A DNA stretch of 64,000 nt, from contig CAXXSR010000001.1 in NCBI GenBank assembly GCA_963662615.2, positions 672,001 through 736,000 of the forward strand, written 5' to 3'. A program made the position numbers and the translations under genes. Below are positions 1 to 64,000 of the stretch, one piece after another. The stretch's first letter is position 1. Each line of letters opens with the position of its first letter. Origin of the DNA: Dehalococcoidia bacterium (GTDB taxonomy: Bacteria > Chloroflexota > Dehalococcoidia > Bin125). Under the pieces are notes generated by a model. The model saw nothing but the letters and a program-made list of their open reading frames with translations. It was not told where the DNA came from and did no database searches.

Positions 1-168
1 TTCGGGCTGTGCCGCCCTCGCTGCCTCCACGGCGGCGGCGATATCGGCCGCGTCGGAGCTGGGAAAGGTGTGGATCGCCGCCCCCGTGGCCGGATTCCGA
101 TTGGCAAATCTGCGTCCGCTCTGGGCCGGAACCCATTCACCGTTGATGTAGTTGTGGTATTGCTCCAT
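1..168 (-). CDS. Aldehyde dehydrogenase family protein, 5' part (runs off window)
   Basis: Manual translation MEQYHNYINGEWVPAQSGRRFANRNPATG...DIAAAVEAARAA, a typical ALDH N-terminus; not in ORF track. Confidence 0.85.
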   Translation of the reverse strand, partial: MEQYHNYINGEWVPAQSGRRFANRNPATGAAIHTFPSSDAADIAAAVEAARAAQPE

Positions 169-403
169 CTGCTGCCCCCTTCCCCGCCTTCCGCCCGCTC
201 GCGATCGCGCTGCCCCCGTGCCGCGATGCGACGCGCTCACCCCTGCCACGTCCCTGCTGGAGCAGTCCGCCTTCCGCCGGCCGTTGCGAGCAAGATCGAA
301 GAGAGTGCGGGCGCGGGCAAAGCGGCGAACCGGAGCTGCGCGCGCACCAGCGCCCCCCGCCATGGCCAACGAAGCCGGCGGGGAGCGCGCGTCCCCCGTG
401 CCG

Positions 404-796
404 TTACGCCTTCCACCCCGCCACGTCGAAGTCGGCCGGCAGGAAGATGTAGAGCGCGCGCACCGGCCCCTCCAGCACGCGCCCGTTGTGTCCCTTGCCC
501 GTGGAGTCGTCTGCCAAGAACGCATCCAGCGGCCCCCACTGCCGCTTCTGGCCGTCGCTGGTCTCGGCCTCTAACCTGCCCGCCAGGACCAGACCGATCA
601 GCGGCGCGGCGACGTTGTGCCAACCCGACTCAAACCCCACCGGCAGCTCCAGGAGGCGCACACCCGAGGTGGGGATGTCGTTCGAGGCCAGGAACTTGAC
701 GCCCAGCGCGTTCTCGGCCTCGGTCTCCACGGGGATCTCCAGCTCCTCGAACCTGGACTCCCCGTCCGCAGTGGCGTAGAACCGGGTCACTTTCAC
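404..796 (-). CDS. Cupin-fold protein
   Basis: YATADGESRFEE, WHN..., GRLEAETSDG, DDSTGKGH motifs of a small cupin family. Confidence 0.75.
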   Translation of the reverse strand: MKVTRFYATADGESRFEELEIPVETEAENALGVKFLASNDIPTSGVRLLELPVGFESGWHNVAAPLIGLVLAGRLEAETSDGQKRQWGPLDAFLADDSTGKGHNGRVLEGPVRALYIFLPADFDVAGWKA

Positions 797-865
797 TGCA
801 ATCTCCTTCGTTGCGGCCCTGCCGGGCGCATCCTAGCAAAGCCCTTCGCGGCCCCGACGACGCTC

Positions 866-940
866 CCGTTCGCCTTGACCTGTCCTTGCCTTCCTGGGAA
901 GGAGCCTGCCTGTCCTGAGCGCAGCCGAAGGGTCGAAGGG
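866..940. repeat. Nested palindromic micro-repeat, copy A
   Basis: ccgttcgccttga[cctgtccttgccttcctgggaagga]gcct[gcctgtcctgagcgcagccgaagg]gtcgaaggg; shares CTGTCCT...GAAGG units with six other loci. Confidence 0.85.
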
Positions 941-993
941 CCGCAGGCGCGACCGGCGCCTGCCCGCCGCCCTGACGACGCTGAGGAGAAAGA

Positions 994-1070
994 TGGTCGG
1001 GGTGGGCGGATTCGAACCGCCGGCCTCACGGCCCCAAACCGCGCGCTCTACCAGGCTGAGCTACACCCCG
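994..1070 (-). tRNA. tRNA-Pro(TGG)
   Basis: Reverse complement CGGGGTGTAGCTCAGCCTGGTAGAGCGCGCGGTTTGGGGCCGTGAGGCCGGCGGTTCGAATCCGCCCACCCCGACCA: cloverleaf, TGG anticodon, TTCGAA T-loop, encoded CCA. Confidence 0.97.
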
Positions 1071-1139
1071 CTGCACTCCGAGCGGTGGCTCCGCTCTACG
1101 CTATGCCGCCACCCCGGCCGCTCGCAAGTCACGCTGCCT

Positions 1140-2084
1140 CTAGCCGTTCCGGGCCGCCCCGACCAGCTCCGAGATCGACTCCACCCCTTGCTCCCGGCAG
1201 TACGCCCCCAGCTCCTCCAACACATGCAGCGGCGCCAGCGGGTCGCGGAACGTGGCCGTCCCTACCTGCACCGCGCTCGCCCCGGCCAGGATGTACTCGG
1301 CCGCATCCCGACCGCTGCAGATGCCGCCGCTGCCGATCACCGGAATGGTCACCTCTCGCGCCGTCTCCCAGACCAGGCGCAGCGCCTGGGGCCGGATCGC
1401 CGGCCCCGTCAGGCCGGCCGTGGGCCGCTGCGTGCGCGGCCGCCGCGTGTACACGTCAATGGCCATCCCCAGGAACGAATTGGCGACGCAGAGGGCATGC
1501 GCGCCCGCCGCCTCCACCGCCACCGCCAGCGGCACGATGTCCGTCACGTTGGGGGTCAACTTCACGATCACGGGCAGCGTCGTGGCGCTCACCGTCGCCG
1601 CCGTCACCTCGGCCGCCGCCCTCGGATCCTGCCCGAACTCCATCCCCCCCACGTCCAGATTGGGACAAGAGATATTCAGCTCCAGACCCGCCACGCCCGG
1701 CACGCCGTCCAGCTCCCCCGCCAGCGTCGCGAACTCGCCCACCGTCTCCCCGAGCACGTTGACGACGACCGGCGTGTCCCAGGTCGCCCACACCGGACAG
1801 ACGTCCCGCACCAGCTTGCGCAGGCCGATGTTCTGGAAGCCAATGCTGTTGAGCATCCCCGCCGGCGTCTCCACGATGCGCGGCGTCGGATTTCCTTTGC
1901 GCGGCTGCAGCGTCAGCCCCTTGGAGACGACGGCCCCCAGCCGCTGGACATCGAAGACCTTGCTGAACTCCAGCCCGTTGCCAAACGTGCCAGAGCCGGT
2001 CATGACCGGGTTGCGCAGGACAAGGCTGCGCTTGCAGTTGGGCGCCAGGTCCACGGACAGGTCCAGCTCCACGGCGCGGGTCAT
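1140..2084 (-). CDS. pyrD: Dihydroorotate dehydrogenase B, catalytic subunit
   Basis: NPVMTGSGTFG, GNPTPRIVETPAGMLNSIG, ELNISCPN, VKLTPNVTDI, GLTGPAIRP. Confidence 0.95.
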   Translation of the reverse strand: MTRAVELDLSVDLAPNCKRSLVLRNPVMTGSGTFGNGLEFSKVFDVQRLGAVVSKGLTLQPRKGNPTPRIVETPAGMLNSIGFQNIGLRKLVRDVCPVWATWDTPVVVNVLGETVGEFATLAGELDGVPGVAGLELNISCPNLDVGGMEFGQDPRAAAEVTAATVSATTLPVIVKLTPNVTDIVPLAVAVEAAGAHALCVANSFLGMAIDVYTRRPRTQRPTAGLTGPAIRPQALRLVWETAREVTIPVIGSGGICSGRDAAEYILAGASAVQVGTATFRDPLAPLHVLEELGAYCREQGVESISELVGAARNG

Positions 2085-2190
2085 CGTGGCCTTCCCCTCC
2101 GGCCGATTCTAGATCGCCGCCCGGTCTCCGAGTCGAGCGGCCGGTCCAGCGCCGCGCGGGGGAGGGTATGGGGACGCGGGCACAAGACAA

Positions 2191-2217
2191 ACCGCCCTTC
2201 CGGATCGGAAGGGCGGT
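2191..2217 (-). terminator. Rho-independent terminator
   Basis: 12-bp stem accgcccttccg/cggaagggcggt followed on the minus strand by TTGTCTTGT, just downstream of the 2254-2547 ORF. Confidence 0.65.
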
Positions 2218-2253
2218 GCCATGGCCCGTAGGCCGTGCTGCCGGTCCAAACTC

Positions 2254-2547
2254 TCAGGCGGGGACCACATTCTCCCCCGACACCGGCTCTTCCAGGGCGC
2301 GGCGGCGGCGGGAGGTCCCCATCTCGTTCCAGCGCGAGCGCCCCTCCGCCCCGTCCCAGATGGAGTCTTCCGAGGAGTTGGGGAACTTCCGCTGGCGACC
2401 GCACAACTTACAGTGCCCGGCGCTCTTGGGCCCGTTTGGGGGATCGATCACCCAGTGGTGGTGACACCGCGGCCTGCGACGGCCGCGCGCCGGCATCCCC
2501 GGGGCGCTCGCTCGAGTGCCGCGGGTGCCAATGGTGTTCGTCGCCAT
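2254..2547 (-). CDS. Small putative zinc-binding protein (CxHHW...CxxC)
   Basis: CHHHWVIDPPNGPKSAGHCKLCG motif; GGGAGG RBS upstream of ATG; terminator downstream. Confidence 0.75.
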   Translation of the reverse strand: MATNTIGTRGTRASAPGMPARGRRRPRCHHHWVIDPPNGPKSAGHCKLCGRQRKFPNSSEDSIWDGAEGRSRWNEMGTSRRRRALEEPVSGENVVPA

Positions 2548-2625
2548 GCCTCCCGCAATTCCTTCCTGCCAACCCCCGCAGGCGCTCTTCGCGCGTCGCC
2601 TAAAGAGTCCTCACCGATGCAATCA

Positions 2626-2718
2626 TTGACAGCGATCTTGCCCACTGTCAAGGATCATAAGCAAAATACGGTATCCAACGTGTAAACCTTGACACCTTCG
2701 CTCAACCGTCAATACGAT
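2626..2718. promoter_or_regulatory. Divergent promoter region with TTGACAG-N12-CTGTCAA palindrome and sigma70-like TTGACA-N18-TACGAT
   Basis: AT-richer stretch; inverted repeat 2626-2651; TTGACA 2689-2694 and TACGAT 2713-2718. Confidence 0.5.
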
Positions 2719-2783
2719 GGATCAAGCCGGAGAGATTCGTGCCCACCACCCGGCGGCTCTCTCTGGTCCCTGGCGGAGGTCCG

Positions 2784-3416
2784 ATGCACGCGACGCGCGA
2801 GCGGATCCTCGCCCACCTCAAGCGGCAGCCGCGAGCCAGCGTGGGCGCGCTCGCTGAATCCCTTGACCTCGCTTCCATGACCGTTCGCCAGCACCTCACC
2901 AAGATGTCCGGCGATGGCCTCGTCGAAGCCCAGGCCGAGCGCCGCCCCACCGGTCGCCCCGCCCACGTGTATTCCCTGACGCCGAAAGGGGAGGATCGGT
3001 TCCCCAAGGCCTACGATCGACTCGCCAAGCTCCTCTTGGAGGAAGTCACCGCCCTCGACCCCGAAGAGATCGTCGGCCTCAGCCCCGAACAGCGGCGCGC
3101 GCTCCTCTTTCGCCGCAGCGCCCAGCGCGCGGCCGAGCCGCATCGGGCCGAATTGGAACGCCTGCAAGGCCGCCCGCGGCTGGAGGCAGCCGCGGCCATC
3201 ATGCGGGGTGAGAGCGGTTTCACGGAGTTGGAAGACTCCAGCGCCGGCGTCCTGGTCCGGGAATACAACTGTGTCTACAAGCGCGTGGTGGAAGAGCATA
3301 ACGACGTCTGTATCTTCCACACGGAATACGTCAGTCTGCTCGTAGGGGCGCCCGTTGAGCTTGAAGGGTGCCAGTGCGACGGCGCCAACGCCTGCACGTT
3401 TCGCGTCTCCCTGTAG
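2784..3416 (+). CDS. SufR-like winged-HTH transcriptional regulator
   Basis: TRERILAHLK...VRQHL, GRPAHVYSLT, FPKAY; C-terminal Cys (YNC, DVC, CQCDGANAC); GGAGGT RBS. Confidence 0.8.
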   Translation: MHATRERILAHLKRQPRASVGALAESLDLASMTVRQHLTKMSGDGLVEAQAERRPTGRPAHVYSLTPKGEDRFPKAYDRLAKLLLEEVTALDPEEIVGLSPEQRRALLFRRSAQRAAEPHRAELERLQGRPRLEAAAAIMRGESGFTELEDSSAGVLVREYNCVYKRVVEEHNDVCIFHTEYVSLLVGAPVELEGCQCDGANACTFRVSL

Positions 3417-3461
3417 GAGGCGGACGCCCCGGCGCAACGCCCTACTCCGGAGGAGTGCTGC

Positions 3462-4514
3462 ATGGCGATCACGGAAGCGGCGGTCCTGGCCGCCCTGAGC
3501 GAGGTCCAGGATCCGGAACTACACCGCGACCTGGTCACGCTCAACATGATTCAGGACTTGGTGGTAGAGAATGAAACCGTCTCTCTGAAGGTCGTTCTCA
3601 CCACCCCCGCCTGCCCCCTCCGCGGCCAGATCGAATCCGAAGTCACTGCTGCCCTCAACGCCGCCGGCGCCAAGGACGTCAACATTGCCTGGGGCGCCAG
3701 CGTGCCCTCGTTCGCCCAGCCGGATGGCCCGGAGCCCATTGAGGGCGTCAAGAACATCGTCGCTATTGCCTCCAACAAGGGCGGCGTGGGCAAGTCCACT
3801 GTCGCCTCCAACCTCGCCGTGGCCCTCGCGCACGCCGGCGCCGCCGTAGGCCTCATCGACGCCGACATCACCGGCCCCAACCTCCCCACCATGTTCGGCT
3901 TGTCCGCCGGCTTTCAGGCGCAGAGCGAACAAGGGCTCCATCCCGTTGAGCGCTACGGCGTCAAGCTCATCTCGCTCGGCTTCCTGCTCCCGCCCAATTC
4001 GCCGGTCGTCTGGCGCGGCCCCATGATCGGCAGCGGCGTCCGCCAGCTCCTCCACGATGTCACCTGGGGCGAGATCGACTATCTCTTCGTCGATCTTCCC
4101 CCCGGCACCAGCGACGCTCCCATGTCCATGGCGCAGCAGGCGCCCATCGCCGGCGCCATCATCGTCTCCACGCCCCAGCCCGTCGCGCTGGAGGACGCCG
4201 GCAAGGCCATTACCATGTTTGAAAAGCTCAACGTGCCCATCTTCGGCATCATTGAGAACATGTCCTACTTCATCACTCCCGACACGGGCCACCGCGTGGA
4301 GATCTTTGGCCACGGCGGCGCCCGTGAGGCGGCCGACGAGCACGGCATCGACTTTCTCGGCGAGATTCCGCTGGCCACGGAACTGCGCCGCGCCGGCGAC
4401 GAGGGCCACCCCCTCGTCGAATCTGATCCCTACTCGCCGGTCAGCCAGGCCTTCACGCAGATCGCCCAGACGATCGCGGCCAAATTGAGCGTCTTGACCC
4501 TCATGCAGACCTAG
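3462..4514 (+). CDS. mrp: Mrp/NBP35 (ApbC) Fe-S cluster carrier ATPase
   Basis: N-terminal DPEL..LTTPACP domain, KGGVGKST Walker A, WRGPM, DLPPGTSD, GIIENMS. Confidence 0.93.
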   Translation: MAITEAAVLAALSEVQDPELHRDLVTLNMIQDLVVENETVSLKVVLTTPACPLRGQIESEVTAALNAAGAKDVNIAWGASVPSFAQPDGPEPIEGVKNIVAIASNKGGVGKSTVASNLAVALAHAGAAVGLIDADITGPNLPTMFGLSAGFQAQSEQGLHPVERYGVKLISLGFLLPPNSPVVWRGPMIGSGVRQLLHDVTWGEIDYLFVDLPPGTSDAPMSMAQQAPIAGAIIVSTPQPVALEDAGKAITMFEKLNVPIFGIIENMSYFITPDTGHRVEIFGHGGAREAADEHGIDFLGEIPLATELRRAGDEGHPLVESDPYSPVSQAFTQIAQTIAAKLSVLTLMQT

Positions 4515-4523
4515 GGGCACACC

Positions 4524-5645
4524 GTGGCACGATTCCTCCGGCGATCGCCGGACAACGCATCCGAGCACATCTCCACTTCTGAGACCGTCGATCCACCCAC
4601 TTCTGAGCCCGCCGATCCACCCAAGCGCACGTCCCGGCGCGGACGCGGGCGAGGGGCGGCTAAAGCGGCGACGGCGGCCACGGAGACGACGGCGACTTCG
4701 AGCGATCGCGGCGCTGCCGAGAGCGCGCCCTCGCCCCGCTCCGACCGCGCCCGCGCGGCATCCCGCAGCCCGCAGGCTCCGGCTCCCGCCCCCCCGCCGG
4801 CCGCCACCAAGAGCGCCGAGGCGCCCAAGCGCAAGCGTGCCCCGCGCCGGGCCAAGCAAGACGCGCCGGCCAAGCAAAGTGCAACGGCCCAGCAAGGCGC
4901 GACGGCGAAGCAAGGCGCAACAGCGAAGCAAGGCGCAACAGCGAAGCAAGGCGCAACAGCGAAGCCCGCCGCCGCTTCAGATGGCGAAAGCGACATCGCT
5001 CAACTCCTGCGGCAGCAGGCCGAGCTCATGGAGAAGCAGACGGCGCTGCTGGGCTCGCTCCTGGAGGCGCAGAAGCAAGAGGGCCGCCACATCGAGGAGC
5101 TGGTCCGCCGCCGGGCGCCCCTGGAATCCGACGGCGACGGGCTCTCCCTGGCGCTCAAGCCCCGTCTCGCCGTCTTCGTCGACGTCCCCAACATCCTCTA
5201 CGGCGCGGAACGGTCCGGAGTCACGCTGGATTGGGCCAAGGTCGCCAACTTCCTCTCGCGCGGCCGCACCCTCGTCCGCGCCGTCGCCTACGCCCCCATC
5301 TCCGACGACCCCAGCGCCCGCCAAGAGAACGAGCGCTTCGTCGTGCCCTTCCTGGACAAGGGCTACCGCATCGTCACCAAACCGCTCAAGCGCTTCGCCG
5401 GCGGCAGCGTCAAGGCCAACTTCGACGTCGAACTCGCCATCGACATCCTCACCATGGCCGACCGTTTGGACGTCATCGCCCTCGCCTCGGGCGACGGCGA
5501 TTTCCGCCGCCTGGTCGAGATCGTCGGCAGCCAGGGCGTGCGCGTGGAGGTGATCGCCTTCGGCCACAGCACCTCCGACGATCTCCGCGCCGCCGCCGAC
5601 CGCTACATCGATATCGCCGCGTACATCCCGGAACTCAGCGCCTAG
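4524..5645 (+). CDS. NYN (LabA/DUF88, PIN-like) domain protein with long low-complexity N-terminus
   Basis: FVDVPN, KANFDVELAID, SGDGDF, LRAAADRYID motifs. Confidence 0.88.
   Translation: MARFLRRSPDNASEHISTSETVDPPTSEPADPPKRTSRRGRGRGAAKAATAATETTATSSDRGAAESAPSPRSDRARAASRSPQAPAPAPPPAATKSAEAPKRKRAPRRAKQDAPAKQSATAQQGATAKQGATAKQGATAKQGATAKPAAASDGESDIAQLLRQQAELMEKQTALLGSLLEAQKQEGRHIEELVRRRAPLESDGDGLSLALKPRLAVFVDVPNILYGAERSGVTLDWAKVANFLSRGRTLVRAVAYAPISDDPSARQENERFVVPFLDKGYRIVTKPLKRFAGGSVKANFDVELAIDILTMADRLDVIALASGDGDFRRLVEIVGSQGVRVEVIAFGHSTSDDLRAAADRYIDIAAYIPELSA
4869..4964 (+). repeat. 18-bp coding tandem repeat (AKQGAT x~5)
   Basis: gcgaagcaaggcgcaaca units, last ones identical. Confidence 0.9.
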
Positions 5646-5735
5646 CGTTCCCCGCCCGCGCTCCCCACGACGGACCAGCGAGACGAGAGCGGCGGATGCG
5701 CGCACTCGTCCGGCTGGGCGCCGCCCCGGCGCGGA

Positions 5736-6581
5736 TCAGGGAAGCGGCCGGAACACCCGCTTGCCGCCGTCCTGCACGGCGTGCCCCAGGCCGGGGAAGG
5801 GGAAGTGGCCGCTGGCGATCAGCGCCCCCTCCTCCTCAATGCGATCGAACAGGGCCAGGCGGTTCCGCGCTGCCTCCTCTGGATCAAGGTCGGCCGACGC
5901 GCACCAGCTTGTCTCGGTGAGCTGCTCCGGTTGATGGGCCGCGTCGCCAAGGAGGTAGGCGCGTTCGCCGCCGCTGGCGACGACGAAGGAGACGTGTCCG
6001 GGCGTGTGTCCCGGCGTGGGCACCGTCACCACCTCGCTGGTGACCGCGTGCTCGCCCTCCACCAGGTCCAGCTGGCCGGCCCGCTCAATGGGGGCCAGCA
6101 AGGTGTCGTAGTCCGACGAGCGCGCCGCCCCCTTGGCCGGGCCCGTCCAGTATTCCCACTCGCGTCGCTGCACCACGTGGCGCGCGTTGGGGAACAGCGG
6201 CACGGGGCTGCCCCCTTCGTCCACGGTGTTCCAGCCGCAGTGGTCAAAGTGGAGATGCGTGAACACCACAACCTCCACCGCTTCCGGCTTCACACCGGCC
6301 GCCTCCATCACCTCGGGAAGCGCCGCCGGCTCCTGTAGCGCCATCGGCGAGGGACGCCCGCCGATCCCCGTATCAACCAGGATCGTCCGGCCGGCGCTGT
6401 GAATCAGCCAGACGCCCAGGTTGAGCGTGAGATTGCCGTCGGCGTCCAGCAGCTCCCTGTAGGGGTCCCACGCCTCGGCCGGCACCGAAGGGAAGAACTC
6501 ACCCGGTGCCCGCGCCACCCAGCTGTCGCGCAACGCGATCAGCTCCGCATTGCCTATCCGCGTCTTGTGGAATCGGGCCAT
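5736..6581 (-). CDS. MBL-fold metallo-hydrolase
   Basis: LVDTG, THLHFDHCG, TPGHTPGH, GDAAH, GHFPFPG. Confidence 0.92.
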   Translation of the reverse strand: MARFHKTRIGNAELIALRDSWVARAPGEFFPSVPAEAWDPYRELLDADGNLTLNLGVWLIHSAGRTILVDTGIGGRPSPMALQEPAALPEVMEAAGVKPEAVEVVVFTHLHFDHCGWNTVDEGGSPVPLFPNARHVVQRREWEYWTGPAKGAARSSDYDTLLAPIERAGQLDLVEGEHAVTSEVVTVPTPGHTPGHVSFVVASGGERAYLLGDAAHQPEQLTETSWCASADLDPEEAARNRLALFDRIEEEGALIASGHFPFPGLGHAVQDGGKRVFRPLP

Positions 6582-6597
6582 GCGACGCTCCCCCCTG

Positions 6598-7395
6598 TCA
6601 GGCTCGCCCCTCGCGCCTCTTCAACGCAGCTTTGAGCTCCCGCAACCGTGTTCGCGCCAAGGTAGCGTACCCCTCCACCGACTCGATCAGCAGCCAGTCG
6701 CGCCCGTGCTGCGCCGCCGCCAGCGCCAGTGTCCCCGCCCCGCCGAAGGGGTCCAGCACCACCTCGCCCGGCTTCGTCGCCACCAGGATCAGCCGCTCCA
6801 CCAGCGCCAGCGGTTTCTGCGACGGGTGCTTCCCGTGCGCGCGCTCTCCCTTCGGTGTGACCGAGAACTCCCAGAGGTTGCGCAACTGCCGGCCGTTGTT
6901 CATCTCCTTGGCGTCCCAGTAGTTGAACGTCCAGCCCGTCGCCTTCCCTTTCCCCGACGGCGTCCCGTTCACCGCCCAGACCAGGTGCTCCGTGCTCTCC
7001 GTCAGCGTGCGCGCCGTGATGTTGGGCTGCGCGTTCGGCTTGTACCAGACGATGGAGTTGAGGATGCGACGGTCCAGCCCGCTTTGGAGGATGAACCCAA
7101 GCTGATAGATGTTGTGGTACGTGCCGAAGACAATGATGTTGCCGTTCGGCTTGACCACCCGGCAGACCTCGCGCAGCCATTCCACGTTGAAGCGGAAGAA
7201 GTCGTCGTCACCGAAGCGGTCCCACGATTCCTGCATCGTCACGTGCGAGGAGAAGGCCCAGCCCAGCCCCCGCTTCTTGCTCATGTTGAAGGGTGGGTCG
7301 GCGATGCAGTGATCGAAGCAGCCGTCCGGCCAGCCCCGCAACACTGCCAGCGCGTCGCCGTGGATGATCTTGTTGTGGGGCGGCTTGCGGGGCAT
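6598..7395 (-). CDS. Site-specific DNA methyltransferase (N6A/N4C, beta class)
   Basis: ADPPFN catalytic motif, GTYHNIY, HPSQKP, VLDPFGGAGT SAM-binding motif. Confidence 0.92.
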   Translation of the reverse strand: MPRKPPHNKIIHGDALAVLRGWPDGCFDHCIADPPFNMSKKRGLGWAFSSHVTMQESWDRFGDDDFFRFNVEWLREVCRVVKPNGNIIVFGTYHNIYQLGFILQSGLDRRILNSIVWYKPNAQPNITARTLTESTEHLVWAVNGTPSGKGKATGWTFNYWDAKEMNNGRQLRNLWEFSVTPKGERAHGKHPSQKPLALVERLILVATKPGEVVLDPFGGAGTLALAAAQHGRDWLLIESVEGYATLARTRLRELKAALKRREGRA

Positions 7396-7491
7396 GCCCC
7401 ATTAGATCATGCCGCCGATCGAGAGGGAAGGCCCTCCGCCGCCCGACCCGCTAGCATGACGCCGCTGTCCCGTCGCAGCGTGGAGGAGTCA

Positions 7492-7992
7492 ATGCCCGAG
7501 CACCGCTTCCCCGTTGAGGCGGGCCACATCCTGCTCTTCGCCCGCGCCATGGGCGACCCCAACCCCATCTACGCCGATGCCGACTACGCGCAGACCACCG
7601 AGGTCGGCGGCATCATCGCCCCGCCCACCTTCGAGCGCGCCAGCGTCCAGTTCGACCCCAGCTACCACCTGCGTCCCAAGAGCGGCGAGCCCTGGTTCGG
7701 CTCCGGCCGCGAGCCCTCCGGCGGCCCGCATCCGCAGGCTCCCGAGGGCGGCACCGCCATGCACGCCGAGCAGCACTACGAATACCACCGGCCCCTCCGC
7801 CCCGGCGACCTCCTCACCGTCAAGACCAGACCGGGCAAGCGCTGGGAGCGCGCGGGCCGCCGCGCCGGCACGCTCTCCTTCGCCGAGACGGTCCATGACT
7901 ACTATGACCTGCACGGCGACCTGGTGATGACCGCCCGCCACATCCGCGTCCGCACCGAGCGCGTCGTCGATCAGGAGGAGGAGCGGGCATGA
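7492..7992 (+). CDS. MaoC/FAS1-like hotdog dehydratase subunit
   Basis: FPVEAGHILLFARAMGDPNPIY, APPTF, HAEQHYEYHRPL; GGAGGAG RBS. Confidence 0.85.
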   Translation: MPEHRFPVEAGHILLFARAMGDPNPIYADADYAQTTEVGGIIAPPTFERASVQFDPSYHLRPKSGEPWFGSGREPSGGPHPQAPEGGTAMHAEQHYEYHRPLRPGDLLTVKTRPGKRWERAGRRAGTLSFAETVHDYYDLHGDLVMTARHIRVRTERVVDQEEERA

Positions 7993-8414
7993 CGCCGCTG
8001 AAGGCGAGCCGGCTCCACGCGGGTGACACCTACGATGAGGTCGTCGTCGACAACCTCAGCCGCACCCAGATCGTCATGTACGCCGGCGCCTCCGGCGACT
8101 ACAATCCCCTCCACACCGACGAGGTCTGGGCCACTAAGGTCGCCGGCTACCCCACCGTCTTCGCGCACGGCATGCTGACCATGGGCCTCACCGGCAAGGC
8201 GCTCACCAATTACGTGGGCGACGGCCGCCTCACGAGATTCAGCGTCCGCTTCACACGACAGGTTTGGCCGGGTGATACGCTCACCTCGAAAGTCACCGTG
8301 GAGGCGCTGCGCCAAGAGGACGGCGGGCACTACGTCGATTTGGCCGTCTCGACGGTGAACCAGGACGGGCATGAGGTCGTGCGGGGCAACGCCACCGCCC
8401 TGATCGACGCGTAA
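7989..8414 (+). CDS. MaoC family dehydratase
   Basis: YAGASGDYNPLHTDE, AHGML; ATGA overlap with upstream gene. Confidence 0.9.
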   Translation: MTPLKASRLHAGDTYDEVVVDNLSRTQIVMYAGASGDYNPLHTDEVWATKVAGYPTVFAHGMLTMGLTGKALTNYVGDGRLTRFSVRFTRQVWPGDTLTSKVTVEALRQEDGGHYVDLAVSTVNQDGHEVVRGNATALIDA

Positions 8415-8599
8415 TCTGCGGCCGCGTCCGTCCCCACCGGTTCGCCGCAGGCGGACACCAGCTCGGCCCCGCCGTCACGCAGCTCACGCGGCAGTCTGTC
8501 CTTCTCGGACTCGAACACCGGCATGGCGGCCTCCCATCAGCGGTGGCGGGAGCATAGCCCTCGTCCGCGGCCTTCGGCACCCACCGTCCGCGGGCCGGG

Positions 8600-9100
8600 T
8601 CATGGCGAATACTGGTCGTGGCGACGGACCCAAGCCATCGGCCATTCGAGCTGGTCCTCGTCTCGACCGCGCGGCGCGAGATCCAGCAGTTGATACGCGC
8701 CATTGAGGGCATCGACGCCACGCGCGTACGTCGAGTACGTGTGGTAGACCGTGCCCTCGTGCAGCGCGAACGCGCTCAGGCCGTGCAATTCATCCCCAGG
8801 GTTGGGCACGTGTCGGTAGTTGTATTCCGCGCCCGACGCCTGCTCCTCCGGCGTAAACGAGACCCCGAAGTCAAAGTTGAAGCGCGAAGGGGCGGACGAC
8901 ACCCACGGAAACGTCCACCCCATGCGTTGGCGGTACGCCCCAATCCGCTCCAACGGCGCCCGCGAGCAACACGTGAAGGTGACGTCTCGTGCGGCGAGGT
9001 GGATCCCAAGACCCTCGTACGTGTCCGCCCAGAAGGAGCAGCTCGGGCACCCCTCCTCCCACTCCGGACCCATCATGAAGTGGTAGACGAGAAGCTGTGA
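8600..9100 (-). pseudogene. DUF899 (thioredoxin-like) gene, 5'-truncated at the IS3 end
   Basis: SQLLVYHFMMGP..GCPSCSFWAD...HTYSTYARG...WVRRHDQY; frame begins exactly at the IS border. Confidence 0.82.
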
Positions 9101-9135
9101 GTGACCTGCCCCCGATTGTTGTACCAGGGCTTAAG

Positions 9136-9972
9136 TTAGTGCCAGAACCATCCGGTCTGCCAAAGGGGTGGGGTGGGGAGGTCCGACCTCCAGGGTCTCT
9201 GGGGCGGGGGGCGGTAGCCGAGGGCGCTGTGAGGCCGGACTTGGTTGTACTCCCGGCGCCAGCGATCGACCAGGATCTGCGCTTCCGTGAGCGTGGTGAA
9301 GATCTCGGGGTTGAGGCACTCGTCGCGCAGCTTGCCGTTGAAGGATTCCACATAGCCGTTCTCCCAGGGGCTGCCGGGCTCGATGAAGAGTGTCGTCACG
9401 CCGAGGCGACGCAGCCAGGAACGCACCGCCGTCGCCGTGAACTCGGGGCCGTTGTCGGAGCGGACGTAGGTGGGCGGGCCCCGCTGCACGAAGAGCGCCG
9501 TCAGCCGGGCGAGGACGTCGTCGGACCGCAGGCGCCGGGCCACGTCAATGCTGAGGCACTCCCGCGTGTACTCGTCGACGATGGTCAGCAGGCGCAGGGG
9601 CCGGCCGTCGTGGGTCCGCTCGCTGACGAAGTCGTAGGACCAGACGTGGTTCGGGCGCTCCGCCCGGCGCCGCGTGCAGGATCCATCGGCCGCCCAAAGC
9701 CGCCGCCGGCGCGGGGCTTTCCGGGGCACCCGCAGCCCTTCCTGCCGCCAGAGCCGCTCCACCCGCTTGTGGTTCACCCGCCAGCCCTCGGCCCGCAGCA
9801 GCGCCGTGATGCGCCGGGAGCCGTAGCGCCCGAAGCGGCGGGCAAGGGCGATGATCCGGGCGATCAGAGCCGGCTCGTCCGCGGGCACCTGCACGGGGTG
9901 CCGCTGCGTGCTGCGCGGCTGGGCGAGGGCCCGGCAGGCCCGACGCTCCGAGACGGCCAGCGCGGTTCGCAC
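9136..9972 (-). CDS. IS3 transposase OrfB (DDE/rve)
   Basis: WSYDF, DEYTRECL, SDNGPEF, PGSPWENGYVESFNG, RPHSALGY. Confidence 0.92.
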   Translation of the reverse strand: MRTALAVSERRACRALAQPRSTQRHPVQVPADEPALIARIIALARRFGRYGSRRITALLRAEGWRVNHKRVERLWRQEGLRVPRKAPRRRRLWAADGSCTRRRAERPNHVWSYDFVSERTHDGRPLRLLTIVDEYTRECLSIDVARRLRSDDVLARLTALFVQRGPPTYVRSDNGPEFTATAVRSWLRRLGVTTLFIEPGSPWENGYVESFNGKLRDECLNPEIFTTLTEAQILVDRWRREYNQVRPHSALGYRPPPQRPWRSDLPTPPLWQTGWFWH

Positions 9973-9996
9973 GTGCGCAACCGCCTGCCGCCGGGC

Positions 9997-10275
9997 TCAG
10001 AAGTTTCCCGACGCCACCTCTTTGAGGATGGCGTGGTCCAGCGCCTGATCGGCCACCAGCCGCTTCAGCCGCGCGTTCTCCTGCTCCAGCTCCTTGAACC
10101 GCTTCGCCTGATCCAGCCGCAGGCCGCCGTACTCCCGCCGCCAGCGGTAGTAGGTCTGCTCGGCGACGCCGAGCCGTCGTGCCACTTTGGCCACACTCTC
10201 GCCCTGCGCCAGGGCCACCTCCGCCTCCCGCAGTTTCCCGATGATCTGCTCTGCCGTGTACCGCTTCCGCGCCAT
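9997..10275 (-). CDS. IS3 transposase OrfA (HTH)
   Basis: MARKRYTAEQIIGKLREAE...TYYRWRREYGG...LEQENARLK. Confidence 0.93.
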   Translation of the reverse strand: MARKRYTAEQIIGKLREAEVALAQGESVAKVARRLGVAEQTYYRWRREYGGLRLDQAKRFKELEQENARLKRLVADQALDHAILKEVASGNF

Positions 10276-10338
10276 GCCGACTCCCTCCTCCCAGCCCGGA
10301 TCCTCGCATAGGATCTGGACCGGTTTTGGGGGGGCAGG

Positions 10339-11112
10339 TCACATCACCGTCACGGCCTGCCCGCCGATCTTCGGCGGCGCAATGCGTCCCTCGCCGTCGT
10401 AGCCCACCTCGGCCTGCACCCGCCCCGGTCGCTGCACTTGGTCCCCCTGCTCCAGCCGGTACGTCCCCGGCTCCAGCACCCCGTAATGGAGCAAGTAGCA
10501 GACCATCCCTCCCGACGCCGAGCCCGTCACCGGGTCTTCGAACAAGCCTGACTCGTGGAAGCCCCAGTGGCGGCTGTGAGCGCTGCTGCCCGCCTCCACA
10601 GTCTCGGTGGTGAAGGCGTGCACGCTGAAGAAGCCGGCCTTGGTCCGCAGCTCCCCCAGCCGCGCCGCGTCCGGCCGCGCCTGGCGCAACGCCGTCAAGG
10701 ACTCCAACGGGATCATCAACTGTGGCGTCCCCGTGCTGACGACCTGGACGGGCAGGTCCCGGCGCACGCTGGTCGACGGTACGCGCAGGGCCACCGCCAG
10801 CTCCAGCCTCACCGCCACCGGGGCCACAGCGTCGGCCGGGATGCGGCCCAGCTCCCCCAAGGCGTGTACCGTCGCGATGGTGGGATGCCCTGCCAGCGGC
10901 ACCTCCTCCGCCGGCGTGAAGTAGCGACACTTGAAGTCGGCCTCCGCCGATGGCAGCACGAACGCCGTCTCCGACAGATTCATCTCCCGCGCGATCGCCT
11001 GCATCGTCGCTTCGTCCAGCCCTTGGGCGTCCGGGATCACAGCGCAGGGGTTGCCCGCGAACGGCGTGGTGGTGAACGCATCAACTTGGAGGAGGTCGTA
11101 TTGGCGCGGCAT
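10339..11112 (-). pseudogene. PhzF family isomerase, 3'-truncated by IS3
   Basis: VDAFT..GNP, EMNLSETAF, EVPLAGHPT, EDPVTGSASG, EQG..RPG; stop codon is the IS terminal TGA. Confidence 0.8.
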
Positions 11113-11299
11113 GCGCGGCAGAGCATAGAGGAGTGCCGCAGCGGCGCTTTCCGCGCGCTCGGATCGCGCAGGCTCGGATCGAAAAGCGCCGCTCGGTTCG
11201 CGCAGCGCTGCCCCGTCCTCCTGCCTCCCGCGACGACGAAACGGCCGCAAGCGGCTCTGCCCCGCTCGTCCTTGACGCATCGCACCCCCGCTGCCATGC

Positions 11300-11440
11300 T
11301 GGCGCGCACGACCCACGAGTAAGGCGCCCCGCGGGGGAAGTCCGGTGCGAATCCGGCGCTGTCCCGCAACGGTAACTCCTCCGAGAAGCCCGACCGCCCG
11401 CTGGACGCCAACGCCACAGAAACCGCCTTCGAGGAAAGGC
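11300..11440 (+). ncRNA. Cobalamin (B12) riboswitch
   Basis: GGGAAGTCCGGTGCGAATCCGGCGCTGTCCCGCAACGGTAA...AAGCCCGACCGCC core; upstream of a BtuF-like gene; ends approximate. Confidence 0.9.
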
Positions 11441-11544
11441 TGGGGCGCATTGCGGCTATCCCCTCGGGCTGGCCGCCTTTTTTCGCCCTCCGCCTCATCC
11501 CCGCCGGGTGCGCTGCGGCAGCCGGAAGGCCGCGGAGGAGCGCT

Positions 11545-12573
11545 ATGTCCCGACCGGCCCCACTCTTTCTCCGTTCCCGTCCGCGACCGATGTGGCTTCT
11601 CGCGCCCATCAGCATCGCCATCGCGACGCTCGCCCTCGTCGCCTGCAGCGATGGCGATGACGTTGCCGCCACCGCCACAGCCTCGGACGCGCCGGACCCC
11701 ACCGTCCAACCGCTCATCGTCACGGACGACACCGGTGCACAGGTCGAGATCGCCGCCCCCCCCCGCCGCATCGTCGCCGTCCTCCCCTCGGTCACCTACC
11801 TCCTCCTCGACTTGGGCCTGGGCGATCGCATCGTGGCGTCGGACAACTTCTCCTTGGAGGCCGCGCCGGAGATGGGCGACGTTCCCAGCGTGGGCGGAGA
11901 GGGCTTCGCCTTCAATCTGGAGCTCACCACGGCGCTGCAACCGGATCTGATCGTGATCGCGACCGGTGGCACGGAGTCGTTCGTCGATCAGGCTCGCGCG
12001 CTGGACATTCCCGTTCTCGCCCTCGACTTCCCCTCCAGCGTCGACGAGATGCTGGAGCAGGTGATCTTGCTGGGCGACGTCTTCGACGTCCGCGACGAGG
12101 CCGCCGCTCTGGTGGCCGATCTCCGCGCCCGCCTCGATGCCGTCAGCGCCCGCTATGCCGGTCTCCCGCCCGTGCGCGTCTACATGGAGCTCGACCAATC
12201 CACGCCCACGCGCCCCTTCTCCGTGGGACCCGGATCCCTCCACGACGACGTCATCCGCCGCGCCGGCGGCGTCAACATCTTGAGCGACGCGGCCAGCGCC
12301 TTCCCCCAGGTCAACTATGAAACGATCATCGCCGCGGACCCCGATCTCATCCTGCTACTCAACTCCGCGGAGTTCACCAGCGAGCTGGCGTCCAATCCCG
12401 TCTCGCCGGCTCAGATTGGCGACCGGCCCGGCTGGGGCGGGTTGACGGCGGTGCGCAACGGCAACGTCGTCGGCGTGGATCAGGCGCTGTTCGGCGGTGG
12501 ACTCCGCATCGTCGACGCCGTGGAGCAGGTGGCCCAGGCCCTGGCGCGCGCCCGAGCCGCGACGGCGCCATAG
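11545..12573 (+). CDS. Cobalamin ABC transporter substrate-binding lipoprotein (BtuF-like)
   Basis: LVAC lipobox, VTDDTG..PPRRIV, AGGVNI, AADPD, LTAVRNGNV; riboswitch upstream. Confidence 0.85.
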   Translation: MSRPAPLFLRSRPRPMWLLAPISIAIATLALVACSDGDDVAATATASDAPDPTVQPLIVTDDTGAQVEIAAPPRRIVAVLPSVTYLLLDLGLGDRIVASDNFSLEAAPEMGDVPSVGGEGFAFNLELTTALQPDLIVIATGGTESFVDQARALDIPVLALDFPSSVDEMLEQVILLGDVFDVRDEAAALVADLRARLDAVSARYAGLPPVRVYMELDQSTPTRPFSVGPGSLHDDVIRRAGGVNILSDAASAFPQVNYETIIAADPDLILLLNSAEFTSELASNPVSPAQIGDRPGWGGLTAVRNGNVVGVDQALFGGGLRIVDAVEQVAQALARARAATAP

Positions 12574-12767
12574 CATCGGCCGCTTTGGGACTGGCGGGCG
12601 CGGTCGTTTGGGTGCTCGAGCTGGCGCCGGGGCCGGATGCCGGCGGCGTGATGATGGGAATGGCGGCGCCGTGAGGGCCCCGGGAGCGCAGCGCTACAGC
12701 GGGGCCCCCTCCCGGTTGGCCTCGGCAAGCACAAGTGCCCCGGCGATCAGGCAGAGAAGCCGGCGCT

Positions 12768-13678
12768 TCAGCGCCTCGGTTGCAGGTGCGTTGTGTACCA
12801 CGCCGCCATGCGGCCCACCGCCTCGGAGAACCAGGGCTCCTGCTCGTAAATCTCGAAGTGGCCGCAGGGAGCCACGTGAAGTTCCTTGGGCTTCCCTGCC
12901 CGTTCAAACGCCGCCCGCGCCAGGTCCGCGGGAATCAGCGCGTCTGCCTCGGCGATCACCATCAAGAGCGGCGTCGGGGAGATCAGCTCAATACGCGCGG
13001 TCGGAAGGTACTGGACGTAGTCCTCAAGCGACTCCAGCGTCACGGAGTTGACCCAGCTCGGTGCGATCATGGCCTGACGGATCATCGCCTCATACGCCTC
13101 CGGGACGCTCAGGGCCGAGAGCTCGCCTTCCGGCGCCACCACCTTCACCCGGCCCGACGGTTCCCCGTCGAAGCGCTGTTCCCGGTCCGTCGCCAGCATT
13201 TCCAGGAGGCGCTCGAGGCCGTCCCGTCCGCTTCGGCGAATGATCTGTTCGACGGGGTTGATCGTCGGGACCTGCGAGACGACAGCCTTGATACGGCGGT
13301 CGAATCCCGCCAAGTGCAGGACGTGGCCTCCGCTGTAGGAGGGCCCCACACTCCGATGCGGTCCTCATCGACCTCGGGTTGCCGTGACAGCCAGGTGATG
13401 GCGTTGCGAATGTCCTCACACTGCTCGTGGGACACAATCTGGCCACGTGGATCGCCCTCGCTTGCGCCCAGGAATCGAAAGTCGAAGACGAGAGTGACAA
13501 AGCCGGCATCCTTGAACCTCTCCGCGTAGCGGGAGACTTGGAACATCTCCTTCACCGCCGAGAAGCCGTGTGCCATCACGATGGCCGCAGCGGCGTTACC
13601 TTTCACCAGATCGTCAGGGACGTACAACCATCCGCGGCACCGCACTCCCTTGCTCCGAAACTCAACGTCCCGTTGCAT
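12768..13678 (-). pseudogene. Alpha/beta hydrolase, frameshifted near 13343
   Basis: Frame 1 MQRDVEF...MAHGFSAVKE...RIGVWG continues in frame 2 SYSGGHVL...GHFEIY; one base missing at the GxSxG motif. Confidence 0.8.
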
Positions 13679-13898
13679 GGTTCCTCTCCTGTCCTCGACG
13701 AGATCCCCGGTGCGATTGTCCGCTGCTGATTGTGACCAGGTCACGAGGCTCACGGGGCCGCGTCACGACAGACGCCACCCCCGACGCGGGCGCCGCCCGA
13801 CTCCTAGCGTGCCCCGCCGTCCCCACGACGACGGCCCCATCCGAGCAACGCTGCCACCCGACCAACACCGCCACCCGAGCAACACCGCAACCGACTCG

Positions 13899-14102
13899 CT
13901 ACTCGGTCGGCTCCCCGCAACCGCGCTCCCGCATCAACATGCGCAGGTCGTCCAGGCGGGCCAGCAGGCGGTCGGCGTCGGGCGTGGGCGCATCGTGCCG
14001 GCCCAGCGGCTCGGTGGTGAGCAGGTGCTGCTCCCGCAGCGCCGTTCGCCGCTCGCGCCACTCCTGCAGCAGCTCCTCGCACGACGGCCCTTGGCTACTC
14101 AT
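13899..14102 (-). CDS. Small hypothetical protein
   Basis: 67-aa ORF 20 bp downstream of pyrK with purine-rich RBS. Confidence 0.45.
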   Translation of the reverse strand: MSSQGPSCEELLQEWRERRTALREQHLLTTEPLGRHDAPTPDADRLLARLDDLRMLMRERGCGEPTE

Positions 14103-14122
14103 CTCACTCTCCCCCGCCTCGT

Positions 14123-14896
14123 TCAGAACACATCCAGCAACTCGAAGCGCGGCCCGTCTTTACAACAGAGCTTCACACCGCGCTTGGTGAAGACGGCGCA
14201 GCCGTAACAGACCCCGGTCCCGCACGCCATCTCCGTCTCCATCAAGATCTGAGCCGAGCGGCGCATCCCGTCCGACCGCACCACGCTCGCCATGCTCCGG
14301 AACATCGGTGTGGGTCCGCAGGCGAGCGTCTGGTCCGCCCAGGGCAAGTATTCGGCGAAGAGGTCGGTGACCAGCCCCCGACGCCCCCCCGACCCGTCCT
14401 CCGTGGCGACGGCGTACTCCACCTCGGCGGGCAGCTCGGCGGCGGGAAAGACGCCCGCCGCGCTCCGCGCCCCGAAGCACAGCACAATGTTGCTTCCCCG
14501 CGACAGCTGCTCGTCAACCAGCGCCACCAGCGGCGCGATCCCCACTCCCCCGCCCACCAGCAGCAGGTTCGCCGCGCCACTGCGCACCTGAAAGCCGCGT
14601 CCCAGCGGCCCTGTCATCAGCGCGCTCTCGCCCGGCCGCTGCGCCGCCATCAGCGCCGTCACTGCGCCCGTCACCGCGTACAGCAGCGCGAACTCTCGCT
14701 CGCCCTGGCGCTCGCGGAATCGATAGAAGGTGAACGCGCGCGGCAGGAACGGGTCCAGGCCGGCGCGCGGCTGCACCATGGCGAACTGCCCCGCCGACGC
14801 CGCGGTGGCAAGCTCCGCCCCGGCGTACCAGGTCACGAAGGTGCCGGGATAGATCTCCTCGCTCTCCAGCACTCGCGCTTCGACCTGATGGATCAC
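14123..14896 (-). CDS. pyrK: Dihydroorotate dehydrogenase electron transfer subunit
   Basis: [39 protein letters not shown] [2Fe-2S] motif; GTGA overlap with carB. Confidence 0.9.
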
Positions 14897-17800
14897 GATC
14901 GCGCCTCGGCCGCGTCCCCGACGGGCGCTACCCGCCGCGTATATTCCGAGAGAGGCAGCACGCTGTAGCGATCGTTCCCGCTCACCATCGCCCCGACCGC
15001 GTGCAGGGCCGTGTCGATGCTGGTGAAGCACGGGGTCCGATGCTCGCTCGCCGCCCGCCGGATATGGAAGCCGTCGCGCAGCGTGCTCCGGCCCCCCTCG
15101 GGCGTGTTGACGACGAAGTCCACCGTCCCGTCCTCAATCACGTCCACCACATTGGGGTGGCCTGCACTCAACCGCTTCGGCACCACGATCGCTTCCAGGC
15201 CCAGGCCGCGCATCAGCTCCGCGGTGCCCTCCGTCGCGTAGATCGTGTATCCCGCAGCGCTCAAATTGCGGATCATGGGAATCGCGTCCGCCTTGTCCTG
15301 ATCGGCGATGCTCAGCAACGCCGTGCCGTGCGCCGACAGCGCCAGCTCCGACGCCAGCAACGCCTTCGTCAAGGCGCTGTCGAACGTCCGGTCGATCCCC
15401 ATCACCTCGCCCGTCGACTTCATCTCCGGCCCCAAGTAGGTGTCCACGCCCACTAGCTTCGCCATGCTGAACACAGGCGCCTTGATCGCCACCAGATCCC
15501 GCGCCGGCCAGAGACCGTCTGGGTAGCCCTGCGCCGCGATCGAGCGACCCAGCATCACGTTCACCGCCACCTGCACCATGGGCACCGTAGTCACCTTGCT
15601 CAGAAACGGCACCGTGCGGCTGGCGCGCGGATTCACCTCCAGGACAAAGAGGGAACTCTCGCCGGCCTCGCGCATGACGACATACTGAATGTTCATCAGC
15701 CCGCGTATCTGGAGCCCCAGCCCGATCTGGCGCGCGGAGTCAATAACCGTCTCGATCTCCGCAGGCGTCAGGCTGGGCGCCGGGTACACCGCCATGGAGT
15801 CGCCGGAGTGCACGCCGGCCCGCTCAATGTGCTCCATGATCCCCGGAATGAGCACCCGCTCGCCGTCGCAGATTGCATCGACCTCGATCTCCAGCCCGGC
15901 CAGGTACTTGTCGATCAGCAGCGGCTTGTCGGGCGCGGCTTCCAACGCGATGCTCGCGTAGCGCGCCAGCTCGCCCGGCCCCTGCGCGATCTCCATCGCC
16001 CGCCCGCCCAGCACGTACGAGGGACGCACCAGCACGGGATAGCCGACCGTCTCCGCAACCTGGATCGCATCCTCCACGTTGCCCACGGCGGCCCCGGGCG
16101 GCTGCGGAATGCCCAACTCCGTCAGGAACCGCTCGAACCGCTCCCGGTCCTCCGCCAAATCGATCACCTCTGCCGACGAGCCCATGATCGGCTGGGCGGC
16201 CAGCGTCAGCGGCCCCGCCAAGTTGATCGCCGTCTGCCCGCCAAATTGGAGGATGGTGGGCACGCGCTCCATCCCCTCCGGGCCGCCATTCGGCGCCGGC
16301 CTCTCGTTGTCCAGAATGTCCCGCGCCGCCTCCTCGTCCAGCGGCTCGAAGTAGAGCCGGTCCGACGTGTCGAAGTCCGTCGAGACGGTCTCCGGGTTGC
16401 TGTTCGCCATGATCGCGGCGTACCCGGCCGCCTGCAGCGCCTGCGCCGCCTTCACCGACGCGTAGTCGAACTCGATCCCTTGGCCGATCCGGATCGGCCC
16501 GCTGCCGATCACCAGCGCCCGCGACGTCGCCTCGGGGAGCGCTTCGTTCTCCTCTTCGTAAGTTGAATAGAAGTAGGGCGTGACCGCGTCGAATTCGGCG
16601 GCGCAGGTATCCACCATCTTGTAGACGGGCCGGATGCCCCAGCTCAGCCGCTGCTGTCGCACCTTCTCCGTCACGGAGCCGGCCAGGTTGGCGATCTGCT
16701 CGTCGCTGAAGCCCAACCGCTTCGACTCTCGCAGCAGACCCGGCGATAGCCGCTCGCTGAGGAGGCGGGTTTCCATTCGCACCAGAGTGAGCAGGCGCTC
16801 CAGGAACCAGGGATCGACCGCCGTCCGGCGCGCCAAGCTCAGCGTGTCAGGGTCGCGACGCAGCGCCGCCATCAAGTGCCAGATGCGGTTGTCGGTGGCC
16901 CCGGCGGCCAGGGGGTCGGCTTCCTCGCGCTCCTCCCAGAGCAGCGAGCTCCCCTCCACTTCCATGGACCGCACGGCCTTCTGCAGCGCCGCCTCAAACG
17001 TCCGATCGATCGCCATCACCTCGCCGGTCGCCTTCATCTGCGTGCCCAGCGTGCGGTCCCCCGCGCCGAACTTGTCGAAGGGCCAGCGCGGCACCTTCAC
17101 CACCACGTAGTCCAGCGCCGGCTCGAATGCGGCCGTCGTCTTCCCCGTCACCTGGTTCTGGATCTCGTCCAGCCGCTTGCCCGCCGCGATCTTCGCCGCC
17201 ACCCGCGCGATCGGGTAGCCCGTCGCTTTGCTCGCCAGCGCCGACGATCGGCTGACGCGGGGATTGACCTCAATCACGTAATACGGCAGGTCACGCTCGT
17301 CGCCCCGCGTCTCCCCGGCCGCCCGCCAGTCCAGCACGTCGGGACGGGGCGCGAGCGCCAGTTGCACGTTGCAGCCGCCCTCGATTCCCAGGGCGCGAAT
17401 GATCTTCAACGACGCCTGCCGCAGCCGCTGGTAGTCGCGGTCCGAGAGCGTCTGGCTCGGCGCCACCACGATCGAGTCGCCCGTGTGGATCCCCATGGCA
17501 TCCACGTTCTCCATGTTGCAGACCGTGATGCATGTGTCGGCGCCGTCGCGCATCACCTCGTACTCCACCTCTTTCCACCCCAGCAGCGATTGCTCCACCA
17601 GCACCTGCTGCGCCGGGCTCGCCGCCAGCCCGCCTCGGACGATGCGTTCAAACTCCTCCCGCGTATGCGCGAAGCCGCCGCCGGTCCCACCCAGCGTGTA
17701 GGCGGGCCGGATCACCACCGGCAGCCCGACCTCCTCCAGCGCCGTCCAGGCCTCGTCCAGGGAGGCGACGGTCCTGCTCGGCGGGATCGGCTCGTCAATC

Positions 17801-18204
17801 TCCTGCATCGTGGTGCGAAAGAGCTCGCGGTCCTCCGCCTTGCGGATCGCCTCAAGCGGCGTGCCCAGCAGCCGTACCCCGAAGCGGTCCAGCACGCCCG
17901 CGTCGTGCAGCTCCACCGCCAGGTTCAGCCCCACCTGCCCGCCCAGCGTCGCCAGCAGCCCGTCCGGCCGCTCCCGTTCAATGATTCGGCTGATCACGTC
18001 CAGCGTCAGCGGCTCAATGTAGACCACGTCCGCTACGCCCTCGTCCGTCATGATCGTGGCCGGGTTGGAGTTGACCAGCACGGAGGTGACGCCCTCTTCG
18101 CGCATCGCTTTGCAGGCCTGCGTGCCGGCGTAGTCGAACTCGGCCGCCTGCCCGATCACAATCGGCCCGCTGCCGATGATCAGCACCTTCTCCGGCTTAG
18201 GCAT
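14893..18204 (-). CDS. carB: Carbamoyl-phosphate synthase large subunit
   Basis: [15 protein letters not shown], duplicated ATP-grasp halves, [13 protein letters not shown] domain. Confidence 0.98.
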
Positions 18205-18225
18205 GGCTCACTTTTCGCTACCCTC

Positions 18226-18276
18226 CGTCCTGAGCCTGCCTGTCCTGAGCTTGTCGAAGGGTCGAACCACGAACGG
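18226..18276. repeat. Nested palindromic micro-repeat, copy B (carA-carB intergenic)
   Basis: cgtcctgagcct[gcctgtcctgagcttgtcgaagg]gtcgaaccacgaacgg. Confidence 0.85.
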
Positions 18277-18289
18277 CCGCTCACTCACC

Positions 18290-19405
18290 TCAACCACCCT
18301 TCGCTCCCCGCACCAACTCCAGAAAGCGGTCAAACAAGTAGCCGTTGTCCAGCGGCCCCGGCGCCGCCTCCGAGTGGTACTGAATCGACACCAGCGGATA
18401 GTCCCGATGCGTCAGCCCCTCCACCGTCCCGTCGTGCAGGTTGACGTGGCTCACCTCCGCGCCGCCGCGCAGGCCCTCGGGGTCCACCGCGTAACCGTGG
18501 TTCTGCGCCGTGATGTAGACCCGCCCGCTGGCCAGCTCCCTCACGGGATGGTTCCCGCCCCGGTGCCCGAACTTGAGCTTGAACGTGCCCGCCCCCAGCG
18601 CCCGGCCGATCACCTGATGTCCCAAGCAGATCCCCATCAGCGGCACCCGCCCCAGCAACCGTTCCACGCCCTTCACCTGCACCTCCCGCAGCGCCGGATC
18701 GCCGGGGCCCGGCGACAGCAGCACGCCGTCCGGCGCCAGCGCCAGCACCTCTTCCGCCGTCGTCTGTGGCGGCAGGCACGTCACCCGGCAGTCCCGCCGG
18801 CGCAGATGGCGCAGGATGTTGTACTTGAGCCCCTCGTCCAGCACGACGATGTGATGCGCGCCTTCGGTGCTCCCCTGGGCGACCGCGGCGTCCTCCCACT
18901 CGTACGGCGCCGGCGTCCCCACCTCCGCAACGAAATCCTGACTCTCGTACGACGGCAGATCGGCCAGGCGCGCCTGCGCTCGCTCCACCTCCTCCTCGCT
19001 CACGATCAACCCTTGCATCACCCCCCGCGATCGGATCCGCCGCGTGACCGCGCGCGTGTCCACGCCGGCCAGCCCCGGCACGGCCCCGGCCAGGAGGTAC
19101 TCGTGCAGCGTGATCCCGCCCAGTGGATGGCTGGGCCTGTCGCAGTCGCTCCGCACGATCAGGGCCCGTACCTGAATCTGCGCGCTCTCGTCCACGGGCG
19201 GATCGAGCCCGTAGTTGCCGATCAGCGGGTACGTCAGGACCAGCATCTGCCCCGCGTAAGACGGGTCGGTGAGCATCTCCTGGTAGCCGGTCATCGACGT
19301 GTTGAAGACCACCTCGCCCCAGGCGTCGCCGAAGTGCCCGATCCGATGTCCCCGGAAGACGCTGCCGTCCTCCAGCACCAGCGCGGCCGGCTGCCGCTCA
19401 CCCAA
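18290..19405 (-). CDS. carA: Carbamoyl-phosphate synthase small subunit
   Basis: GEVVFNTSMTGYQE..TDPSY, SPGPGDP, GICLGHQ, QNHG, QYHSEA; TTG start after GAGGAGG. Confidence 0.96.
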   Translation of the reverse strand: MGERQPAALVLEDGSVFRGHRIGHFGDAWGEVVFNTSMTGYQEMLTDPSYAGQMLVLTYPLIGNYGLDPPVDESAQIQVRALIVRSDCDRPSHPLGGITLHEYLLAGAVPGLAGVDTRAVTRRIRSRGVMQGLIVSEEEVERAQARLADLPSYESQDFVAEVGTPAPYEWEDAAVAQGSTEGAHHIVVLDEGLKYNILRHLRRRDCRVTCLPPQTTAEEVLALAPDGVLLSPGPGDPALREVQVKGVERLLGRVPLMGICLGHQVIGRALGAGTFKLKFGHRGGNHPVRELASGRVYITAQNHGYAVDPEGLRGGAEVSHVNLHDGTVEGLTHRDYPLVSIQYHSEAAPGPLDNGYLFDRFLELVRGAKGG

Positions 19406-19424
19406 CTGCGCCTCCTCTACCGCG

Positions 19425-19457
19425 CCGTTCGTCCTGAGCCCGTCGAAGGACGAACGG
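19425..19457. repeat. Un-nested REP-like hairpin, copy C (pyrC-carA intergenic)
   Basis: ccgttcgtcct-gagcccgtcga-aggacgaacgg, perfect 11-bp inverted repeat. Confidence 0.88.
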
Positions 19458-19460
19458 CTC

Positions 19461-20858
19461 TCATTCCCGCTCCTCATGCACCACCCGACCGCCAAACACC
19501 GTCGCCACCACCCGCCCCGTCAGCTCCATCCCCGCCAACGGCGTGTTCTTCCCCTTCGACGCGAACGCGGTCGGATCGACCGTCCACACCGCCTCCGGAT
19601 CGACGATGGCCAAGTCGCCCGGTGCCCCCTCGCTCAAGCTGCCCAGCCCCGCCAGATCGCCCCGGTCCAGCCCCCATGCCCGCACCGGCCCGATCGTCAT
19701 TCGCTCGATCGCCGTCGCGAGTGTGAGCCGTCCCCGCGCCACCAGCGTCGCCAGCACGCCGAACGCCGTCTCCAGCCCGCTGATGCCGAAAGCGGCGCCG
19801 TCGAATTCGCAGCGCTTGTCCGGCTCGGCGTGCGGCGCGTGGTCCGTCGCCACCGCGTCAACGACTCCCGCCGCCAGCGCCGCCAGGCAGGCGTCTACGT
19901 CGGCAGCGGAGCGCAGGGGCGGATTCACCTTCGCGTTCGTGTCGTAGGCCAGCCTCTCTAGAGGAAGGGCCGCGCCGCCCTCCGCTTGTCCTGAACCTGT
20001 CCCGAGCTTGTCGAGGGAGCCTGTCGAAGGATTCCACCCAGCGACGGCCGCCTCGGTCAGGAAGAGGTGGTGGGGCGTCACCTCCGCCGTCACGGCCAGG
20101 CCGCTCGCTTTCGCCGCCGCGATGGCGGCACACGCTTCCGCCGTGCTCACGTGGCACAGATGCAGCCGCGCGCCCGTCAGCGCCGCCAGGCGAAGATCGC
20201 GCTCCACCATGGCGACCTCCGCCAGCGACGGCAGCCCCCGCAGCCCCAGCCGTGTCGACACCGGGCCTTCGTGCATCACGCCGCCCGCGGCCAGCGCCGG
20301 CTCCTCGGGGTGCTCGGCCAGCGGCAGCCCCAGGTCGGCGGCGTACTCGAACGCCCGCCGCGCCAGGGCGCCGTCGGCAACGCCGTCGCCATCGTCGCTG
20401 AACCCCACGACGCCGGCGGCGCGAAGGTCGTCCAGCTCCGCCAGCTCCCTCCCGGCTCGGCCCTTCGTGATCGCGCCGATCGGCAGAACGCGCGCGCACG
20501 CGTCACGAGCGCCGTTCAGAACCTGTGCCACGACCGCGGCCGTGTCCATCGGCGGCTGCGTGTTCGGCATGGCGCAGACGGTCGTGAAGCCGCCCCGCCC
20601 GGCGGCCGCCGTCCCCGTCGCGATGGTCTCCTTGTGCTCCTCGCCCGGTTCGCGCAGATGGGTATGCAGGTCCACGAAGCCCGGCGTCACCACCAGGCCG
20701 CTCGCGTCGAGACGCGGCGCCTCGGCGCTGAGGTCCGCGGCGACTGCGGCGATCCGACCGCCGTGGATGAGCACGTCCTGCACCCCGTCGATGCCGTTCG
20801 CCGGATCGATGACCCGGCCGCCCTTGACCAGCAGGTCCAACCCGCTCCCCGCGTTCAT
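19461..20858 (-). CDS. pyrC: Dihydroorotase
   Basis: DLHTHLREPG, MPNT, EVTPHHL, KVNPPLR, ATDHAPH, SKGKNTP. Confidence 0.96.
   Translation of the reverse strand: MNAGSGLDLLVKGGRVIDPANGIDGVQDVLIHGGRIAAVAADLSAEAPRLDASGLVVTPGFVDLHTHLREPGEEHKETIATGTAAAGRGGFTTVCAMPNTQPPMDTAAVVAQVLNGARDACARVLPIGAITKGRAGRELAELDDLRAAGVVGFSDDGDGVADGALARRAFEYAADLGLPLAEHPEEPALAAGGVMHEGPVSTRLGLRGLPSLAEVAMVERDLRLAALTGARLHLCHVSTAEACAAIAAAKASGLAVTAEVTPHHLFLTEAAVAGWNPSTGSLDKLGTGSGQAEGGAALPLERLAYDTNAKVNPPLRSAADVDACLAALAAGVVDAVATDHAPHAEPDKRCEFDGAAFGISGLETAFGVLATLVARGRLTLATAIERMTIGPVRAWGLDRGDLAGLGSLSEGAPGDLAIVDPEAVWTVDPTAFASKGKNTPLAGMELTGRVVATVFGGRVVHEERE
19984..20031. repeat. Nested micro-repeat, copy D, in frame inside pyrC
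   Basis: gcttgtcctga[acctgtcccgagcttgtcgaggga]gcctgtcgaagga = 24+24 bp, encodes PSTGSLDKLGTGSGQA. Confidence 0.88.
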
Positions 20859-21880
20859 GCCGCCTTCCTCGTCAGCAGGTAGAGCACGGCCATGCGCACG
20901 GCCACGCCGTTCTGCACCTGCCGCTCCACGTGGCTCCGCAGGCCGTGCGCCACCTCCCAGGCGATCTCCACACCCTCGTTCACGGGACCGGGGTGCAGCA
21001 CCACCGCGCCCTCGGCCGCGCGCGCCAGGCGGGCCGAAGTGATCTGATAGCGCTTCACGTACTCCCGCAGCGACGGCACGGCCGCGCCCCGCATCCGCTC
21101 GTGCTGCAGGCGCAGCGCCATCACCGCGTCCGCTCCCTCAATGGCGCGGTCCAGGTCGTCCGCCACCTTCACGGGCGGGAGGCCAAGCGGGTGCGACGTG
21201 TTGAGGCCCGCGGGCAGGAGCGTGCGCGGCGCCACCAGCGTCAGCTCCGCCCCCAGCGTCGTCAGCGCCCACAGGTTCGACCGCGCCACCCGCGAGTGCT
21301 TCACGTCGCCCACAATGCAGATACGTTTGCCCTCCAGCGACCCCAGCGCCGCACGCAGAGTGAAGGCGTCCAAGAGCGCTTGCGTGGGGTGGGCGTGGAG
21401 GCCGTCGCCGGCATTGACCACGTGGGCGGCGCTCAGGGTAGCCGCCAGGTACGGCGCCCCACTGGCCGGGTGCCGCATCACGATCACGTCCGCGCCGATC
21501 GCCTCGATCGTCCGCACGGTGTCGGCCAGCGACTCCCCCTTCCCGACGCTCGAATCCCCGCCGCTCACGTTGATCACGTCCGCCCCCAGCGCCTTCCCCG
21601 CCAGCTCGAACGAGGCGCGCGTGCGCGTGCTCGCTTCGTAGAAGAGATTGAACACCGTCACGCCGCGCAGGGCCGGCGTCCGCGGCACCTGGCGCTGCAG
21701 CACCTCCTGCATCGCCTCCGCCGTGTCCAGCACGTGCAGGATCTCGTCACGGCCAAACTCATCCACGTCGAGCAGGTGCTGCCGCCGCCATGGCGACCCG
21801 TCCGATTCCGGCACCGATGGCAGCGTCGCCGCTTCCGCTTCGGGAGCCGTTGCCGTTTCAGGCTTCGGTTTGGCGACCAC
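20855..21880 (-). CDS. pyrB: Aspartate carbamoyltransferase catalytic subunit
   Basis: [38 protein letters not shown]. Confidence 0.96.
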
Positions 21881-22481
21881 GACCGTCTCCTCCCCGCTCC
21901 TCGTCGGCGGCGCCGGCGGCGCTGCCCGGGCCGCGCACCACGACTTCGTCCACTCCGTCTGTCTCCACCAGGCGCACGGACACGTCGTCGTCACGCCCCG
22001 TGGGGACGTTCTTGCCCACGTAGTCCGGTCGGATGGGCAGCTCGCGGTGCCCGCGGTCCACCAGCACGGCCAGCTCAATCGCCGCCGGGCGGCCGTAATC
22101 CGTCAACGCGTCCAGCGCCGCGCGAATCGAGCGGCCGGTGAAGAGCACGTCGTCCACAATGACGACCACTCGGTCATCGATGGTGGAGGGCAGGTCGCTG
22201 GGCTGCAGCCTCGGGCCGATCCCCTGCAGCGACAGGTCGTCGCGGTGCAGTCCAATATCCAAGGCCCCCGTCTCCACCGGCGTTCCCTCGAACTCCGTGA
22301 TGGCCCCGGCGATCCGCTCCGCCAGCGGCACACCCCGCGTCCGCATGCCCACCAGCACGAGCTGCGCCGGATCGGGATGACGCTCCATGACCTCATGGGC
22401 GACGCGCACCAGCGCCCGCCGCATCCCCTCCGCGCCCAGCACCAGCGCTTCGGCCCGGCGCGATTCTGGTGACGCCGTCAT
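21858..22481 (-). CDS. pyrR: Pyrimidine operon regulator / UPRTase
   Basis: [36 protein letters not shown]. Confidence 0.96.
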
Positions 22482-22549
22482 GCCACGCTCCAGCGGCGAT
22501 GTCTAAACGGCACGACGGCAGATGGGGTGATCGACACAGGGGGCACGCC

Positions 22550-22590
22550 CTTGTCCTTTCCGGCCTCGCGGGACCGGTTTAAAGTCCAAG
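22550..22590 (-). promoter_or_regulatory. PyrR-binding RNA leader (attenuator)
   Basis: Reverse complement CTTTAAACCGGTCCCGCGAGGCCGGAAAGG matches the PyrR binding loop; directly upstream of pyrR. Confidence 0.85.
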
Positions 22591-22758
22591 CAGTCGGTGC
22601 TGTCCGCAGCCTAGCACGCCGCCTCGCTCGGACGGCGACCGCTTCTGTCACTGGCCGCACTCTCCGCGGCCGCCTCGCGACGATCCCCGCTTCGATTTGA
22701 GCTGCGGCGATCGCACTTCCTACACTGCAGGGGCGCTGCGCCGTCCCTGGGGCGCGCG

Positions 22759-22842
22759 CCAGCGACAGCGATGAGACGACGGCGAAGAAACGACGGCGAA
22801 GAGACGACAGTGAAGGGGCCACAGTGAAGGGGCCACAGTGAA
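22759..22842. repeat. 14-bp drifting tandem repeat (6 units)
   Basis: ccagcgacagcgat/gagacgacggcgaa/gaaacgacggcgaa/gagacgacagtgaa/ggggccacagtgaa/ggggccacagtgaa. Confidence 0.75.
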
Positions 22843-23563
22843 GAGGAGAGCGGCCGGGCTGCTCACGGCGCCCACTGGAGCCCGGCTCTGGACCCGCGTG
22901 CTGCTCCCGGTCGCGCTCGCCATCGTGCTGCCGCTGGCCGCCTGCTCCGACGACGACGATGACGCCGCCGCCGCCGACGCCGCCGACTCCGCCACCCCCA
23001 CAGCCATTGTCGCGCCCGCGGCGCTCACCACGATCGTCGCCCCGCCGCCGCCCGACATCGTCCCGCAAGATGCGGCGGAAGCGTCGCGCGCTTTCCAGAA
23101 CGACCCCGATCTGGAACCGTTCCTCGAGCACGACGCGCTGGCCCTGCCCGACCGCTTCCAGCTCGTGGCGCGCGAGGACCTGGAGCCGATCCTCGCGCTG
23201 GGCCTCGTCTCCGGCGCGGCCCGCGTCACCTTCAGCAGCGGCATTACCAACGAGCTGCTGCTCGTTGACCTACTGCGGCTGGAAGACGGCCTGGACGGCG
23301 GCGCCTTCTTCGATGACTTCGCCGACGCGGTTGCAGACGACAGCGCCTTTGGCCGTATCCGCTCGCTGGGCATCCCCCGCGGGATCGGCGAGCGCGCCCG
23401 CCATTACACCTTCAGCGTGGACGACGATGAGGCAGACGCGGCCGTGCTCCTCCGCGAAGGGGTGATCGCCTTCGTCAAGTACCGCCGCCCGCCCTACCTG
23501 CGCCAGCCCGTGGACGTCGCCGCTCTCTTGCAGACGCTGGACGCGGCGCTCCAGAGCGGCTGA
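22838..23563 (+). CDS. Putative lipoprotein
   Basis: Hydrophobic stretch ending LAAC then acidic linker; start uncertain. Confidence 0.65.
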   Translation: MKRRAAGLLTAPTGARLWTRVLLPVALAIVLPLAACSDDDDDAAAADAADSATPTAIVAPAALTTIVAPPPPDIVPQDAAEASRAFQNDPDLEPFLEHDALALPDRFQLVAREDLEPILALGLVSGAARVTFSSGITNELLLVDLLRLEDGLDGGAFFDDFADAVADDSAFGRIRSLGIPRGIGERARHYTFSVDDDEADAAVLLREGVIAFVKYRRPPYLRQPVDVAALLQTLDAALQSG

Positions 23564-23595
23564 GCACGGCTGAGCACGGCTGGCGCGGCCGGCGC

Positions 23596-23799
23596 TCACT
23601 CCGCCGCTTTGTCCCCGCCTTCCTGCATCTCCGGCGGCAGCAGGTTGGGAATGCCGTCCTCGATCGGGTACTTGAAATCGATCGATCGGGAGTACAGCGC
23701 GCCACGGACGATCTCGTCCCCGTCTTCTTCCTCCACAATGAGTTCAAGTGGTTCCTTCGTGACGGGGCAGACGAGGATCTCCAGCAGATCGCGATGCAT
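23596..23799 (-). CDS. Trm112 / UPF0434 family protein
   Basis: LLEILVCPVTKEPL...YPIEDGIPNLL; AAGGAG RBS. Confidence 0.9.
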   Translation of the reverse strand: MHRDLLEILVCPVTKEPLELIVEEEDGDEIVRGALYSRSIDFKYPIEDGIPNLLPPEMQEGGDKAAE

Positions 23800-23995
23800 C
23801 AACGGCTCCTTCCAACAGCGCCTCCTGTAAGGGTAGCAACTGCCACGCCCGCCGCCAGGACCGCCTCGCTGCCTCGCTTGACAGGAGCGCGCAGCGCCGG
23901 TGATCATGCGCGGCGTCACGGGATCGCGGGCGGAGCCGGTCGCAAGGCCGGCTCCATCGCACTGGACGCGGCCGCCCCGGGCTGAGGTGAGTCGA

Positions 23996-24208
23996 ATGGC
24001 CGAAGTGCGAGCGCCCATGGCCGGCACCGTCCTGGAGGTCCTCGTTGCCGTCGGCGACACCGTCAGCGGCGGCGACGAACTCCTCATCCTCGAATCCATG
24101 AAGATGGAGATCCCCGTGGAAGCGCCCGCGCCCGGCTCCGTCGCCTCCCTCGCCGTGACGCCGGGCCAGCCCGTTCAGGAGGGCGATCTCCTCCTCACCA
24201 TTGAATGA
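23996..24208 (+). CDS. Biotin carboxyl carrier protein (stand-alone)
   Basis: APMAGTV...LESMKMEIPVEAP biotinylation motif. Confidence 0.9.
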   Translation: MAEVRAPMAGTVLEVLVAVGDTVSGGDELLILESMKMEIPVEAPAPGSVASLAVTPGQPVQEGDLLLTIE

Positions 24209-25548
24209 CCGGCATGTTTCAGCGTGTCTGCATTGCCAACCGCGGCGAGATCGCCGTCCGAGTCATGCGGACCTGCCGCACCCTCGGCATCGCCACCCAC
24301 GCCCTCTACTCCGACGCTGACGCCGGCGCCCTGCACGTGCGCTCGGCTGACGGCGCCACGCGCATCGGCGCCGCCCCTGTGGCGGAGTCCTACCTCAACG
24401 CCGAAGCGGTTCTCGACGCCGCCGTCGCCGCCCGCTGCGACGCCGTCCACCCGGGCTACGGCCTCCTCTCGGAGAACCCCGCCTTCGCCCGTGCCTGTGC
24501 CCAGCGCGGCCTCACCTTCATTGGCCCTGATCCCCTGCACATTGAGCAGATGGGCGACAAAGATCGGGCCCGCGCCCTCATGCGCGCTCTCGGCATCCGC
24601 CCGATCCCCGGCTCCGCCGCCATTCTCCCTGACGACGACGTCGACGGGATCGCCGCTCAGGTGGGCTACCCCCTGATCGTCAAGGCCAGCCGCGGCGGCG
24701 GCGGCATCGGTATGGCCGTCGCGCGGGAGCCCGACCAGCTCGCACGCGCGCTCCGGCGCGCCCGCTCTACCGCTTCCCGTGCCTTCGGATCGCAGGAGAT
24801 CTACCTGGAGCGGCAGATCCTCGGCGCGCACCACGTGGAGGTGCAGCTGCTCGGCGACGGCGAAGGCGCCGCTCTCCACCTGGGCGAACGCGAGTGCTCC
24901 GTGCAGCGACGCCACCAGAAGGTGATTGAGGAGACGCCCGCGCCCAGCATCTCCGCCTCCCTCCGCCGCGACCTCCTCAACCGCGCCGTCGCCGCCATGG
25001 AGCAGATCCGCTACCGCAACGCCGGCACTGTCGAATGCCTGGTCACGCCGGAGGACGTCTTCTACTTCTTGGAGATGAACACGCGCTTACAGGTGGAGCA
25101 TCCCGTCACGGAGATGGTGACCGGCCTCGATCTCGTCGCATGGCAACTCCGCCTCGCCGCCGGCGAGCCGCTCCGCCTGCCGCCCCACGCCGCCACGCCG
25201 AACGGCCATGCCATTGAGGCGCGCATCTACGCCGAGCACCCGCAGACGCTCCTGCCCGCGCCCGGCCGCGCCGGCGACGTCCGTTTCCCCAGCGGCGACG
25301 GGATCCGTGTTGACGCCGCCATCGAAAGCGGCGACGAGGTCTCGCCCTACTACGACCCCCTCATCGCCAAGCTCGTTGTCTGGGGCGGGGACCGCGACAC
25401 CGCCGTGCAGCGCCTGACTGAGGCCCTCGCCGCTGTCGAGATCGACGGTGTGACGCACAACCTGCCGCTGCTACAGCGCATCGTCGCGGCTCCCGCCTTC
25501 GTTGCCGGCAACTATGACGTGTACTTTCTGGAATCGCTGCTCGGCTAG
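24205..25548 (+). CDS. Biotin carboxylase
   Basis: IANRGEIA, HPGYGLLSEN, GGGGIGM, ERECSVQRRHQK, EMNTRLQVEH. Confidence 0.93.
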   Translation: MTGMFQRVCIANRGEIAVRVMRTCRTLGIATHALYSDADAGALHVRSADGATRIGAAPVAESYLNAEAVLDAAVAARCDAVHPGYGLLSENPAFARACAQRGLTFIGPDPLHIEQMGDKDRARALMRALGIRPIPGSAAILPDDDVDGIAAQVGYPLIVKASRGGGGIGMAVAREPDQLARALRRARSTASRAFGSQEIYLERQILGAHHVEVQLLGDGEGAALHLGERECSVQRRHQKVIEETPAPSISASLRRDLLNRAVAAMEQIRYRNAGTVECLVTPEDVFYFLEMNTRLQVEHPVTEMVTGLDLVAWQLRLAAGEPLRLPPHAATPNGHAIEARIYAEHPQTLLPAPGRAGDVRFPSGDGIRVDAAIESGDEVSPYYDPLIAKLVVWGGDRDTAVQRLTEALAAVEIDGVTHNLPLLQRIVAAPAFVAGNYDVYFLESLLG

Positions 25549-25707
25549 GCCGGTCGGGCCATTACGCTTGCCGAAAGCGCGGCCCCGGCGGAAGATGACG
25601 CCGAGAGCGCCGCATGGCCGAAGGGAAGTTGCCTCGGTGGAGAGCGCCGTCTTGCCTCCCATCGCACCGCGACCACATGGCGGCTCCGTGCCACGGACGC
25701 CGCCTCC

Positions 25708-26409
25708 ATGAAGCGCTCTCAGAATCCCACGATCCTCATCGTTGATGACGAGCCTCGCATCCGTCGCTTCGTTCGCCTCGCCTTGGAGCGCAGTGGCTGG
25801 TCGGCCCTTGAAGCCGGCACCGGCGCCGACGCGGTGGCGATGATCCGCGACCTCCATCCCGACTGCGTCCTCCTTGACATCGTCCTTCCCGACATCGACG
25901 GCTTCGAAGTGATCCGCACTGTCCGCAAATTCTCGGACACGCCCATCCTCATGCTCACCGCCCGCGACGGGGAGGACGACCGCATCCGCGGGCTCGACCT
26001 CGGCGCCGACGACTACATCGTCAAGCCCTTCGGAGTGTGTGAGCTGCTGGCGAGGGTGCGCGCCAACCTCCGCCGCGCCGCTGCTCGCCCGGCGCTGCCG
26101 GAGGCCATCACGCACGACGCCTTGACGGTGGACTTCGCCATGCGCCGCGCCCTCCTGGACGGAGTGCCCATCCCCCTCACCCCCATTGAATTTGAGTTGC
26201 TGGCGGAACTGGCCCAGAGCCCCGGGCAGGTGATCTTTCCCGCTGACCTGCTCCGCGCCGTCTGGGGCCCTGCCTACGTCGATGACGTGGGCCTCCTCCG
26301 CACCGCCGTCTGGCGCCTTCGCCGCAAGCTGGAGCCCAACGCCCAGTCGCCTGCCTACGTCGTCACGGTCCCCCGTGTTGGCTACACCTTCGCCCCCGGC
26401 GATCACTGA
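25708..26409 (+). CDS. OmpR/KdpE-family response regulator
   Basis: IVDDE, LLDIVLPDIDG, GADDYIVKPF, winged-helix TVPRVGY. Confidence 0.92.
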   Translation: MKRSQNPTILIVDDEPRIRRFVRLALERSGWSALEAGTGADAVAMIRDLHPDCVLLDIVLPDIDGFEVIRTVRKFSDTPILMLTARDGEDDRIRGLDLGADDYIVKPFGVCELLARVRANLRRAAARPALPEAITHDALTVDFAMRRALLDGVPIPLTPIEFELLAELAQSPGQVIFPADLLRAVWGPAYVDDVGLLRTAVWRLRRKLEPNAQSPAYVVTVPRVGYTFAPGDH

Positions 26410-26530
26410 CCGGCTCCGGGCCCGCCCCTGGCTGCTCCTCCCCCCGCAAGGGCAGATGCGGACGGTCGCTTGTGATCGGATCGTGATCTTCCCGCGCCGC
26501 CATGAGATGCCCCGGTGATGCAGCGGCACC

Positions 26531-26571
26531 TACGATCGTCGTAGTGCGAAGTACGATCTTCGTAGTGCAAA
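26531..26571. promoter_or_regulatory. Tandem palindromic operator candidate
   Basis: tacgatcgtcgtagtgcgaag / tacgatcttcgtagtgcaaa; each TACGA-N3-TCGTA, 21-bp period. Confidence 0.6.
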
Positions 26572-26622
26572 TTGGTGGGTCGGGTACAACTTTTGGGCCG
26601 CCGTCCCTAGGGAAAAACTGAA

Positions 26623-27297
26623 ATGACCACAGCAGTTGACGAACTCAAAGTCTTGGTCGTAGACGATCACGGACTCCTGCGCAGCGTCATGACCATGGCA
26701 CTCGAATCGCTGGACGGCATACGCGTAGTGGGCCAGGCCGAAAACGGCCGTGCCGGCGTTGAGGCAACGCTGGAGCATCAGCCGGACTTGGTTCTCATGG
26801 ACATCCTCATGCCGCTCCTGGACGGCTTGGAGGCCACCCGCCGCATCAAGCGAGAGTCGCCCGCCTGCAAGATCCTCGTGCTCACCGGCGTGGTCGGTTC
26901 CGACGCCGTGCTGGATGTCCTCCGCGCCGGCGCCAGCGGGCTGGTCCCCAAGACGGCGGAGCTCAGCGAAGTGGAGACCGCCATTCGCGTCGTCGGCCGC
27001 GGTGAGATCTACGTCAGCCCGCAGCTCGCTGGGCCGGTGCTGGCGACCATGGCCTCCCGCCCCGCCGACGATGTCAACGCCGGCCTCTTTGCCCTCCTCA
27101 GCGGACGCGAGCGGGAGGTCATTCAGCTCATTGGGGAGGGGCATAGTACGCAGGAGATCGCCAGCGGTCTCTACATCAGTCCCAAGACCGGCGCGCAGCA
27201 CAAAGCGAACATGGTCAAGAAACTCAGCTTGAAGAGCACGCGCGACTTGCAGATCCTGGCGGCCCGGCGCATCGTGGCGCGGCAGGCCGTCGTCTAG
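26623..27297 (+). CDS. NarL/LuxR-family response regulator
   Basis: VVDDH, LMDILMP..DG, LSGREREV..GHSTQEIA HTH. Confidence 0.92.
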   Translation: MTTAVDELKVLVVDDHGLLRSVMTMALESLDGIRVVGQAENGRAGVEATLEHQPDLVLMDILMPLLDGLEATRRIKRESPACKILVLTGVVGSDAVLDVLRAGASGLVPKTAELSEVETAIRVVGRGEIYVSPQLAGPVLATMASRPADDVNAGLFALLSGREREVIQLIGEGHSTQEIASGLYISPKTGAQHKANMVKKLSLKSTRDLQILAARRIVARQAVV

Positions 27298-27345
27298 GCG
27301 CCGCAGCGGACCCCCCGCCGGACTCCACCGCCGGAGCGTTGCCGC

Positions 27346-28350
27346 CTAGCCCTGGACAAGCGTTCCCAGCACGCGCTCCGTTTCCTCCAGCGACCCCGGC
27401 GGCAGCGTCAGGATGGGGAGATCGACGCCGCGCTCGAAGAGCGTGTCCAGTCCTTGGCGCACGTCATCCAGGGTCCCCGCCAGCGTGGTGTCGTCCAGCA
27501 TTCGCTCGGGGATGGCGGCGCCGGCGGCGGTCGCATCGCGCTGCGCCCAACCGGCCCGGCACGCTTCTACCTCCGTGGCATAGCCGTTGCGCGACAGCAT
27601 CTGCGCGTAGAACGTCCCCATGCGGCCAATGTAGAAAGAGAGCGCCTCGCGTGCCTGCGCCCGCGCCGACACGGCGTCGTCCCCAATCGTCATCGCGATG
27701 GCCGGCGCGAACGCAATCTCCTCCCGCGCCCGCCCGGCCTCTTGCGCCCCCTGCGCAAGCAGCGCCAGGCCCTCGCCGTATCGGGACGCGGGCCAGTAGT
27801 AGGGCATCCACCCGTCCGCCTGTTCGCCCGTCTGCGCCACCGCGCGCGGCGCCAATGACGCCAGATAGATCGGGATATGCTCGCGCACCCGTTCAATCTC
27901 GAACCGGAAGCCGAGGTCCAGCTTGAAGATCTCGCCCTCGTAGACCACACGCTCGCCCGACAGGATCAGGCGGATTACCTCCACGTACTCGCGCAGGCGT
28001 TGCAGCGGCCGCGCAAACGGTTCACCGTGCCAGTGCTCCACCACCCGGGCGCCGGACCCGCCCAGCCCCAGCGTCATGCGCCCGCCGCTCAGCTCGTCCA
28101 GGCTGGCGATGGTCATCGCCAGCACCGCCGGCGACCGGCCGTACACAGGCGCAATGCCCGTCCCCAGCCCGATCCGCTGCGTCTCCAGGGCCAGCTCCGT
28201 CAGGAAGGTGAACTGGTCCCGCCCCCACCGCTCCGCCGTGAACGCCGCCGCGACGCCCACCTCCTCGGCCACCTTGACCTTGCCGATCACCTCGCCGCGC
28301 TCCTCGCGCGACCGCGGCGGTTGGACGGAGATCCCGATCCGGCGTGGCAT
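27346..28350 (-). CDS. LLM-class flavin/F420-dependent oxidoreductase
   Basis: AERWGRD, LGTGI...RSPAVLAM..SLDELSGGR..LGLG. Confidence 0.88.
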   Translation of the reverse strand: MPRRIGISVQPPRSREERGEVIGKVKVAEEVGVAAAFTAERWGRDQFTFLTELALETQRIGLGTGIAPVYGRSPAVLAMTIASLDELSGGRMTLGLGGSGARVVEHWHGEPFARPLQRLREYVEVIRLILSGERVVYEGEIFKLDLGFRFEIERVREHIPIYLASLAPRAVAQTGEQADGWMPYYWPASRYGEGLALLAQGAQEAGRAREEIAFAPAIAMTIGDDAVSARAQAREALSFYIGRMGTFYAQMLSRNGYATEVEACRAGWAQRDATAAGAAIPERMLDDTTLAGTLDDVRQGLDTLFERGVDLPILTLPPGSLEETERVLGTLVQG

Positions 28351-28666
28351 CGTGCCCTCGATTCTCCCTCGCAACGGCTGCCCCCAGCTGCACCGCCGTC
28401 GCGGCGCCACCATGGGGGCGCGGCTGCGGTCGCCACCGCGCTCGGCGCGGAACGCTCCGCCGACAATGAGAGACGGGAGGGTACGAGAATAGCGCACGCC
28501 GTTCCCGGCGCAGCTGCTCCAGGCAACTTGCTCTCGCGGGCCGGCTGGGGGGAAACGAGGGGGCGCTCCCGCGCCGGAAGGCGCTGCGATCGGCACGCGA
28601 TGGGTGAAGAGGCGGGGGCTGCGTCGCTCGCCGGGAGGCGGCCCGTCCGCAGGAAGGGGGCGCCGC

Positions 28667-29194
28667 TCAGGCGGCCAGCACCGTGTCCTCCAGATCTCCG
28701 GCGGCAATGCCGCCCAGCAGGCTCTCCATGTTGATCAGGATGATCAGCTTTTCGGGCAGGTTGACAATGCCGCGCAGCTCCGACGTCATCGAGGCGGCGG
28801 CCAGATTGCTCACCGGCTCAATCGACTTCTCCGGCACCGTGATCACTTCCGTGACGCCGTCCACCACCAGCCCCACTGTGTGCTGCCGCACGTCCACCAC
28901 GACAATGCGCGTCTCTTCCGACTGCTCCGACGCTTCCACGCCGAAGCGCTTGCGCAAGTCCACCACCGGAATCACCGATCCGCGCAGGTTGATGATCCCC
29001 TCCACGAAGGCGGGCGCCTGCGGAACCTCCGTGATGTTCTGCATGCGGATGATCTCGCGGACATGGGTGATGTCAATGCCGTAGTCCTCGCTGGCCAGAC
29101 GCATCACCACCAGCTGCTCGGTCGCGGACTCGTCTCCCTGCTGACCTACATCGACAGTCTCGCCGCTCGCGGTGGCCGTGGTTTCGTCTGCCAT
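28667..29194 (-). CDS. cheW: Chemotaxis coupling protein CheW
   Basis: YGIDI..VREII, VPQAP.FVEGIINLRG.VIPVVDLRKRF, GLVVDGV. Confidence 0.93.
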   Translation of the reverse strand: MADETTATASGETVDVGQQGDESATEQLVVMRLASEDYGIDITHVREIIRMQNITEVPQAPAFVEGIINLRGSVIPVVDLRKRFGVEASEQSEETRIVVVDVRQHTVGLVVDGVTEVITVPEKSIEPVSNLAAASMTSELRGIVNLPEKLIILINMESLLGGIAAGDLEDTVLAA

Positions 29195-29436
29195 TGCTCT
29201 TCTCCTGCTGACGCCGCTCTGCTCGCAGGGATCTGGACTGGAGCGAAAACACCGCCGCGAGCGATTCGCGCAGCCCCTCCATCATGCCGCGCGCGCCTGT
29301 TGCCGCCCATCAGCGATTTCCCCCATCAATCCGCAGCAGGGAGTTCAGTGCGGTCTGGGAATCGGCCCAGCCAAATGAGGGATTTGGCTCAGGCGGCGCC
29401 GCCCCCCGCCCCCCCGTCTCCACCATCGGCGCGCTT

Positions 29437-30390
29437 CTACTCGTGGCGAAACAGCTGCTGAAGCGCAAACCACAAATTCGCCGGGCGTTCGGCCAGCCGG
29501 CGCATGACATACGGGTACCAGCGTCGGCCGTACGGTAGGTAGACGCGGACGGGGTACCCTTCCCGAAGCAACTGCGCCTGCAGCCGTGGCCGCACCCCGT
29601 ACAGCATCTGGACCTCCCACCGACCCGCCGGGGTGCGCTTGCGAAACGCCCGGGTCCGCGTCCCCGCAATGATCCGCAGGTCGTGAGTGCCAACGGCCAG
29701 GAACGCCCCCCCGCGCATCGCCTCCGGCGCCAGCGCCATCCGCACCAGGCGATGGAACGCCGAGGCGATCGCCCCCGCCCCGCTGTAGGCGATCGCGCCG
29801 CTCTCCGCATAGGCGCCCTTGACTATGCGCACATGCGCCACGCCCTCCTCAATCAGCCCCTGCAGGTCCGCCTCGCTGCGGCGCAGCGACGCCTGCAAGG
29901 CCACGCCCATTTCGGGATGGTGCGCCCGGCCCCGGCGGTACAGCGCCAACGTCGCGTCCACACTCGCGGCGCGCTCCATATCCAGTTCCAGCCCGGTTCC
30001 AATCTCTGCCGACGCCTCGGCCACCCGCTGCAGCGCCCCCGCCGCGACCTCCTGCCCCACCGCCAGACCGAGCAGCGACGGCTTCACGGCGATCGTTGTC
30101 TCCGCGGCGATCCCGGCCTGCGCCACCGCCTCCAGCAGCGCGTGGTACTCGCCCACGGCCGCTGCTGCCTCGGCCTCGCTCGTCACGCCCTCCCCCAGCA
30201 GCGAGAACGAAACCGTAAATCCTCGCGCGATCAACGGCTGTGCGGCCGCCACGGCCTCGTCGTGCCTGCGCCCGGCCACGAAGCGGGACACCAAGCGCTT
30301 ACTCGGCGGCCACCGCTCCAGCCGGTCGCCCAGCGCCTCCCGGTGCGACAGCCACAGCAGCAGGGATCGCAGCGGTTGCACGGCCGCCAC
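29437..30390 (-). CDS. Monofunctional proline dehydrogenase
   Basis: RFVAG, LDME, RIVKGAY, VGTHD, QMLYGVR, YLPYG..WYPY.MRRLAERPAN; start approximate. Confidence 0.9.
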   Translation of the reverse strand: MAAVQPLRSLLLWLSHREALGDRLERWPPSKRLVSRFVAGRRHDEAVAAAQPLIARGFTVSFSLLGEGVTSEAEAAAAVGEYHALLEAVAQAGIAAETTIAVKPSLLGLAVGQEVAAGALQRVAEASAEIGTGLELDMERAASVDATLALYRRGRAHHPEMGVALQASLRRSEADLQGLIEEGVAHVRIVKGAYAESGAIAYSGAGAIASAFHRLVRMALAPEAMRGGAFLAVGTHDLRIIAGTRTRAFRKRTPAGRWEVQMLYGVRPRLQAQLLREGYPVRVYLPYGRRWYPYVMRRLAERPANLWFALQQLFRHE

Positions 30391-30482
30391 TCCTTCGCCG
30401 CCCTCCGGCGGCGCCCCCACGACAAACGCCGGGCCTTGCGCCCGGCGCACTCACCGTCCGCCGCAGTCCACGCCGGAGGCGC

Positions 30483-30599
30483 TTACCCCTGGCGCTGCTT
30501 ATTGCGGGGATTCTTCTTGTTGATGATGTAAACGCGGCCCTTGCGACGGACGATCTGATCGTCGCGGGATCGCTTCTTGACGGACGTCCGAACCTTCAT
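30483..30599 (-). CDS. rpmJ: 50S ribosomal protein L36, zinc-free type
   Basis: Manual translation [38 protein letters not shown]; below the ORF-track length cutoff. Confidence 0.95.
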
Positions 30600-30697
30600 C
30601 GCACCCGCTCCATCTCTGGCCTTTCACGCTAGCACACCGAGATGGCTGGCGCCCTTCGCGACGACCGTTCGCGACGACCGTTCGCTACGATGAGTGC

Positions 30698-31903
30698 GTG
30701 GATCGTTCCGCTTCGCTCCTGACCACAGCCGCCGCCCTTGACGCTCTCGTTGACGCCATCCGCGACGCCGGCCGCTTCGCCATCGATACGGAGTTCGTCG
30801 GCGAGCGCACCTACCGTCCCCAACTCGCGCTGGTGCAAATCGCCCTCCCCGACCGCGTCGCCCTCATCGATGCCCAGGCGCTGCCCGATCTGACGCTGCT
30901 CTGGCGGCAGCTCGCCGATCCCGCCGTTGAGACCGTGGTCCACGCCGGCGAACAGGAGGCCCGCTTTTGCTGGGACATCGTGGGCGCTGTCCCCGACCGC
31001 CTCTTCGACGTCCAACTGGCCGCGGGGTTCGTGGGCCCTCGCTATCCGCTCTCCCTGGCCGCGCTGGTGCAGGAGCAACTTCACGCCCGGCTTCGCCAGG
31101 GGCAGACCCGCACCGACTGGACGCGCCGGCCGCTGAGCGCAGCGCAGTTGGACTACGCCGTTGAAGACGTCCGCTATCTCCTGACGCTGCGCCAACGCCT
31201 CGGCGATCGCCTGGAGGCGCTGGACCGCCCTGCCTGGCTGGAGGAGGAGAGCCGCCACCGCCTGCAGGCGCTGGAAGATGACCTCTTGCATCCTCGCTGG
31301 TGGCGCGTCTCCGGGGCGGAGCGACTCGGCCGCCGCGAGCTGGCCGCCCTGCGCGAACTCTACCTCTGGCGCGAGGCCGTGGCCGAAGAGCGGGACCTCC
31401 CCCGCAAGCGCATCCTCCCCGACCACCTCATCATGTCGGCGGTCCAGGCCCTCCCCAGCGATGAAGAGGAGCTACGTCGCCTGCGTGGCTTCGAGCGCTA
31501 CGGCCGGCGGGACATCGCCGCGCTGCTGCGCTGCCTGCGGACGGCACAGGGCCTGCCGCAAGATGAGCTGCCCCCGCGCCGAAGCCGCGGCGGTCGCACC
31601 GCGACCTCCGCGGCCACTCTCACGCCGTTCCTGCAGACGGTCATGGAGACCGCGGCCAATGAGCGGCAGGTGGCGCCCGCCCTCGTCGGCGGCGCCGCCG
31701 ACCTCCGTGAACTCGTGCACTGGCGCCTCCACGGTGGCGCCACCGACTCCCTGCCCGTGCTGTTGCAGGGCTGGCGCGGCGCCGTCTGCGGCGACCTCCT
31801 CCAGGCCGCGCTGGCGGGCCGGCTCAGCGTCCGCATCAAGGACCCGGCCTCGGCGCAGCCCCTCGCGGTGGAGACCGTAGCGGTGGAGCCTGTGGCCAAA
31901 TGA
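30698..31903 (+). CDS. rnd: Ribonuclease D (3'-5' exonuclease + HRDC)
   Basis: AIDTEFVGERTY.P.LALVQ, LFDVQLAA, DWTRRPLS..QLDYA.EDV, HRDC. Confidence 0.9.
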   Translation: MDRSASLLTTAAALDALVDAIRDAGRFAIDTEFVGERTYRPQLALVQIALPDRVALIDAQALPDLTLLWRQLADPAVETVVHAGEQEARFCWDIVGAVPDRLFDVQLAAGFVGPRYPLSLAALVQEQLHARLRQGQTRTDWTRRPLSAAQLDYAVEDVRYLLTLRQRLGDRLEALDRPAWLEEESRHRLQALEDDLLHPRWWRVSGAERLGRRELAALRELYLWREAVAEERDLPRKRILPDHLIMSAVQALPSDEEELRRLRGFERYGRRDIAALLRCLRTAQGLPQDELPPRRSRGGRTATSAATLTPFLQTVMETAANERQVAPALVGGAADLRELVHWRLHGGATDSLPVLLQGWRGAVCGDLLQAALAGRLSVRIKDPASAQPLAVETVAVEPVAK

Positions 31904-31911
31904 AGGCGAGC

Positions 31912-34674
31912 CTAATCGCCGTGGGAGCGATCGTCCTCGCCGCTCGCCCCCTCAGCTGATCCGTCCAGCCCCGCTCCGTCCAGTGCCCTGTCCAGTGCCC
32001 TGTCCAGTGCCACAGTCACGACCCGCAGGAGCGTGTCGCGGTCGAACGGCTTCGGCAGAAAGGCCCAGTCGCCGTCCGGCTCCAGGCCGTCCAGCGCCTC
32101 GGCGGCGAAGCCGCTCATCACAACCACCTTCAGCGATGGCGCCAGCGCCCGCAACGCGGCCAACGTTTCCCGCCCCGACAGCCCCGGCATCGACGCATCC
32201 AGCAGCACGAGATCCGGCGGCTTCGCCGCCCCGCGCACCACGCCGATCGCCTCTCGACCGTGCCGCGCCACCAGCACCTGGTGCCCTGCCCCCTCTAACA
32301 CCGTCCGGCAGGCCTCCACCAGCTCCGTGCGATCGTCAACCACCAGCACCGTTGCGCTGACCGTCGCGCCAGTCGTCGCGGCTGCCGGGACGGACGACGT
32401 TCCCTGCTCGCCCTCTTTCCCGTCCTGCTCTTGGGCTCCGCCTCGCTCCAGCGGCGGCACGGCCGGGATCCAGATCTGGATCGTCGTCCCGCGCCCGGGC
32501 TCCGTCTGCAGGGTGATGGAGCCTTCGTGCTCCCGCACGATGCCGTAGACCATGGCCAGGCCCAGTCCCGTGCCGGCCTCGCCTTTCGTGGAGAAGTACG
32601 GTTCGAAGGCGCGCGCCGCCGTCTCCTCATCCATGCCGGCGCCGTTGTCCGACACTTCCAAGAGGGCGTAGCCGTGCTCGCGGGTGGGCATGTCGAACGG
32701 CGCCCACGCCGGATCGAGCCGGCGCGCCTTGATCCGCAGCGTGCCGCCGTCCGCCATCGCCTTGCTCCCGTTGAGAGCCAGATTCATGAGCACGTGTTGC
32801 AATTGTGTGGGCGCACCCAGAACGCCAATGTCCTCCGGCACCTCCGCCACCAACCGGATCCTGGAGCCCACCGTGCGACGCAGCAGATCCAGCAGCGCCT
32901 CCACGAGCGGTCGCAGCAGCATCGCTTCGCGCGCGCTCTCGCTCGCCTGCCCAATCGCCCGCAGCTGCCGCGACAGCTCCGCCGCGCTGGCCGCGGCCGC
33001 GTCCGCCGATTGCAGCAGCGGCGCCACCGCCCCCGCGCTCTCTCGCCTTGCTTCGCTCAGGTTCGCCCGGATCACGGTGAGCAGATTGTTGAAGTCGTGC
33101 GCAATGCCGGCCGCCAGACCGCCCACGGAGTCCATCCGCTGCGCTTGGCGCATCCGCGTTTCCATGGCGCGTTGGTCGGTCACGTCCAGCACTTCGGCCA
33201 GGATCTCGCTTGACGCCGCCAGCCAGTTGAGCGTGATCTCCAGGCAGCGCTCTCCCCTCGCTGCCACCTCGCGCTTGATCTCCACTACGGCCCTTCGCCG
33301 CTGCGGCACGGAGGCCAGCGCCTGGGTCAACCGCGCGCGCTCGGGCTCCGGCGCCAGCTCCACGATCGACGCAGGCGTCGGCGCTCGCTCCAGGCCCAGG
33401 AGGCGCGCGAATTCCTCATTGTGAAACCCAATCCGCCCCGCTCGGTCGGTCACTGCGATCCCGCGCGATGGCGTTTCCACCACGGTCCGGTAGCGCTCTT
33501 CGCTCGCGCGAATCCGTTCCTGCGCCGCCAACCACTCGGACATGTCCCGGCCGATGGCTTGCGTCGTTCCGTCCCCCAGATCCACGGCGTTCAGCTCAAT
33601 GGGCACCTCGCTGCCGTCGGGCCGCACCACGCGCGTGAGCTGTGTAGCGCTGCCGGCGCGACGGACTTCCTCCAGCAGCGTCGATGCGTTCGCCCGCTCC
33701 TCAGCAGGGACAAAGGCGCTGAGGTGCTGGTCCAAGATCGCCTCGCGCGACCGCGCCAGCATGGCGCAGGCCGCGTCGTTCACGTAGAGGCAGCGATCGT
33801 CGCTGTCAAACAGCCACATCCCGTCGCGCGCGCGCTCCAGCAACCGCCGGTAGCGCTCTTCCGTGGCGCGCAACGCCCCTTCCAAGTGCACCCGGTCCGT
33901 CACGTCCAGCGCGTGCACCCGCACCGGCCCCGCCACCGACGCGGCCACTGCCCGCGACGCCACTGCCCGCGACGCCACTGCCCGCGATGCCGTGTAGCTC
34001 CAGGTCCGCTGTTCCCGCTCGCCGGCCCTGATCCGCAGCCGTCCCCGCGCCGATCCCTCTCGCCGGCAGCGCTCCAGATACCGGCGCAGCGCCGCCGCGT
34101 CTTCTCTCGCCACGAACTCGGCCAAATTCCGGCCCCGCAGCGCCTCGGCGGACTGCCCCAACGATCGCGCCGTTGGCGCGTTCACCCACAGCAGCGTCCC
34201 GTCCGGCTCGTGCTCGAATACCAGCTCTAGGCTCTGCCGGTCCGGATCGTGATCCGGCTCACCGGCAAATGGAGCCGTCGCATCGGCGAGGGGTGAGCGA
34301 GATCGATCCGGAGGCGCGCTCGCCGGCGGGACCGGCCCCAACGTCACGAGCAGATGCTCGCCGTCGACATCGCTGGCCTGGACGCGCACGTCGGCGACGC
34401 CGGCGGGGCCGTCCCGCAGCGCGACTACCGCCTCGGCGCGGCCGGCCGCCGCGGCCTGCGCGATCACGTCTTCAAGAGCGGCGCGGTCCCGCGCCTCCTG
34501 CGTAAGCGCTGACACGATCGCGTGGCCCTGGAGCGCCTTCGCACCCGAGCCCGCCGCCGGGATCCCCAAGAGTCTCAGGAACGCCGCGTTCGCGCGGCGC
34601 AGTTGCCCCCGCCTGTCAAGCAAGCAGGCTGGGTCGGCAAGCGCGTCGATCACTCCCCACTGGGCGCCTGGCAT
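31912..34674 (-). CDS. Multi-PAS hybrid sensor histidine kinase/response regulator
   Basis: Several PAS repeats, GIAHDFNNLL H-box, DNGAGM, GTGLGL, C-terminal receiver. Confidence 0.92.
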   Translation of the reverse strand: MPGAQWGVIDALADPACLLDRRGQLRRANAAFLRLLGIPAAGSGAKALQGHAIVSALTQEARDRAALEDVIAQAAAAGRAEAVVALRDGPAGVADVRVQASDVDGEHLLVTLGPVPPASAPPDRSRSPLADATAPFAGEPDHDPDRQSLELVFEHEPDGTLLWVNAPTARSLGQSAEALRGRNLAEFVAREDAAALRRYLERCRREGSARGRLRIRAGEREQRTWSYTASRAVASRAVASRAVAASVAGPVRVHALDVTDRVHLEGALRATEERYRRLLERARDGMWLFDSDDRCLYVNDAACAMLARSREAILDQHLSAFVPAEERANASTLLEEVRRAGSATQLTRVVRPDGSEVPIELNAVDLGDGTTQAIGRDMSEWLAAQERIRASEERYRTVVETPSRGIAVTDRAGRIGFHNEEFARLLGLERAPTPASIVELAPEPERARLTQALASVPQRRRAVVEIKREVAARGERCLEITLNWLAASSEILAEVLDVTDQRAMETRMRQAQRMDSVGGLAAGIAHDFNNLLTVIRANLSEARRESAGAVAPLLQSADAAAASAAELSRQLRAIGQASESAREAMLLRPLVEALLDLLRRTVGSRIRLVAEVPEDIGVLGAPTQLQHVLMNLALNGSKAMADGGTLRIKARRLDPAWAPFDMPTREHGYALLEVSDNGAGMDEETAARAFEPYFSTKGEAGTGLGLAMVYGIVREHEGSITLQTEPGRGTTIQIWIPAVPPLERGGAQEQDGKEGEQGTSSVPAAATTGATVSATVLVVDDRTELVEACRTVLEGAGHQVLVARHGREAIGVVRGAAKPPDLVLLDASMPGLSGRETLAALRALAPSLKVVVMSGFAAEALDGLEPDGDWAFLPKPFDRDTLLRVVTVALDRALDRALDGAGLDGSAEGASGEDDRSHGD

Positions 34675-34800
34675 GGCCTTCCACTGCCCCTCGCCCACCA
34701 CCACATAACCGCACGCAGCCCTCACTATGACCGATTCGCCCAGCATGATCGACTGCGGTGTTACCGCAGTGTTCCTTTCGGCCAGGGCCGGCGCGCAGGG

Positions 34801-35535
34801 TCAGCGCGGCGCACCCACGAAGCGCAGCCTGTCCACGTACGCGATCCAACCGTCGCGGTCCACCGCCAAGTAGGTGGCCTCATAGCTCCGGCCGGGTTCA
34901 ATCGCGAGCTGAGGTGAAGGGCGGTGGTAGTAGAACGGGACCCGCGCCACGTTGGGAAACGTCCAGTAGCGTCCATGGGAATACACGCCGCTGACCAGTT
35001 CGTCCCGCTCCACGTCCGACACCAGCAGCAGCGACACGGCCCCGCGCCCTCCCACCGGCGGCCAGGAGAACGACGGCGGATTGACGCGGTTTGCCGCCAG
35101 GATCTCCGCCTGCCGCACCGTGGGACGGGAGCCGATCTTCGCCCGCACAATGTTGGAGTCGTAGACCCGAGCGCCCGCCCTCGCGCGCACGAAGTAGCGC
35201 CGGTCGTCGGAGCGATTCGTGGTGACGAACTTGTGCAGCCCCATGCCCGCGACGGGCGTCGCCTCCACTGCATCGACCCGCCGAAACGCAGTCCGTCTCG
35301 CCCAACGCCGGCTGCTTGCCGGCTCGCACTCGTACAGCTCGTAGCGCTCCACGTCCCGGCCGCTGCGCGCCAGGAGCGTGACCGGGTGGTCGCGACTGCC
35401 CAGAAACTCCACCTCGCCACCGAAGGCGCAGGCGAGGACCTTCTGATCGACATAACGAAGCTGGAGGCGTCGCAACCAGCGGTTGCAGTACGCCGGCCAC
35501 AGAGCGAGGCGCTGCAGCTCGGGAGGGACGCACAT
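34801..35535 (-). CDS. Hypothetical protein
   Basis: 244-aa ORF rich in aromatic residues, GGAGGG RBS, co-directional with neighbours. Confidence 0.55.
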   Translation of the reverse strand: MCVPPELQRLALWPAYCNRWLRRLQLRYVDQKVLACAFGGEVEFLGSRDHPVTLLARSGRDVERYELYECEPASSRRWARRTAFRRVDAVEATPVAGMGLHKFVTTNRSDDRRYFVRARAGARVYDSNIVRAKIGSRPTVRQAEILAANRVNPPSFSWPPVGGRGAVSLLLVSDVERDELVSGVYSHGRYWTFPNVARVPFYYHRPSPQLAIEPGRSYEATYLAVDRDGWIAYVDRLRFVGAPR

Positions 35536-35556
35536 CTCTCTCCCCTCCCGCCCGAC

Positions 35557-36135
35557 TCAGAGCTGTCCGCTCAGCTCCCTCCGCGTTCGCATGCGAAACG
35601 GAGTCACCGCTCCCGACTCCAGGTCGAACTCGTACCGCCACTGCCTCAGAATGTCCACGCCGTAGAGGTGGATCGCCAGGGTCTCGTCCGCCGGGATCTC
35701 CACGGCGTGAATGTCGGCCGGCGGCGCTGGGAGCAACGTCGTTTCGCCCGCGCCCACGATCGTCGGTTCCAGCTCTTCCAAGGTCGCGCGCCACGGCTCC
35801 GATCCCGCGTCCGTGCGTTGATAGTTCCGGTTCCGTTCCAGCCCGCGGATGACGCCCTCCATGGCCCAACTGTTGTGATTGTGGATCGGCGCCCCACTCG
35901 CCGGCTCCCACACGACCGCCAGGATGCTGAAGTCCGACTGTCGGTGGATTACGAAGCCGCGCTCCGGATCGGCGCTGCCGTCCGGCTCTAGGTCCGACAG
36001 GCAGTCGGCCCGCGCGATGATCCGCTCCAGCGGCTTCGCCAGCGCCGCGACCGTCTGTGTTGGCTCCGACCGTTGCCCCACGATCTCGCGACACTCCGCC
36101 ACGAAATCGGTCAGCGTGTAGCGCTTCGACGTCAC
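35557..36135 (-). CDS. Cysteine dioxygenase-like cupin
   Basis: VVWEP..APIHNHNSW, G.ERN..Y, DIHAV, AIHLYG; start approximate. Confidence 0.85.
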   Translation of the reverse strand: MTSKRYTLTDFVAECREIVGQRSEPTQTVAALAKPLERIIARADCLSDLEPDGSADPERGFVIHRQSDFSILAVVWEPASGAPIHNHNSWAMEGVIRGLERNRNYQRTDAGSEPWRATLEELEPTIVGAGETTLLPAPPADIHAVEIPADETLAIHLYGVDILRQWRYEFDLESGAVTPFRMRTRRELSGQL

Positions 36136-36178
36136 GGCGCTGGCCTGCGGCACGTCCAAGTTGCGATGGCGCGCTCGC

Positions 36179-36454
36179 TCACGACCCACTCTGCCGTTCG
36201 GCGGTGCTCTCGTCGGAGCCCTCGTCCTGCAGCACGGCGATGCGCCGGAGGATACGCGTCCAGCGGGCCCGATCCACCGGCTGCTGTTGCGGCGTCGTTG
36301 CAACCAGCCGTTCCGCGGTGTCTCCGAGCTGAAGCAGCTCTGCCCGATCGGGGTGATCGGCGGGGATCGCGTCGCGCCACTCGGACCCCGCCAGCAGCAT
36401 ATCGATCACCCGGTCCAAGATCTCTGCGGGCGCTTCGTGACGGCGCTTGGTCAT
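36179..36454 (-). CDS. Small protein, possible soluble anti-sigma-like domain
   Basis: Downstream of ECF sigma; LD..L..G...HP..AELL.L..TA..L pattern. Confidence 0.5.
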   Translation of the reverse strand: MTKRRHEAPAEILDRVIDMLLAGSEWRDAIPADHPDRAELLQLGDTAERLVATTPQQQPVDRARWTRILRRIAVLQDEGSDESTAERQSGS

Positions 36455-36606
36455 GGCCGCATCATCTCATCACTGCCCCGCCCTCGCGCCCCGACGGCGG
36501 CTCCGCCGTGCGCCCTCAGCCTACCAGAGTGCGGTCGCTGGTCGCTCGCCGTCGCTTCGGGTCACCGCTGCGGGAACGTGACGGAGGGCCGACGCCGCAG
36601 TCCTGC

Positions 36607-37134
36607 TCAGGCCGTCGCTTCAGGCGACGATGACGCCCGCGGCTCCAGGATCTCTCGCAGACGTCGCAGCGCTCGCAGTTGCGCCGACCGCACCTCGGGA
36701 ATCGTTCGCGCCAACGCCCGCGCGGTCTCGTCGCTGGACCACCCCTCAATGAGGTGTAGGAAGATCACTTGCTGTTCCAGTCCGGGCAGCCGGCGGATCG
36801 CGTCGATCAGCCCGTGGTCGCGGACCGTCTGCACGCTTGCAGCGGCCGGCGTCCCCACCGCGACGAGCGGCCGCTCCCTGGCCGCAGCCGGCCGCGCGCA
36901 GCGCTGCACAGCGGCCAGCAGCAACGGCAGCGCCGACGCGGAATCGGCGGGACGCAATCCGGAGCCTTGCAGCTCGCAGTAGGCCTCCGCCACGATCTCG
37001 TCCGCTTTCCCCACGTCCGCAACGACGAACGCGGCGAAACGGGACACCGTGGGAGCGGTCTCCACGTGCACGTCGGCGAACTCCTGGCGCGCGCGGAAAC
37101 GCGCGCGCTGCGGGTCGGGATCTCTCTGCGCCAT
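36607..37134 (-). CDS. Divergent ECF sigma factor-like protein
   Basis: Region 4 AIRRLP..EQQVIFL..IEGWS..ETA..L......VRSAQLRALRRL; region 2 degenerate. Confidence 0.7.
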   Translation of the reverse strand: MAQRDPDPQRARFRARQEFADVHVETAPTVSRFAAFVVADVGKADEIVAEAYCELQGSGLRPADSASALPLLLAAVQRCARPAAARERPLVAVGTPAAASVQTVRDHGLIDAIRRLPGLEQQVIFLHLIEGWSSDETARALARTIPEVRSAQLRALRRLREILEPRASSSPEATA

Positions 37135-37429
37135 GCTCCGTTTCTCCCGCCGCGCCCTGCGGGCGTGGCGCTAAAGCGCCGCTACCATGGGGCTCAACCG
37201 GGTCCATGTCAACACAGCAAGTGATTATGCAGGGCTCATCCGCCGCCGCGGATCTTCGGCCTATTCGCGCCCCGGCAGTGTTCCTGATCGCGCTCTCGCT
37301 CTGGCTGCCCAGCACGCCCCCTGAGCCGCTTGGCTCGAACGGCTGTTCCCCTTCGCTCTGATGCTTTTCCCTCGCTGACCGATGATCTCTGTAGCCGTGA
37401 GGCGCGGAAGGCTGCAGGCGAGCCGAGCC

Positions 37430-37984
37430 ATGATGCGCGCAGATGATGTCGCTGTCGAACCGTCCCACCGGCCCGGCGATGCGCCGGAGCCCTTGGCCGA
37501 TCTGTACGCCCGCCACCACGGCGATCTCGTGGCCTTCGCCAAGCGTCGCATCACCCGGCCGGAGGACGCCGAAGACGTCATCGGCAAGGCCTTCTACAAG
37601 GCCTTGCGCTCGTCTCGCGGGCCCGGGAGCGCCCGCCCCTCCTACCCCTGGCTCCTTCGCATCGCCCGCAACTTGATCACCGACTTCTACCGCACGCAAA
37701 AGCGAGACCAACCGCTCGATGGCGTTGAGCCCGTGATCGACTCGACCGAGAGCGAGGTTTTCGCCGGCCTCGTCGGCCATCGCCTGCAGAGGGCGTTCGC
37801 GTGCCTCACCCCGCAACAACGCGCGGTCACCCGCTGGCGCATCCTGGAGGGCCGCAGCTACGCCGAGGTCGCGACGCTGCTGGACACCAGCGAAGGCGCC
37901 GTCCGGGCCACCCAGATGCGCGCCCTCCGCGCCCTTCGTCGCAGCCTCGCCACTGACGACGCCGACGAGGCGGCGAGCGCCTAG
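37430..37984 (+). CDS. ECF RNA polymerase sigma factor
   Basis: DAEDV...F.KA, WLLRIARNL..D..R, LTPQQR..EGRSYAEVA..L..SEGAVR. Confidence 0.88.
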   Translation: MMRADDVAVEPSHRPGDAPEPLADLYARHHGDLVAFAKRRITRPEDAEDVIGKAFYKALRSSRGPGSARPSYPWLLRIARNLITDFYRTQKRDQPLDGVEPVIDSTESEVFAGLVGHRLQRAFACLTPQQRAVTRWRILEGRSYAEVATLLDTSEGAVRATQMRALRALRRSLATDDADEAASA

Positions 37985-38067
37985 GCGACCTTCGCCCTAC
38001 CATCTGGAGGCGCGCCGGCGTGCTAACCTGCCCGCCAAAAGCGCTGGCGTCAGTCGCGACGGCAATC

Positions 38068-39423
38068 ATGAACCTCCACCGCCTCCTCCAGGAACGGGCC
38101 GCGGCCGGCGATCCAGTCCGCGTGGGCCTGATCGGCGCCGGCAAGTTCGGCGCCATGTACCTGGCGCAGGCGCGCCTGACGGACGGCATCCATCTCCTGG
38201 CCGTCGCCGACCTGGAGCCCCAGCGCGCCCGCGACGCGCTGACCGACGTGGGCTGGGACCCCGCCCGCATCCGCGCGCGCGACTTCGCGGACGCACTGGC
38301 CACCGGCGAGACCCACCTCACCGACGACGCCCTTGCGCTGATCGCGGCCCCCGGCCTGGAGGTGGTGATCGACGCCACCGGCAGCCCCGTCGCCGGTATC
38401 CGCCACGCCCTCGCCTGCTGTCGGGAGGGCAAACACATTGTCATGGTCAGCGTGGAAGCGGACGTCCTTGCCGGACCGCTGCTGGCGCGCCGAGCCCAGG
38501 AAGCCGGCGTCGTCTACAGCCTCGCCTACGGCGACCAGCCTGCGCTCATCTGCGAGCAGGTGGACTGGGCTCGCGCCAGCGGCTTGCCGGTGATCGCCGC
38601 CGGCAAGGGCACGAAGTACCTCCCCGCCTACCACGCCTCCACGCCCGAGACCGTCTGGGAGCACTACGGCCTCACCCCCCAGGAAGCCGCCGACGGCGGC
38701 ATGAACCCACAGATGTTCAACTCCTTCCTTGACGGCACCAAGTCGGCTATTGAGATGGCCGCCGTGGCCAACGCCACCGGCCTCACCCCCGCGCCCGACG
38801 GCCTCGCCTTCCCGCCCTGCGGCGCCGACGATCTCGCCACCGTCCTCCGTCCGCGCGACGCCGGCGGCTCGCTCCACCACGAGGGCCAGGTCGAAGTGGT
38901 CTCCAGCCTCCAGCGCGACGGCCGTCCCGTCTCCCGTGACCTGCGCTGGGGCGTCTACGTCGTCTTCGCGGCGCCCACTGACTATGCGGCGCGCTGCTTC
39001 GGCGAGTACGGTCTCGTCACCGACGCCAGCGGCCGCTTCAGCGCGCTCTACCGGCCCTCCCACCTCATTGGGCTCGAACTCGGCATCTCCGTCGCCAGCG
39101 TCGCCCTGCGCCGCGAGCCCACCGGCGCCCCCACCGGCTTCCGCGCCGACGTCGCCGCCGTCGCCAAGCGCGATCTCGCCGCCGGCGAGCTGCTCGACGG
39201 TGAAGGCGGCTACACGGTCTGGGGCCGGCTCATGCCCGCCGCCGACAGCCTCGCCGTTGCCGCCCTCCCCATCGGCCTTGCCCACGGCGTCCGGCTCGAG
39301 CGGCCGGTCAGCGCCGGCGACGTCATCCCCACCGCCGCCGTCGCCCTCGACGAGGCCGACGAGACCGTGCGCTTTCGTCGCGAGATGGAGCGCGCCTTCG
39401 CGCCGGTGCGGGTGCCGGGCTGA
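38068..39423 (+). CDS. NAD(P)-dependent oxidoreductase with C-terminal SAF domain
   Basis: GLIGAGKFG, DATG, AYGDQP, FNSFLDGTK, AKRDL.AGE.LDGEGG. Confidence 0.88.
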   Translation: MNLHRLLQERAAAGDPVRVGLIGAGKFGAMYLAQARLTDGIHLLAVADLEPQRARDALTDVGWDPARIRARDFADALATGETHLTDDALALIAAPGLEVVIDATGSPVAGIRHALACCREGKHIVMVSVEADVLAGPLLARRAQEAGVVYSLAYGDQPALICEQVDWARASGLPVIAAGKGTKYLPAYHASTPETVWEHYGLTPQEAADGGMNPQMFNSFLDGTKSAIEMAAVANATGLTPAPDGLAFPPCGADDLATVLRPRDAGGSLHHEGQVEVVSSLQRDGRPVSRDLRWGVYVVFAAPTDYAARCFGEYGLVTDASGRFSALYRPSHLIGLELGISVASVALRREPTGAPTGFRADVAAVAKRDLAAGELLDGEGGYTVWGRLMPAADSLAVAALPIGLAHGVRLERPVSAGDVIPTAAVALDEADETVRFRREMERAFAPVRVPG

Positions 39424-39483
39424 GCCGCTTCATCCGCGCCTGAACGAAGTCGCTCCCGAATGGGGCGCTGCCTAGATACGACA

Positions 39484-39506
39484 AGGCCGGGTCAATGACC
39501 CGGCCT
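39484..39506. terminator. Hairpin between convergent genes
   Basis: aggccgggtca-a-tgacccggcct perfect inverted repeat. Confidence 0.5.
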
Positions 39507-39736
39507 CATCAACGAGTAGAGAAGAGCCGAACTCCGAACCTCGCCGCTGCCCGTCGCTTGGCTCTCGCGACGGGATGGCGTTCTGGGTCCGGGTCCTTTC
39601 TGCGTTAGTCTCCCTGCCCGCCCCCCTGCGCGTGGTCGGGCCGTCCGGGCTCGCGCGCATCGAAAGCGGTCTGCAGTGGCCACGGCACGCCGTTGCCGTT
39701 GCCATGATCTGCGAGGGAGCTTGCGTTCGGGCCGCT

Positions 39737-40474
39737 CTAGTTAATGCACATCCCCATGTTCCGATAGCCGCCCAGGCTATCCTTGCACGCTTGTACCTGG
39801 GCGTTGCCACCGTCGCCCTCGCCCTCGACTTCGGGGTCGTCGCCCTCGATCTCGGGGTCGCCGTCGCCCTCACCCTGGCCCTGGCCCTGCGCGCCGGGGT
39901 TGTCGGGCTTGCAGTGGTCGCCCTGGCCTTGGCCCTGGCTGCCGGCGCTGGGGTCGTCCTGGCCCTGGCCTTGCGCACCGGGATCTGTGGGCTTGCCGTG
40001 GTCACCACTGTCGTTTTGGCCCTGGCTGCCGGCGCTGGGGTCGTCCTGGCCCTGGCCTTGCGCGCCGGGATCTACGGGCTTGCCGTGGTCACCACTGTCG
40101 TTTTGGCCCTGGCTGCCGGCGCTGGGATCGTCCTGGCCCTGGCCTTGCGCGCCGGGATCTACGGGCTTGCCGTGGTCACCACTGTCGTTTTGGCCCTGGC
40201 TGCCCGCGCTGGGGGCGCCCTGGCCCTGGCCTTGCGCGCCGGGATCTACGGGCTTGCCGTGGTCACCACTGTCGTTTTGGCCCTGGCTGCCGGCGCTGGG
40301 GTCGTCCTGGCCCTGGCCTTGCGCGCCGGGGTTGTCGGGCTGGCCGGGATCCTCCGGCGCGTTGTCCTGGCCGCCGCCCTCGGCGAACATCACCCCCGTC
40401 AGGGAGCCGATCGCCAGCGCCGCCACGACGAGCGCCACTGTCACTGTCTTACGAAGAACAAATCGATGAAGCAT
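39737..40474 (-). CDS. Secreted G/Q/D-rich tandem-repeat protein
   Basis: Signal-like N-terminus, 29-aa repeats, C-terminal CK...YRNMGMC motif. Confidence 0.75.
   Translation of the reverse strand: MLHRFVLRKTVTVALVVAALAIGSLTGVMFAEGGGQDNAPEDPGQPDNPGAQGQGQDDPSAGSQGQNDSGDHGKPVDPGAQGQGQGAPSAGSQGQNDSGDHGKPVDPGAQGQGQDDPSAGSQGQNDSGDHGKPVDPGAQGQGQDDPSAGSQGQNDSGDHGKPTDPGAQGQGQDDPSAGSQGQGQGDHCKPDNPGAQGQGQGEGDGDPEIEGDDPEVEGEGDGGNAQVQACKDSLGGYRNMGMCIN
39875..40345 (-). repeat. 87-bp coding tandem repeat (~5 units)
   Basis: ggccctggccttgcgc recurs at 39961, 40048, 40135, 40222, 40309. Confidence 0.92.
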
Positions 40475-40744
40475 CGGATCACCACCCTCTCGGCCATCTG
40501 GCGCCGGACCGCCGCATCGGGGCCCGCCCGCGGCGCCAAGTTGACCTCAACCGGTTAATGGGGGAAAAAGGCGGATTTGTTACGCGCCCGTCACGAAAAG
40601 GTGGCCATCTGCTCCGTCGCCCTTACGACCAGCGGGTGTTTGAAGAGCAAGGAGTCATTGGCGCCGCCGTCGCCGACTCTCCCAACGCTCGGCGCGGAGG
40701 CCGCTTCATCGCTATCATCCGCCCGCAACCGGAAGGCAGTCCCC

Positions 40745-42085
40745 GTGCCGCCCCTGACGGCGTCCCTGCCCCTTCGTCCCACCGCCGCGGCGCTCCGCTG
40801 CGGCTCGCTGCCCCTCCGGCAGCACATCGACGCGCAGTGCGACCGCCTTCAAGCCCTCGAACCCGCCATCCGCGCGCTGCTGCCCGAGCCGGAGCGCCGC
40901 CGCCGCCTCCACCGAGAGGCGGAAGCGCTCCTCCAGCGCTACCCCGATCCGGAGGCGCGGCCGCCGCTTTTCGGTGTCCTGGTCGGGCTGAAGGACATCT
41001 TTCGCGCCGACGGCTTCCCCACCCGGGCCGGCTCGGCCCTCCCGCCGGAGCTGTTCGGGGGCCCGGAGGCCGCCAGTGTCGCGCGCCTGCGCCGCGCCGG
41101 CGCGCTCGTCCTGGGCAAGACGGTTACCACCGAGTTCGCCTACTTCGACCCTGGCCCTACGGCCAACCCGCACGAGACCGCTCACACCCCCGGCGGCTCC
41201 AGTAGCGGCTCCGCGGCGGCGGTCGCGGCGGGCTACGGTCCCCTCGCCCTCGGCTCACAGACCGTGGGCTCGGTGATCCGGCCGGCCGCCTTTTGCGGCG
41301 TCGTGGGCTTCAAGCCCACGTACGCGCGCATCCCCATCGACGGCGTTCTCCCCTTCTCCGCCTCCGTTGACCACGTGGGGCTCTTTACGCAGGACGCCGC
41401 CGGCGCCGCACTCGCCGCTTCGCTTCTCTGCGACGGCTGGCAGCCCCCGCTCGCCGAGGCCGCCGCCGGCCGCCTACCCGTCCTGGCCGTGCCGGACGGC
41501 CCCTATCTTGACCAGGCTGCCCCGGAGGGGCGCCGCGCCTTCGATGATCACGTGGCCCGTCTCGAGTCCCGCGGCTGCGTCGTCCACCGCCTGCCCGCTC
41601 TGTCCGACATTGCCGAGGTCACTCAACGTCACCGCAATCTCGTCGCCGCCGAGTTCGCCGCCGTCCATGACGCTTGGTTCCGCGACTACGGATCGCTCTA
41701 CCGGCCGCACAGCGCCATGCTCATTGAGAGAGGGCGCGCGGTCGCCGGCGCTGATCTCGCCGCCGCCCGCGCCGGTCGGGCGCAGCTGCGCTCCCAACTG
41801 CAGGCGTCGATGGAGGAGCGCGGCATTGACCTCTGGATCTGCCCGGCCGCGCCCGGCCCGGCGCCCGCGGGCCTCGGCGCCACCGGGGACCCCGCCCTGA
41901 ATCTTCCCTGGACCCACGCCGGGCTGCCCGCCCTCACTCTTCCGGCCGGCGCCACCGCCGGAGCCGCAGCCGGCGGCCTGCCTCTGGGCCTGCAGATCGT
42001 AGGCCGCTTCCGCGCCGATGAAGCGCTGCTGGCCTGGGCGCAGCTCCTTGAGCCACTGCTCGCCCCCGGCCAAGCGCACCCCTGA
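40745..42085 (+). CDS. Amidase signature family protein
   Basis: GLKDIF, GKTVTTEFA, TPGGSSSGSAAAV, GSQTVGSVIRPAAFCG; start approximate. Confidence 0.9.
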   Translation: MPPLTASLPLRPTAAALRCGSLPLRQHIDAQCDRLQALEPAIRALLPEPERRRRLHREAEALLQRYPDPEARPPLFGVLVGLKDIFRADGFPTRAGSALPPELFGGPEAASVARLRRAGALVLGKTVTTEFAYFDPGPTANPHETAHTPGGSSSGSAAAVAAGYGPLALGSQTVGSVIRPAAFCGVVGFKPTYARIPIDGVLPFSASVDHVGLFTQDAAGAALAASLLCDGWQPPLAEAAAGRLPVLAVPDGPYLDQAAPEGRRAFDDHVARLESRGCVVHRLPALSDIAEVTQRHRNLVAAEFAAVHDAWFRDYGSLYRPHSAMLIERGRAVAGADLAAARAGRAQLRSQLQASMEERGIDLWICPAAPGPAPAGLGATGDPALNLPWTHAGLPALTLPAGATAGAAAGGLPLGLQIVGRFRADEALLAWAQLLEPLLAPGQAHP

Positions 42086-42258
42086 CGCCTCCTCATGCGC
42101 GGAACGGTGACCCCATGCGAGCGGCCCGCCGTGGTCAGGATCCTGCGCCTGCGCGCCCCCGCCCGTTTCCCATCACGCGCGCTCGCCGTACGATCGATCG
42201 CAGCGGGCGCTCTGGTGGCGCGGTCAAATAAATACAGTCGCTCGCTGCGGAGACGGCA

Positions 42259-43545
42259 ATGAACCTCTGCGATGAAGCGTACGAACGCGCCCTGGAATCG
42301 TTGCGCGGCGCCATCACCGATCTCGGCTTCGTGGCCGCCGCGCAAGCGGATGGCCCCCGACGCCTCGGCACCTACGCCGCCGTCTGGGCCCGCGACGGCG
42401 TGATCACCGCCCTTTGGTCCCTGGAGACCGGAGAAAGCGACTTCGTCGCCTGCGGCCGGCGCACTCTGGAGGTGCTGGCCAGGCACCAGACCCACAGCGG
42501 GCAGATCCCCGCCAACGTCCAGCTCGCCGGCGAGCGCCCGGACTATTCCGGGCTGGGTGGCATCGCCAGCATCGACGCCGTGCTCTGGTTCGTGATCGGC
42601 GTTGCCCGCTTCGCCCACAGCGCGCACGATCAGGCCTTCGCCGAGCGCATGCTTCCGCACGCCGATCTCGCCATGCGCTGGCTGGGCGCCCACGACGCCA
42701 ACAACGACGGTCTGCTTGAACTGCCCGAAGCCTCCGACTGGATGGACCTCTTCCCCCGCTCCTACAACGTCCTCTTTGACGAGGTCCTGTGGTATCAGGC
42801 GCAACTGGACTACGGCGCCTTCCTCAACCACCTCGGGCTTGACGGCGCCATCAGCATCCAGCGCGCGGAGCGGACACGCGAACGGCTGCTGGAGGTGTTC
42901 TGGCCCACCTACACCGAAGCGGATTGGACCGCGCTCGGCAGCAGCGGCCGTCGCATTACGGGCGATCACCAGTACCTCCTCAGCTACGTCACGCCGTACG
43001 ATTTCTCCTGGCGCTGCGACGTCTACGCCAACCTGCTCGCTGCCCTCACCGGCCTCCTGGACGAGGCCAAACGCGAACGCCTCTACGGCTTCTTGTGGGG
43101 CGTCGGCATTGACCAGCCCTACCCGGTCCGGGTGCTCTATCCGCCTGTCCAGTCCGGCGCCGAGGACTGGAAGGACTACTTCATCCTCAACTTCCTCAAC
43201 CTGCCCTACCACTATCACAACGGCGGCGTCTGGCCCTTTATTGGTGGCTTGTGGGTCCGCTTCCTCTACCTGCTTGGCCGCACCGACCAGGCGGAGCGCG
43301 CACTCCAGAGCCTCGCCGAGGCCTGCCGCCAGGGGGTGCACGGGGAATGGGAGTTCAATGAATGGCTCCACGGCAAGACCGGCCGCCCCATGGGCAAGCC
43401 CCACCAAGCCTGGAGCGCGGCCGGCTACATCAAGGCCTATTTAGCCCTCAACGGGCGCAGCGCCCTGGAGGACTTTCTCCCCCTCGTGGAGCCGCGCGCT
43501 ACCGACAAGCGGCCCCCAGCGGGGGAAGTCCCCCCCGCATCGTGA
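42259..43545 (+). CDS. GH100-like / (alpha/alpha)6 glycoside hydrolase (invertase-like)
   Basis: VWARDG, GQIP.NV, IDAVLWF, YHNGGVWPF, FNEW.HG..G.P.G...QAWSA. Confidence 0.8.
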   Translation: MNLCDEAYERALESLRGAITDLGFVAAAQADGPRRLGTYAAVWARDGVITALWSLETGESDFVACGRRTLEVLARHQTHSGQIPANVQLAGERPDYSGLGGIASIDAVLWFVIGVARFAHSAHDQAFAERMLPHADLAMRWLGAHDANNDGLLELPEASDWMDLFPRSYNVLFDEVLWYQAQLDYGAFLNHLGLDGAISIQRAERTRERLLEVFWPTYTEADWTALGSSGRRITGDHQYLLSYVTPYDFSWRCDVYANLLAALTGLLDEAKRERLYGFLWGVGIDQPYPVRVLYPPVQSGAEDWKDYFILNFLNLPYHYHNGGVWPFIGGLWVRFLYLLGRTDQAERALQSLAEACRQGVHGEWEFNEWLHGKTGRPMGKPHQAWSAAGYIKAYLALNGRSALEDFLPLVEPRATDKRPPAGEVPPAS

Positions 43546-44353
43546 CCACGGCGCTCGCCGTCGCCTTCGCCCCGTCCAGCGCCGCCTGCTCGCCCCGCCC
43601 GCCCACCAGCCCGTCAATGAGTCCGGCGCTGAACGCATCGCCCGCACCCACGGTGTCTTTCACCTCAACATCGTCACCGCCGACGCTCCAGCGGCCCCCG
43701 TCGCGACGGTGCAGCTCCGCCCCGGCGCTTCCCTTCGTGACGCAGAGGTAGCGCAGTCGTGGCGCCGCCGCGAAGTACGCCGCCGGCTCGGCCGGCATGC
43801 CCAGCAGCTCCGCCACCTCCGTATATTCCTCGTCGTTGAGCTTGACCGCGGTCGCGCGCTCCAGCCCCCAGCGCAACACGCCGGCGCTGTAATGCGGCGG
43901 TCGCAGGTTGACGTCGAAGAAGCGCACGGCCTGAGAGGGGAAGTCCAGCAGCCGGCTCAGCGCCCGCTGCGACGTCGCCGCGCGGCAGGCCAGCGTGCCG
44001 TAATGGAGCACGTCGTGCGGCGGCCTCTCCGCCGGCCCCGCAATGGCGTCCCACGCCACCGGCGCCTGGATCGTGAAGTCGTGCCCGCCCTCCCGCAGGC
44101 GAATGCTCACTCGACCCGTGGGCAGCTCCGGATCGCCCTCTACCAAAGAGGAGTCCACGCCGCGCTCGCTCAGGGTGCGGCGAATCCTCTCCCCGTCGGC
44201 GTCGTCGCCCAGCCGCGTGATCAACTGCGCCTGCCAGCCCCGCGCCGCCAAGTGCACCGCTACGTGCAGAGGCGCCCCGGCGACCGCGCGACTGTCGGGA
44301 AATTCGTCAATGAGCGCCTCGCCGAAAAGGAGCGCGCGGCGCGCAGCGGTCAA
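43499..44353 (-). CDS. PfkB family fructokinase
   Basis: GEALID, FFDVNLR, VKLNDEE, DTVGAGDAF. Confidence 0.88.
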   Translation of the reverse strand: MTAARRALLFGEALIDEFPDSRAVAGAPLHVAVHLAARGWQAQLITRLGDDADGERIRRTLSERGVDSSLVEGDPELPTGRVSIRLREGGHDFTIQAPVAWDAIAGPAERPPHDVLHYGTLACRAATSQRALSRLLDFPSQAVRFFDVNLRPPHYSAGVLRWGLERATAVKLNDEEYTEVAELLGMPAEPAAYFAAAPRLRYLCVTKGSAGAELHRRDGGRWSVGGDDVEVKDTVGAGDAFSAGLIDGLVGGRGEQAALDGAKATASAVVTMRGGLPPLGAACR

Positions 44354-45666
44354 GAAACCGGCCCGCTCACCGCGGCGGCCGGGCGCTCCCTGGCATGACG
44401 CTCGGCCTCGCGCTCGAACAGCTCCAGCGTGCGCCCCGCGATCCCGGACCAGCCAAGCTCCCGCCGCGCGAACCGGGCGCCCTCTTCCGCCAGCCGCGCC
44501 CGCAGCTGCGGATAGCGCAGCGGCATCGCCAGCATCGCCGCGAACTCGTTCAGCCGCGTGGGGTCCGCGTAGAGGCCCGTCACCCCGAAGTCGATCATGT
44601 GGTGCAGGCCGCCGTGTACGGTGACGACGGCCGGCGTGCCGCAGGCCATCGCTTCCACCGCCGTCATCCCGAACGGCTCATACCGCGACGGCAGCGCAAA
44701 GGCGCCCGCTGCTCGGTAGTGCGCCGCCATCGCCTCATCTGGAACGTACCCGAGCCAGCGCACGTGGCTGCTCACTCCCAACTGCTCCGCCAGCGCCCGC
44801 CACTCCTCAACGAGGCGGCGGTCGGCCGGCGAGCCGGCTCCTGCGGCCAATTGCAGACGGGCGTCGCCCACCATCGCACGCAGCGGCGGCAGGGCGCGGA
44901 GGAGGAGGTCGAAGCCCTTGTTGGATGCGGCCCGGCCAATACAGTAGACGTCGTGCTCGCCAAAGCCCAAGCGCTCCCGCGCCGCCACTTCCCCGGCGAC
45001 CGCCCCTGCGACCGGGGCGTAACGCCGCTCGTCAATGCCCGGCGGGATCATCGTTGCCCGCTCTTCCGGCACGTCGTAGCGCGCGGTCAGCACCTCCACC
45101 TGCTCCGGCGACGTCGCGATCAACTGGTCGCAGCGCCGATAGACCAGGAACTCCTTGCGGATGCGCTCCTCAAAGCGAAACTCGCGTTCCAGCTCCGGCT
45201 TCGCTCCGCCCATCCCCTGCTGCTTCCACCAGCCCAGCGAGTGCGGCGTGTGGATGTGCGGGATCCGCAGCGCCTCGGCGATTCGCAGGCCCGCCCAGCC
45301 TGCGTCCCAATAGTGCGAATTGACCAAGTCGTAGCGGAGGCCGGCGTCGGCCGTCGCCGCAAGGAAGTTCGTCACGAACTCGCCAATGTGTTCGTGCATG
45401 TCCTCCTTGCGGATGAAGGCCGGCCCGCCGCAGGGGACCCGCCACACACGCAGGCCCGCCCCAGCGACGTCCACCGCCGCTTGCCCCTCGAAGCGGCGCG
45501 TGACGATGTCCACCTGATGGCCCCGCTCGGCCAGCCGCTTCCCCAGCTCCAGCACGAAGGTGACCTGCCCGCCCGTGTCCGGCTTGCCCAGCACCGGATC
45601 GGCCGCCACGTAGCCGTGCAGCGACAGCAGCAGGATCGATGCGGGCGATCCGTCCTCGCGCCTCAT
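44350..45666 (-). CDS. Mannosylfructose/sucrose-phosphate synthase-like glycosyltransferase (GT4)
   Basis: HGYVAA.P.LG..DTGGQV.FVLEL, SHYWDAG, HTPHSLG, PSRYEPFGM. Confidence 0.85.
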   Translation of the reverse strand: MRREDGSPASILLLSLHGYVAADPVLGKPDTGGQVTFVLELGKRLAERGHQVDIVTRRFEGQAAVDVAGAGLRVWRVPCGGPAFIRKEDMHEHIGEFVTNFLAATADAGLRYDLVNSHYWDAGWAGLRIAEALRIPHIHTPHSLGWWKQQGMGGAKPELEREFRFEERIRKEFLVYRRCDQLIATSPEQVEVLTARYDVPEERATMIPPGIDERRYAPVAGAVAGEVAARERLGFGEHDVYCIGRAASNKGFDLLLRALPPLRAMVGDARLQLAAGAGSPADRRLVEEWRALAEQLGVSSHVRWLGYVPDEAMAAHYRAAGAFALPSRYEPFGMTAVEAMACGTPAVVTVHGGLHHMIDFGVTGLYADPTRLNEFAAMLAMPLRYPQLRARLAEEGARFARRELGWSGIAGRTLELFEREAERHARERPAAAVSGPVS

Positions 45667-45671
45667 CACTC

Positions 45672-46460
45672 TTAGTTCCTTTCGCCCGCCACGCCCCAAT
45701 GGGCCAGCCCCTCCAAGATCCCGTGGGCGTACGCCCGCCGCGCCAGATACACATGCTCCCCAGCGGAGGCGGCCCGCAACGCCGCCTGCGCGTTTCCCAC
45801 CACAATGCCGCGCCCCGCGGCTGCCAGCAGGTCCGTGTCGTTCTCCGAGTCGCCGGCCGCGATCAGACGTTCGCGCGGCACCGCCAGGGCGGCGGCCACG
45901 TACTCCGCGGCGACGCCTTTACCGGCACCCGGCGGGATCACGTCCAGATTCGTCTCTCTGGAATGAACGACTTGATGCGGCACCCCGGTCGCGGCGATCG
46001 CCGCTCGCGCCTCGCGCAGTGGCGCTCCCGCCGGCACAGTGAAGCTCGCTCTGAACACCGTCTGAAACTCCGCCGCGTGGGGCACGAACCCCAGCCGCTC
46101 CATCGCCCGGTCGATGGGGCCCCGGTCCCAGCCGTCAAACTGCGCCGCCCAGGCCACGATGGGCTCGCCCTGCAGTTCGATCTCCGTACCCAGCGCGCCG
46201 ATGATCGCCGCGGCATGCACCGGCGTCGGCAAGGACGCTAGACTCGCCCGCACGCTCGCGCAGGGCCGGCCGGAGGCCAGGGCAAGAAGGAGATCGGAGC
46301 GGCTCCGGATGAAGGTGACGAAGGCCGCCAAGCCGTCGTCATCCCCGAGCAGCGTATCGTCTACGTCGCTGACTAGGAGCGAAGTCGTGGACTCGTCGAG
46401 CTGGGCGACCGCGTGAGACGCCCCAGCCCCGCGGTGTGCCGCCAACGCCTTGGGTCGCAT
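45672..46460 (-). CDS. HAD-IIB sucrose/mannosylfructose-phosphate phosphatase-like
   Basis: SDVDDTLLGD, ASGR, LDVIP..AGKG, AGDSEND; start uncertain. Confidence 0.85.
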   Translation of the reverse strand: MRPKALAAHRGAGASHAVAQLDESTTSLLVSDVDDTLLGDDDGLAAFVTFIRSRSDLLLALASGRPCASVRASLASLPTPVHAAAIIGALGTEIELQGEPIVAWAAQFDGWDRGPIDRAMERLGFVPHAAEFQTVFRASFTVPAGAPLREARAAIAATGVPHQVVHSRETNLDVIPPGAGKGVAAEYVAAALAVPRERLIAAGDSENDTDLLAAAGRGIVVGNAQAALRAASAGEHVYLARRAYAHGILEGLAHWGVAGERN

Positions 46461-46625
46461 CGCACCATAAGATAACATTCCCGTTCGCGCCTGTGTGTGT
46501 CGGCGACCCCTTGACGGGCACGGCGAAGGGCACGGCGGAGGGCAAGGCACGTGGGCCTGCCAGATCGCCAACCAACTGACTGGAAATCGCGATACGGGTG
46601 ACGGCGCGGCGCCAGCGACGCTCCC

Positions 46626-47585
46626 TCAGGCGGCGGTGCCGTTCATCGCCAGGTCATCCAAGAGGCGCGAGATGCTGCCGCTGGCCACCGCCACGCGACT
46701 GTCGCCCGCGCCGTAGTAGAGGCGCAGCGTGTCGCCGTCCTCGCCCACGGTGACGCCGCAGGGGAACACCACGTTCTTCACGTCGCCGCTTCGTTCGTAA
46801 TCGGCGTCTGGCTCCAGCACCCAGCCGCGGCGGCGGCGCAGGCAGCGGCTCGGATCGTCCCGATCAAGGAGCGCTACCCCCACCCGGTATACCAACGAGC
46901 CGTTGCTCCCGCCCACGCCGTGGTAGAGCAGCAGCCAGCCGGCCTCCGTCTCGATAGGCGGCGGCCCGCTCCCGATCTTCTGGTGGTCCCAAGAGCCGCC
47001 ATTGCGACGGCACAGCACAGGCCGGTGGTCCGACCATTGGCGCAGATCCTCCGAGTACGACACCCAGATGTCGCCGCTATCCTGAATCATGGGCCGGTGC
47101 AGCAACGCCCAGCGCCCGTTCACCCGCCGCGGCAGCAGCACCGCGTTCTTGTTCGGCGGCGGGAGGATGACCCCATAGCGCTGGAAGAGGCGGAAGTCGT
47201 CCGTCAGCGCCAGCCCCACGCAGGGGCCGTGCGACGAATACGCTGTGTAGGTGACCGCGTAGCAGCCCAACTCCGGCAGCCAAACCACGCGCGGGTCCTC
47301 AATCCCCAGCGCCTCCAACGGGTAGCGCTCCGGCTCCGGCGTCAGTGCCGGCGACGGCTCCACTTGCGACCCATCCAGCCCATTGACGGACCGCGCGCCC
47401 CAGAGCTGGGAACGCATCTCGTGGTCCACGGCTCGGCAAAGCAGGTACGTCTCGCCACCGGGGAGCAGGGCCGCGCCGGGGTTGAAGACGCTGCGGATCG
47501 AGATCGGCCAGTCACCCGCCGTCAGCACCGGATTCCCCTGGTGCCGCGCGAACAGCCCGTTGCCCTGGCCGTTGTTGCTGCTCAT
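46626..47585 (-). CDS. GH130 family glycosidase/phosphorylase
   Basis: VFNPGA, GIEDPR, NKNA.L.P, LHRP, PPIET.AGWL..YHG, VKNVVFPCG. Confidence 0.88.
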   Translation of the reverse strand: MSSNNGQGNGLFARHQGNPVLTAGDWPISIRSVFNPGAALLPGGETYLLCRAVDHEMRSQLWGARSVNGLDGSQVEPSPALTPEPERYPLEALGIEDPRVVWLPELGCYAVTYTAYSSHGPCVGLALTDDFRLFQRYGVILPPPNKNAVLLPRRVNGRWALLHRPMIQDSGDIWVSYSEDLRQWSDHRPVLCRRNGGSWDHQKIGSGPPPIETEAGWLLLYHGVGGSNGSLVYRVGVALLDRDDPSRCLRRRRGWVLEPDADYERSGDVKNVVFPCGVTVGEDGDTLRLYYGAGDSRVAVASGSISRLLDDLAMNGTAA

Positions 47586-48223
47586 GGCGCTCTACTTTAT
47601 GTTAACGCGCTTTCGGATTCCCATACACCATCTGGGCGACATCCGCCCGGCGATATTCGCCTCCACTATCGGCACGCCAAGTGGGGGATTCCATCGAGAG
47701 CTTCCCTATCACGCGGCCTCTCTCCCCTACGTAGACGCAACGCCGTGGCGCCTGTGACGGCTCCATGAGCGTCGATTGGCTCCCTGATTTCGGCCTGGCC
47801 GGAGGCGCCAGCGCCCGTCGCCAGTGTGGCCGGCTTCCGTGCGCGAACGGGGCGGTCCCAGCGCCGGAGGGGGAAGGGCTCCAGGTTGGCGGCAGCCGGC
47901 CGACGGCTGATCCCTGGCGGCAGCTTGGCGGAGGATCGCTGGGGGAGGGACGGCTCCGGGGGCGGATGGCCGCCGCGAGACCTCTCGGTCGCGTGCAGTC
48001 AGCGGATCGACGAAATCCTGCCCGCGGAAAAACATGGCGGCGCACGCGGAACGCTCGTGCGTCACATGAGCCCCCTGATGAGCCGCCACCCAGAACCACT
48101 ACTATTGTCGGTGTCGTTTAGTCCATTGCGCAACTGCCGCCCCAAGACGTAACTTTCACCTAACGCGGCGGCTGCGGGGCTCCCAGCTCCGCTTCCGAAA
48201 TTCGTGACGAGCGGACGCCGAAT

Positions 48224-49567
48224 ATGACGATCGTGTATCGAGGCGCCGCCTCCGCGCGGACCCTCGCGACTGCTGGCTCAGGCGCTGCAGCTGGCTCAGG
48301 CGCTGCAACCGATCAGGCGCCCACTGTCGAGGTGTGGGACCGCGGGCGCGGCTCTCTGTTGCCCACGGCCATCCCCTCCCGCGTCGCCTTCATTAGCACC
48401 CGACTCCCGCGCAAGTGCGGCATCGCCACCTTCACGGCCGACCTGCAAGCCGCCCTGCGCGACGGCTACCCCAGCGTTGAACAGGTCGCCGTCGCTCTCA
48501 GCGAGTCGCCCGGCTCCTACGACTACCCCCCCGAAGTTCGCTTCGACCTCGCCCAGAACGACCCCGCCGCCTACCAGGGAGCCGCCGTTGCCCTCAACGC
48601 CGCTGCGCCCACTGTCGTCTCCCTCCAGCACGAGTTCGGCATCTTCGGCGGCGAAGCCGGCGCCTACGTCTTGCCCCTCATGCGCCGGTTGCAAGCGCCC
48701 GTGGTGGCGACGCTCCACAGCGTCTTGGAGGGGCCCACCCCCGCCCAGCATGACGCCCTCCGCGCCGTTGCCGCGCACGCCCACCGTGTCGTGGTAATGA
48801 GCCGCCGCGGCGCCTCGCTCCTCCAGTCCCACTACGGCCTGCCCGCCGACAAGATCGATCACATTCCCCACGGCATCCCCGACCTCCCCTTCCTGGAGTC
48901 GGCGCCGTACAAGCGCCGCCTTCACCTCAGTGAGCACCAAGTCCTGCTCACCTTCGGGCTTCTGGTACCCAACAAGGGCATTGAGAACGTCATCAAGGCG
49001 CTGCCGCAGATCGCCGCCCGCCATCCCCACGTGCTCTACTTGGTTGTTGGCGAAATGCACCCCGTGGAGCGACGGCGCGACGGCGAGGGCTACCGGCGCA
49101 GCCTCCTCGGCCTCGCGCGCTCACTGGGCGTGGAGGCGCACGTCCGCTTCCACGACCACTTCGTCACTGCGCCGGAGCTACGGGATTTCGTGGGCGCCGC
49201 CGACGTCTGCCTGACCCCTTACCGCGATCGCGACTATCCCACCTCGGGGCCGCTCAGCTACGCCGTCGGCGCCGGCAGGGCGACCATCTCCACACGCTAT
49301 TCGTACGCGGAGGAGCTCCTGGGCGACGGCGCCGGCGTTCTCGTCCCCTTCCAGGACCCGGCCGACATCGCCGCCCACACCATCCGACTGCTTGCCAATG
49401 ACCAGGAGCGCCTCGCCCTGGGGCGGCGCGCCTACGACCTCGGCCGCGGCATGACCTGGCCGGCGGTCGCGCGTCGCCAGATGGAGAGCTTCGGCCGGGC
49501 CCTGCAACTCCCCGCCACCGCGACCACCACCACCGGCACTGTCGAAGTCCCCGCCCTGCGGCACTGA
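48224..49567 (+). CDS. GT4 glycosyltransferase
   Basis: PRKCGIATF, LQHEFGIFGG, IPHG, LTFGL..NKG, SG.LSYA. Confidence 0.88.
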   Translation: MTIVYRGAASARTLATAGSGAAAGSGAATDQAPTVEVWDRGRGSLLPTAIPSRVAFISTRLPRKCGIATFTADLQAALRDGYPSVEQVAVALSESPGSYDYPPEVRFDLAQNDPAAYQGAAVALNAAAPTVVSLQHEFGIFGGEAGAYVLPLMRRLQAPVVATLHSVLEGPTPAQHDALRAVAAHAHRVVVMSRRGASLLQSHYGLPADKIDHIPHGIPDLPFLESAPYKRRLHLSEHQVLLTFGLLVPNKGIENVIKALPQIAARHPHVLYLVVGEMHPVERRRDGEGYRRSLLGLARSLGVEAHVRFHDHFVTAPELRDFVGAADVCLTPYRDRDYPTSGPLSYAVGAGRATISTRYSYAEELLGDGAGVLVPFQDPADIAAHTIRLLANDQERLALGRRAYDLGRGMTWPAVARRQMESFGRALQLPATATTTTGTVEVPALRH

Positions 49568-49604
49568 CCGGGCCCGCCTCAGCGCCCTGCCCTAGGCCAC
49601 AGCC

Positions 49605-49997
49605 CTAGGCGCTGGTGTCGTCGCTGGCGGAATCTTCGCGGTGGTAGTCGTCCTGCAGCCGCACCACGTCGTCCAGCTCGGGGCTGGACGCTTCCAGGAT
49701 CTCACTGTCTTCCAGCGCCTCCAGTCGATGGATCGTGCCCGGCGGGAGATCGATCACGTCACCGGGCCGCAGCTCCAGCTCCTCCAGCGCCTCGCTCGAC
49801 GTTCCCACCGTGAGCCGCAGCGCCCCCCGCTGCACGTACATCGTCTCGTGTTTCTGCTTGTGGTACTGCAGGCTGAGCCGCTGCCCTTTCTTCACCTCCA
49901 GGATCTTCCCCGCAAAGCGGTCACTCTCCGCGTAGATGATCTCGCGGCCCCACGGCTTCGCCGCCACGCGCGGCTTCGTCACTTGCACCGGTGACAT
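49605..49997 (-). CDS. Cupin, mannose-6-phosphate isomerase type II C-terminal-like
   Basis: KPWG, RLSLQYH..KHET, HRL, ELDDVVRLQDDY. Confidence 0.82.
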   Translation of the reverse strand: MSPVQVTKPRVAAKPWGREIIYAESDRFAGKILEVKKGQRLSLQYHKQKHETMYVQRGALRLTVGTSSEALEELELRPGDVIDLPPGTIHRLEALEDSEILEASSPELDDVVRLQDDYHREDSASDDTSA

Positions 49998-50086
49998 AAC
50001 AACCCTCCATTCCTCCTTTGGCCGTGCATCGCGGCGCCGCCTGCTCCTCCCGCCGCGCCTCGCATGGATCGAACGCTCGCAGCGAC

Positions 50087-51184
50087 CTACGGGTCGCGAC
50101 GGCCCGGGTCAGAGCGGATGCCGCTGGCAGGACCGGCCGCCGCGGGCACCGTTGAATTGTGAGGGATCACTGCGTCCGTCAAGCTGGCCGCTGATCCCAC
50201 AACGGCGTCCTTCGCCAGAACACAACCGTCCACCCGCGCCGCCGCCTCTACCCGCACGCCGTCCCACAACACGCTGTCGCGAATCTCCGCGCCGCCGCCA
50301 ATCACGCAGTCGCGGCCGATAACCGCGGGGCCGCGCACCACTGCGCCCGCCTCGATCACGCTCCCTGCTCCCACCAGCAGTGGCCCCTCAAGGTGCGCGC
50401 CCGGCTCGACCGTGGCCCCCATGAGCAAAAAATCGCTCAGCGGCCACTCCAGATCCCGCCGACAGGGACCTACACCGGCCACGGCGTCCATGTTCGCGCG
50501 TCGGTACGCCGCCACCGATCCCACATCGAGCCAGTAGCCCTCATGCCGGAAGCCGTAGATCGACCGCCCCTCCGCGGCCAGCGCCGGAAACAGCGTCTCC
50601 TCCACGCGGCTGAAGGACGTCGCCGCCTCCGCCCCCAGCAGCGGCCGCGCGAACAGCCAGATGCCCGCGTTGATCCACCGCGACGGCGCCGACGCGGCCG
50701 GCGGTTTCTCCACGAAGTGGGTGATCCGGTCGGCGTCATCCAGTGCCACCACGCCGAACTCCGACGGATCCTCCACCTCCGACAGCCCGATCGTCAATTC
50801 CGCCTCCCGCGCCTCGTGGAACGCGATCAACGCGCCAATGTCCAGATCCGTGATGATGTCGCCGTTGATGACGAAGAACGGCGCGTCCCATCCCGCCGCG
50901 ATACTGGCGATGGCCCCGCCCGACCCCAGCGGCGTCTCCTCGTTGACGTAGCGCAGCTCCACTCCCAGCGCACGCCCATCCCCCAACGCCTCCTCAATGA
51001 CGTCGCCGGCGGCCGCGCCCGCCAGCGCGATCTCCGTCACGCCGGCCTCACGCAGATGCCCCAGCAGATGCGACAGCAGCGGCCTGTTGAGCACCGGCAC
51101 CAGCTGCTTGGGCGTCTTGAACGTCAGCGGTCGCAGCCGCGTCCCTTCCCCGCCCACCAGCAAGATTGCCCGCATTGACGTCAT
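50087..51184 (-). CDS. NDP-sugar synthase (mannose-1-phosphate guanylyltransferase-like)
   Basis: GGEGTRLRPLT..TPK, NGDI, FVEKP, INAG, YWLDVG, hexapeptide tail. Confidence 0.88.
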   Translation of the reverse strand: MTSMRAILLVGGEGTRLRPLTFKTPKQLVPVLNRPLLSHLLGHLREAGVTEIALAGAAAGDVIEEALGDGRALGVELRYVNEETPLGSGGAIASIAAGWDAPFFVINGDIITDLDIGALIAFHEAREAELTIGLSEVEDPSEFGVVALDDADRITHFVEKPPAASAPSRWINAGIWLFARPLLGAEAATSFSRVEETLFPALAAEGRSIYGFRHEGYWLDVGSVAAYRRANMDAVAGVGPCRRDLEWPLSDFLLMGATVEPGAHLEGPLLVGAGSVIEAGAVVRGPAVIGRDCVIGGGAEIRDSVLWDGVRVEAAARVDGCVLAKDAVVGSAASLTDAVIPHNSTVPAAAGPASGIRSDPGRRDP

Positions 51185-51303
51185 CGTGAGCCCGCGTCTC
51201 TTCGCCGCTCCTCCGCCCCCGGCCGCCGCAGGCGGCCTCCTCCACCCCCGGCCGCCGCGGGCGGCCTCCTCCACGGCGCAGCGACCTGCTGCCGGCGCTC
51301 AGC

Positions 51304-52701
51304 CTACGCGCGCGGCGTCACCTCCGGCAGCGACACCTCCGGGTCCCGGCTCAGCACCTCCCAGACGATCTCTCGAATCTCGTCCTGCCGCTCCTGCGTC
51401 TTCGCTTCAAAGCGCACCGTCAAGACGGGCCCCGTGTTGGATGCGCGCACCAGCGCCCAGCCATCGCCGAAGTCAATGCGGGCGCCGTCCACTTCCATCA
51501 CCGGGTACGCCTCACGAAAGTGGCTCACCACCTTCGCCACGACGCCGAATTTCTTGTCGTCCGCTGAAGCCAGCTTGATCTCCTCCGACGTCACATAGCG
51601 CGGCAGATCGGCGAACAGCTCCGACGCCGGCTGGTTGGCCTCCGCCAGCAGCCGCGCCACCAGGCACGCCGCGTAGACCGCGTCGTCCACTCCGTAGTAG
51701 TCCTCCGCGAAGTAGAAGTGCCCGCTCCCTTCGCCGCCCAGCAGGAAGCCCTCGTCACGCAGTTTCCGCTTCACCAGCGAGTGCCCGGTGGGGCCGAAGA
51801 CCGGCTCCCCCCCGTGCGCCCGAATGTCGTCCACCGCCGTCAGCGACATCTTCACGTCCACCAGGATGCGCGCCCCCGGATGCCGCGAGAGCAAGTCCCG
51901 CGCGAAAATCGCCACCACCGCGTCCGGGTCGTGCCGCACGCCCTGTTCGTCCACCAGGCCCATGCGGTCCCCGTCGCCGTCCCAGGCGATGCCCAGATCG
52001 GCGCCGCTCTCCCGCACCGCCTCTCGAAGCCCTTCCATGGTGGCCGGATCCTGCGGGTCCGGCAGGTGCGCCGGAAACGTGCCGTCCAACTCCAGGTTGA
52101 TGCCCTGGACCTCGGCGCCGATGCGGCGCAACGCCTCCGGCCCCGTCAGCGTCGCCACCGCGTTGGCGGGGTCCACCATCACCCGCAGCGGTCGCGACAG
52201 CTTGAACCGCGACGCCAGCAGATCCACGTACTCGGGGATCGCCTCGCGGCTCTCCAGGCCCCCCTCGCCCTCCTCGAAGTCGCCTGCCTCGGCGATCCGG
52301 CGCACCTCCTGAATCTCCTCCGGCGAGAGCGGGATCCCCCGCCGCTCCAGCAGCTTGAAGCCGTTGTATTGCGCCGGATTGTGACTCGCGGTGACGTTCG
52401 ATCCGCCGTCGATCCCCCACGACGCCGCCGCGAAATACTGCAGCGGCGACGGCGACAGCCCAATGTCCACCACTGACACGCCGCTCGCCCGCAACCCCCG
52501 CACCAGGCCGTCGCGCAGCTCATCCGATGAGGGACGGTTGTCCCGCCCCACCACCGCCCGGTCCACCCCGTATGACCGCCGCAGGAGCGTCGCGTACGCG
52601 CGCCCCACCCGCTCCGCGATCGGCCCCGTCAGGTCCTTGCCGGCGACCCCGCGGATGTCGTAGGCCCGGAACATGTGCGGATTGAGCAGCGGCGCCGCCA
52701 T
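51304..52701 (-). CDS. Phosphomannomutase/phosphoglucomutase
   Basis: FRAYDIRG, TASHNP..YNG.K, DGDGDR, GEGSGH, VRASNT. Confidence 0.93.
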   Translation of the reverse strand: MAAPLLNPHMFRAYDIRGVAGKDLTGPIAERVGRAYATLLRRSYGVDRAVVGRDNRPSSDELRDGLVRGLRASGVSVVDIGLSPSPLQYFAAASWGIDGGSNVTASHNPAQYNGFKLLERRGIPLSPEEIQEVRRIAEAGDFEEGEGGLESREAIPEYVDLLASRFKLSRPLRVMVDPANAVATLTGPEALRRIGAEVQGINLELDGTFPAHLPDPQDPATMEGLREAVRESGADLGIAWDGDGDRMGLVDEQGVRHDPDAVVAIFARDLLSRHPGARILVDVKMSLTAVDDIRAHGGEPVFGPTGHSLVKRKLRDEGFLLGGEGSGHFYFAEDYYGVDDAVYAACLVARLLAEANQPASELFADLPRYVTSEEIKLASADDKKFGVVAKVVSHFREAYPVMEVDGARIDFGDGWALVRASNTGPVLTVRFEAKTQERQDEIREIVWEVLSRDPEVSLPEVTPRA

Positions 52702-52820
52702 CGCCTCATCCGTTCCTGCTGCCTGATCGCTGCGTCGGGGAGGACGCGAGCCGATCGCCGGGCCCTTGCCGGTCACCGCTCGCTCGCCCGCAGTCTACAC
52801 GAACCCGCCACCGCCCCCGA

Positions 52821-52998
52821 TCGCCCTGACTTGTCCTTCGCATAGCAGAATGGAGCCTGCCTGTCCTGAGCCTGTCGAAGGATCGCAGGGCCGAAAGGGG
52901 CTGGTCGAACGGCCCATCGCGCGTGCCGCGACAGCCATTGCGATCTCGTCTGACGCTTCGCTGCGGCAAGGCTCGCGCGAGGCCGCGGTCGCTCACCG
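52821..52998. repeat. ~175-bp direct repeat 1 containing nested micro-repeat copy E
   Basis: Near-identical to 53931-54104. Confidence 0.88.
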
Positions 52999-53242
52999 TC
53001 CACTGTCGCCGCGCTGCTTATCACCTCCATGTGCTTGCCGAGCAGCGGGTCGAGGAGCTTCTCGGCTCGGCACCTCCCGGACACGTTTCTCATCGCGCAT
53101 GGTCTAGCATGGAACCCGGTGCTGGGGGGCGTTCTCCCCATGCCCGCCTACATACTGATCGAGCCACCCATCCTAGATGCGACGTGTCGGCCGGCTCAGC
53201 GAAGCATGGCCCCAAGGCGGCCGCGCGAGAGGGAGTGACCAC

Positions 53243-53746
53243 GTGGAACGATGGCTGGGCATGGGGCTGATCGGCCTGGTGCTGCTCATCGGCGCGTGCG
53301 GCGGCGACAACGACAACGGCGCCGACGAACTCAGCCTCAACGAGTATTTCAGCCGCCTGCAGGCGCTCGCCGATGAGGTGAGAAGCCGGGCGGACGGCCT
53401 CGCCGAGCCAGTCAGCTTTGACGACGACGTCGCCGGCGTCTTCAACCAGAGCCTCGACATCTTCCGTGATTTCCTCAACGACGTTCGGGAGCTCAACCCG
53501 CCCAGCGAGGCACAGAGCGCGCACGAAGCCCTCGTCAGCGCGCTGGACCACTTCATCGACGCCAACGAGGACCTCGTCGGCCAGCTTGAGGATGCGAGCA
53601 CCGAGGCGGAGTCCCAGGCCATCTTCGAAAACGTGCCCGCGGAGGCCGAGGGGGCCCCCATCGGCAGCGCCTGCGCGGATCTCCAGCAGATCGCGACCGA
53701 CAACAACATCAGCGTTAATCTCGACTGCGGCAGCGATAACGAGTAG
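53243..53746 (+). CDS. Acidic helical lipoprotein
   Basis: LLIGACGG lipobox; PPSEAQSAHEAL; terminal C...LDC. Confidence 0.7.
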   Translation: MERWLGMGLIGLVLLIGACGGDNDNGADELSLNEYFSRLQALADEVRSRADGLAEPVSFDDDVAGVFNQSLDIFRDFLNDVRELNPPSEAQSAHEALVSALDHFIDANEDLVGQLEDASTEAESQAIFENVPAEAEGAPIGSACADLQQIATDNNISVNLDCGSDNE

Positions 53747-53749
53747 TGG

Positions 53750-53809
53750 TCCGCAGCAGAGCCGCCCCGCGGGGTTCCGAAGCACATACACCCAGTGCAG
53801 CGGCGACAC
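53750..53809 (-). pseudogene. Possible GIY-YIG nuclease 5' remnant
   Basis: HWVYVLRNPAGRLCCG resembles YVYxL...LYxG; only ~20 codons. Confidence 0.4.
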
Positions 53810-53930
53810 GAGCGAAACGGCTCCCCGGGCATCCTTCCGCAGGAAGGACCCGCTCTACTAACTGAGCTACCCCGGCTAGTCGTCCGCATTGCACCGATCC
53901 GGGACCGAGCCGTCAACTACCGTCCTCCGT

Positions 53931-54104
53931 TCGTCCTGACTTGTCCTTCGCATAGCAGAAGGAGCCTGCCTGTCCTGAGCCTGTCGAAGGATCGCAGGGC
54001 CGAAAGGGGCTCGTCGAACGGCCCATCGCGCGTGCCAAAGCCATCGCGATCTTGTCAGACGCTTCGCTGTGGCAAGGCTCCCGCGAGGCCGCGATCCCTC
54101 ACCG
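53931..54104. repeat. ~175-bp direct repeat 2 containing nested micro-repeat copy F
   Basis: Near-identical to 52821-52998. Confidence 0.88.
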
Positions 54105-54397
54105 GCTGACGCTGAGCCTGAAATCGCCAGCACCTGGCACTCCCGCCATTCGAGTGCTAGCCTGCTGCCGCCAATAACCGGTCGAGTGATCTGCCCACGG
54201 CGGCCGCCGTCCTGTGCCGCCGCCGGCTGCGTGCGCTGGTGGTCAGCGAGTGACCGCCGGCCTCCTCGCACCCCGCGGGAGTCAACCCGCCGCACTTGGG
54301 CGTCTCGGCTGCGTCTCCCTCGACGGGCGTGCCCGAGCACGGAATGGAAGCCGCCGTCAGCGGCCTCGCCCGTCGACCCGAGCGATGGAGGTGACCG

Positions 54398-56560
54398 ATG
54401 CAGTGTCTGATCCTTGCCGCCGGGGAAGGGAGCCGCCTGGCCTCGAACGGCGACCTCAAGCCACTCTTCCGCGTCGCCGGCCTCCCCCTCCTCGAGCGCG
54501 CCGTAGTCTCCGCCCACCGCGCCGGGGCGACGGACATCCGTGTCGTCACCGGCTACCGCGCCCCCGAGGTCGAGGCCTTCCTCACCGACCTCACCCAGCG
54601 ACGGGGCATTCCGGTCCAAGCCCTCCGCAATCCCCACTGGCATGACGGCAACGGTCGCTCCGTCCTTTGCGCCCGCGACGAGCTCGACGAGCCCTTCCTC
54701 CTCCTCATGGCCGACCACGTGCTCGACGAGACCATCCTCCACACCCTCGCCGCCGAACCCCTCGCCGCCGACGAACTAGTCCTCGCCGTCGACTCCGCCA
54801 TCGACGATAACCACACCGTCGATGTTGTCGACGCGACCCGTGTCCGCCTCGATGGGACCCGCATCGTCGACATCGGCAAGGGCATCCCCCGCTTCGACGC
54901 CTGCGACACCGGAGCCTTTCTCTGCTCGCCGAGTCTCTTCGATGCGCTCGACGAAAGCCTTTCTGACGGGGACTCCACGCTCTCCGGCGGCGTCCGCCGC
55001 CTCGCGGCCCGCGGCAAGCCCCGCGTCGTGGACATCAACGGCCACTACTGGGTCGATGTCGACACACCGGCCGACGCCGACACGGCCCGGGCGCTGCTGT
55101 ACGCCACCCTGGCCAAGCCAGACGACGGCTTGATCGCTCGCACGATCAACCGCCGCCTCTCCCTGGGCCTCCTGACGCCCTTGCTCCTGCGCTTCCCCGG
55201 CGGGATCACCGCCAACCAGGTCACGCTCCTCAGCTTCCTCGTCGCGGGCGCCGCCGCCGGCTTCTTCTTCGCTGCCCTTCCCCTGCTGGGTGGCATCGCT
55301 GTGCAACTCGCCAGTGTGCTGGACGGCTCGGACGGCGAGGTCGCACGGCTCAAGAAGCAGGAATCCGACTTCGGCCGCTTCTTCGACGCCGTCGTCGACC
55401 GCTACGCGGACGCGCTCATCCTCTTCAGCATGTTCTTCTTCGCCTGGACCAGCGTCGACCTCGAGACGCTCCTGGGCGCCGCGCACGACCCAGTGGCCCT
55501 GGGCGCCGGCCTCCTTGCCATTGCCGGCACCGTCATGGTGAGCTACACCTCCGCCAAGGCGGTGGCCGACCTCGGCTACGCCTACCAGGCTCGCTGGATC
55601 GCGAGCGGCCGCGGCCGCGACCTCCGACTCTTCCTGCTCTTCTTGGGCGGCGTGCTCGCCATCGTCCATCCCCTCGCCGTCCTGATCGCCCTCGTCGCGG
55701 TCGCGATACTGACGAACGCCATCGTCTTGCAGCGTCTGCGCCTCTCCCATGCGCAGACGGGCCGCCCCAACCCCTTCGCGGGCGCCCGGACCTCGGCCAT
55801 CGTGCTCGATTTCGACGGCACGGTCGCCGACACGATGCCGATGCTCACCGCGCTCGCCACGGGGCTGATCACCGAGCGCTACCACGTCCCGGCCGCCCGC
55901 GCCCAACGCCGTTACCGGGACACCACCGGGCTCGATTTCGCCAGCCAGCTCGAGCGGCTCTTCCCCAACCACCCCGCCAACTTCGTCGTGTCGCACCAAT
56001 TCGAGGACGCCAAGCGCGACGAGATCCTCGGGCGCCCCGTTTTCCCCGAAGTCATCTCTGCACTCGCCTTCTTCCGGACGCGCGGTATCCAGACGTTCCT
56101 CTGCAGCAGCACAACGCCCGACATCGTCGCTGCCTACGTCGAGCGCCACCGCCTCGCTGGACACCTGGACGCCACCACCGGCTTCCGGCCGGGCTACCGC
56201 AAGGACGCCCAGATCGCCGGCCTGCTTGAGGCGCACGGCATCTGGCCCGAGGAAGCTGTCTTCATCGGCGATTCGCTCGTCGACGGCGCCTTCGCCCGAG
56301 CGGCCGGTGTCCGCTTTGTCGGCCTGCAGCGCGTCTTCACGGCCGCCGAGTTTCGCGCTCGCGGCCTCGCCAGCGCCGCCGACCTCGCGGCGGTCACCCG
56401 CCTCTGGACGAAGGCGCAAGCCTTCGAGTCCTCGACCCCGCAGGCGATCGCCAGCCGACCGCCCCGCCGACCTTGGTCGGGCCTGACGGCGCTGGCACCG
56501 CCGCTACCGCCGGCGCCCGCGCCGTACCCTTCCCCCGCGACTCCGCCTGATAACGCCTGA
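54398..56560 (+). CDS. IPCT/DIPPS-like nucleotidyltransferase + CDP-alcohol phosphotransferase + HAD hydrolase fusion
   Basis: ILAAGEGSRL, LMADH, WVDVDT; DGSDGEVARL..GRFFDAVVD; LDFDGTVADT, FIGDSLVD; GGAGGT RBS. Confidence 0.87.
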   Translation: MQCLILAAGEGSRLASNGDLKPLFRVAGLPLLERAVVSAHRAGATDIRVVTGYRAPEVEAFLTDLTQRRGIPVQALRNPHWHDGNGRSVLCARDELDEPFLLLMADHVLDETILHTLAAEPLAADELVLAVDSAIDDNHTVDVVDATRVRLDGTRIVDIGKGIPRFDACDTGAFLCSPSLFDALDESLSDGDSTLSGGVRRLAARGKPRVVDINGHYWVDVDTPADADTARALLYATLAKPDDGLIARTINRRLSLGLLTPLLLRFPGGITANQVTLLSFLVAGAAAGFFFAALPLLGGIAVQLASVLDGSDGEVARLKKQESDFGRFFDAVVDRYADALILFSMFFFAWTSVDLETLLGAAHDPVALGAGLLAIAGTVMVSYTSAKAVADLGYAYQARWIASGRGRDLRLFLLFLGGVLAIVHPLAVLIALVAVAILTNAIVLQRLRLSHAQTGRPNPFAGARTSAIVLDFDGTVADTMPMLTALATGLITERYHVPAARAQRRYRDTTGLDFASQLERLFPNHPANFVVSHQFEDAKRDEILGRPVFPEVISALAFFRTRGIQTFLCSSTTPDIVAAYVERHRLAGHLDATTGFRPGYRKDAQIAGLLEAHGIWPEEAVFIGDSLVDGAFARAAGVRFVGLQRVFTAAEFRARGLASAADLAAVTRLWTKAQAFESSTPQAIASRPPRRPWSGLTALAPPLPPAPAPYPSPATPPDNA

Positions 56561-56583
56561 CCGGACTCGGCACGCGGATCGGC

Positions 56584-56695
56584 CCGTTCGCCCCGACCTG
56601 TCCTTCGCATAGCAGAAGGAGCCTGCCCGTCCTGACCTGTCCTTGCCTTCCAGGGAAGGAGCCTGCCGAAGGGCCGAGCGGCCTGTCCTGACCTT
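56584..56695. repeat. Multiply nested micro-repeat, copy G
   Basis: ccgttcgccccga[cctgtccttcgcatagcagaagga]gcct-gcccgtcctga[cctgtccttgccttccagggaagga]gcctgccgaagg. Confidence 0.85.
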
Positions 56696-56714
56696 GCCCA
56701 GAGCGCTTCGCGAC

Positions 56715-57020
56715 CTAGCGATGCTGCTGCAGTGCCTCGACGTATGCATTCTGCGCGGCGATGTGCGCTTCCAGCGCCTCACGCTCCTGCGTCTGCGCCG
56801 CCACGAGCCGATCCAACACCTCCGGCGTGATCTCCCCTGGCTCCGTGCGCGGCCCGGTCGACACGTCGAAGACGGGGAAGAATTTGCGAGTAAGTTCGGC
56901 GTGGAGCTTCTGGGCCTGCATGTACGCCATCATGGCTTCGCGCGACGTGCGGCGCCGGCGTTCAAGTTCTTCGTCGGACACGGTATCTGTCCATTCCTGA
57001 TCGGCAGTGGCACCTACCAA
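56715..57020 (-). CDS. Small hypothetical helical protein
   Basis: Protein-like composition; true start probably downstream of 57020. Confidence 0.4.
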   Translation of the reverse strand: MVGATADQEWTDTVSDEELERRRRTSREAMMAYMQAQKLHAELTRKFFPVFDVSTGPRTEPGEITPEVLDRLVAAQTQEREALEAHIAAQNAYVEALQQHR

Positions 57021-57622
57021 ACGCAGAGATCGGGACCGAGCGATACGGCAGCTACGGGCCCGGCCGGGCGATTCCTCGCCCAGAGTTGGCCAGCCTGCCG
57101 CTCCCCTCTATCGCTGGCGATTCCGTCCGGAACGACCTGGGATGCACGGTCGCGGATCGAACCTGACACGAGACTTTCGAGGAAATCATGAGCCGCCTGC
57201 GCGAGGAGCATACGGCGCGCTGCCCCGTCGTCGCGTTTAGTCATCGCACCCAAGCGTAGCTGCCGCCGGCCTAGCGCGGTCGATACGATCAGTCGCGCCG
57301 CCGGCGTTCAGTCCATCACCGCAGCGGCTGCTCATGCTCCTCAGCAGCAGCGCTGGAGGTCGCGGAGCTGCCCTACCCGGCTACGACTAACAGAGTGACC
57401 TCGCCCTCCTTCGCCCCTAGCTGCTCGAGCGAATGGGTCACTCGTCCCATCGCGAATGGGGCGGGTGCACCTGTGGCGCTGATGGCGCGCTCGGTAGTTT
57501 CGTATCAGTCGCGAAGGTGCCCGGTGCGGCCGAGCACCCTCGCGGCTCGGCAAGTTCGCGAGCATCGCGGCGCCGACGCCTGGAAACGACGCCTGGAAGC
57601 AATGCCTGGAAGGAGTGAATCG

Positions 57623-58228
57623 ATGTTTCGTAACGGAGTCCCACGGGTGGAGTCGGACGATGACCTGGCCCATGGCCAGAGTGTGATCATCGCCGCGCGC
57701 TGGATTTTGGTCGTCGCCGGCCTCGTGCTGGCGATCTGGAATCCCGGCGGTCTCGTCGAGCTGCAGGTCGCGATCGTCGTGATCCTCGGCCTGGCGCTCG
57801 GCAACTTCGCCCTGCACACGCAAGTCCTCGGGAAGGGGCCGTCAATGGCCCGGGTGGTCTACGCGGCCAGCGTGGCCGACTTGGCGGCAATCTCTCTGCT
57901 GATCATCTCCGGAGGCGGTTTTCCGGCCGCGCCCTACGTGTTCTACCTGCCCGCGCTCCTGGCGATCTCGGTGACGTTCCGCACGGAGGTCATGGCGCTC
58001 TATACGGCGGCGGCGCTGGGCGCGTACGGACTGATCGCCGTCGTCACGGCGAGCGGGGGCGATCTGCTGACGGTGCTGATCGAACTCCTCGTGCTCGCCG
58101 CCGTGCCGGTCTGCGGCAACGTCTACTGGCGCTTGGAGCGCGACCGACGGAGCCGCGCCGGGCAACAGACAGAGGTCGACCCCCTGACGTCGCAGGCCGC
58201 AGAGGGAAGCTGGCCCCGGCCTGCCTGA
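57623..58228 (+). CDS. Multi-pass membrane protein (paralog 1)
   Basis: ~6 hydrophobic segments; AAGGAG RBS; similar to next gene. Confidence 0.78.
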   Translation: MFRNGVPRVESDDDLAHGQSVIIAARWILVVAGLVLAIWNPGGLVELQVAIVVILGLALGNFALHTQVLGKGPSMARVVYAASVADLAAISLLIISGGGFPAAPYVFYLPALLAISVTFRTEVMALYTAAALGAYGLIAVVTASGGDLLTVLIELLVLAAVPVCGNVYWRLERDRRSRAGQQTEVDPLTSQAAEGSWPRPA

Positions 58229-58258
58229 TCCACTGAGTCATACCACGAGAGGTGAGTC

Positions 58259-58876
58259 ATGCTACGCAACAGGACTACTGCCCAAGAAGCGGCCGAGGAC
58301 ATCTTCTTCGGCCAGCTCGTGATGAACTGGGCCCGATGGTTCGTCATCGGCGCCGCGGCCATCCTGATTCTCGGCACCGCAGAGCGGACCACGGACTTGG
58401 TCTTCGGCATCTGGCCCGTCGTTGGGCTGATGGCGGTCAACTTCTACCTGCATGGGCGCCGCATCGGGGAACGCCCCGCCAATCCGCGCCTGATCATGCT
58501 GGCCAGCGTGCTGGACGTGGCGGTCATCACGGTCGTCATTCTCACCGGGCTGGGCGCCGGCCTGGGCGACGGTATTCACAGCCCCTTCTTCGTCGCCTAC
58601 TACCCCGTTGTCTTGGCCTTCGCCTTCGTCATGCAGCCCCGGACGACCGTCGTCTACACCGTGGCGGTGCTGGCCGCCTACGCGGGTGCATGCGTCCTCG
58701 CCGACGGCACAACGGTGCTCAGCTCCTCGGCCGAACTTGAGAAGCTGGCGGCGCGCCTGATCACGCTCGCGGCCGTGGGCGGCCTCGGGACCTACTTCTG
58801 GCGCATCCAGCGGCGTCGACGCCACGCGCTCTTGGCTGAGGAGCCTGGCGTCGCCAACCACCCGGCGGGTTCGTAG
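58259..58876 (+). CDS. Multi-pass membrane protein (paralog 2)
   Basis: ~6 hydrophobic segments; GAGGTG RBS; shares GQ..ARW, NF.LH, AS..D, Y.P, G..(Y/F)WR motifs with upstream gene. Confidence 0.8.
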   Translation: MLRNRTTAQEAAEDIFFGQLVMNWARWFVIGAAAILILGTAERTTDLVFGIWPVVGLMAVNFYLHGRRIGERPANPRLIMLASVLDVAVITVVILTGLGAGLGDGIHSPFFVAYYPVVLAFAFVMQPRTTVVYTVAVLAAYAGACVLADGTTVLSSSAELEKLAARLITLAAVGGLGTYFWRIQRRRRHALLAEEPGVANHPAGS

Positions 58877-58910
58877 AGCGAGGAACGGTTGCGAGCGGGA
58901 CGACGTCGCT

Positions 58911-60140
58911 ATGAAAATCCTGCGCCATCTCACCCCTAAGTCCCGCGGCTGGCTGGACTCCCTGCTGGCGCCGGCCGCGGATCCGCGCCAGACCTTCGCC
59001 GACGTGGTCCAACGCCAGCAGGATCTCCTGGCCCGACTGCGCCAGGCGCGAACGAGCATCGCGGTGTCGCGAGAGCGACTGGAGGCCAAGATCGCGGAAG
59101 GACGGAGCAAACTCGCGCTCCTGGAGGAGCAGGCGCGCGAGCCGGGGCGCGATGACCTGACCCCCTTCGTCCTCCAGCTCCGCCGTCGCGCCGCCGAGGA
59201 GATCCACGCGCTGGAAGCGGAGCTGCGCACGCTGCGGCAGGAGGAGGAAGTCCTGCCGCTGGTGGAGCAGCGCCTCGTGGCCGAGATCGATGCCCTGCAT
59301 GCTCGCCGAGAGGTCCAGGCAGCGCGTCACAGCAGCACTGAGGCGCAGGTGCGCGTGCAGGAAGCGCTGGGCGGCATCGCCGAGGAAGTGGCCGGCCTCA
59401 GCCTGGCCCTGGAGCAGGCCGAGCAGCGAACCGAGCAACTCCAGTCCCGGGCGTCGGCGATCGACCAACTCGTCGAACTCGGGCTTCCGCAGGCGCCGGG
59501 CCGCTCCACCGGCGACCCCGCTGCACGGCGGCTGGCGCTTCGCTTCTCGTTCGAAGCCGGCAACGAGGAGATGGGGCAGTTCCAAGAGCAACTCCAGGCC
59601 GGGCTGCAGGTGGTGCAACAGCTCATCTACGAGTACGAGCAGCTCAAGCCGGTGCTGGTGCGTCGCCGCGCCACCGATTCTCTCTCCGTCGCCTACGTCC
59701 CCGCCCTCGCCGAGGAAACATACCGCCAGGGCATGAGCGTGCTCGAGCACGCGCTGGAACTTGCGCGCGCGCTGCGCTCACCCGGGACGACGGATCTCGA
59801 CGCCGACATCGCCGCGCTGGAGCGCGAAGGCGAAACGGCCCAGCGCGAAACGGCACAGCGCCAGGCGGCGCCGTCCGAACCCGCGCCAACCCTGCCCAAC
59901 ACGCTGGCGACCCTGACGGAGCGGCGGGATGCCCTGCGACGCCACCGCGCGCGCGTCGATGAGCTCATCCGCCATGCCGGCCGCTGTCAAGCGTCGCTGC
60001 AGCAAGCGCGGATCGAATTGGCGAGCCTCAACGCCAGCAATTCCGCGGCCGGCGTCAACGCCGTCACCGCGACGTTAATGAACACCCTCCAACAGGCCCG
60101 CGAGGTCCAGGAGGAACTGACCAAGGACGGCGCTGGCTAG
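58911..60140 (+). CDS. PspA/IM30-like coiled-coil protein with ~200-aa C-terminal helical extension
   Basis: A.DPRQT..Q..LL..LR....I..SR.RLE, GRDDL, EAQ.RV.EAL.GI.EE, L.SRASAIDQL. Confidence 0.75.
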   Translation: MKILRHLTPKSRGWLDSLLAPAADPRQTFADVVQRQQDLLARLRQARTSIAVSRERLEAKIAEGRSKLALLEEQAREPGRDDLTPFVLQLRRRAAEEIHALEAELRTLRQEEEVLPLVEQRLVAEIDALHARREVQAARHSSTEAQVRVQEALGGIAEEVAGLSLALEQAEQRTEQLQSRASAIDQLVELGLPQAPGRSTGDPAARRLALRFSFEAGNEEMGQFQEQLQAGLQVVQQLIYEYEQLKPVLVRRRATDSLSVAYVPALAEETYRQGMSVLEHALELARALRSPGTTDLDADIAALEREGETAQRETAQRQAAPSEPAPTLPNTLATLTERRDALRRHRARVDELIRHAGRCQASLQQARIELASLNASNSAAGVNAVTATLMNTLQQAREVQEELTKDGAG

Positions 60141-60204
60141 GCCCTGCGCCGTGGCGCATCACGGATCAGCGAGTGGATCTGCACTCGCAATGGAGGAATA
60201 TCCC

Positions 60205-61419
60205 ATGACGATCACAGAGCACCCCAATCAGTCGGAGACAGACACGGCCGTCATTCCCGTCTCGCCTGACGAGATTGTCCCGGCGGAGGGGACCGAGCCC
60301 ACCGCGCCCGAGGCGCCCGAGGCGCTCTCGCCGGAGGAGGTCCGGGACTTCCAGGCCCGAGCCGGCGCCTTGGTCGCCGATCTGGGCAACGCCAGCGGCA
60401 GCAAGGAGTTGCAACAGATCGACGGCATCTCCGGCCTTGGCGTTCAGGCGCAGCGCCGCGCCGGGTCGGAACTCGACCTGCTCAGGGGGCGCATGAAAGA
60501 CATCTTTACCCGCGATGGACCCAACGCCGAGCTCTGGGCCGATCTCCTGGAGATGCGCAAGGCCCTTGAGCGCATCGACCCGCAGCAGTTGAGCCGCCCC
60601 AGCCTCAACCGGCGGCTATCCGGCGTCCTCTCGTTCGTGCGCCGCTCGGCCCCCGGTTTGAAGGCGCTTGAGCGAATCGCCCTCCGCCATGAATCGGTCT
60701 CCAAAGAAGTCGAGGTGATTGAGGCGAGGCTCCGCGAGGGCCGCATGATGCTGTCGCGGGACAACGTCGAATTGCGCAAGCTCTACGAGCAGGTCGAGGC
60801 GCAGCAAGTCACGATTCAGAAGAACGCCTACCTGGGCGAGCTCATCATCCGCGAGCTGGCCGCCCTCATCGACCGGACCGACGACCCGCTCAAGGCCGAG
60901 CGGCTGCGCAGCCCCCTCCACGACGTCGCCACGCGCGTGCAGGACCTTCGCATGATGGAGGAGGTCGGGCATCAGTTTTTCGTGAGCATCGAGATGACCC
61001 GCGAGAACAATTCCCGCTTGGGGCAGTCGGTGGAGCGCACCCTCGCGCTGGGCACGAACGTCGTGACCATCGGTCTGGCTATCCAGGTAGCGCTCGTGCG
61101 CCAGAAGCGCGTCCTCGACGCGACCCGTCGGACGCGGGAGTTCCTGCGCGGCATGATCGCCGCCAACGCTGCCGCCATCAAACGCCATACGGCGGAGATC
61201 GGCGATGTCTACAACAGTCCCGTGATCGCCATCGAGAAAGTCACGCAGGCCCACCAGGACTTTGTCGACGCCATCGACATGGCCAACCGCATCAAGCAGG
61301 AGGGCATCGAGGCCGCGCGGGAAAACATCGCCCGCCTCGGCCAGATGTCCGCCGATCTGCAGCGTCGCTCTGGCGCGCTGGGGGACCCCGGACGCGAATC
61401 CACGTCCGTGGAGGTGTGA
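60205..61419 (+). CDS. Toxic anion resistance protein (TelA/YaaN family)
   Basis: LG..AQ, L.EMR..L..IDP, L.RDNV.L, V.DL, NN..L..SV.R, Q.RVL.A. Confidence 0.82.
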   Translation: MTITEHPNQSETDTAVIPVSPDEIVPAEGTEPTAPEAPEALSPEEVRDFQARAGALVADLGNASGSKELQQIDGISGLGVQAQRRAGSELDLLRGRMKDIFTRDGPNAELWADLLEMRKALERIDPQQLSRPSLNRRLSGVLSFVRRSAPGLKALERIALRHESVSKEVEVIEARLREGRMMLSRDNVELRKLYEQVEAQQVTIQKNAYLGELIIRELAALIDRTDDPLKAERLRSPLHDVATRVQDLRMMEEVGHQFFVSIEMTRENNSRLGQSVERTLALGTNVVTIGLAIQVALVRQKRVLDATRRTREFLRGMIAANAAAIKRHTAEIGDVYNSPVIAIEKVTQAHQDFVDAIDMANRIKQEGIEAARENIARLGQMSADLQRRSGALGDPGRESTSVEV

Positions 61420-61477
61420 TTGACCTGCTCGCAATCCTGGCTGGCCGCCGCTGGGGCGCGCATGGAGCGGGACACGC

Positions 61478-62221
61478 TTACCCCGCCTGCACCGCCAGGA
61501 GCCCTCCGGCGAGAAGGGGAACCGCGACCGCTAGGAGTTGCAGGGCGGAATCCGGCGCACTGTGCAGCCACCGCAGATCCACTGGCAGCGTTCGTCCATC
61601 GTCGAGGGTGACCTGTCCTTCCAACTGCACGACCCGGCGGCGCAGCAGGCGGGCACGAGCGGACAGTCGGCGCTGCGTCAGGGAAAGGGCGAACGCTGCT
61701 GCGCCGACGAGGAGTGCCGGCCAGGGGACCGTTCCGCCCTGCGCGAACGCGGCGGTGATTACCGGGTAGGCGCCCCAGGCCAACGCGAAGCCGACGTCCG
61801 TGTGGAAGCGCCCTCCGAACCATTCCAGGTTGTAGGCAAGGAGCATCGCCACTCCGGCCAGCATGAACAATCCCAGCAGCGGAGACCCTTGCACAATCCC
61901 CAGCGCGCCCAGGGCCAGCGCGCCAGCAAGGCCCAGTACGGTCAGAGCCAGCAAGTGTCCGGACGGAATCGCTGTGCGCAGCGGCCGATCCTGCCACTCA
62001 TCCATTGCATGCGCGGCGATTCCCACCGCCAGGAAGAAAGCCAGCAGCGTCGCAGCCAATCGGAGCATGTCGACCTGGGTCACTGTCACTGCCCCCAGCA
62101 CCACGTACGCCAGGTGCCAGGTGGTGTAGGGCGGATGCAGGAGCGTCCAATAGTCGCGCCAGCCGCCCCCCGGCAGCGCATAGAAGGCCACTCGCCGAGC
62201 CGCTCGAGCTTCAGCCCTCAT
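61478..62221 (-). CDS. UbiA-like membrane protein
   Basis: LLHPPYT.WHL, AHAMDEWQDRPL, AYNLE.FGG.FH.D; ~7 TM segments. Confidence 0.6.
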   Translation of the reverse strand: MRAEARAARRVAFYALPGGGWRDYWTLLHPPYTTWHLAYVVLGAVTVTQVDMLRLAATLLAFFLAVGIAAHAMDEWQDRPLRTAIPSGHLLALTVLGLAGALALGALGIVQGSPLLGLFMLAGVAMLLAYNLEWFGGRFHTDVGFALAWGAYPVITAAFAQGGTVPWPALLVGAAAFALSLTQRRLSARARLLRRRVVQLEGQVTLDDGRTLPVDLRWLHSAPDSALQLLAVAVPLLAGGLLAVQAG

Positions 62222-62963
62222 CGCTCCCACCCCCTTCGGATTTCCGTCCCCACATGACGACGCCTCCTCCCCAGCTCATCACACGGACGTGAACGTCCTC
62301 GATCCCGGCGGCGCTCCACCATCCGCGTTGGCTCTCCAGCGGAAAGCGCTGGTAGAACCTGTCGATGCTCGGTCCCAGAAACCGACCGACCTCGTACCAG
62401 CTTCGCGAGACGAGAGCCCCGGCCAGGGGCAGTCCTACCCGCGTATGCAGCCACCAGGCCGCCTGCAGGGGCAGAGAATCTGGACGGGAGAACTCCAGCC
62501 CGGCCAGGGTGCCGCCGGGTCGCAATGTCCGCGCTAATTCCGCCAGGGTGGCCGGCGGATCCGCGACGTACCGCAGCAGGTAGGTAAAGGTAACGGCATC
62601 AAACGTTCGGTCCGGGAACGGCAGGCAGCGGGCGTCGCCGCGCACCAGTCCAATCCGCGCTGTCAGGCCGGCGTCGTCCAGCGCGCGCGCGCCCGCAGCC
62701 AGCATCGCGGGCGATTGGTCCAGCCCCACAATCGCTGCGGGCGTCCGCTGCGCCACCGCACGAGCCACCCTGGCCGTGCCCGTCGCAACATCGAGAACGC
62801 GTCCATCCGCCGGCACCGCCACGCGGGAGAGCAAGAAGCGGCGCCAGCGCGCGTTCTGCCCGAACGAGAGCAGCTCGGCCAGCAGGTCGTACTCGTCGGC
62901 GATGCCGGCAAAGAGACGGCGCGCGACCGCCGCCGGGTCCGCAGCGACTTCTGGCGAACGCAT
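62211..62963 (-). CDS. UbiE/MenG-family SAM methyltransferase
   Basis: F..IA..YD....LSFGQ..RWRR, VLDVATGT, LPFPD..FD, YLLRYV.D. Confidence 0.85.
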   Translation of the reverse strand: MRSPEVAADPAAVARRLFAGIADEYDLLAELLSFGQNARWRRFLLSRVAVPADGRVLDVATGTARVARAVAQRTPAAIVGLDQSPAMLAAGARALDDAGLTARIGLVRGDARCLPFPDRTFDAVTFTYLLRYVADPPATLAELARTLRPGGTLAGLEFSRPDSLPLQAAWWLHTRVGLPLAGALVSRSWYEVGRFLGPSIDRFYQRFPLESQRGWWSAAGIEDVHVRVMSWGGGVVMWGRKSEGGGSDEG

Positions 62964-63232
62964 GGAGCGATCCTAATCTCCTTTCGGTGCGTAGCCACCG
63001 CCCCGCCTCCTGGGAGGGGCGACACGTTCGGATTCTGGGGCCACTGTCACGGCGCCACGGTCACGACGCCACTGTCACGGCGCCGCTGCACGGCTCCTAC
63101 GCAGCACCCCCCTGTTGCCGCGCTGCACGGAGCGCCCACGACATGGCGCTTATCCAGTGAGCCCGCAATGTATGGTGATCCGAGCGCTCGCCAAGGAGCG
63201 CCCCTTGCCGGCAACGTCTTGAGGAGGCCCTC

Positions 63233-64000
63233 ATGATCACGCGGTTCTCATCGCTGTACGCCGGACACGTGGATCTCGACGACATGGGCCAAGACGCCAC
63301 GCCGGTCAACGAGCGGCGGCTGTCCAACGAGCAGCTTGCCACGGTGTTCTCCAAGACCGAGGCGATGGCCCGCTGCATGGACGACAACGGGTACGACACG
63401 CTCTGGCTGGCGGAGCACCATTTCCAGCACGAGGGCTACGAGTGCATCCCCAACCTGCTGATGCTGGGCGTGCATCTCTCGCACCTGACCGAACGGCTGA
63501 AGATTGGCTGCGGCTTCAACATCGCACCGATGTGGCACCCGCTGCGCCTCGCCGAGGACTTCGCCACCGCCGACATCCTAACCGACGGGCGCATCGTCTT
63601 CGGCCTCGGCCGCGGCTATCACACCCGCGAGGTCGAGAGCCTCGGCGGACCCATGCTCGACCAGGAGGCGAACCGCGACTACTTCGAAGAGCAGACCGAG
63701 ATCATCTTCAAGGCCTTCCACGACGAGTCGTTCTCGCACCATGGCAAGCACTACGACCTGCCCCCGCGCGTGCCCTACCGCGGCTATGAGCTTGAGGAGT
63801 TGACGCTCGTCCCGCGGCCGACGCATCCGGTCGAGTGCTGGCAGCCCATCGTCAGCGCATCGGCACGCGGCCTCGACTTCATGGTCAAGCATGGGATCAA
63901 GGGAGTGGTCGGCGGCGGATCGGCGCTGATGTCGGAGGGCCCCATGGCCGCCTACCGCGACGCGCTCGGCCGCGCTGGCATCGAGGCCAAGCTCGGCGAA
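63233..64000 (+). CDS. LLM-class flavin-dependent oxidoreductase, 5' part (runs off window)
   Basis: MITRFSSLYAGHVD...WLAEHHFQHEGYE...WHPLRLAEDFA.ADILTDGR..FGLGRG; GAGGAGG RBS. Confidence 0.88.
   Translation, partial: MITRFSSLYAGHVDLDDMGQDATPVNERRLSNEQLATVFSKTEAMARCMDDNGYDTLWLAEHHFQHEGYECIPNLLMLGVHLSHLTERLKIGCGFNIAPMWHPLRLAEDFATADILTDGRIVFGLGRGYHTREVESLGGPMLDQEANRDYFEEQTEIIFKAFHDESFSHHGKHYDLPPRVPYRGYELEELTLVPRPTHPVECWQPIVSASARGLDFMVKHGIKGVVGGGSALMSEGPMAAYRDALGRAGIEAKLGE

What the first reader, a model, noticed from the sequence alone, without database searches (positions are those of the whole stretch)
54398..56560. IPCT-DIPPS fused to a HAD hydrolase: possible one-gene di-myo-inositol-phosphate pathway
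Seen: a 720-aa ORF with nucleotidyltransferase, CDP-alcohol phosphotransferase and C-terminal HAD (DFDGT, GDSxxD) domains. Established: bifunctional IPCT/DIPPS makes phosphorylated di-myo-inositol phosphate in thermophiles; the last dephosphorylation is a separate and in many lineages unassigned step. Inference: the fused HAD is the missing DIPP phosphatase, or the enzyme makes another phosphodiester solute or lipid head group.
Basis: partly seen in the sequence, partly recalled or inferred. Interest (0 to 1): 0.72.

Follow-up and report, generated by a model that had tools for sequence, protein, structure and literature searches.

The report
Three-domain inositol-phosphodiester synthase with built-in phosphatase
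One intact gene joins the two known enzymes that build the stress solute di-myo-inositol phosphate to a phosphatase that probably finishes the job, and the same fusion occurs in many uncultured, mostly non-thermophilic bacteria, but its product has never been measured.

Summary
Window 54398-56560 (+) is an intact 720-aa ORF with three domains: an IPCT-type cytidylyltransferase (res 1-240), a six-helix DIPPS-type CDP-alcohol phosphotransferase (241-455) and a C1-capped HAD phosphatase (467-677) with all four catalytic motifs.

The fusion is not an indel artefact. 116 of the 120 listed homologue clusters carry all three domain families, and contigs from four other sequencing runs cover the domain junction without indels. 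The HAD-fused forms make one well-supported clade that spans Chloroflexota, Actinomycetota, Planctomycetota and Myxococcota. Only 1 of 24 genomes of the same family has the gene.

My best reading (about 0.5) is that one polypeptide turns CTP plus two inositol-1-phosphates into di-myo-inositol phosphate, with the HAD removing the last phosphate.
- Both arginines that bind the acceptor phosphate are conserved, and there are no extra lipid-acceptor helices.
- Inositol-1-phosphate synthase lies directly upstream in 5 of 18 metagenome loci.
- The same HAD subfamily follows an archaetidylinositol-phosphate-synthase-like gene in an archaeal genome.
- The neighbouring genes look like a glycoside-solute pathway.

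The rivals are a CDP-inositol-dependent inositol lipid, another phosphodiester, or an accessory hydrolase role for the HAD. I found no description of the fusion in print. It is a new variant of a known kind, and biochemistry is needed.

The parts
54398..56560 (+). Whole gene: 720-aa IPCT / DIPPS-like / HAD fusion (P0001), stop codon included
54398..55117 (+). Residues 1-240: cytoplasmic nucleotidyltransferase domain of the CTP:inositol-1-phosphate cytidylyltransferase (IPCT) type. The G-loop LAAGEGSRL and K21 are invariant.
   Evidence: Pfam NTP_transf_3 9.2e-16; PDB 2xme 1.3e-22 and 4jd0 5e-11; Foldseek 2xme TM 0.89 normalised to the target; invariant columns
55118..55762 (+). Residues 241-455: juxtamembrane helix plus six transmembrane helices, a CDP-alcohol phosphotransferase of the DIPPS type
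   Evidence: AF2 helices 245-265, 272-291, 295-318, 324-351, 353-392, 407-420, 426-454; 4mnd and 4o6m hits; Pfam PF01066
55322..55399 (+). CDP-alcohol phosphotransferase signature D309-x2-D312-G313-x2-A316-R317-x8-G326-x3-D330-x3-D334
   Evidence: read; all eight residues invariant in A1
55616..55735 (+). Residues 407-446: R407-D-L-R410 (RxxR) and Q445-R446. These are the equivalents of the two arginines of M. tuberculosis PIP synthase (R155, R195) that bind the phosphate of inositol phosphate.
   Evidence: Clarke 2015, PMC4634129, passages; numbering from the alignment to 6h5a; conserved in 9 of 9 HAD-fused rows and in at least 90% of A1
55763..55795 (+). Residues 456-466: short linker between TM6 and the first strand of the HAD core
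   Evidence: AF2 secondary structure
55796..56428 (+). Residues 467-677: HAD-IA phosphatase domain with a four-helix C1 cap (helices 480-543). Motif I is D471-F-D473-G-T475, motif II is S571/T572, motif III is K602 and motif IV is G624-D625-x3-D629.
   Evidence: Pfam HAD_2 and Hydrolase; invariant columns; AF2; PDB 3d6j 8.5e-8
56429..56557 (+). Residues 678-720: proline-rich tail, not conserved and predicted disordered
   Evidence: pLDDT under 50 for 678-720; unaligned tails in A1
43499..52776 (-). Neighbouring context, mostly on the minus strand; the GT4 gene at 48224-49567 is on the + strand. It holds a fructokinase-like PfkB, a GT4 transferase (MshA- or sucrose-phosphate-synthase-like), a sucrose-phosphate-phosphatase-like HAD-IIB, a GH130 beta-1,2-mannobiose-phosphorylase-like protein, a second GT4, mannose-1-phosphate guanylyltransferase and phosphomannomutase. 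Together they look like a glycoside compatible-solute cluster.

Best explanation
The gene encodes a membrane-anchored trifunctional enzyme that makes di-myo-inositol phosphate (DIP) from CTP and two molecules of L-myo-inositol-1-phosphate.

Step 1: the N-terminal IPCT domain makes CDP-inositol. This is inferred from homology.

Step 2: the six-helix DIPPS domain transfers phospho-inositol from CDP-inositol to a second inositol-1-phosphate at the cytoplasmic face of the membrane, giving DIP-phosphate (DIPP). This is inferred from homology, from the two conserved arginines that bind the acceptor phosphate, and from the absence of extra lipid-acceptor helices.

Step 3: the C-terminal HAD domain is tethered about 12 residues after the last membrane helix, on the cytoplasmic side. 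It removes the terminal phosphate to give DIP. This is inferred from intact catalytic motifs, recurrent fusion and gene order.

Inositol-1-phosphate comes from a separate synthase elsewhere in the genome. The solute would serve osmotic, pressure or other stress protection in an organism that does not look like a thermophile. If the HAD instead dephosphorylated inositol-1-phosphate before the condensation (the older proposed route), the end product would be the same.
For: Shown directly:
- The ORF is intact and the three domains are real.
- NF041135 (bifunctional IPCT/DIPPS) is by far the best NCBIfam hit: 2.2e-70, res 1-443 on profile positions 1-414 of 419.
- A. fulgidus IPCT/DIPPS (4mnd) matches at 1.1e-48. 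A template-free AF2 model (pLDDT 85.8) superposes on it over 451 columns, TM 0.89 normalised to the target.
- All eight signature residues of the CDP-alcohol phosphotransferase and all four HAD motifs are invariant in 18 sequences.

Acceptor:
- R410 and R446 align with MtPIPS R155 and R195, which bind the phosphate of inositol phosphate (PMC4634129, passages; alignments). They are kept in 9 of 9 fused rows.
- The protein has a juxtamembrane helix plus exactly six TM helices, then a soluble domain. The same paper says the six-TM form goes with soluble acceptors and that lipid-acceptor enzymes have 3-4 extra C-terminal helices.

Pathway link:
- The genome has inositol-1-phosphate synthase, as do 5 of 5 other genomes with the fusion.
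- The synthase lies directly upstream of the triple-domain gene in 5 of 18 metagenome loci: L105, L107, L112, L113, L117. Nine loci have none and four have too little flank to judge.

Role of the HAD:
- The HAD subfamily is fused or operonic with IPCT-like or CDP-alcohol phosphotransferase genes in every permutation.
- In a Heimdallarchaeota record (L051) it sits 12 nt after an archaetidylinositol-phosphate-synthase-like gene (NF040950, 142.9 bits; HAD profile 5e-57). The product of that enzyme carries the same terminal inositol phosphate.

Separate lipid route: the genome already has a canonical PIP synthase beside its inositol-phosphate synthase, in a PI/PIM-like cluster.

Context: the adjacent genes resemble a glycoside-solute pathway with GDP-mannose supply, and PspA-like and TelA stress genes lie downstream.
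Against: - There is no biochemical or metabolite evidence.
- DIP has been measured only in (hyper)thermophiles. A crude proteome estimate for this genome gives about 41 C (IVYWREL fraction 0.401; the formula is recalled).
- In this genome the gene is not next to inositol-phosphate synthase, which sits with the lipid genes instead. 0 of 7 fused loci from reference genomes have the synthase within their flanks.
- No neighbour is conserved across fused loci.
- The two arginines are also kept in the synthase-adjacent HAD-less clade (11 of 11), which may include lipid-making enzymes. They do not separate DIPPS from a CDP-inositol lipid synthase.
- The same three Pfam families form a cluster in Bacteroides and Prevotella that goes with inositol lipid production (PMC9246714, passages).
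- Relatives of the HAD also pair with CDP-alcohol phosphotransferases in which the second arginine is replaced by Phe, Leu or Ala. A universal role of removing the acceptor's phosphate is therefore not secure.
- Most members of the HAD subfamily are stand-alone (124 of the best 150 representatives are at most 338 aa). Two of them follow a phosphofructokinase-like gene.
- By homology the HAD is only 'phosphoglycolate-phosphatase-like'.
- Inositol-monophosphatase-family genes that could do the last step exist in the genome.
Confidence: 0.5

Rival explanations
1. Inositol lipid synthesis through CDP-inositol. The IPCT domain makes CDP-inositol, and the membrane domain transfers phospho-inositol to a lipid alcohol (diacylglycerol, ether or diol lipid, or ceramide), as in the Rhodothermus marinus BEPIS route or the unconfirmed 'alternative' cluster of Bacteroides vulgatus and Prevotella. 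The HAD would then supply or process a lipid phosphate.
For: Heaver 2022 (PMC9246714, passages) describes an NTP transferase, a CDP-alcohol phosphatidyltransferase and a HAD hydrolase next to the inositol-phosphate synthase in species that make inositol lipids. In P. veroralis the last two are fused. The functions are stated to be unconfirmed. A paper quoting Jorge 2015 reports an operon of inositol-phosphate synthase, IPCT and BEPIS (PMC4587543, passage). Three-gene and two-domain versions of the module exist: L075, L133, P0173, P0200, P0219, P0246. The enzyme is membrane-embedded, and the HAD nucleophile lies about 17 residues from the membrane.
Against: A phospho-inositol transfer to a lipid alcohol leaves no phosphate to remove, so the conserved phosphatase has no obvious step. 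The protein has six TM helices and none of the extra C-terminal helices reported for lipid-acceptor enzymes. It keeps RDLR and QR like the enzymes that accept inositol phosphate, whereas the cluster-type transferases (L075, L133, P0173) have K-K-D-x-F there. The genome already has a PIP synthase in a lipid cluster. I could not test orthology to the Bacteroides or Rhodothermus proteins because no sequence of theirs was available here.
Confidence: 0.22
2. The HAD has an accessory hydrolase role that is not product dephosphorylation. It might be an inorganic pyrophosphatase that pulls the cytidylyltransferase reaction, a CMP nucleotidase that removes the transferase by-product, or a general sugar-phosphate phosphatase.
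For: IPCT+HAD fusions without a membrane domain exist (P0237, P0261). One relative's best NCBIfam hits include pyrophosphatase PpaX (P0228, 43.8 bits). The HAD's nearest families are generic phosphoglycolate-phosphatase-like. Stand-alone members sit next to unrelated genes.
Against: The AIP-synthase-like + HAD pair in L051 has no step that releases pyrophosphate. The domain order IPCT-DIPPS-HAD follows the reaction order. No solved HAD pyrophosphatase appeared among the 15 PDB sequence hits at E up to 1. Polar cap residues are invariant across fused and partnered forms (Y506, T509, Q517, E536, K539), which suggests a specific organic substrate. That last point is inference.
Confidence: 0.13
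3. The enzyme makes another soluble phosphodiester, for example glycero-phospho-inositol phosphate or a precursor of a mannosylated inositol solute. Either the donor or the phosphorylated acceptor differs from inositol-1-phosphate.
For: The score against the Thermococcales IPCT/DIPPS equivalog is below its cut-off (237.7 against 580 bits). The fused clade is separate from the Archaeoglobus row. From recall, A. fulgidus DIPPS accepts CDP-glycerol as a donor; I could not read that paper. The neighbouring genes supply GDP-mannose and include GT4 transferases and a GH130 beta-1,2-mannoside-phosphorylase-like protein.
Against: The IPCT domain is 40-50% identical to IPCT domains encoded right after inositol-phosphate synthase. 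The synthase is directly upstream in 5 metagenome loci. The neighbourhood is not conserved in other fused loci.
Confidence: 0.12
4. The fusion is an assembly or indel artefact, or a decaying gene.
For: Two close relatives show the gene as two calls. P0011 (489 aa) matches residues 1-459 and P0142 (244 aa) starts at M480, and both lie on contigs of 276,440 bases. P0012 and P0146 likewise both lie on contigs of 17,574 bases.
Against: In the first pair the 20 residues between the two calls include motif I, so it is a frameshift in that relative and not a natural split. 116 of 120 listed clusters are fused. There are no indels in contigs of four other runs. The catalytic residues are invariant.
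Confidence: 0.01

Closest known systems
Bifunctional IPCT/DIPPS of Archaeoglobus fulgidus (PDB 4mnd; IPCT domain 2xme) and the NCBIfam family NF041135
   Same: The N-terminal cytidylyltransferase, the juxtamembrane helix plus six-TM CDP-alcohol phosphotransferase, the full signature motif and the domain arrangement all match.
   Different: This protein has an extra C-terminal HAD phosphatase and is about 30% identical over the shared part. It scores below the Thermococcales equivalog cut-off and falls in a separate clade. The host genome shows no thermophile signature.
'Alternative inositol lipid cluster' of Bacteroides vulgatus and Prevotella (Heaver et al. 2022, PMC9246714; functions unconfirmed)
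   Same: It has the same three protein families (NTP transferase, CDP-alcohol phosphatidyltransferase, HAD hydrolase) and the link to inositol-phosphate synthase. A transferase-HAD fusion is reported for P. veroralis (passages).
   Different: There the proteins are separate genes and are tied to lipid production. Here all three are in one chain, and the membrane domain is of the DIPPS/PIPS type with the RxxR arginines. I did not test orthology because no Bacteroides sequence was available. I could not see their Supplementary Fig. 5.
Rhodothermus marinus IPCT + BEPIS (Jorge, Borges and Santos 2015; known to me from recall and from passages in PMC4587543 and PMC9246714)
   Same: CDP-inositol serves as the head-group donor, with IPCT and inositol-phosphate synthase in one operon.
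   Different: The acceptor there is a lipid and no phosphatase is involved. I could not compare sequences.
Bacterial PIP synthase and archaeal AIP synthase, with their unidentified phosphatase
   Same: They have the same membrane fold, the same inositol-1-phosphate acceptor and the same pair of arginines. The product needs a terminal dephosphorylation by an 'as-yet-unidentified phosphatase' (PMC4634129, passage).
   Different: The donor is a CDP-lipid and there is no IPCT domain. The genome's own PIP synthase is a distinct 211-aa protein that forms the outgroup in the tree (100*).
Inositol monophosphatase as the presumed DIPP phosphatase
   Same: It would catalyse the same last step. One paper's figure legend labels it that way (PMC8397731).
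   Different: It has an unrelated fold and is encoded separately. Two such genes exist in this genome, and one scores as a histidinol-phosphatase (272.6 bits against a cut-off of 275.15).

Membership tests
Bifunctional IPCT/DIPPS (EC 2.7.7.74 / 2.7.8.34) | N-terminal nucleotidyltransferase fold with the G-loop and catalytic lysine, closest to IPCT | tested here: met
   LAAGEGSRL and K21 are invariant. PDB 2xme 1.3e-22 and 4jd0 5e-11. Foldseek 2xme TM 0.89 normalised to the target.
Bifunctional IPCT/DIPPS (EC 2.7.7.74 / 2.7.8.34) | CDP-alcohol phosphotransferase signature Dx2DGx2AR...Gx3Dx3D on TM2-TM3 | tested here: met
   D309, D312, G313, A316, R317, G326, D330 and D334 are all invariant in A1.
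Bifunctional IPCT/DIPPS (EC 2.7.7.74 / 2.7.8.34) | Juxtamembrane helix plus six TM helices, whole-chain arrangement as in 4mnd | tested here: met
   AF2 helices. Foldseek 4mnd E 1.2e-26, TM 0.89 normalised to the target, 451 columns.
Bifunctional IPCT/DIPPS (EC 2.7.7.74 / 2.7.8.34) | Cationic residues that bind the phosphate of the inositol-1-phosphate acceptor | tested here: met
   R410 and R446 align with MtPIPS R155 and R195. This rests on alignment, and the feature is shared with PIP/AIP synthases.
Bifunctional IPCT/DIPPS (EC 2.7.7.74 / 2.7.8.34) | Score above the curated NCBIfam equivalog cut-off | tested here: not met
   237.7 bits against a cut-off of 580. The model is built for Thermococcales.
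Bifunctional IPCT/DIPPS (EC 2.7.7.74 / 2.7.8.34) | Makes CDP-inositol and DIPP from CTP and inositol-1-phosphate | not testable with these tools
   This needs an enzyme assay.
HAD superfamily phosphatase, subfamily IA (C1 cap) | Four catalytic motifs: DxDxT, S/T, K, (G)DxxxD | tested here: met
   D471, D473, T475; S571/T572; K602; D625, D629. Invariant in A1 and, apart from T572 (N in L075), in A2.
HAD superfamily phosphatase, subfamily IA (C1 cap) | Helical cap inserted straight after motif I | tested here: met
   Four helices at 480-495, 499-508, 514-521 and 528-543, between strand 467-471 and the rest of the core.
DIPP phosphatase (activity, not a sequence family) | Hydrolyses the terminal phosphate of DIPP | not testable with these tools
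   There is only contextual support.
PIP synthase / AIP synthase | Stand-alone protein of about 200 aa that uses a CDP-lipid donor and groups with PIPS/AIPS models | tested here: not met
   AIPS 82.1 bits and PIPS 52.5 bits, against 237.7 bits for IPCT/DIPPS. PIPS rows form the outgroup, 100*. The fused IPCT implies a CDP-inositol donor.
CDP-inositol lipid synthase (BEPIS) / Bacteroides alternative cluster | Orthology to the characterised R. marinus enzyme or to BVU_RS13095/13105/13115, and a lipid acceptor | not tested
   No sequence of these proteins could be fetched with the tools. Only the domain composition matches.

The most novel reading that the evidence does not exclude
This HAD subfamily may be the missing phosphatase class that finishes every CDP-alcohol phosphotransferase reaction using inositol-1-phosphate as acceptor. 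That would cover DIPP in this fusion and archaetidylinositol phosphate or PIP where the HAD is a neighbour, as in the Heimdallarchaeota locus. If so, the triple fusion marks a self-contained DIP pathway that has spread by gene transfer through non-thermophilic marine, sediment and soil bacteria, and DIP would be a general stress solute and not a marker of hot habitats. In this genome it may feed a mannosylated derivative made by the adjacent GDP-mannose, GT4 and GH130 genes.
Probability: 0.3. Interest if true: 0.75.

Novelty: new variant of a known kind. Interest (0 to 1): 0.6.

Why it matters
DIP is treated as a hallmark solute of hyperthermophiles. The enzyme for its last step, and the phosphatase that follows bacterial and archaeal PIP/AIP synthases, have no firm gene assignment in the papers I could read; PMC4634129 calls the latter 'as-yet-unidentified'.

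This conserved fusion puts a candidate phosphatase on the same chain as the two known enzymes, which makes the question directly testable with one clone and one point mutant. It also extends reports of IPCT/DIPPS genes in cold, deep-sea archaea (PMC8397731, PMC10773090) to several bacterial phyla.

If the product turns out to be a lipid instead, the protein would be a compact version of the unconfirmed Bacteroides pathway, which is also worth knowing.

Tried and rejected
- Broad taxonomy: exact look-ups of four housekeeping proteins of the genome returned no names. One search failed through my own coordinate slip and one search was the corrected look-up. I did not pursue the organism further.
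- Papers not held: Rodrigues 2007 (PMC1951816), Nogly 2014 and Brito 2011 (PMC3133074). What I say about DIPPS substrate specificity and about Jorge 2015 therefore rests on recall or on citing papers. Supplements are closed, so Heaver's Supplementary Fig. 5 (the P. veroralis fusion) was not seen.
- Searches for a published description of the fusion found none in the held library.
- Conserved neighbours across fused loci: none.
- The ESM Atlas gave only generic 'phosphoglycolate phosphatase' clusters for the HAD part.
- I hoped the arginine pair would separate DIPPS from lipid-making relatives. It does not separate the fused clade from the synthase-adjacent clade. It only separates both from a divergent K-K-D-x-F type.
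- RNA evidence: no RNA holder was listed.
- Gut-metagenome HAD hits (L158, L164, L173, L177, L179, L183) are weak, at 1e-10 to 1e-15 against the HAD profile, and have no IPCT or CDP-alcohol phosphotransferase neighbour. They say nothing about the Bacteroides cluster.
- The repeats flanking the gene are copies of a small element dispersed through the genome, not a mobile-element boundary.
Full report
**1. The observation**

The ORF listing gives 54398..56560 (+), ATG start, 720 aa. I translated it as P0001. G+C is about 0.69-0.70 across the gene, like its surroundings.

Pfam finds:
- NTP_transf_3 at residues 3-132 (9.2e-16);
- CDP-OH_P_transf at 271-436 (2.6e-8);
- HAD_2 at 468-642 (1.7e-12) and Hydrolase at 466-637 (7e-13).

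[quoted passage not shown] It matches at 2.2e-70 and 237.7 bits, with residues 1-443 on profile positions 1-414 of 419. The score is under the cut-off of 580, but that model is an equivalog built for Thermococcales. Next come archaetidylinositol-phosphate synthase (82.1 bits) and PIP synthase (52.5 bits) on the membrane part, and phosphoglycolate-phosphatase models (about 31 bits) on the C-terminal part.

Among solved structures the best match is A. fulgidus IPCT/DIPPS, 4mnd (1.1e-48, residues 1-443). It is followed by AF2299 (2e-24), the isolated IPCT domain 2xme (1.3e-22) and T. maritima IPCT 4jd0 (5e-11). The HAD part best matches 3d6j (4.1e-7 for the whole protein, 8.5e-8 for the domain alone).

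**2. Is the fusion an artefact?**

No. The word-indexed homologue search returned 280 proteins at E up to 0.001 among 8000 scored candidates, and 120 were listed. Of those, 116 carry a nucleotidyltransferase, PF01066 and HAD families together. Two lack the N-terminal family and two lack the HAD.

An alignment of 18 homologues at 44-88% identity is collinear through the junction between the membrane domain and the HAD. It has as invariant columns all eight signature residues of the CDP-alcohol phosphotransferase (D309, D312, G313, A316, R317, G326, D330, D334) and the HAD catalytic residues (D471, D473, T475, S571, T572, K602, D625, D629).

Near-identical sequence is held by 17 runs of 7 studies. 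I laid contigs of four runs from four studies, leaving out the best holder, which may be the source. They cover all 30 bins of the stretch with no insertion or deletion listed, and one contig spans 55382-56650 with one difference and no gap.

Two close relatives do show two gene calls. For one of them, P0011 matches residues 1-459 and P0142 starts at M480. The missing 20 residues include motif I, so this is a frameshift in that relative and not a natural split.

**3. Anatomy**

A template-free AlphaFold2 model built on the 18-sequence alignment has mean pLDDT 85.8 and pTM 0.63. It shows:
- a Rossmann-like N-terminal domain up to about residue 236;
- a juxtamembrane helix at 245-265;
- six long helices at 272-291, 295-318, 324-351, 353-392, 407-420 and 426-454;
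- a linker of about 12 residues;
- a HAD core starting with strand 467-471, carrying a four-helix cap (480-543) inserted straight after motif I, which is the C1 cap of subfamily IA;
- a disordered proline-rich tail at 678-720.

Foldseek places the model on 4mnd over 451 columns (E 1.2e-26, TM 0.89 normalised to 4mnd, rmsd 3.3). With a cytoplasmic N-terminal domain and six membrane passes, the HAD must also be cytoplasmic. Its nucleophile lies about 17 residues from the end of TM6. This topology is an inference from the model.

**4. Which acceptor?**

Clarke et al. 2015 (PMC4634129; I read passages) make three relevant points:
- R155 and R195 of M. tuberculosis PIP synthase bind the phosphate of inositol phosphate;
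- the six-TM architecture is shared by family members that use a soluble acceptor, while lipid-acceptor enzymes have three or four extra C-terminal helices;
- the phosphatase that follows PIP synthase is 'as-yet-unidentified'.

I fixed the numbering by aligning the genome's own PIP synthase to 6h5a, then aligned DIPPS-type domains to it. R407-D-L-R410 corresponds to the RxxR motif (R152...R155), and Q445-R446 corresponds to Q194-R195. Both arginines are present in 9 of 9 HAD-fused rows, 4 of 4 PIP synthases and 11 of 11 HAD-less rows that lie beside an inositol-phosphate synthase gene. The Archaeoglobus row has RDER, and its second arginine sits three columns away.

This fits an inositol-phosphate acceptor, as does the absence of extra helices. 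It does not separate the fused clade from the synthase-adjacent clade, which might contain lipid-making enzymes.

A divergent type does differ. In L075, L133, P0173, L032, L081 and L074 the motif reads K-(K/R)-D-x-(F/L/A).

**5. Distribution and history**

A scan of one genome per species gave 80 loci. A tblastn and profile census of them found:
- the HAD in the same ORF as IPCT and DIPPS in 7 loci: L004-L010, from Dehalococcoidia and other Chloroflexota, a Deltaproteobacteria-labelled MAG, Candidatus Scalindua sediminis, Solirubrobacterales and Acidimicrobiales;
- a separate HAD gene in 2 loci, L051 and L075.

I built a quick maximum-likelihood tree of the membrane domain. It used 54 rows: of the 109 ORFs that hit the profile, those with at least 170 profile positions and E under 1e-9. 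All 9 fused rows fall in one starred clade (SH-aLRT 99), together with one Methanophagales row whose ORF ends without a HAD. This clade is apart from the synthase-adjacent clade, from the Archaeoglobus row and from the PIP synthase outgroup (100).

Among 24 other genomes of the window's GTDB family, only one (G021, 77% identity over residues 1-690) has the gene. Five of 16 genomes from other families of the same class have adjacent but separate IPCT and DIPPS genes at about 40% identity, without a HAD. The gene is therefore accessory and patchy, and the clade crosses phyla, which points to gene transfer.

In the genome itself the HAD profile hits only this gene.

**6. Link to inositol phosphate supply**

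The genome has one inositol-1-phosphate synthase, at C1:1497384, about 770 kb from the gene. It sits in what looks like a phosphatidylinositol / PIM lipid cluster:
- an inositol-monophosphatase-family gene that scores as a histidinol-phosphatase;
- the synthase itself;
- two PIM-acyltransferase-like genes;
- a PHP-family metallohydrolase;
- a GT4 transferase;
- a 211-aa PIP synthase.

So a canonical inositol lipid route exists separately.

All 5 of 5 other genomes with the fusion that I checked also have the synthase, not adjacent. In metagenome contigs fetched with the HAD alignment (80 loci), 17 have the triple-domain ORF and one has it split. The synthase lies directly upstream in 5 of these 18 (L105, L107, L112, L113, L117). 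Nine have enough upstream sequence and no synthase, and four cannot be judged. A two-gene unit from glucose-6-phosphate to the final product therefore exists in some lineages. No other neighbour is conserved.

**7. What the HAD does**

By homology it is only a phosphoglycolate-phosphatase-like HAD-IA. Context says more.

A profile of ten HAD domains, run against 1.84 billion representatives, finds 235 proteins at E up to 1e-30 and 2921 at E up to 1e-10. Of the best 150, 13 are 591-768 aa, 13 are 373-482 aa and 124 are at most 338 aa.

I scanned ten of the longer ones. They include CDP-alcohol phosphotransferase + HAD proteins (P0173, P0179, P0200, P0219, P0246) and IPCT + HAD proteins with no membrane domain (P0237, P0261). 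L075 and L133 have the three functions as three adjacent genes. The three functions are thus joined in every permutation, which is classic evidence that they act in one pathway.

The most telling case is L051, a Heimdallarchaeota-labelled record. A 197-aa ORF there is best matched by archaetidylinositol-phosphate synthase (142.9 bits, full length, under the cut-off of 180). It is followed after 12 nt by a 220-aa HAD that matches the fused-HAD profile at 5e-57, and the pair sits among housekeeping genes. That synthase needs no CDP-inositol and releases no pyrophosphate. What it shares with DIPPS is a product that ends in inositol phosphate.

This favours the idea that the HAD removes that phosphate. 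Against a universal role:
- the cluster-type partners carry a differently built acceptor site;
- their HADs have S-S-N-N where this one has C-S-S-T at motif II;
- two stand-alone members follow a phosphofructokinase-like gene.

**8. Local context**

Upstream, mostly on the other strand, lie:
- a fructokinase-like PfkB (43499-44353);
- a GT4 transferase whose best models are MshA (210.3 bits, cut-off 462.5) and sucrose-phosphate synthase (165.5 bits);
- a sucrose-phosphate-phosphatase-like HAD-IIB;
- a GH130 protein like beta-1,2-mannobiose phosphorylase;
- a second GT4;
- mannose-1-phosphate guanylyltransferase;
- phosphomannomutase.

This looks like a pathway for a glycoside solute made through a phosphorylated intermediate, with GDP-mannose supply. 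Downstream are two membrane proteins with no family hit, a PspA-like protein and a TelA protein. The setting suits a stress-solute role, but it is not conserved in other fused loci, so it counts as weak support.

**9. Temperature**

From 1467 long high-GC3 ORFs the IVYWREL fraction is 0.401. By the Zeldovich regression (recalled) this gives roughly 41 C. The estimate is crude, but it does not suggest a thermophile.

Papers report IPCT/DIPPS genes in cold deep-sea and hadal Thaumarchaeota and propose a role against pressure (PMC8397731 and PMC10773090, passages). I found no paper that links DIP to the bacterial lineages seen here, and none that describes the HAD fusion.

**10. Verdict**

The most likely function is one-chain synthesis of di-myo-inositol phosphate, with the HAD as the finishing phosphatase (confidence about 0.5). 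The older route in Roberts' 2005 review, which even posits a multifunctional DIP synthase that also dephosphorylates inositol phosphate (PMC1224877, passage), would give the same end product.

The main rival is an inositol lipid made through CDP-inositol, as proposed but not confirmed for Bacteroides (PMC9246714) and shown for Rhodothermus (recalled, and quoted in PMC4587543). I could not place those proteins in my trees. Other rivals are an accessory hydrolase role for the HAD and a different phosphodiester.

The protein is a new variant of a known kind. It is widespread in uncultured bacteria, is annotated only generically, and can be tested with a single clone.

Noticed in passing
window 43499-52776: A run of genes that looks like a glycoside compatible-solute pathway: a fructokinase-like PfkB, a GT4 transferase (MshA- or sucrose-phosphate-synthase-like), a sucrose-phosphate-phosphatase-like HAD-IIB, a GH130 beta-1,2-mannobiose-phosphorylase-like protein, a second GT4, mannose-1-phosphate guanylyltransferase and phosphomannomutase. 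It might make mannosylfructose, a mannosyl-inositol compound or a similar solute. The product is unknown.
   Followed up: partly
G000:C1:1495700-1504000 (L084 7739-15963), outside the window: A phosphatidylinositol / PIM-like cluster: an IMPase-family gene (HisN-like), inositol-phosphate synthase, two PIM-acyltransferase-like genes, a PHP/CehA-family metallohydrolase, a GT4 and a PIP synthase. The PHP hydrolase inside the cluster is a candidate for the unidentified PIP phosphatase.
   Followed up: partly
window 52817-52998, 53927-54104, 56584-56641 (also 866-943 and 18232-18264): A small intergenic repeat whose core of about 75 nt occurs some 23-27 times in the genome. Copies lie about 290 nt upstream of the gene and 24 nt downstream of it. 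Its function is unknown; it may be a REP-like or terminator-like element.
   Followed up: partly
L051 7920-9188 (Heimdallarchaeota-labelled record): An archaetidylinositol-phosphate-synthase-like gene followed after 12 nt by a HAD of the same subfamily as the fused domain. The HAD is a candidate AIP phosphatase.
   Followed up: partly
L075 7857-10739 and L133 1263-5099: Three adjacent genes: a CDP-alcohol phosphotransferase of a divergent type (K-K-D-x-F in place of RDxR), a HAD and an IPCT-like protein. Two-domain fusions of the same parts also exist (P0173, P0200, P0219, P0246; P0237, P0261). This may be the counterpart of the Bacteroides 'alternative' cluster.
   Followed up: partly
L045-L066 (Acidobacteriota, Vicinamibacterales and others): An IPCT-like gene is followed by a protein of about 750-860 aa whose CDP-alcohol phosphotransferase domain lies near residues 560-740, behind a long unassigned N-terminal part. 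This is a different and unexplained architecture.
   Followed up: no
L130 4679-6555 and L132 4671-6615 (metagenome contigs): Stand-alone HADs of the same subfamily (4e-48 and 9e-50 against the profile) directly follow a phosphofructokinase-like ORF of about 410 aa, with no IPCT or CDP-alcohol phosphotransferase nearby.
   Followed up: no
P0011 + P0142, and P0012 + P0146 (close relatives, 79-88% identical): The gene appears as two calls in two relatives. In the first pair the break lies between residues 459 and 480 and removes HAD motif I, so it is a frameshift, either real decay or an assembly error.
   Followed up: partly
window 57395-58876: Two adjacent predicted membrane proteins (277 and 205 aa) with no Pfam hit lie just downstream, followed by a PspA-like gene and a TelA gene.
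   Followed up: no
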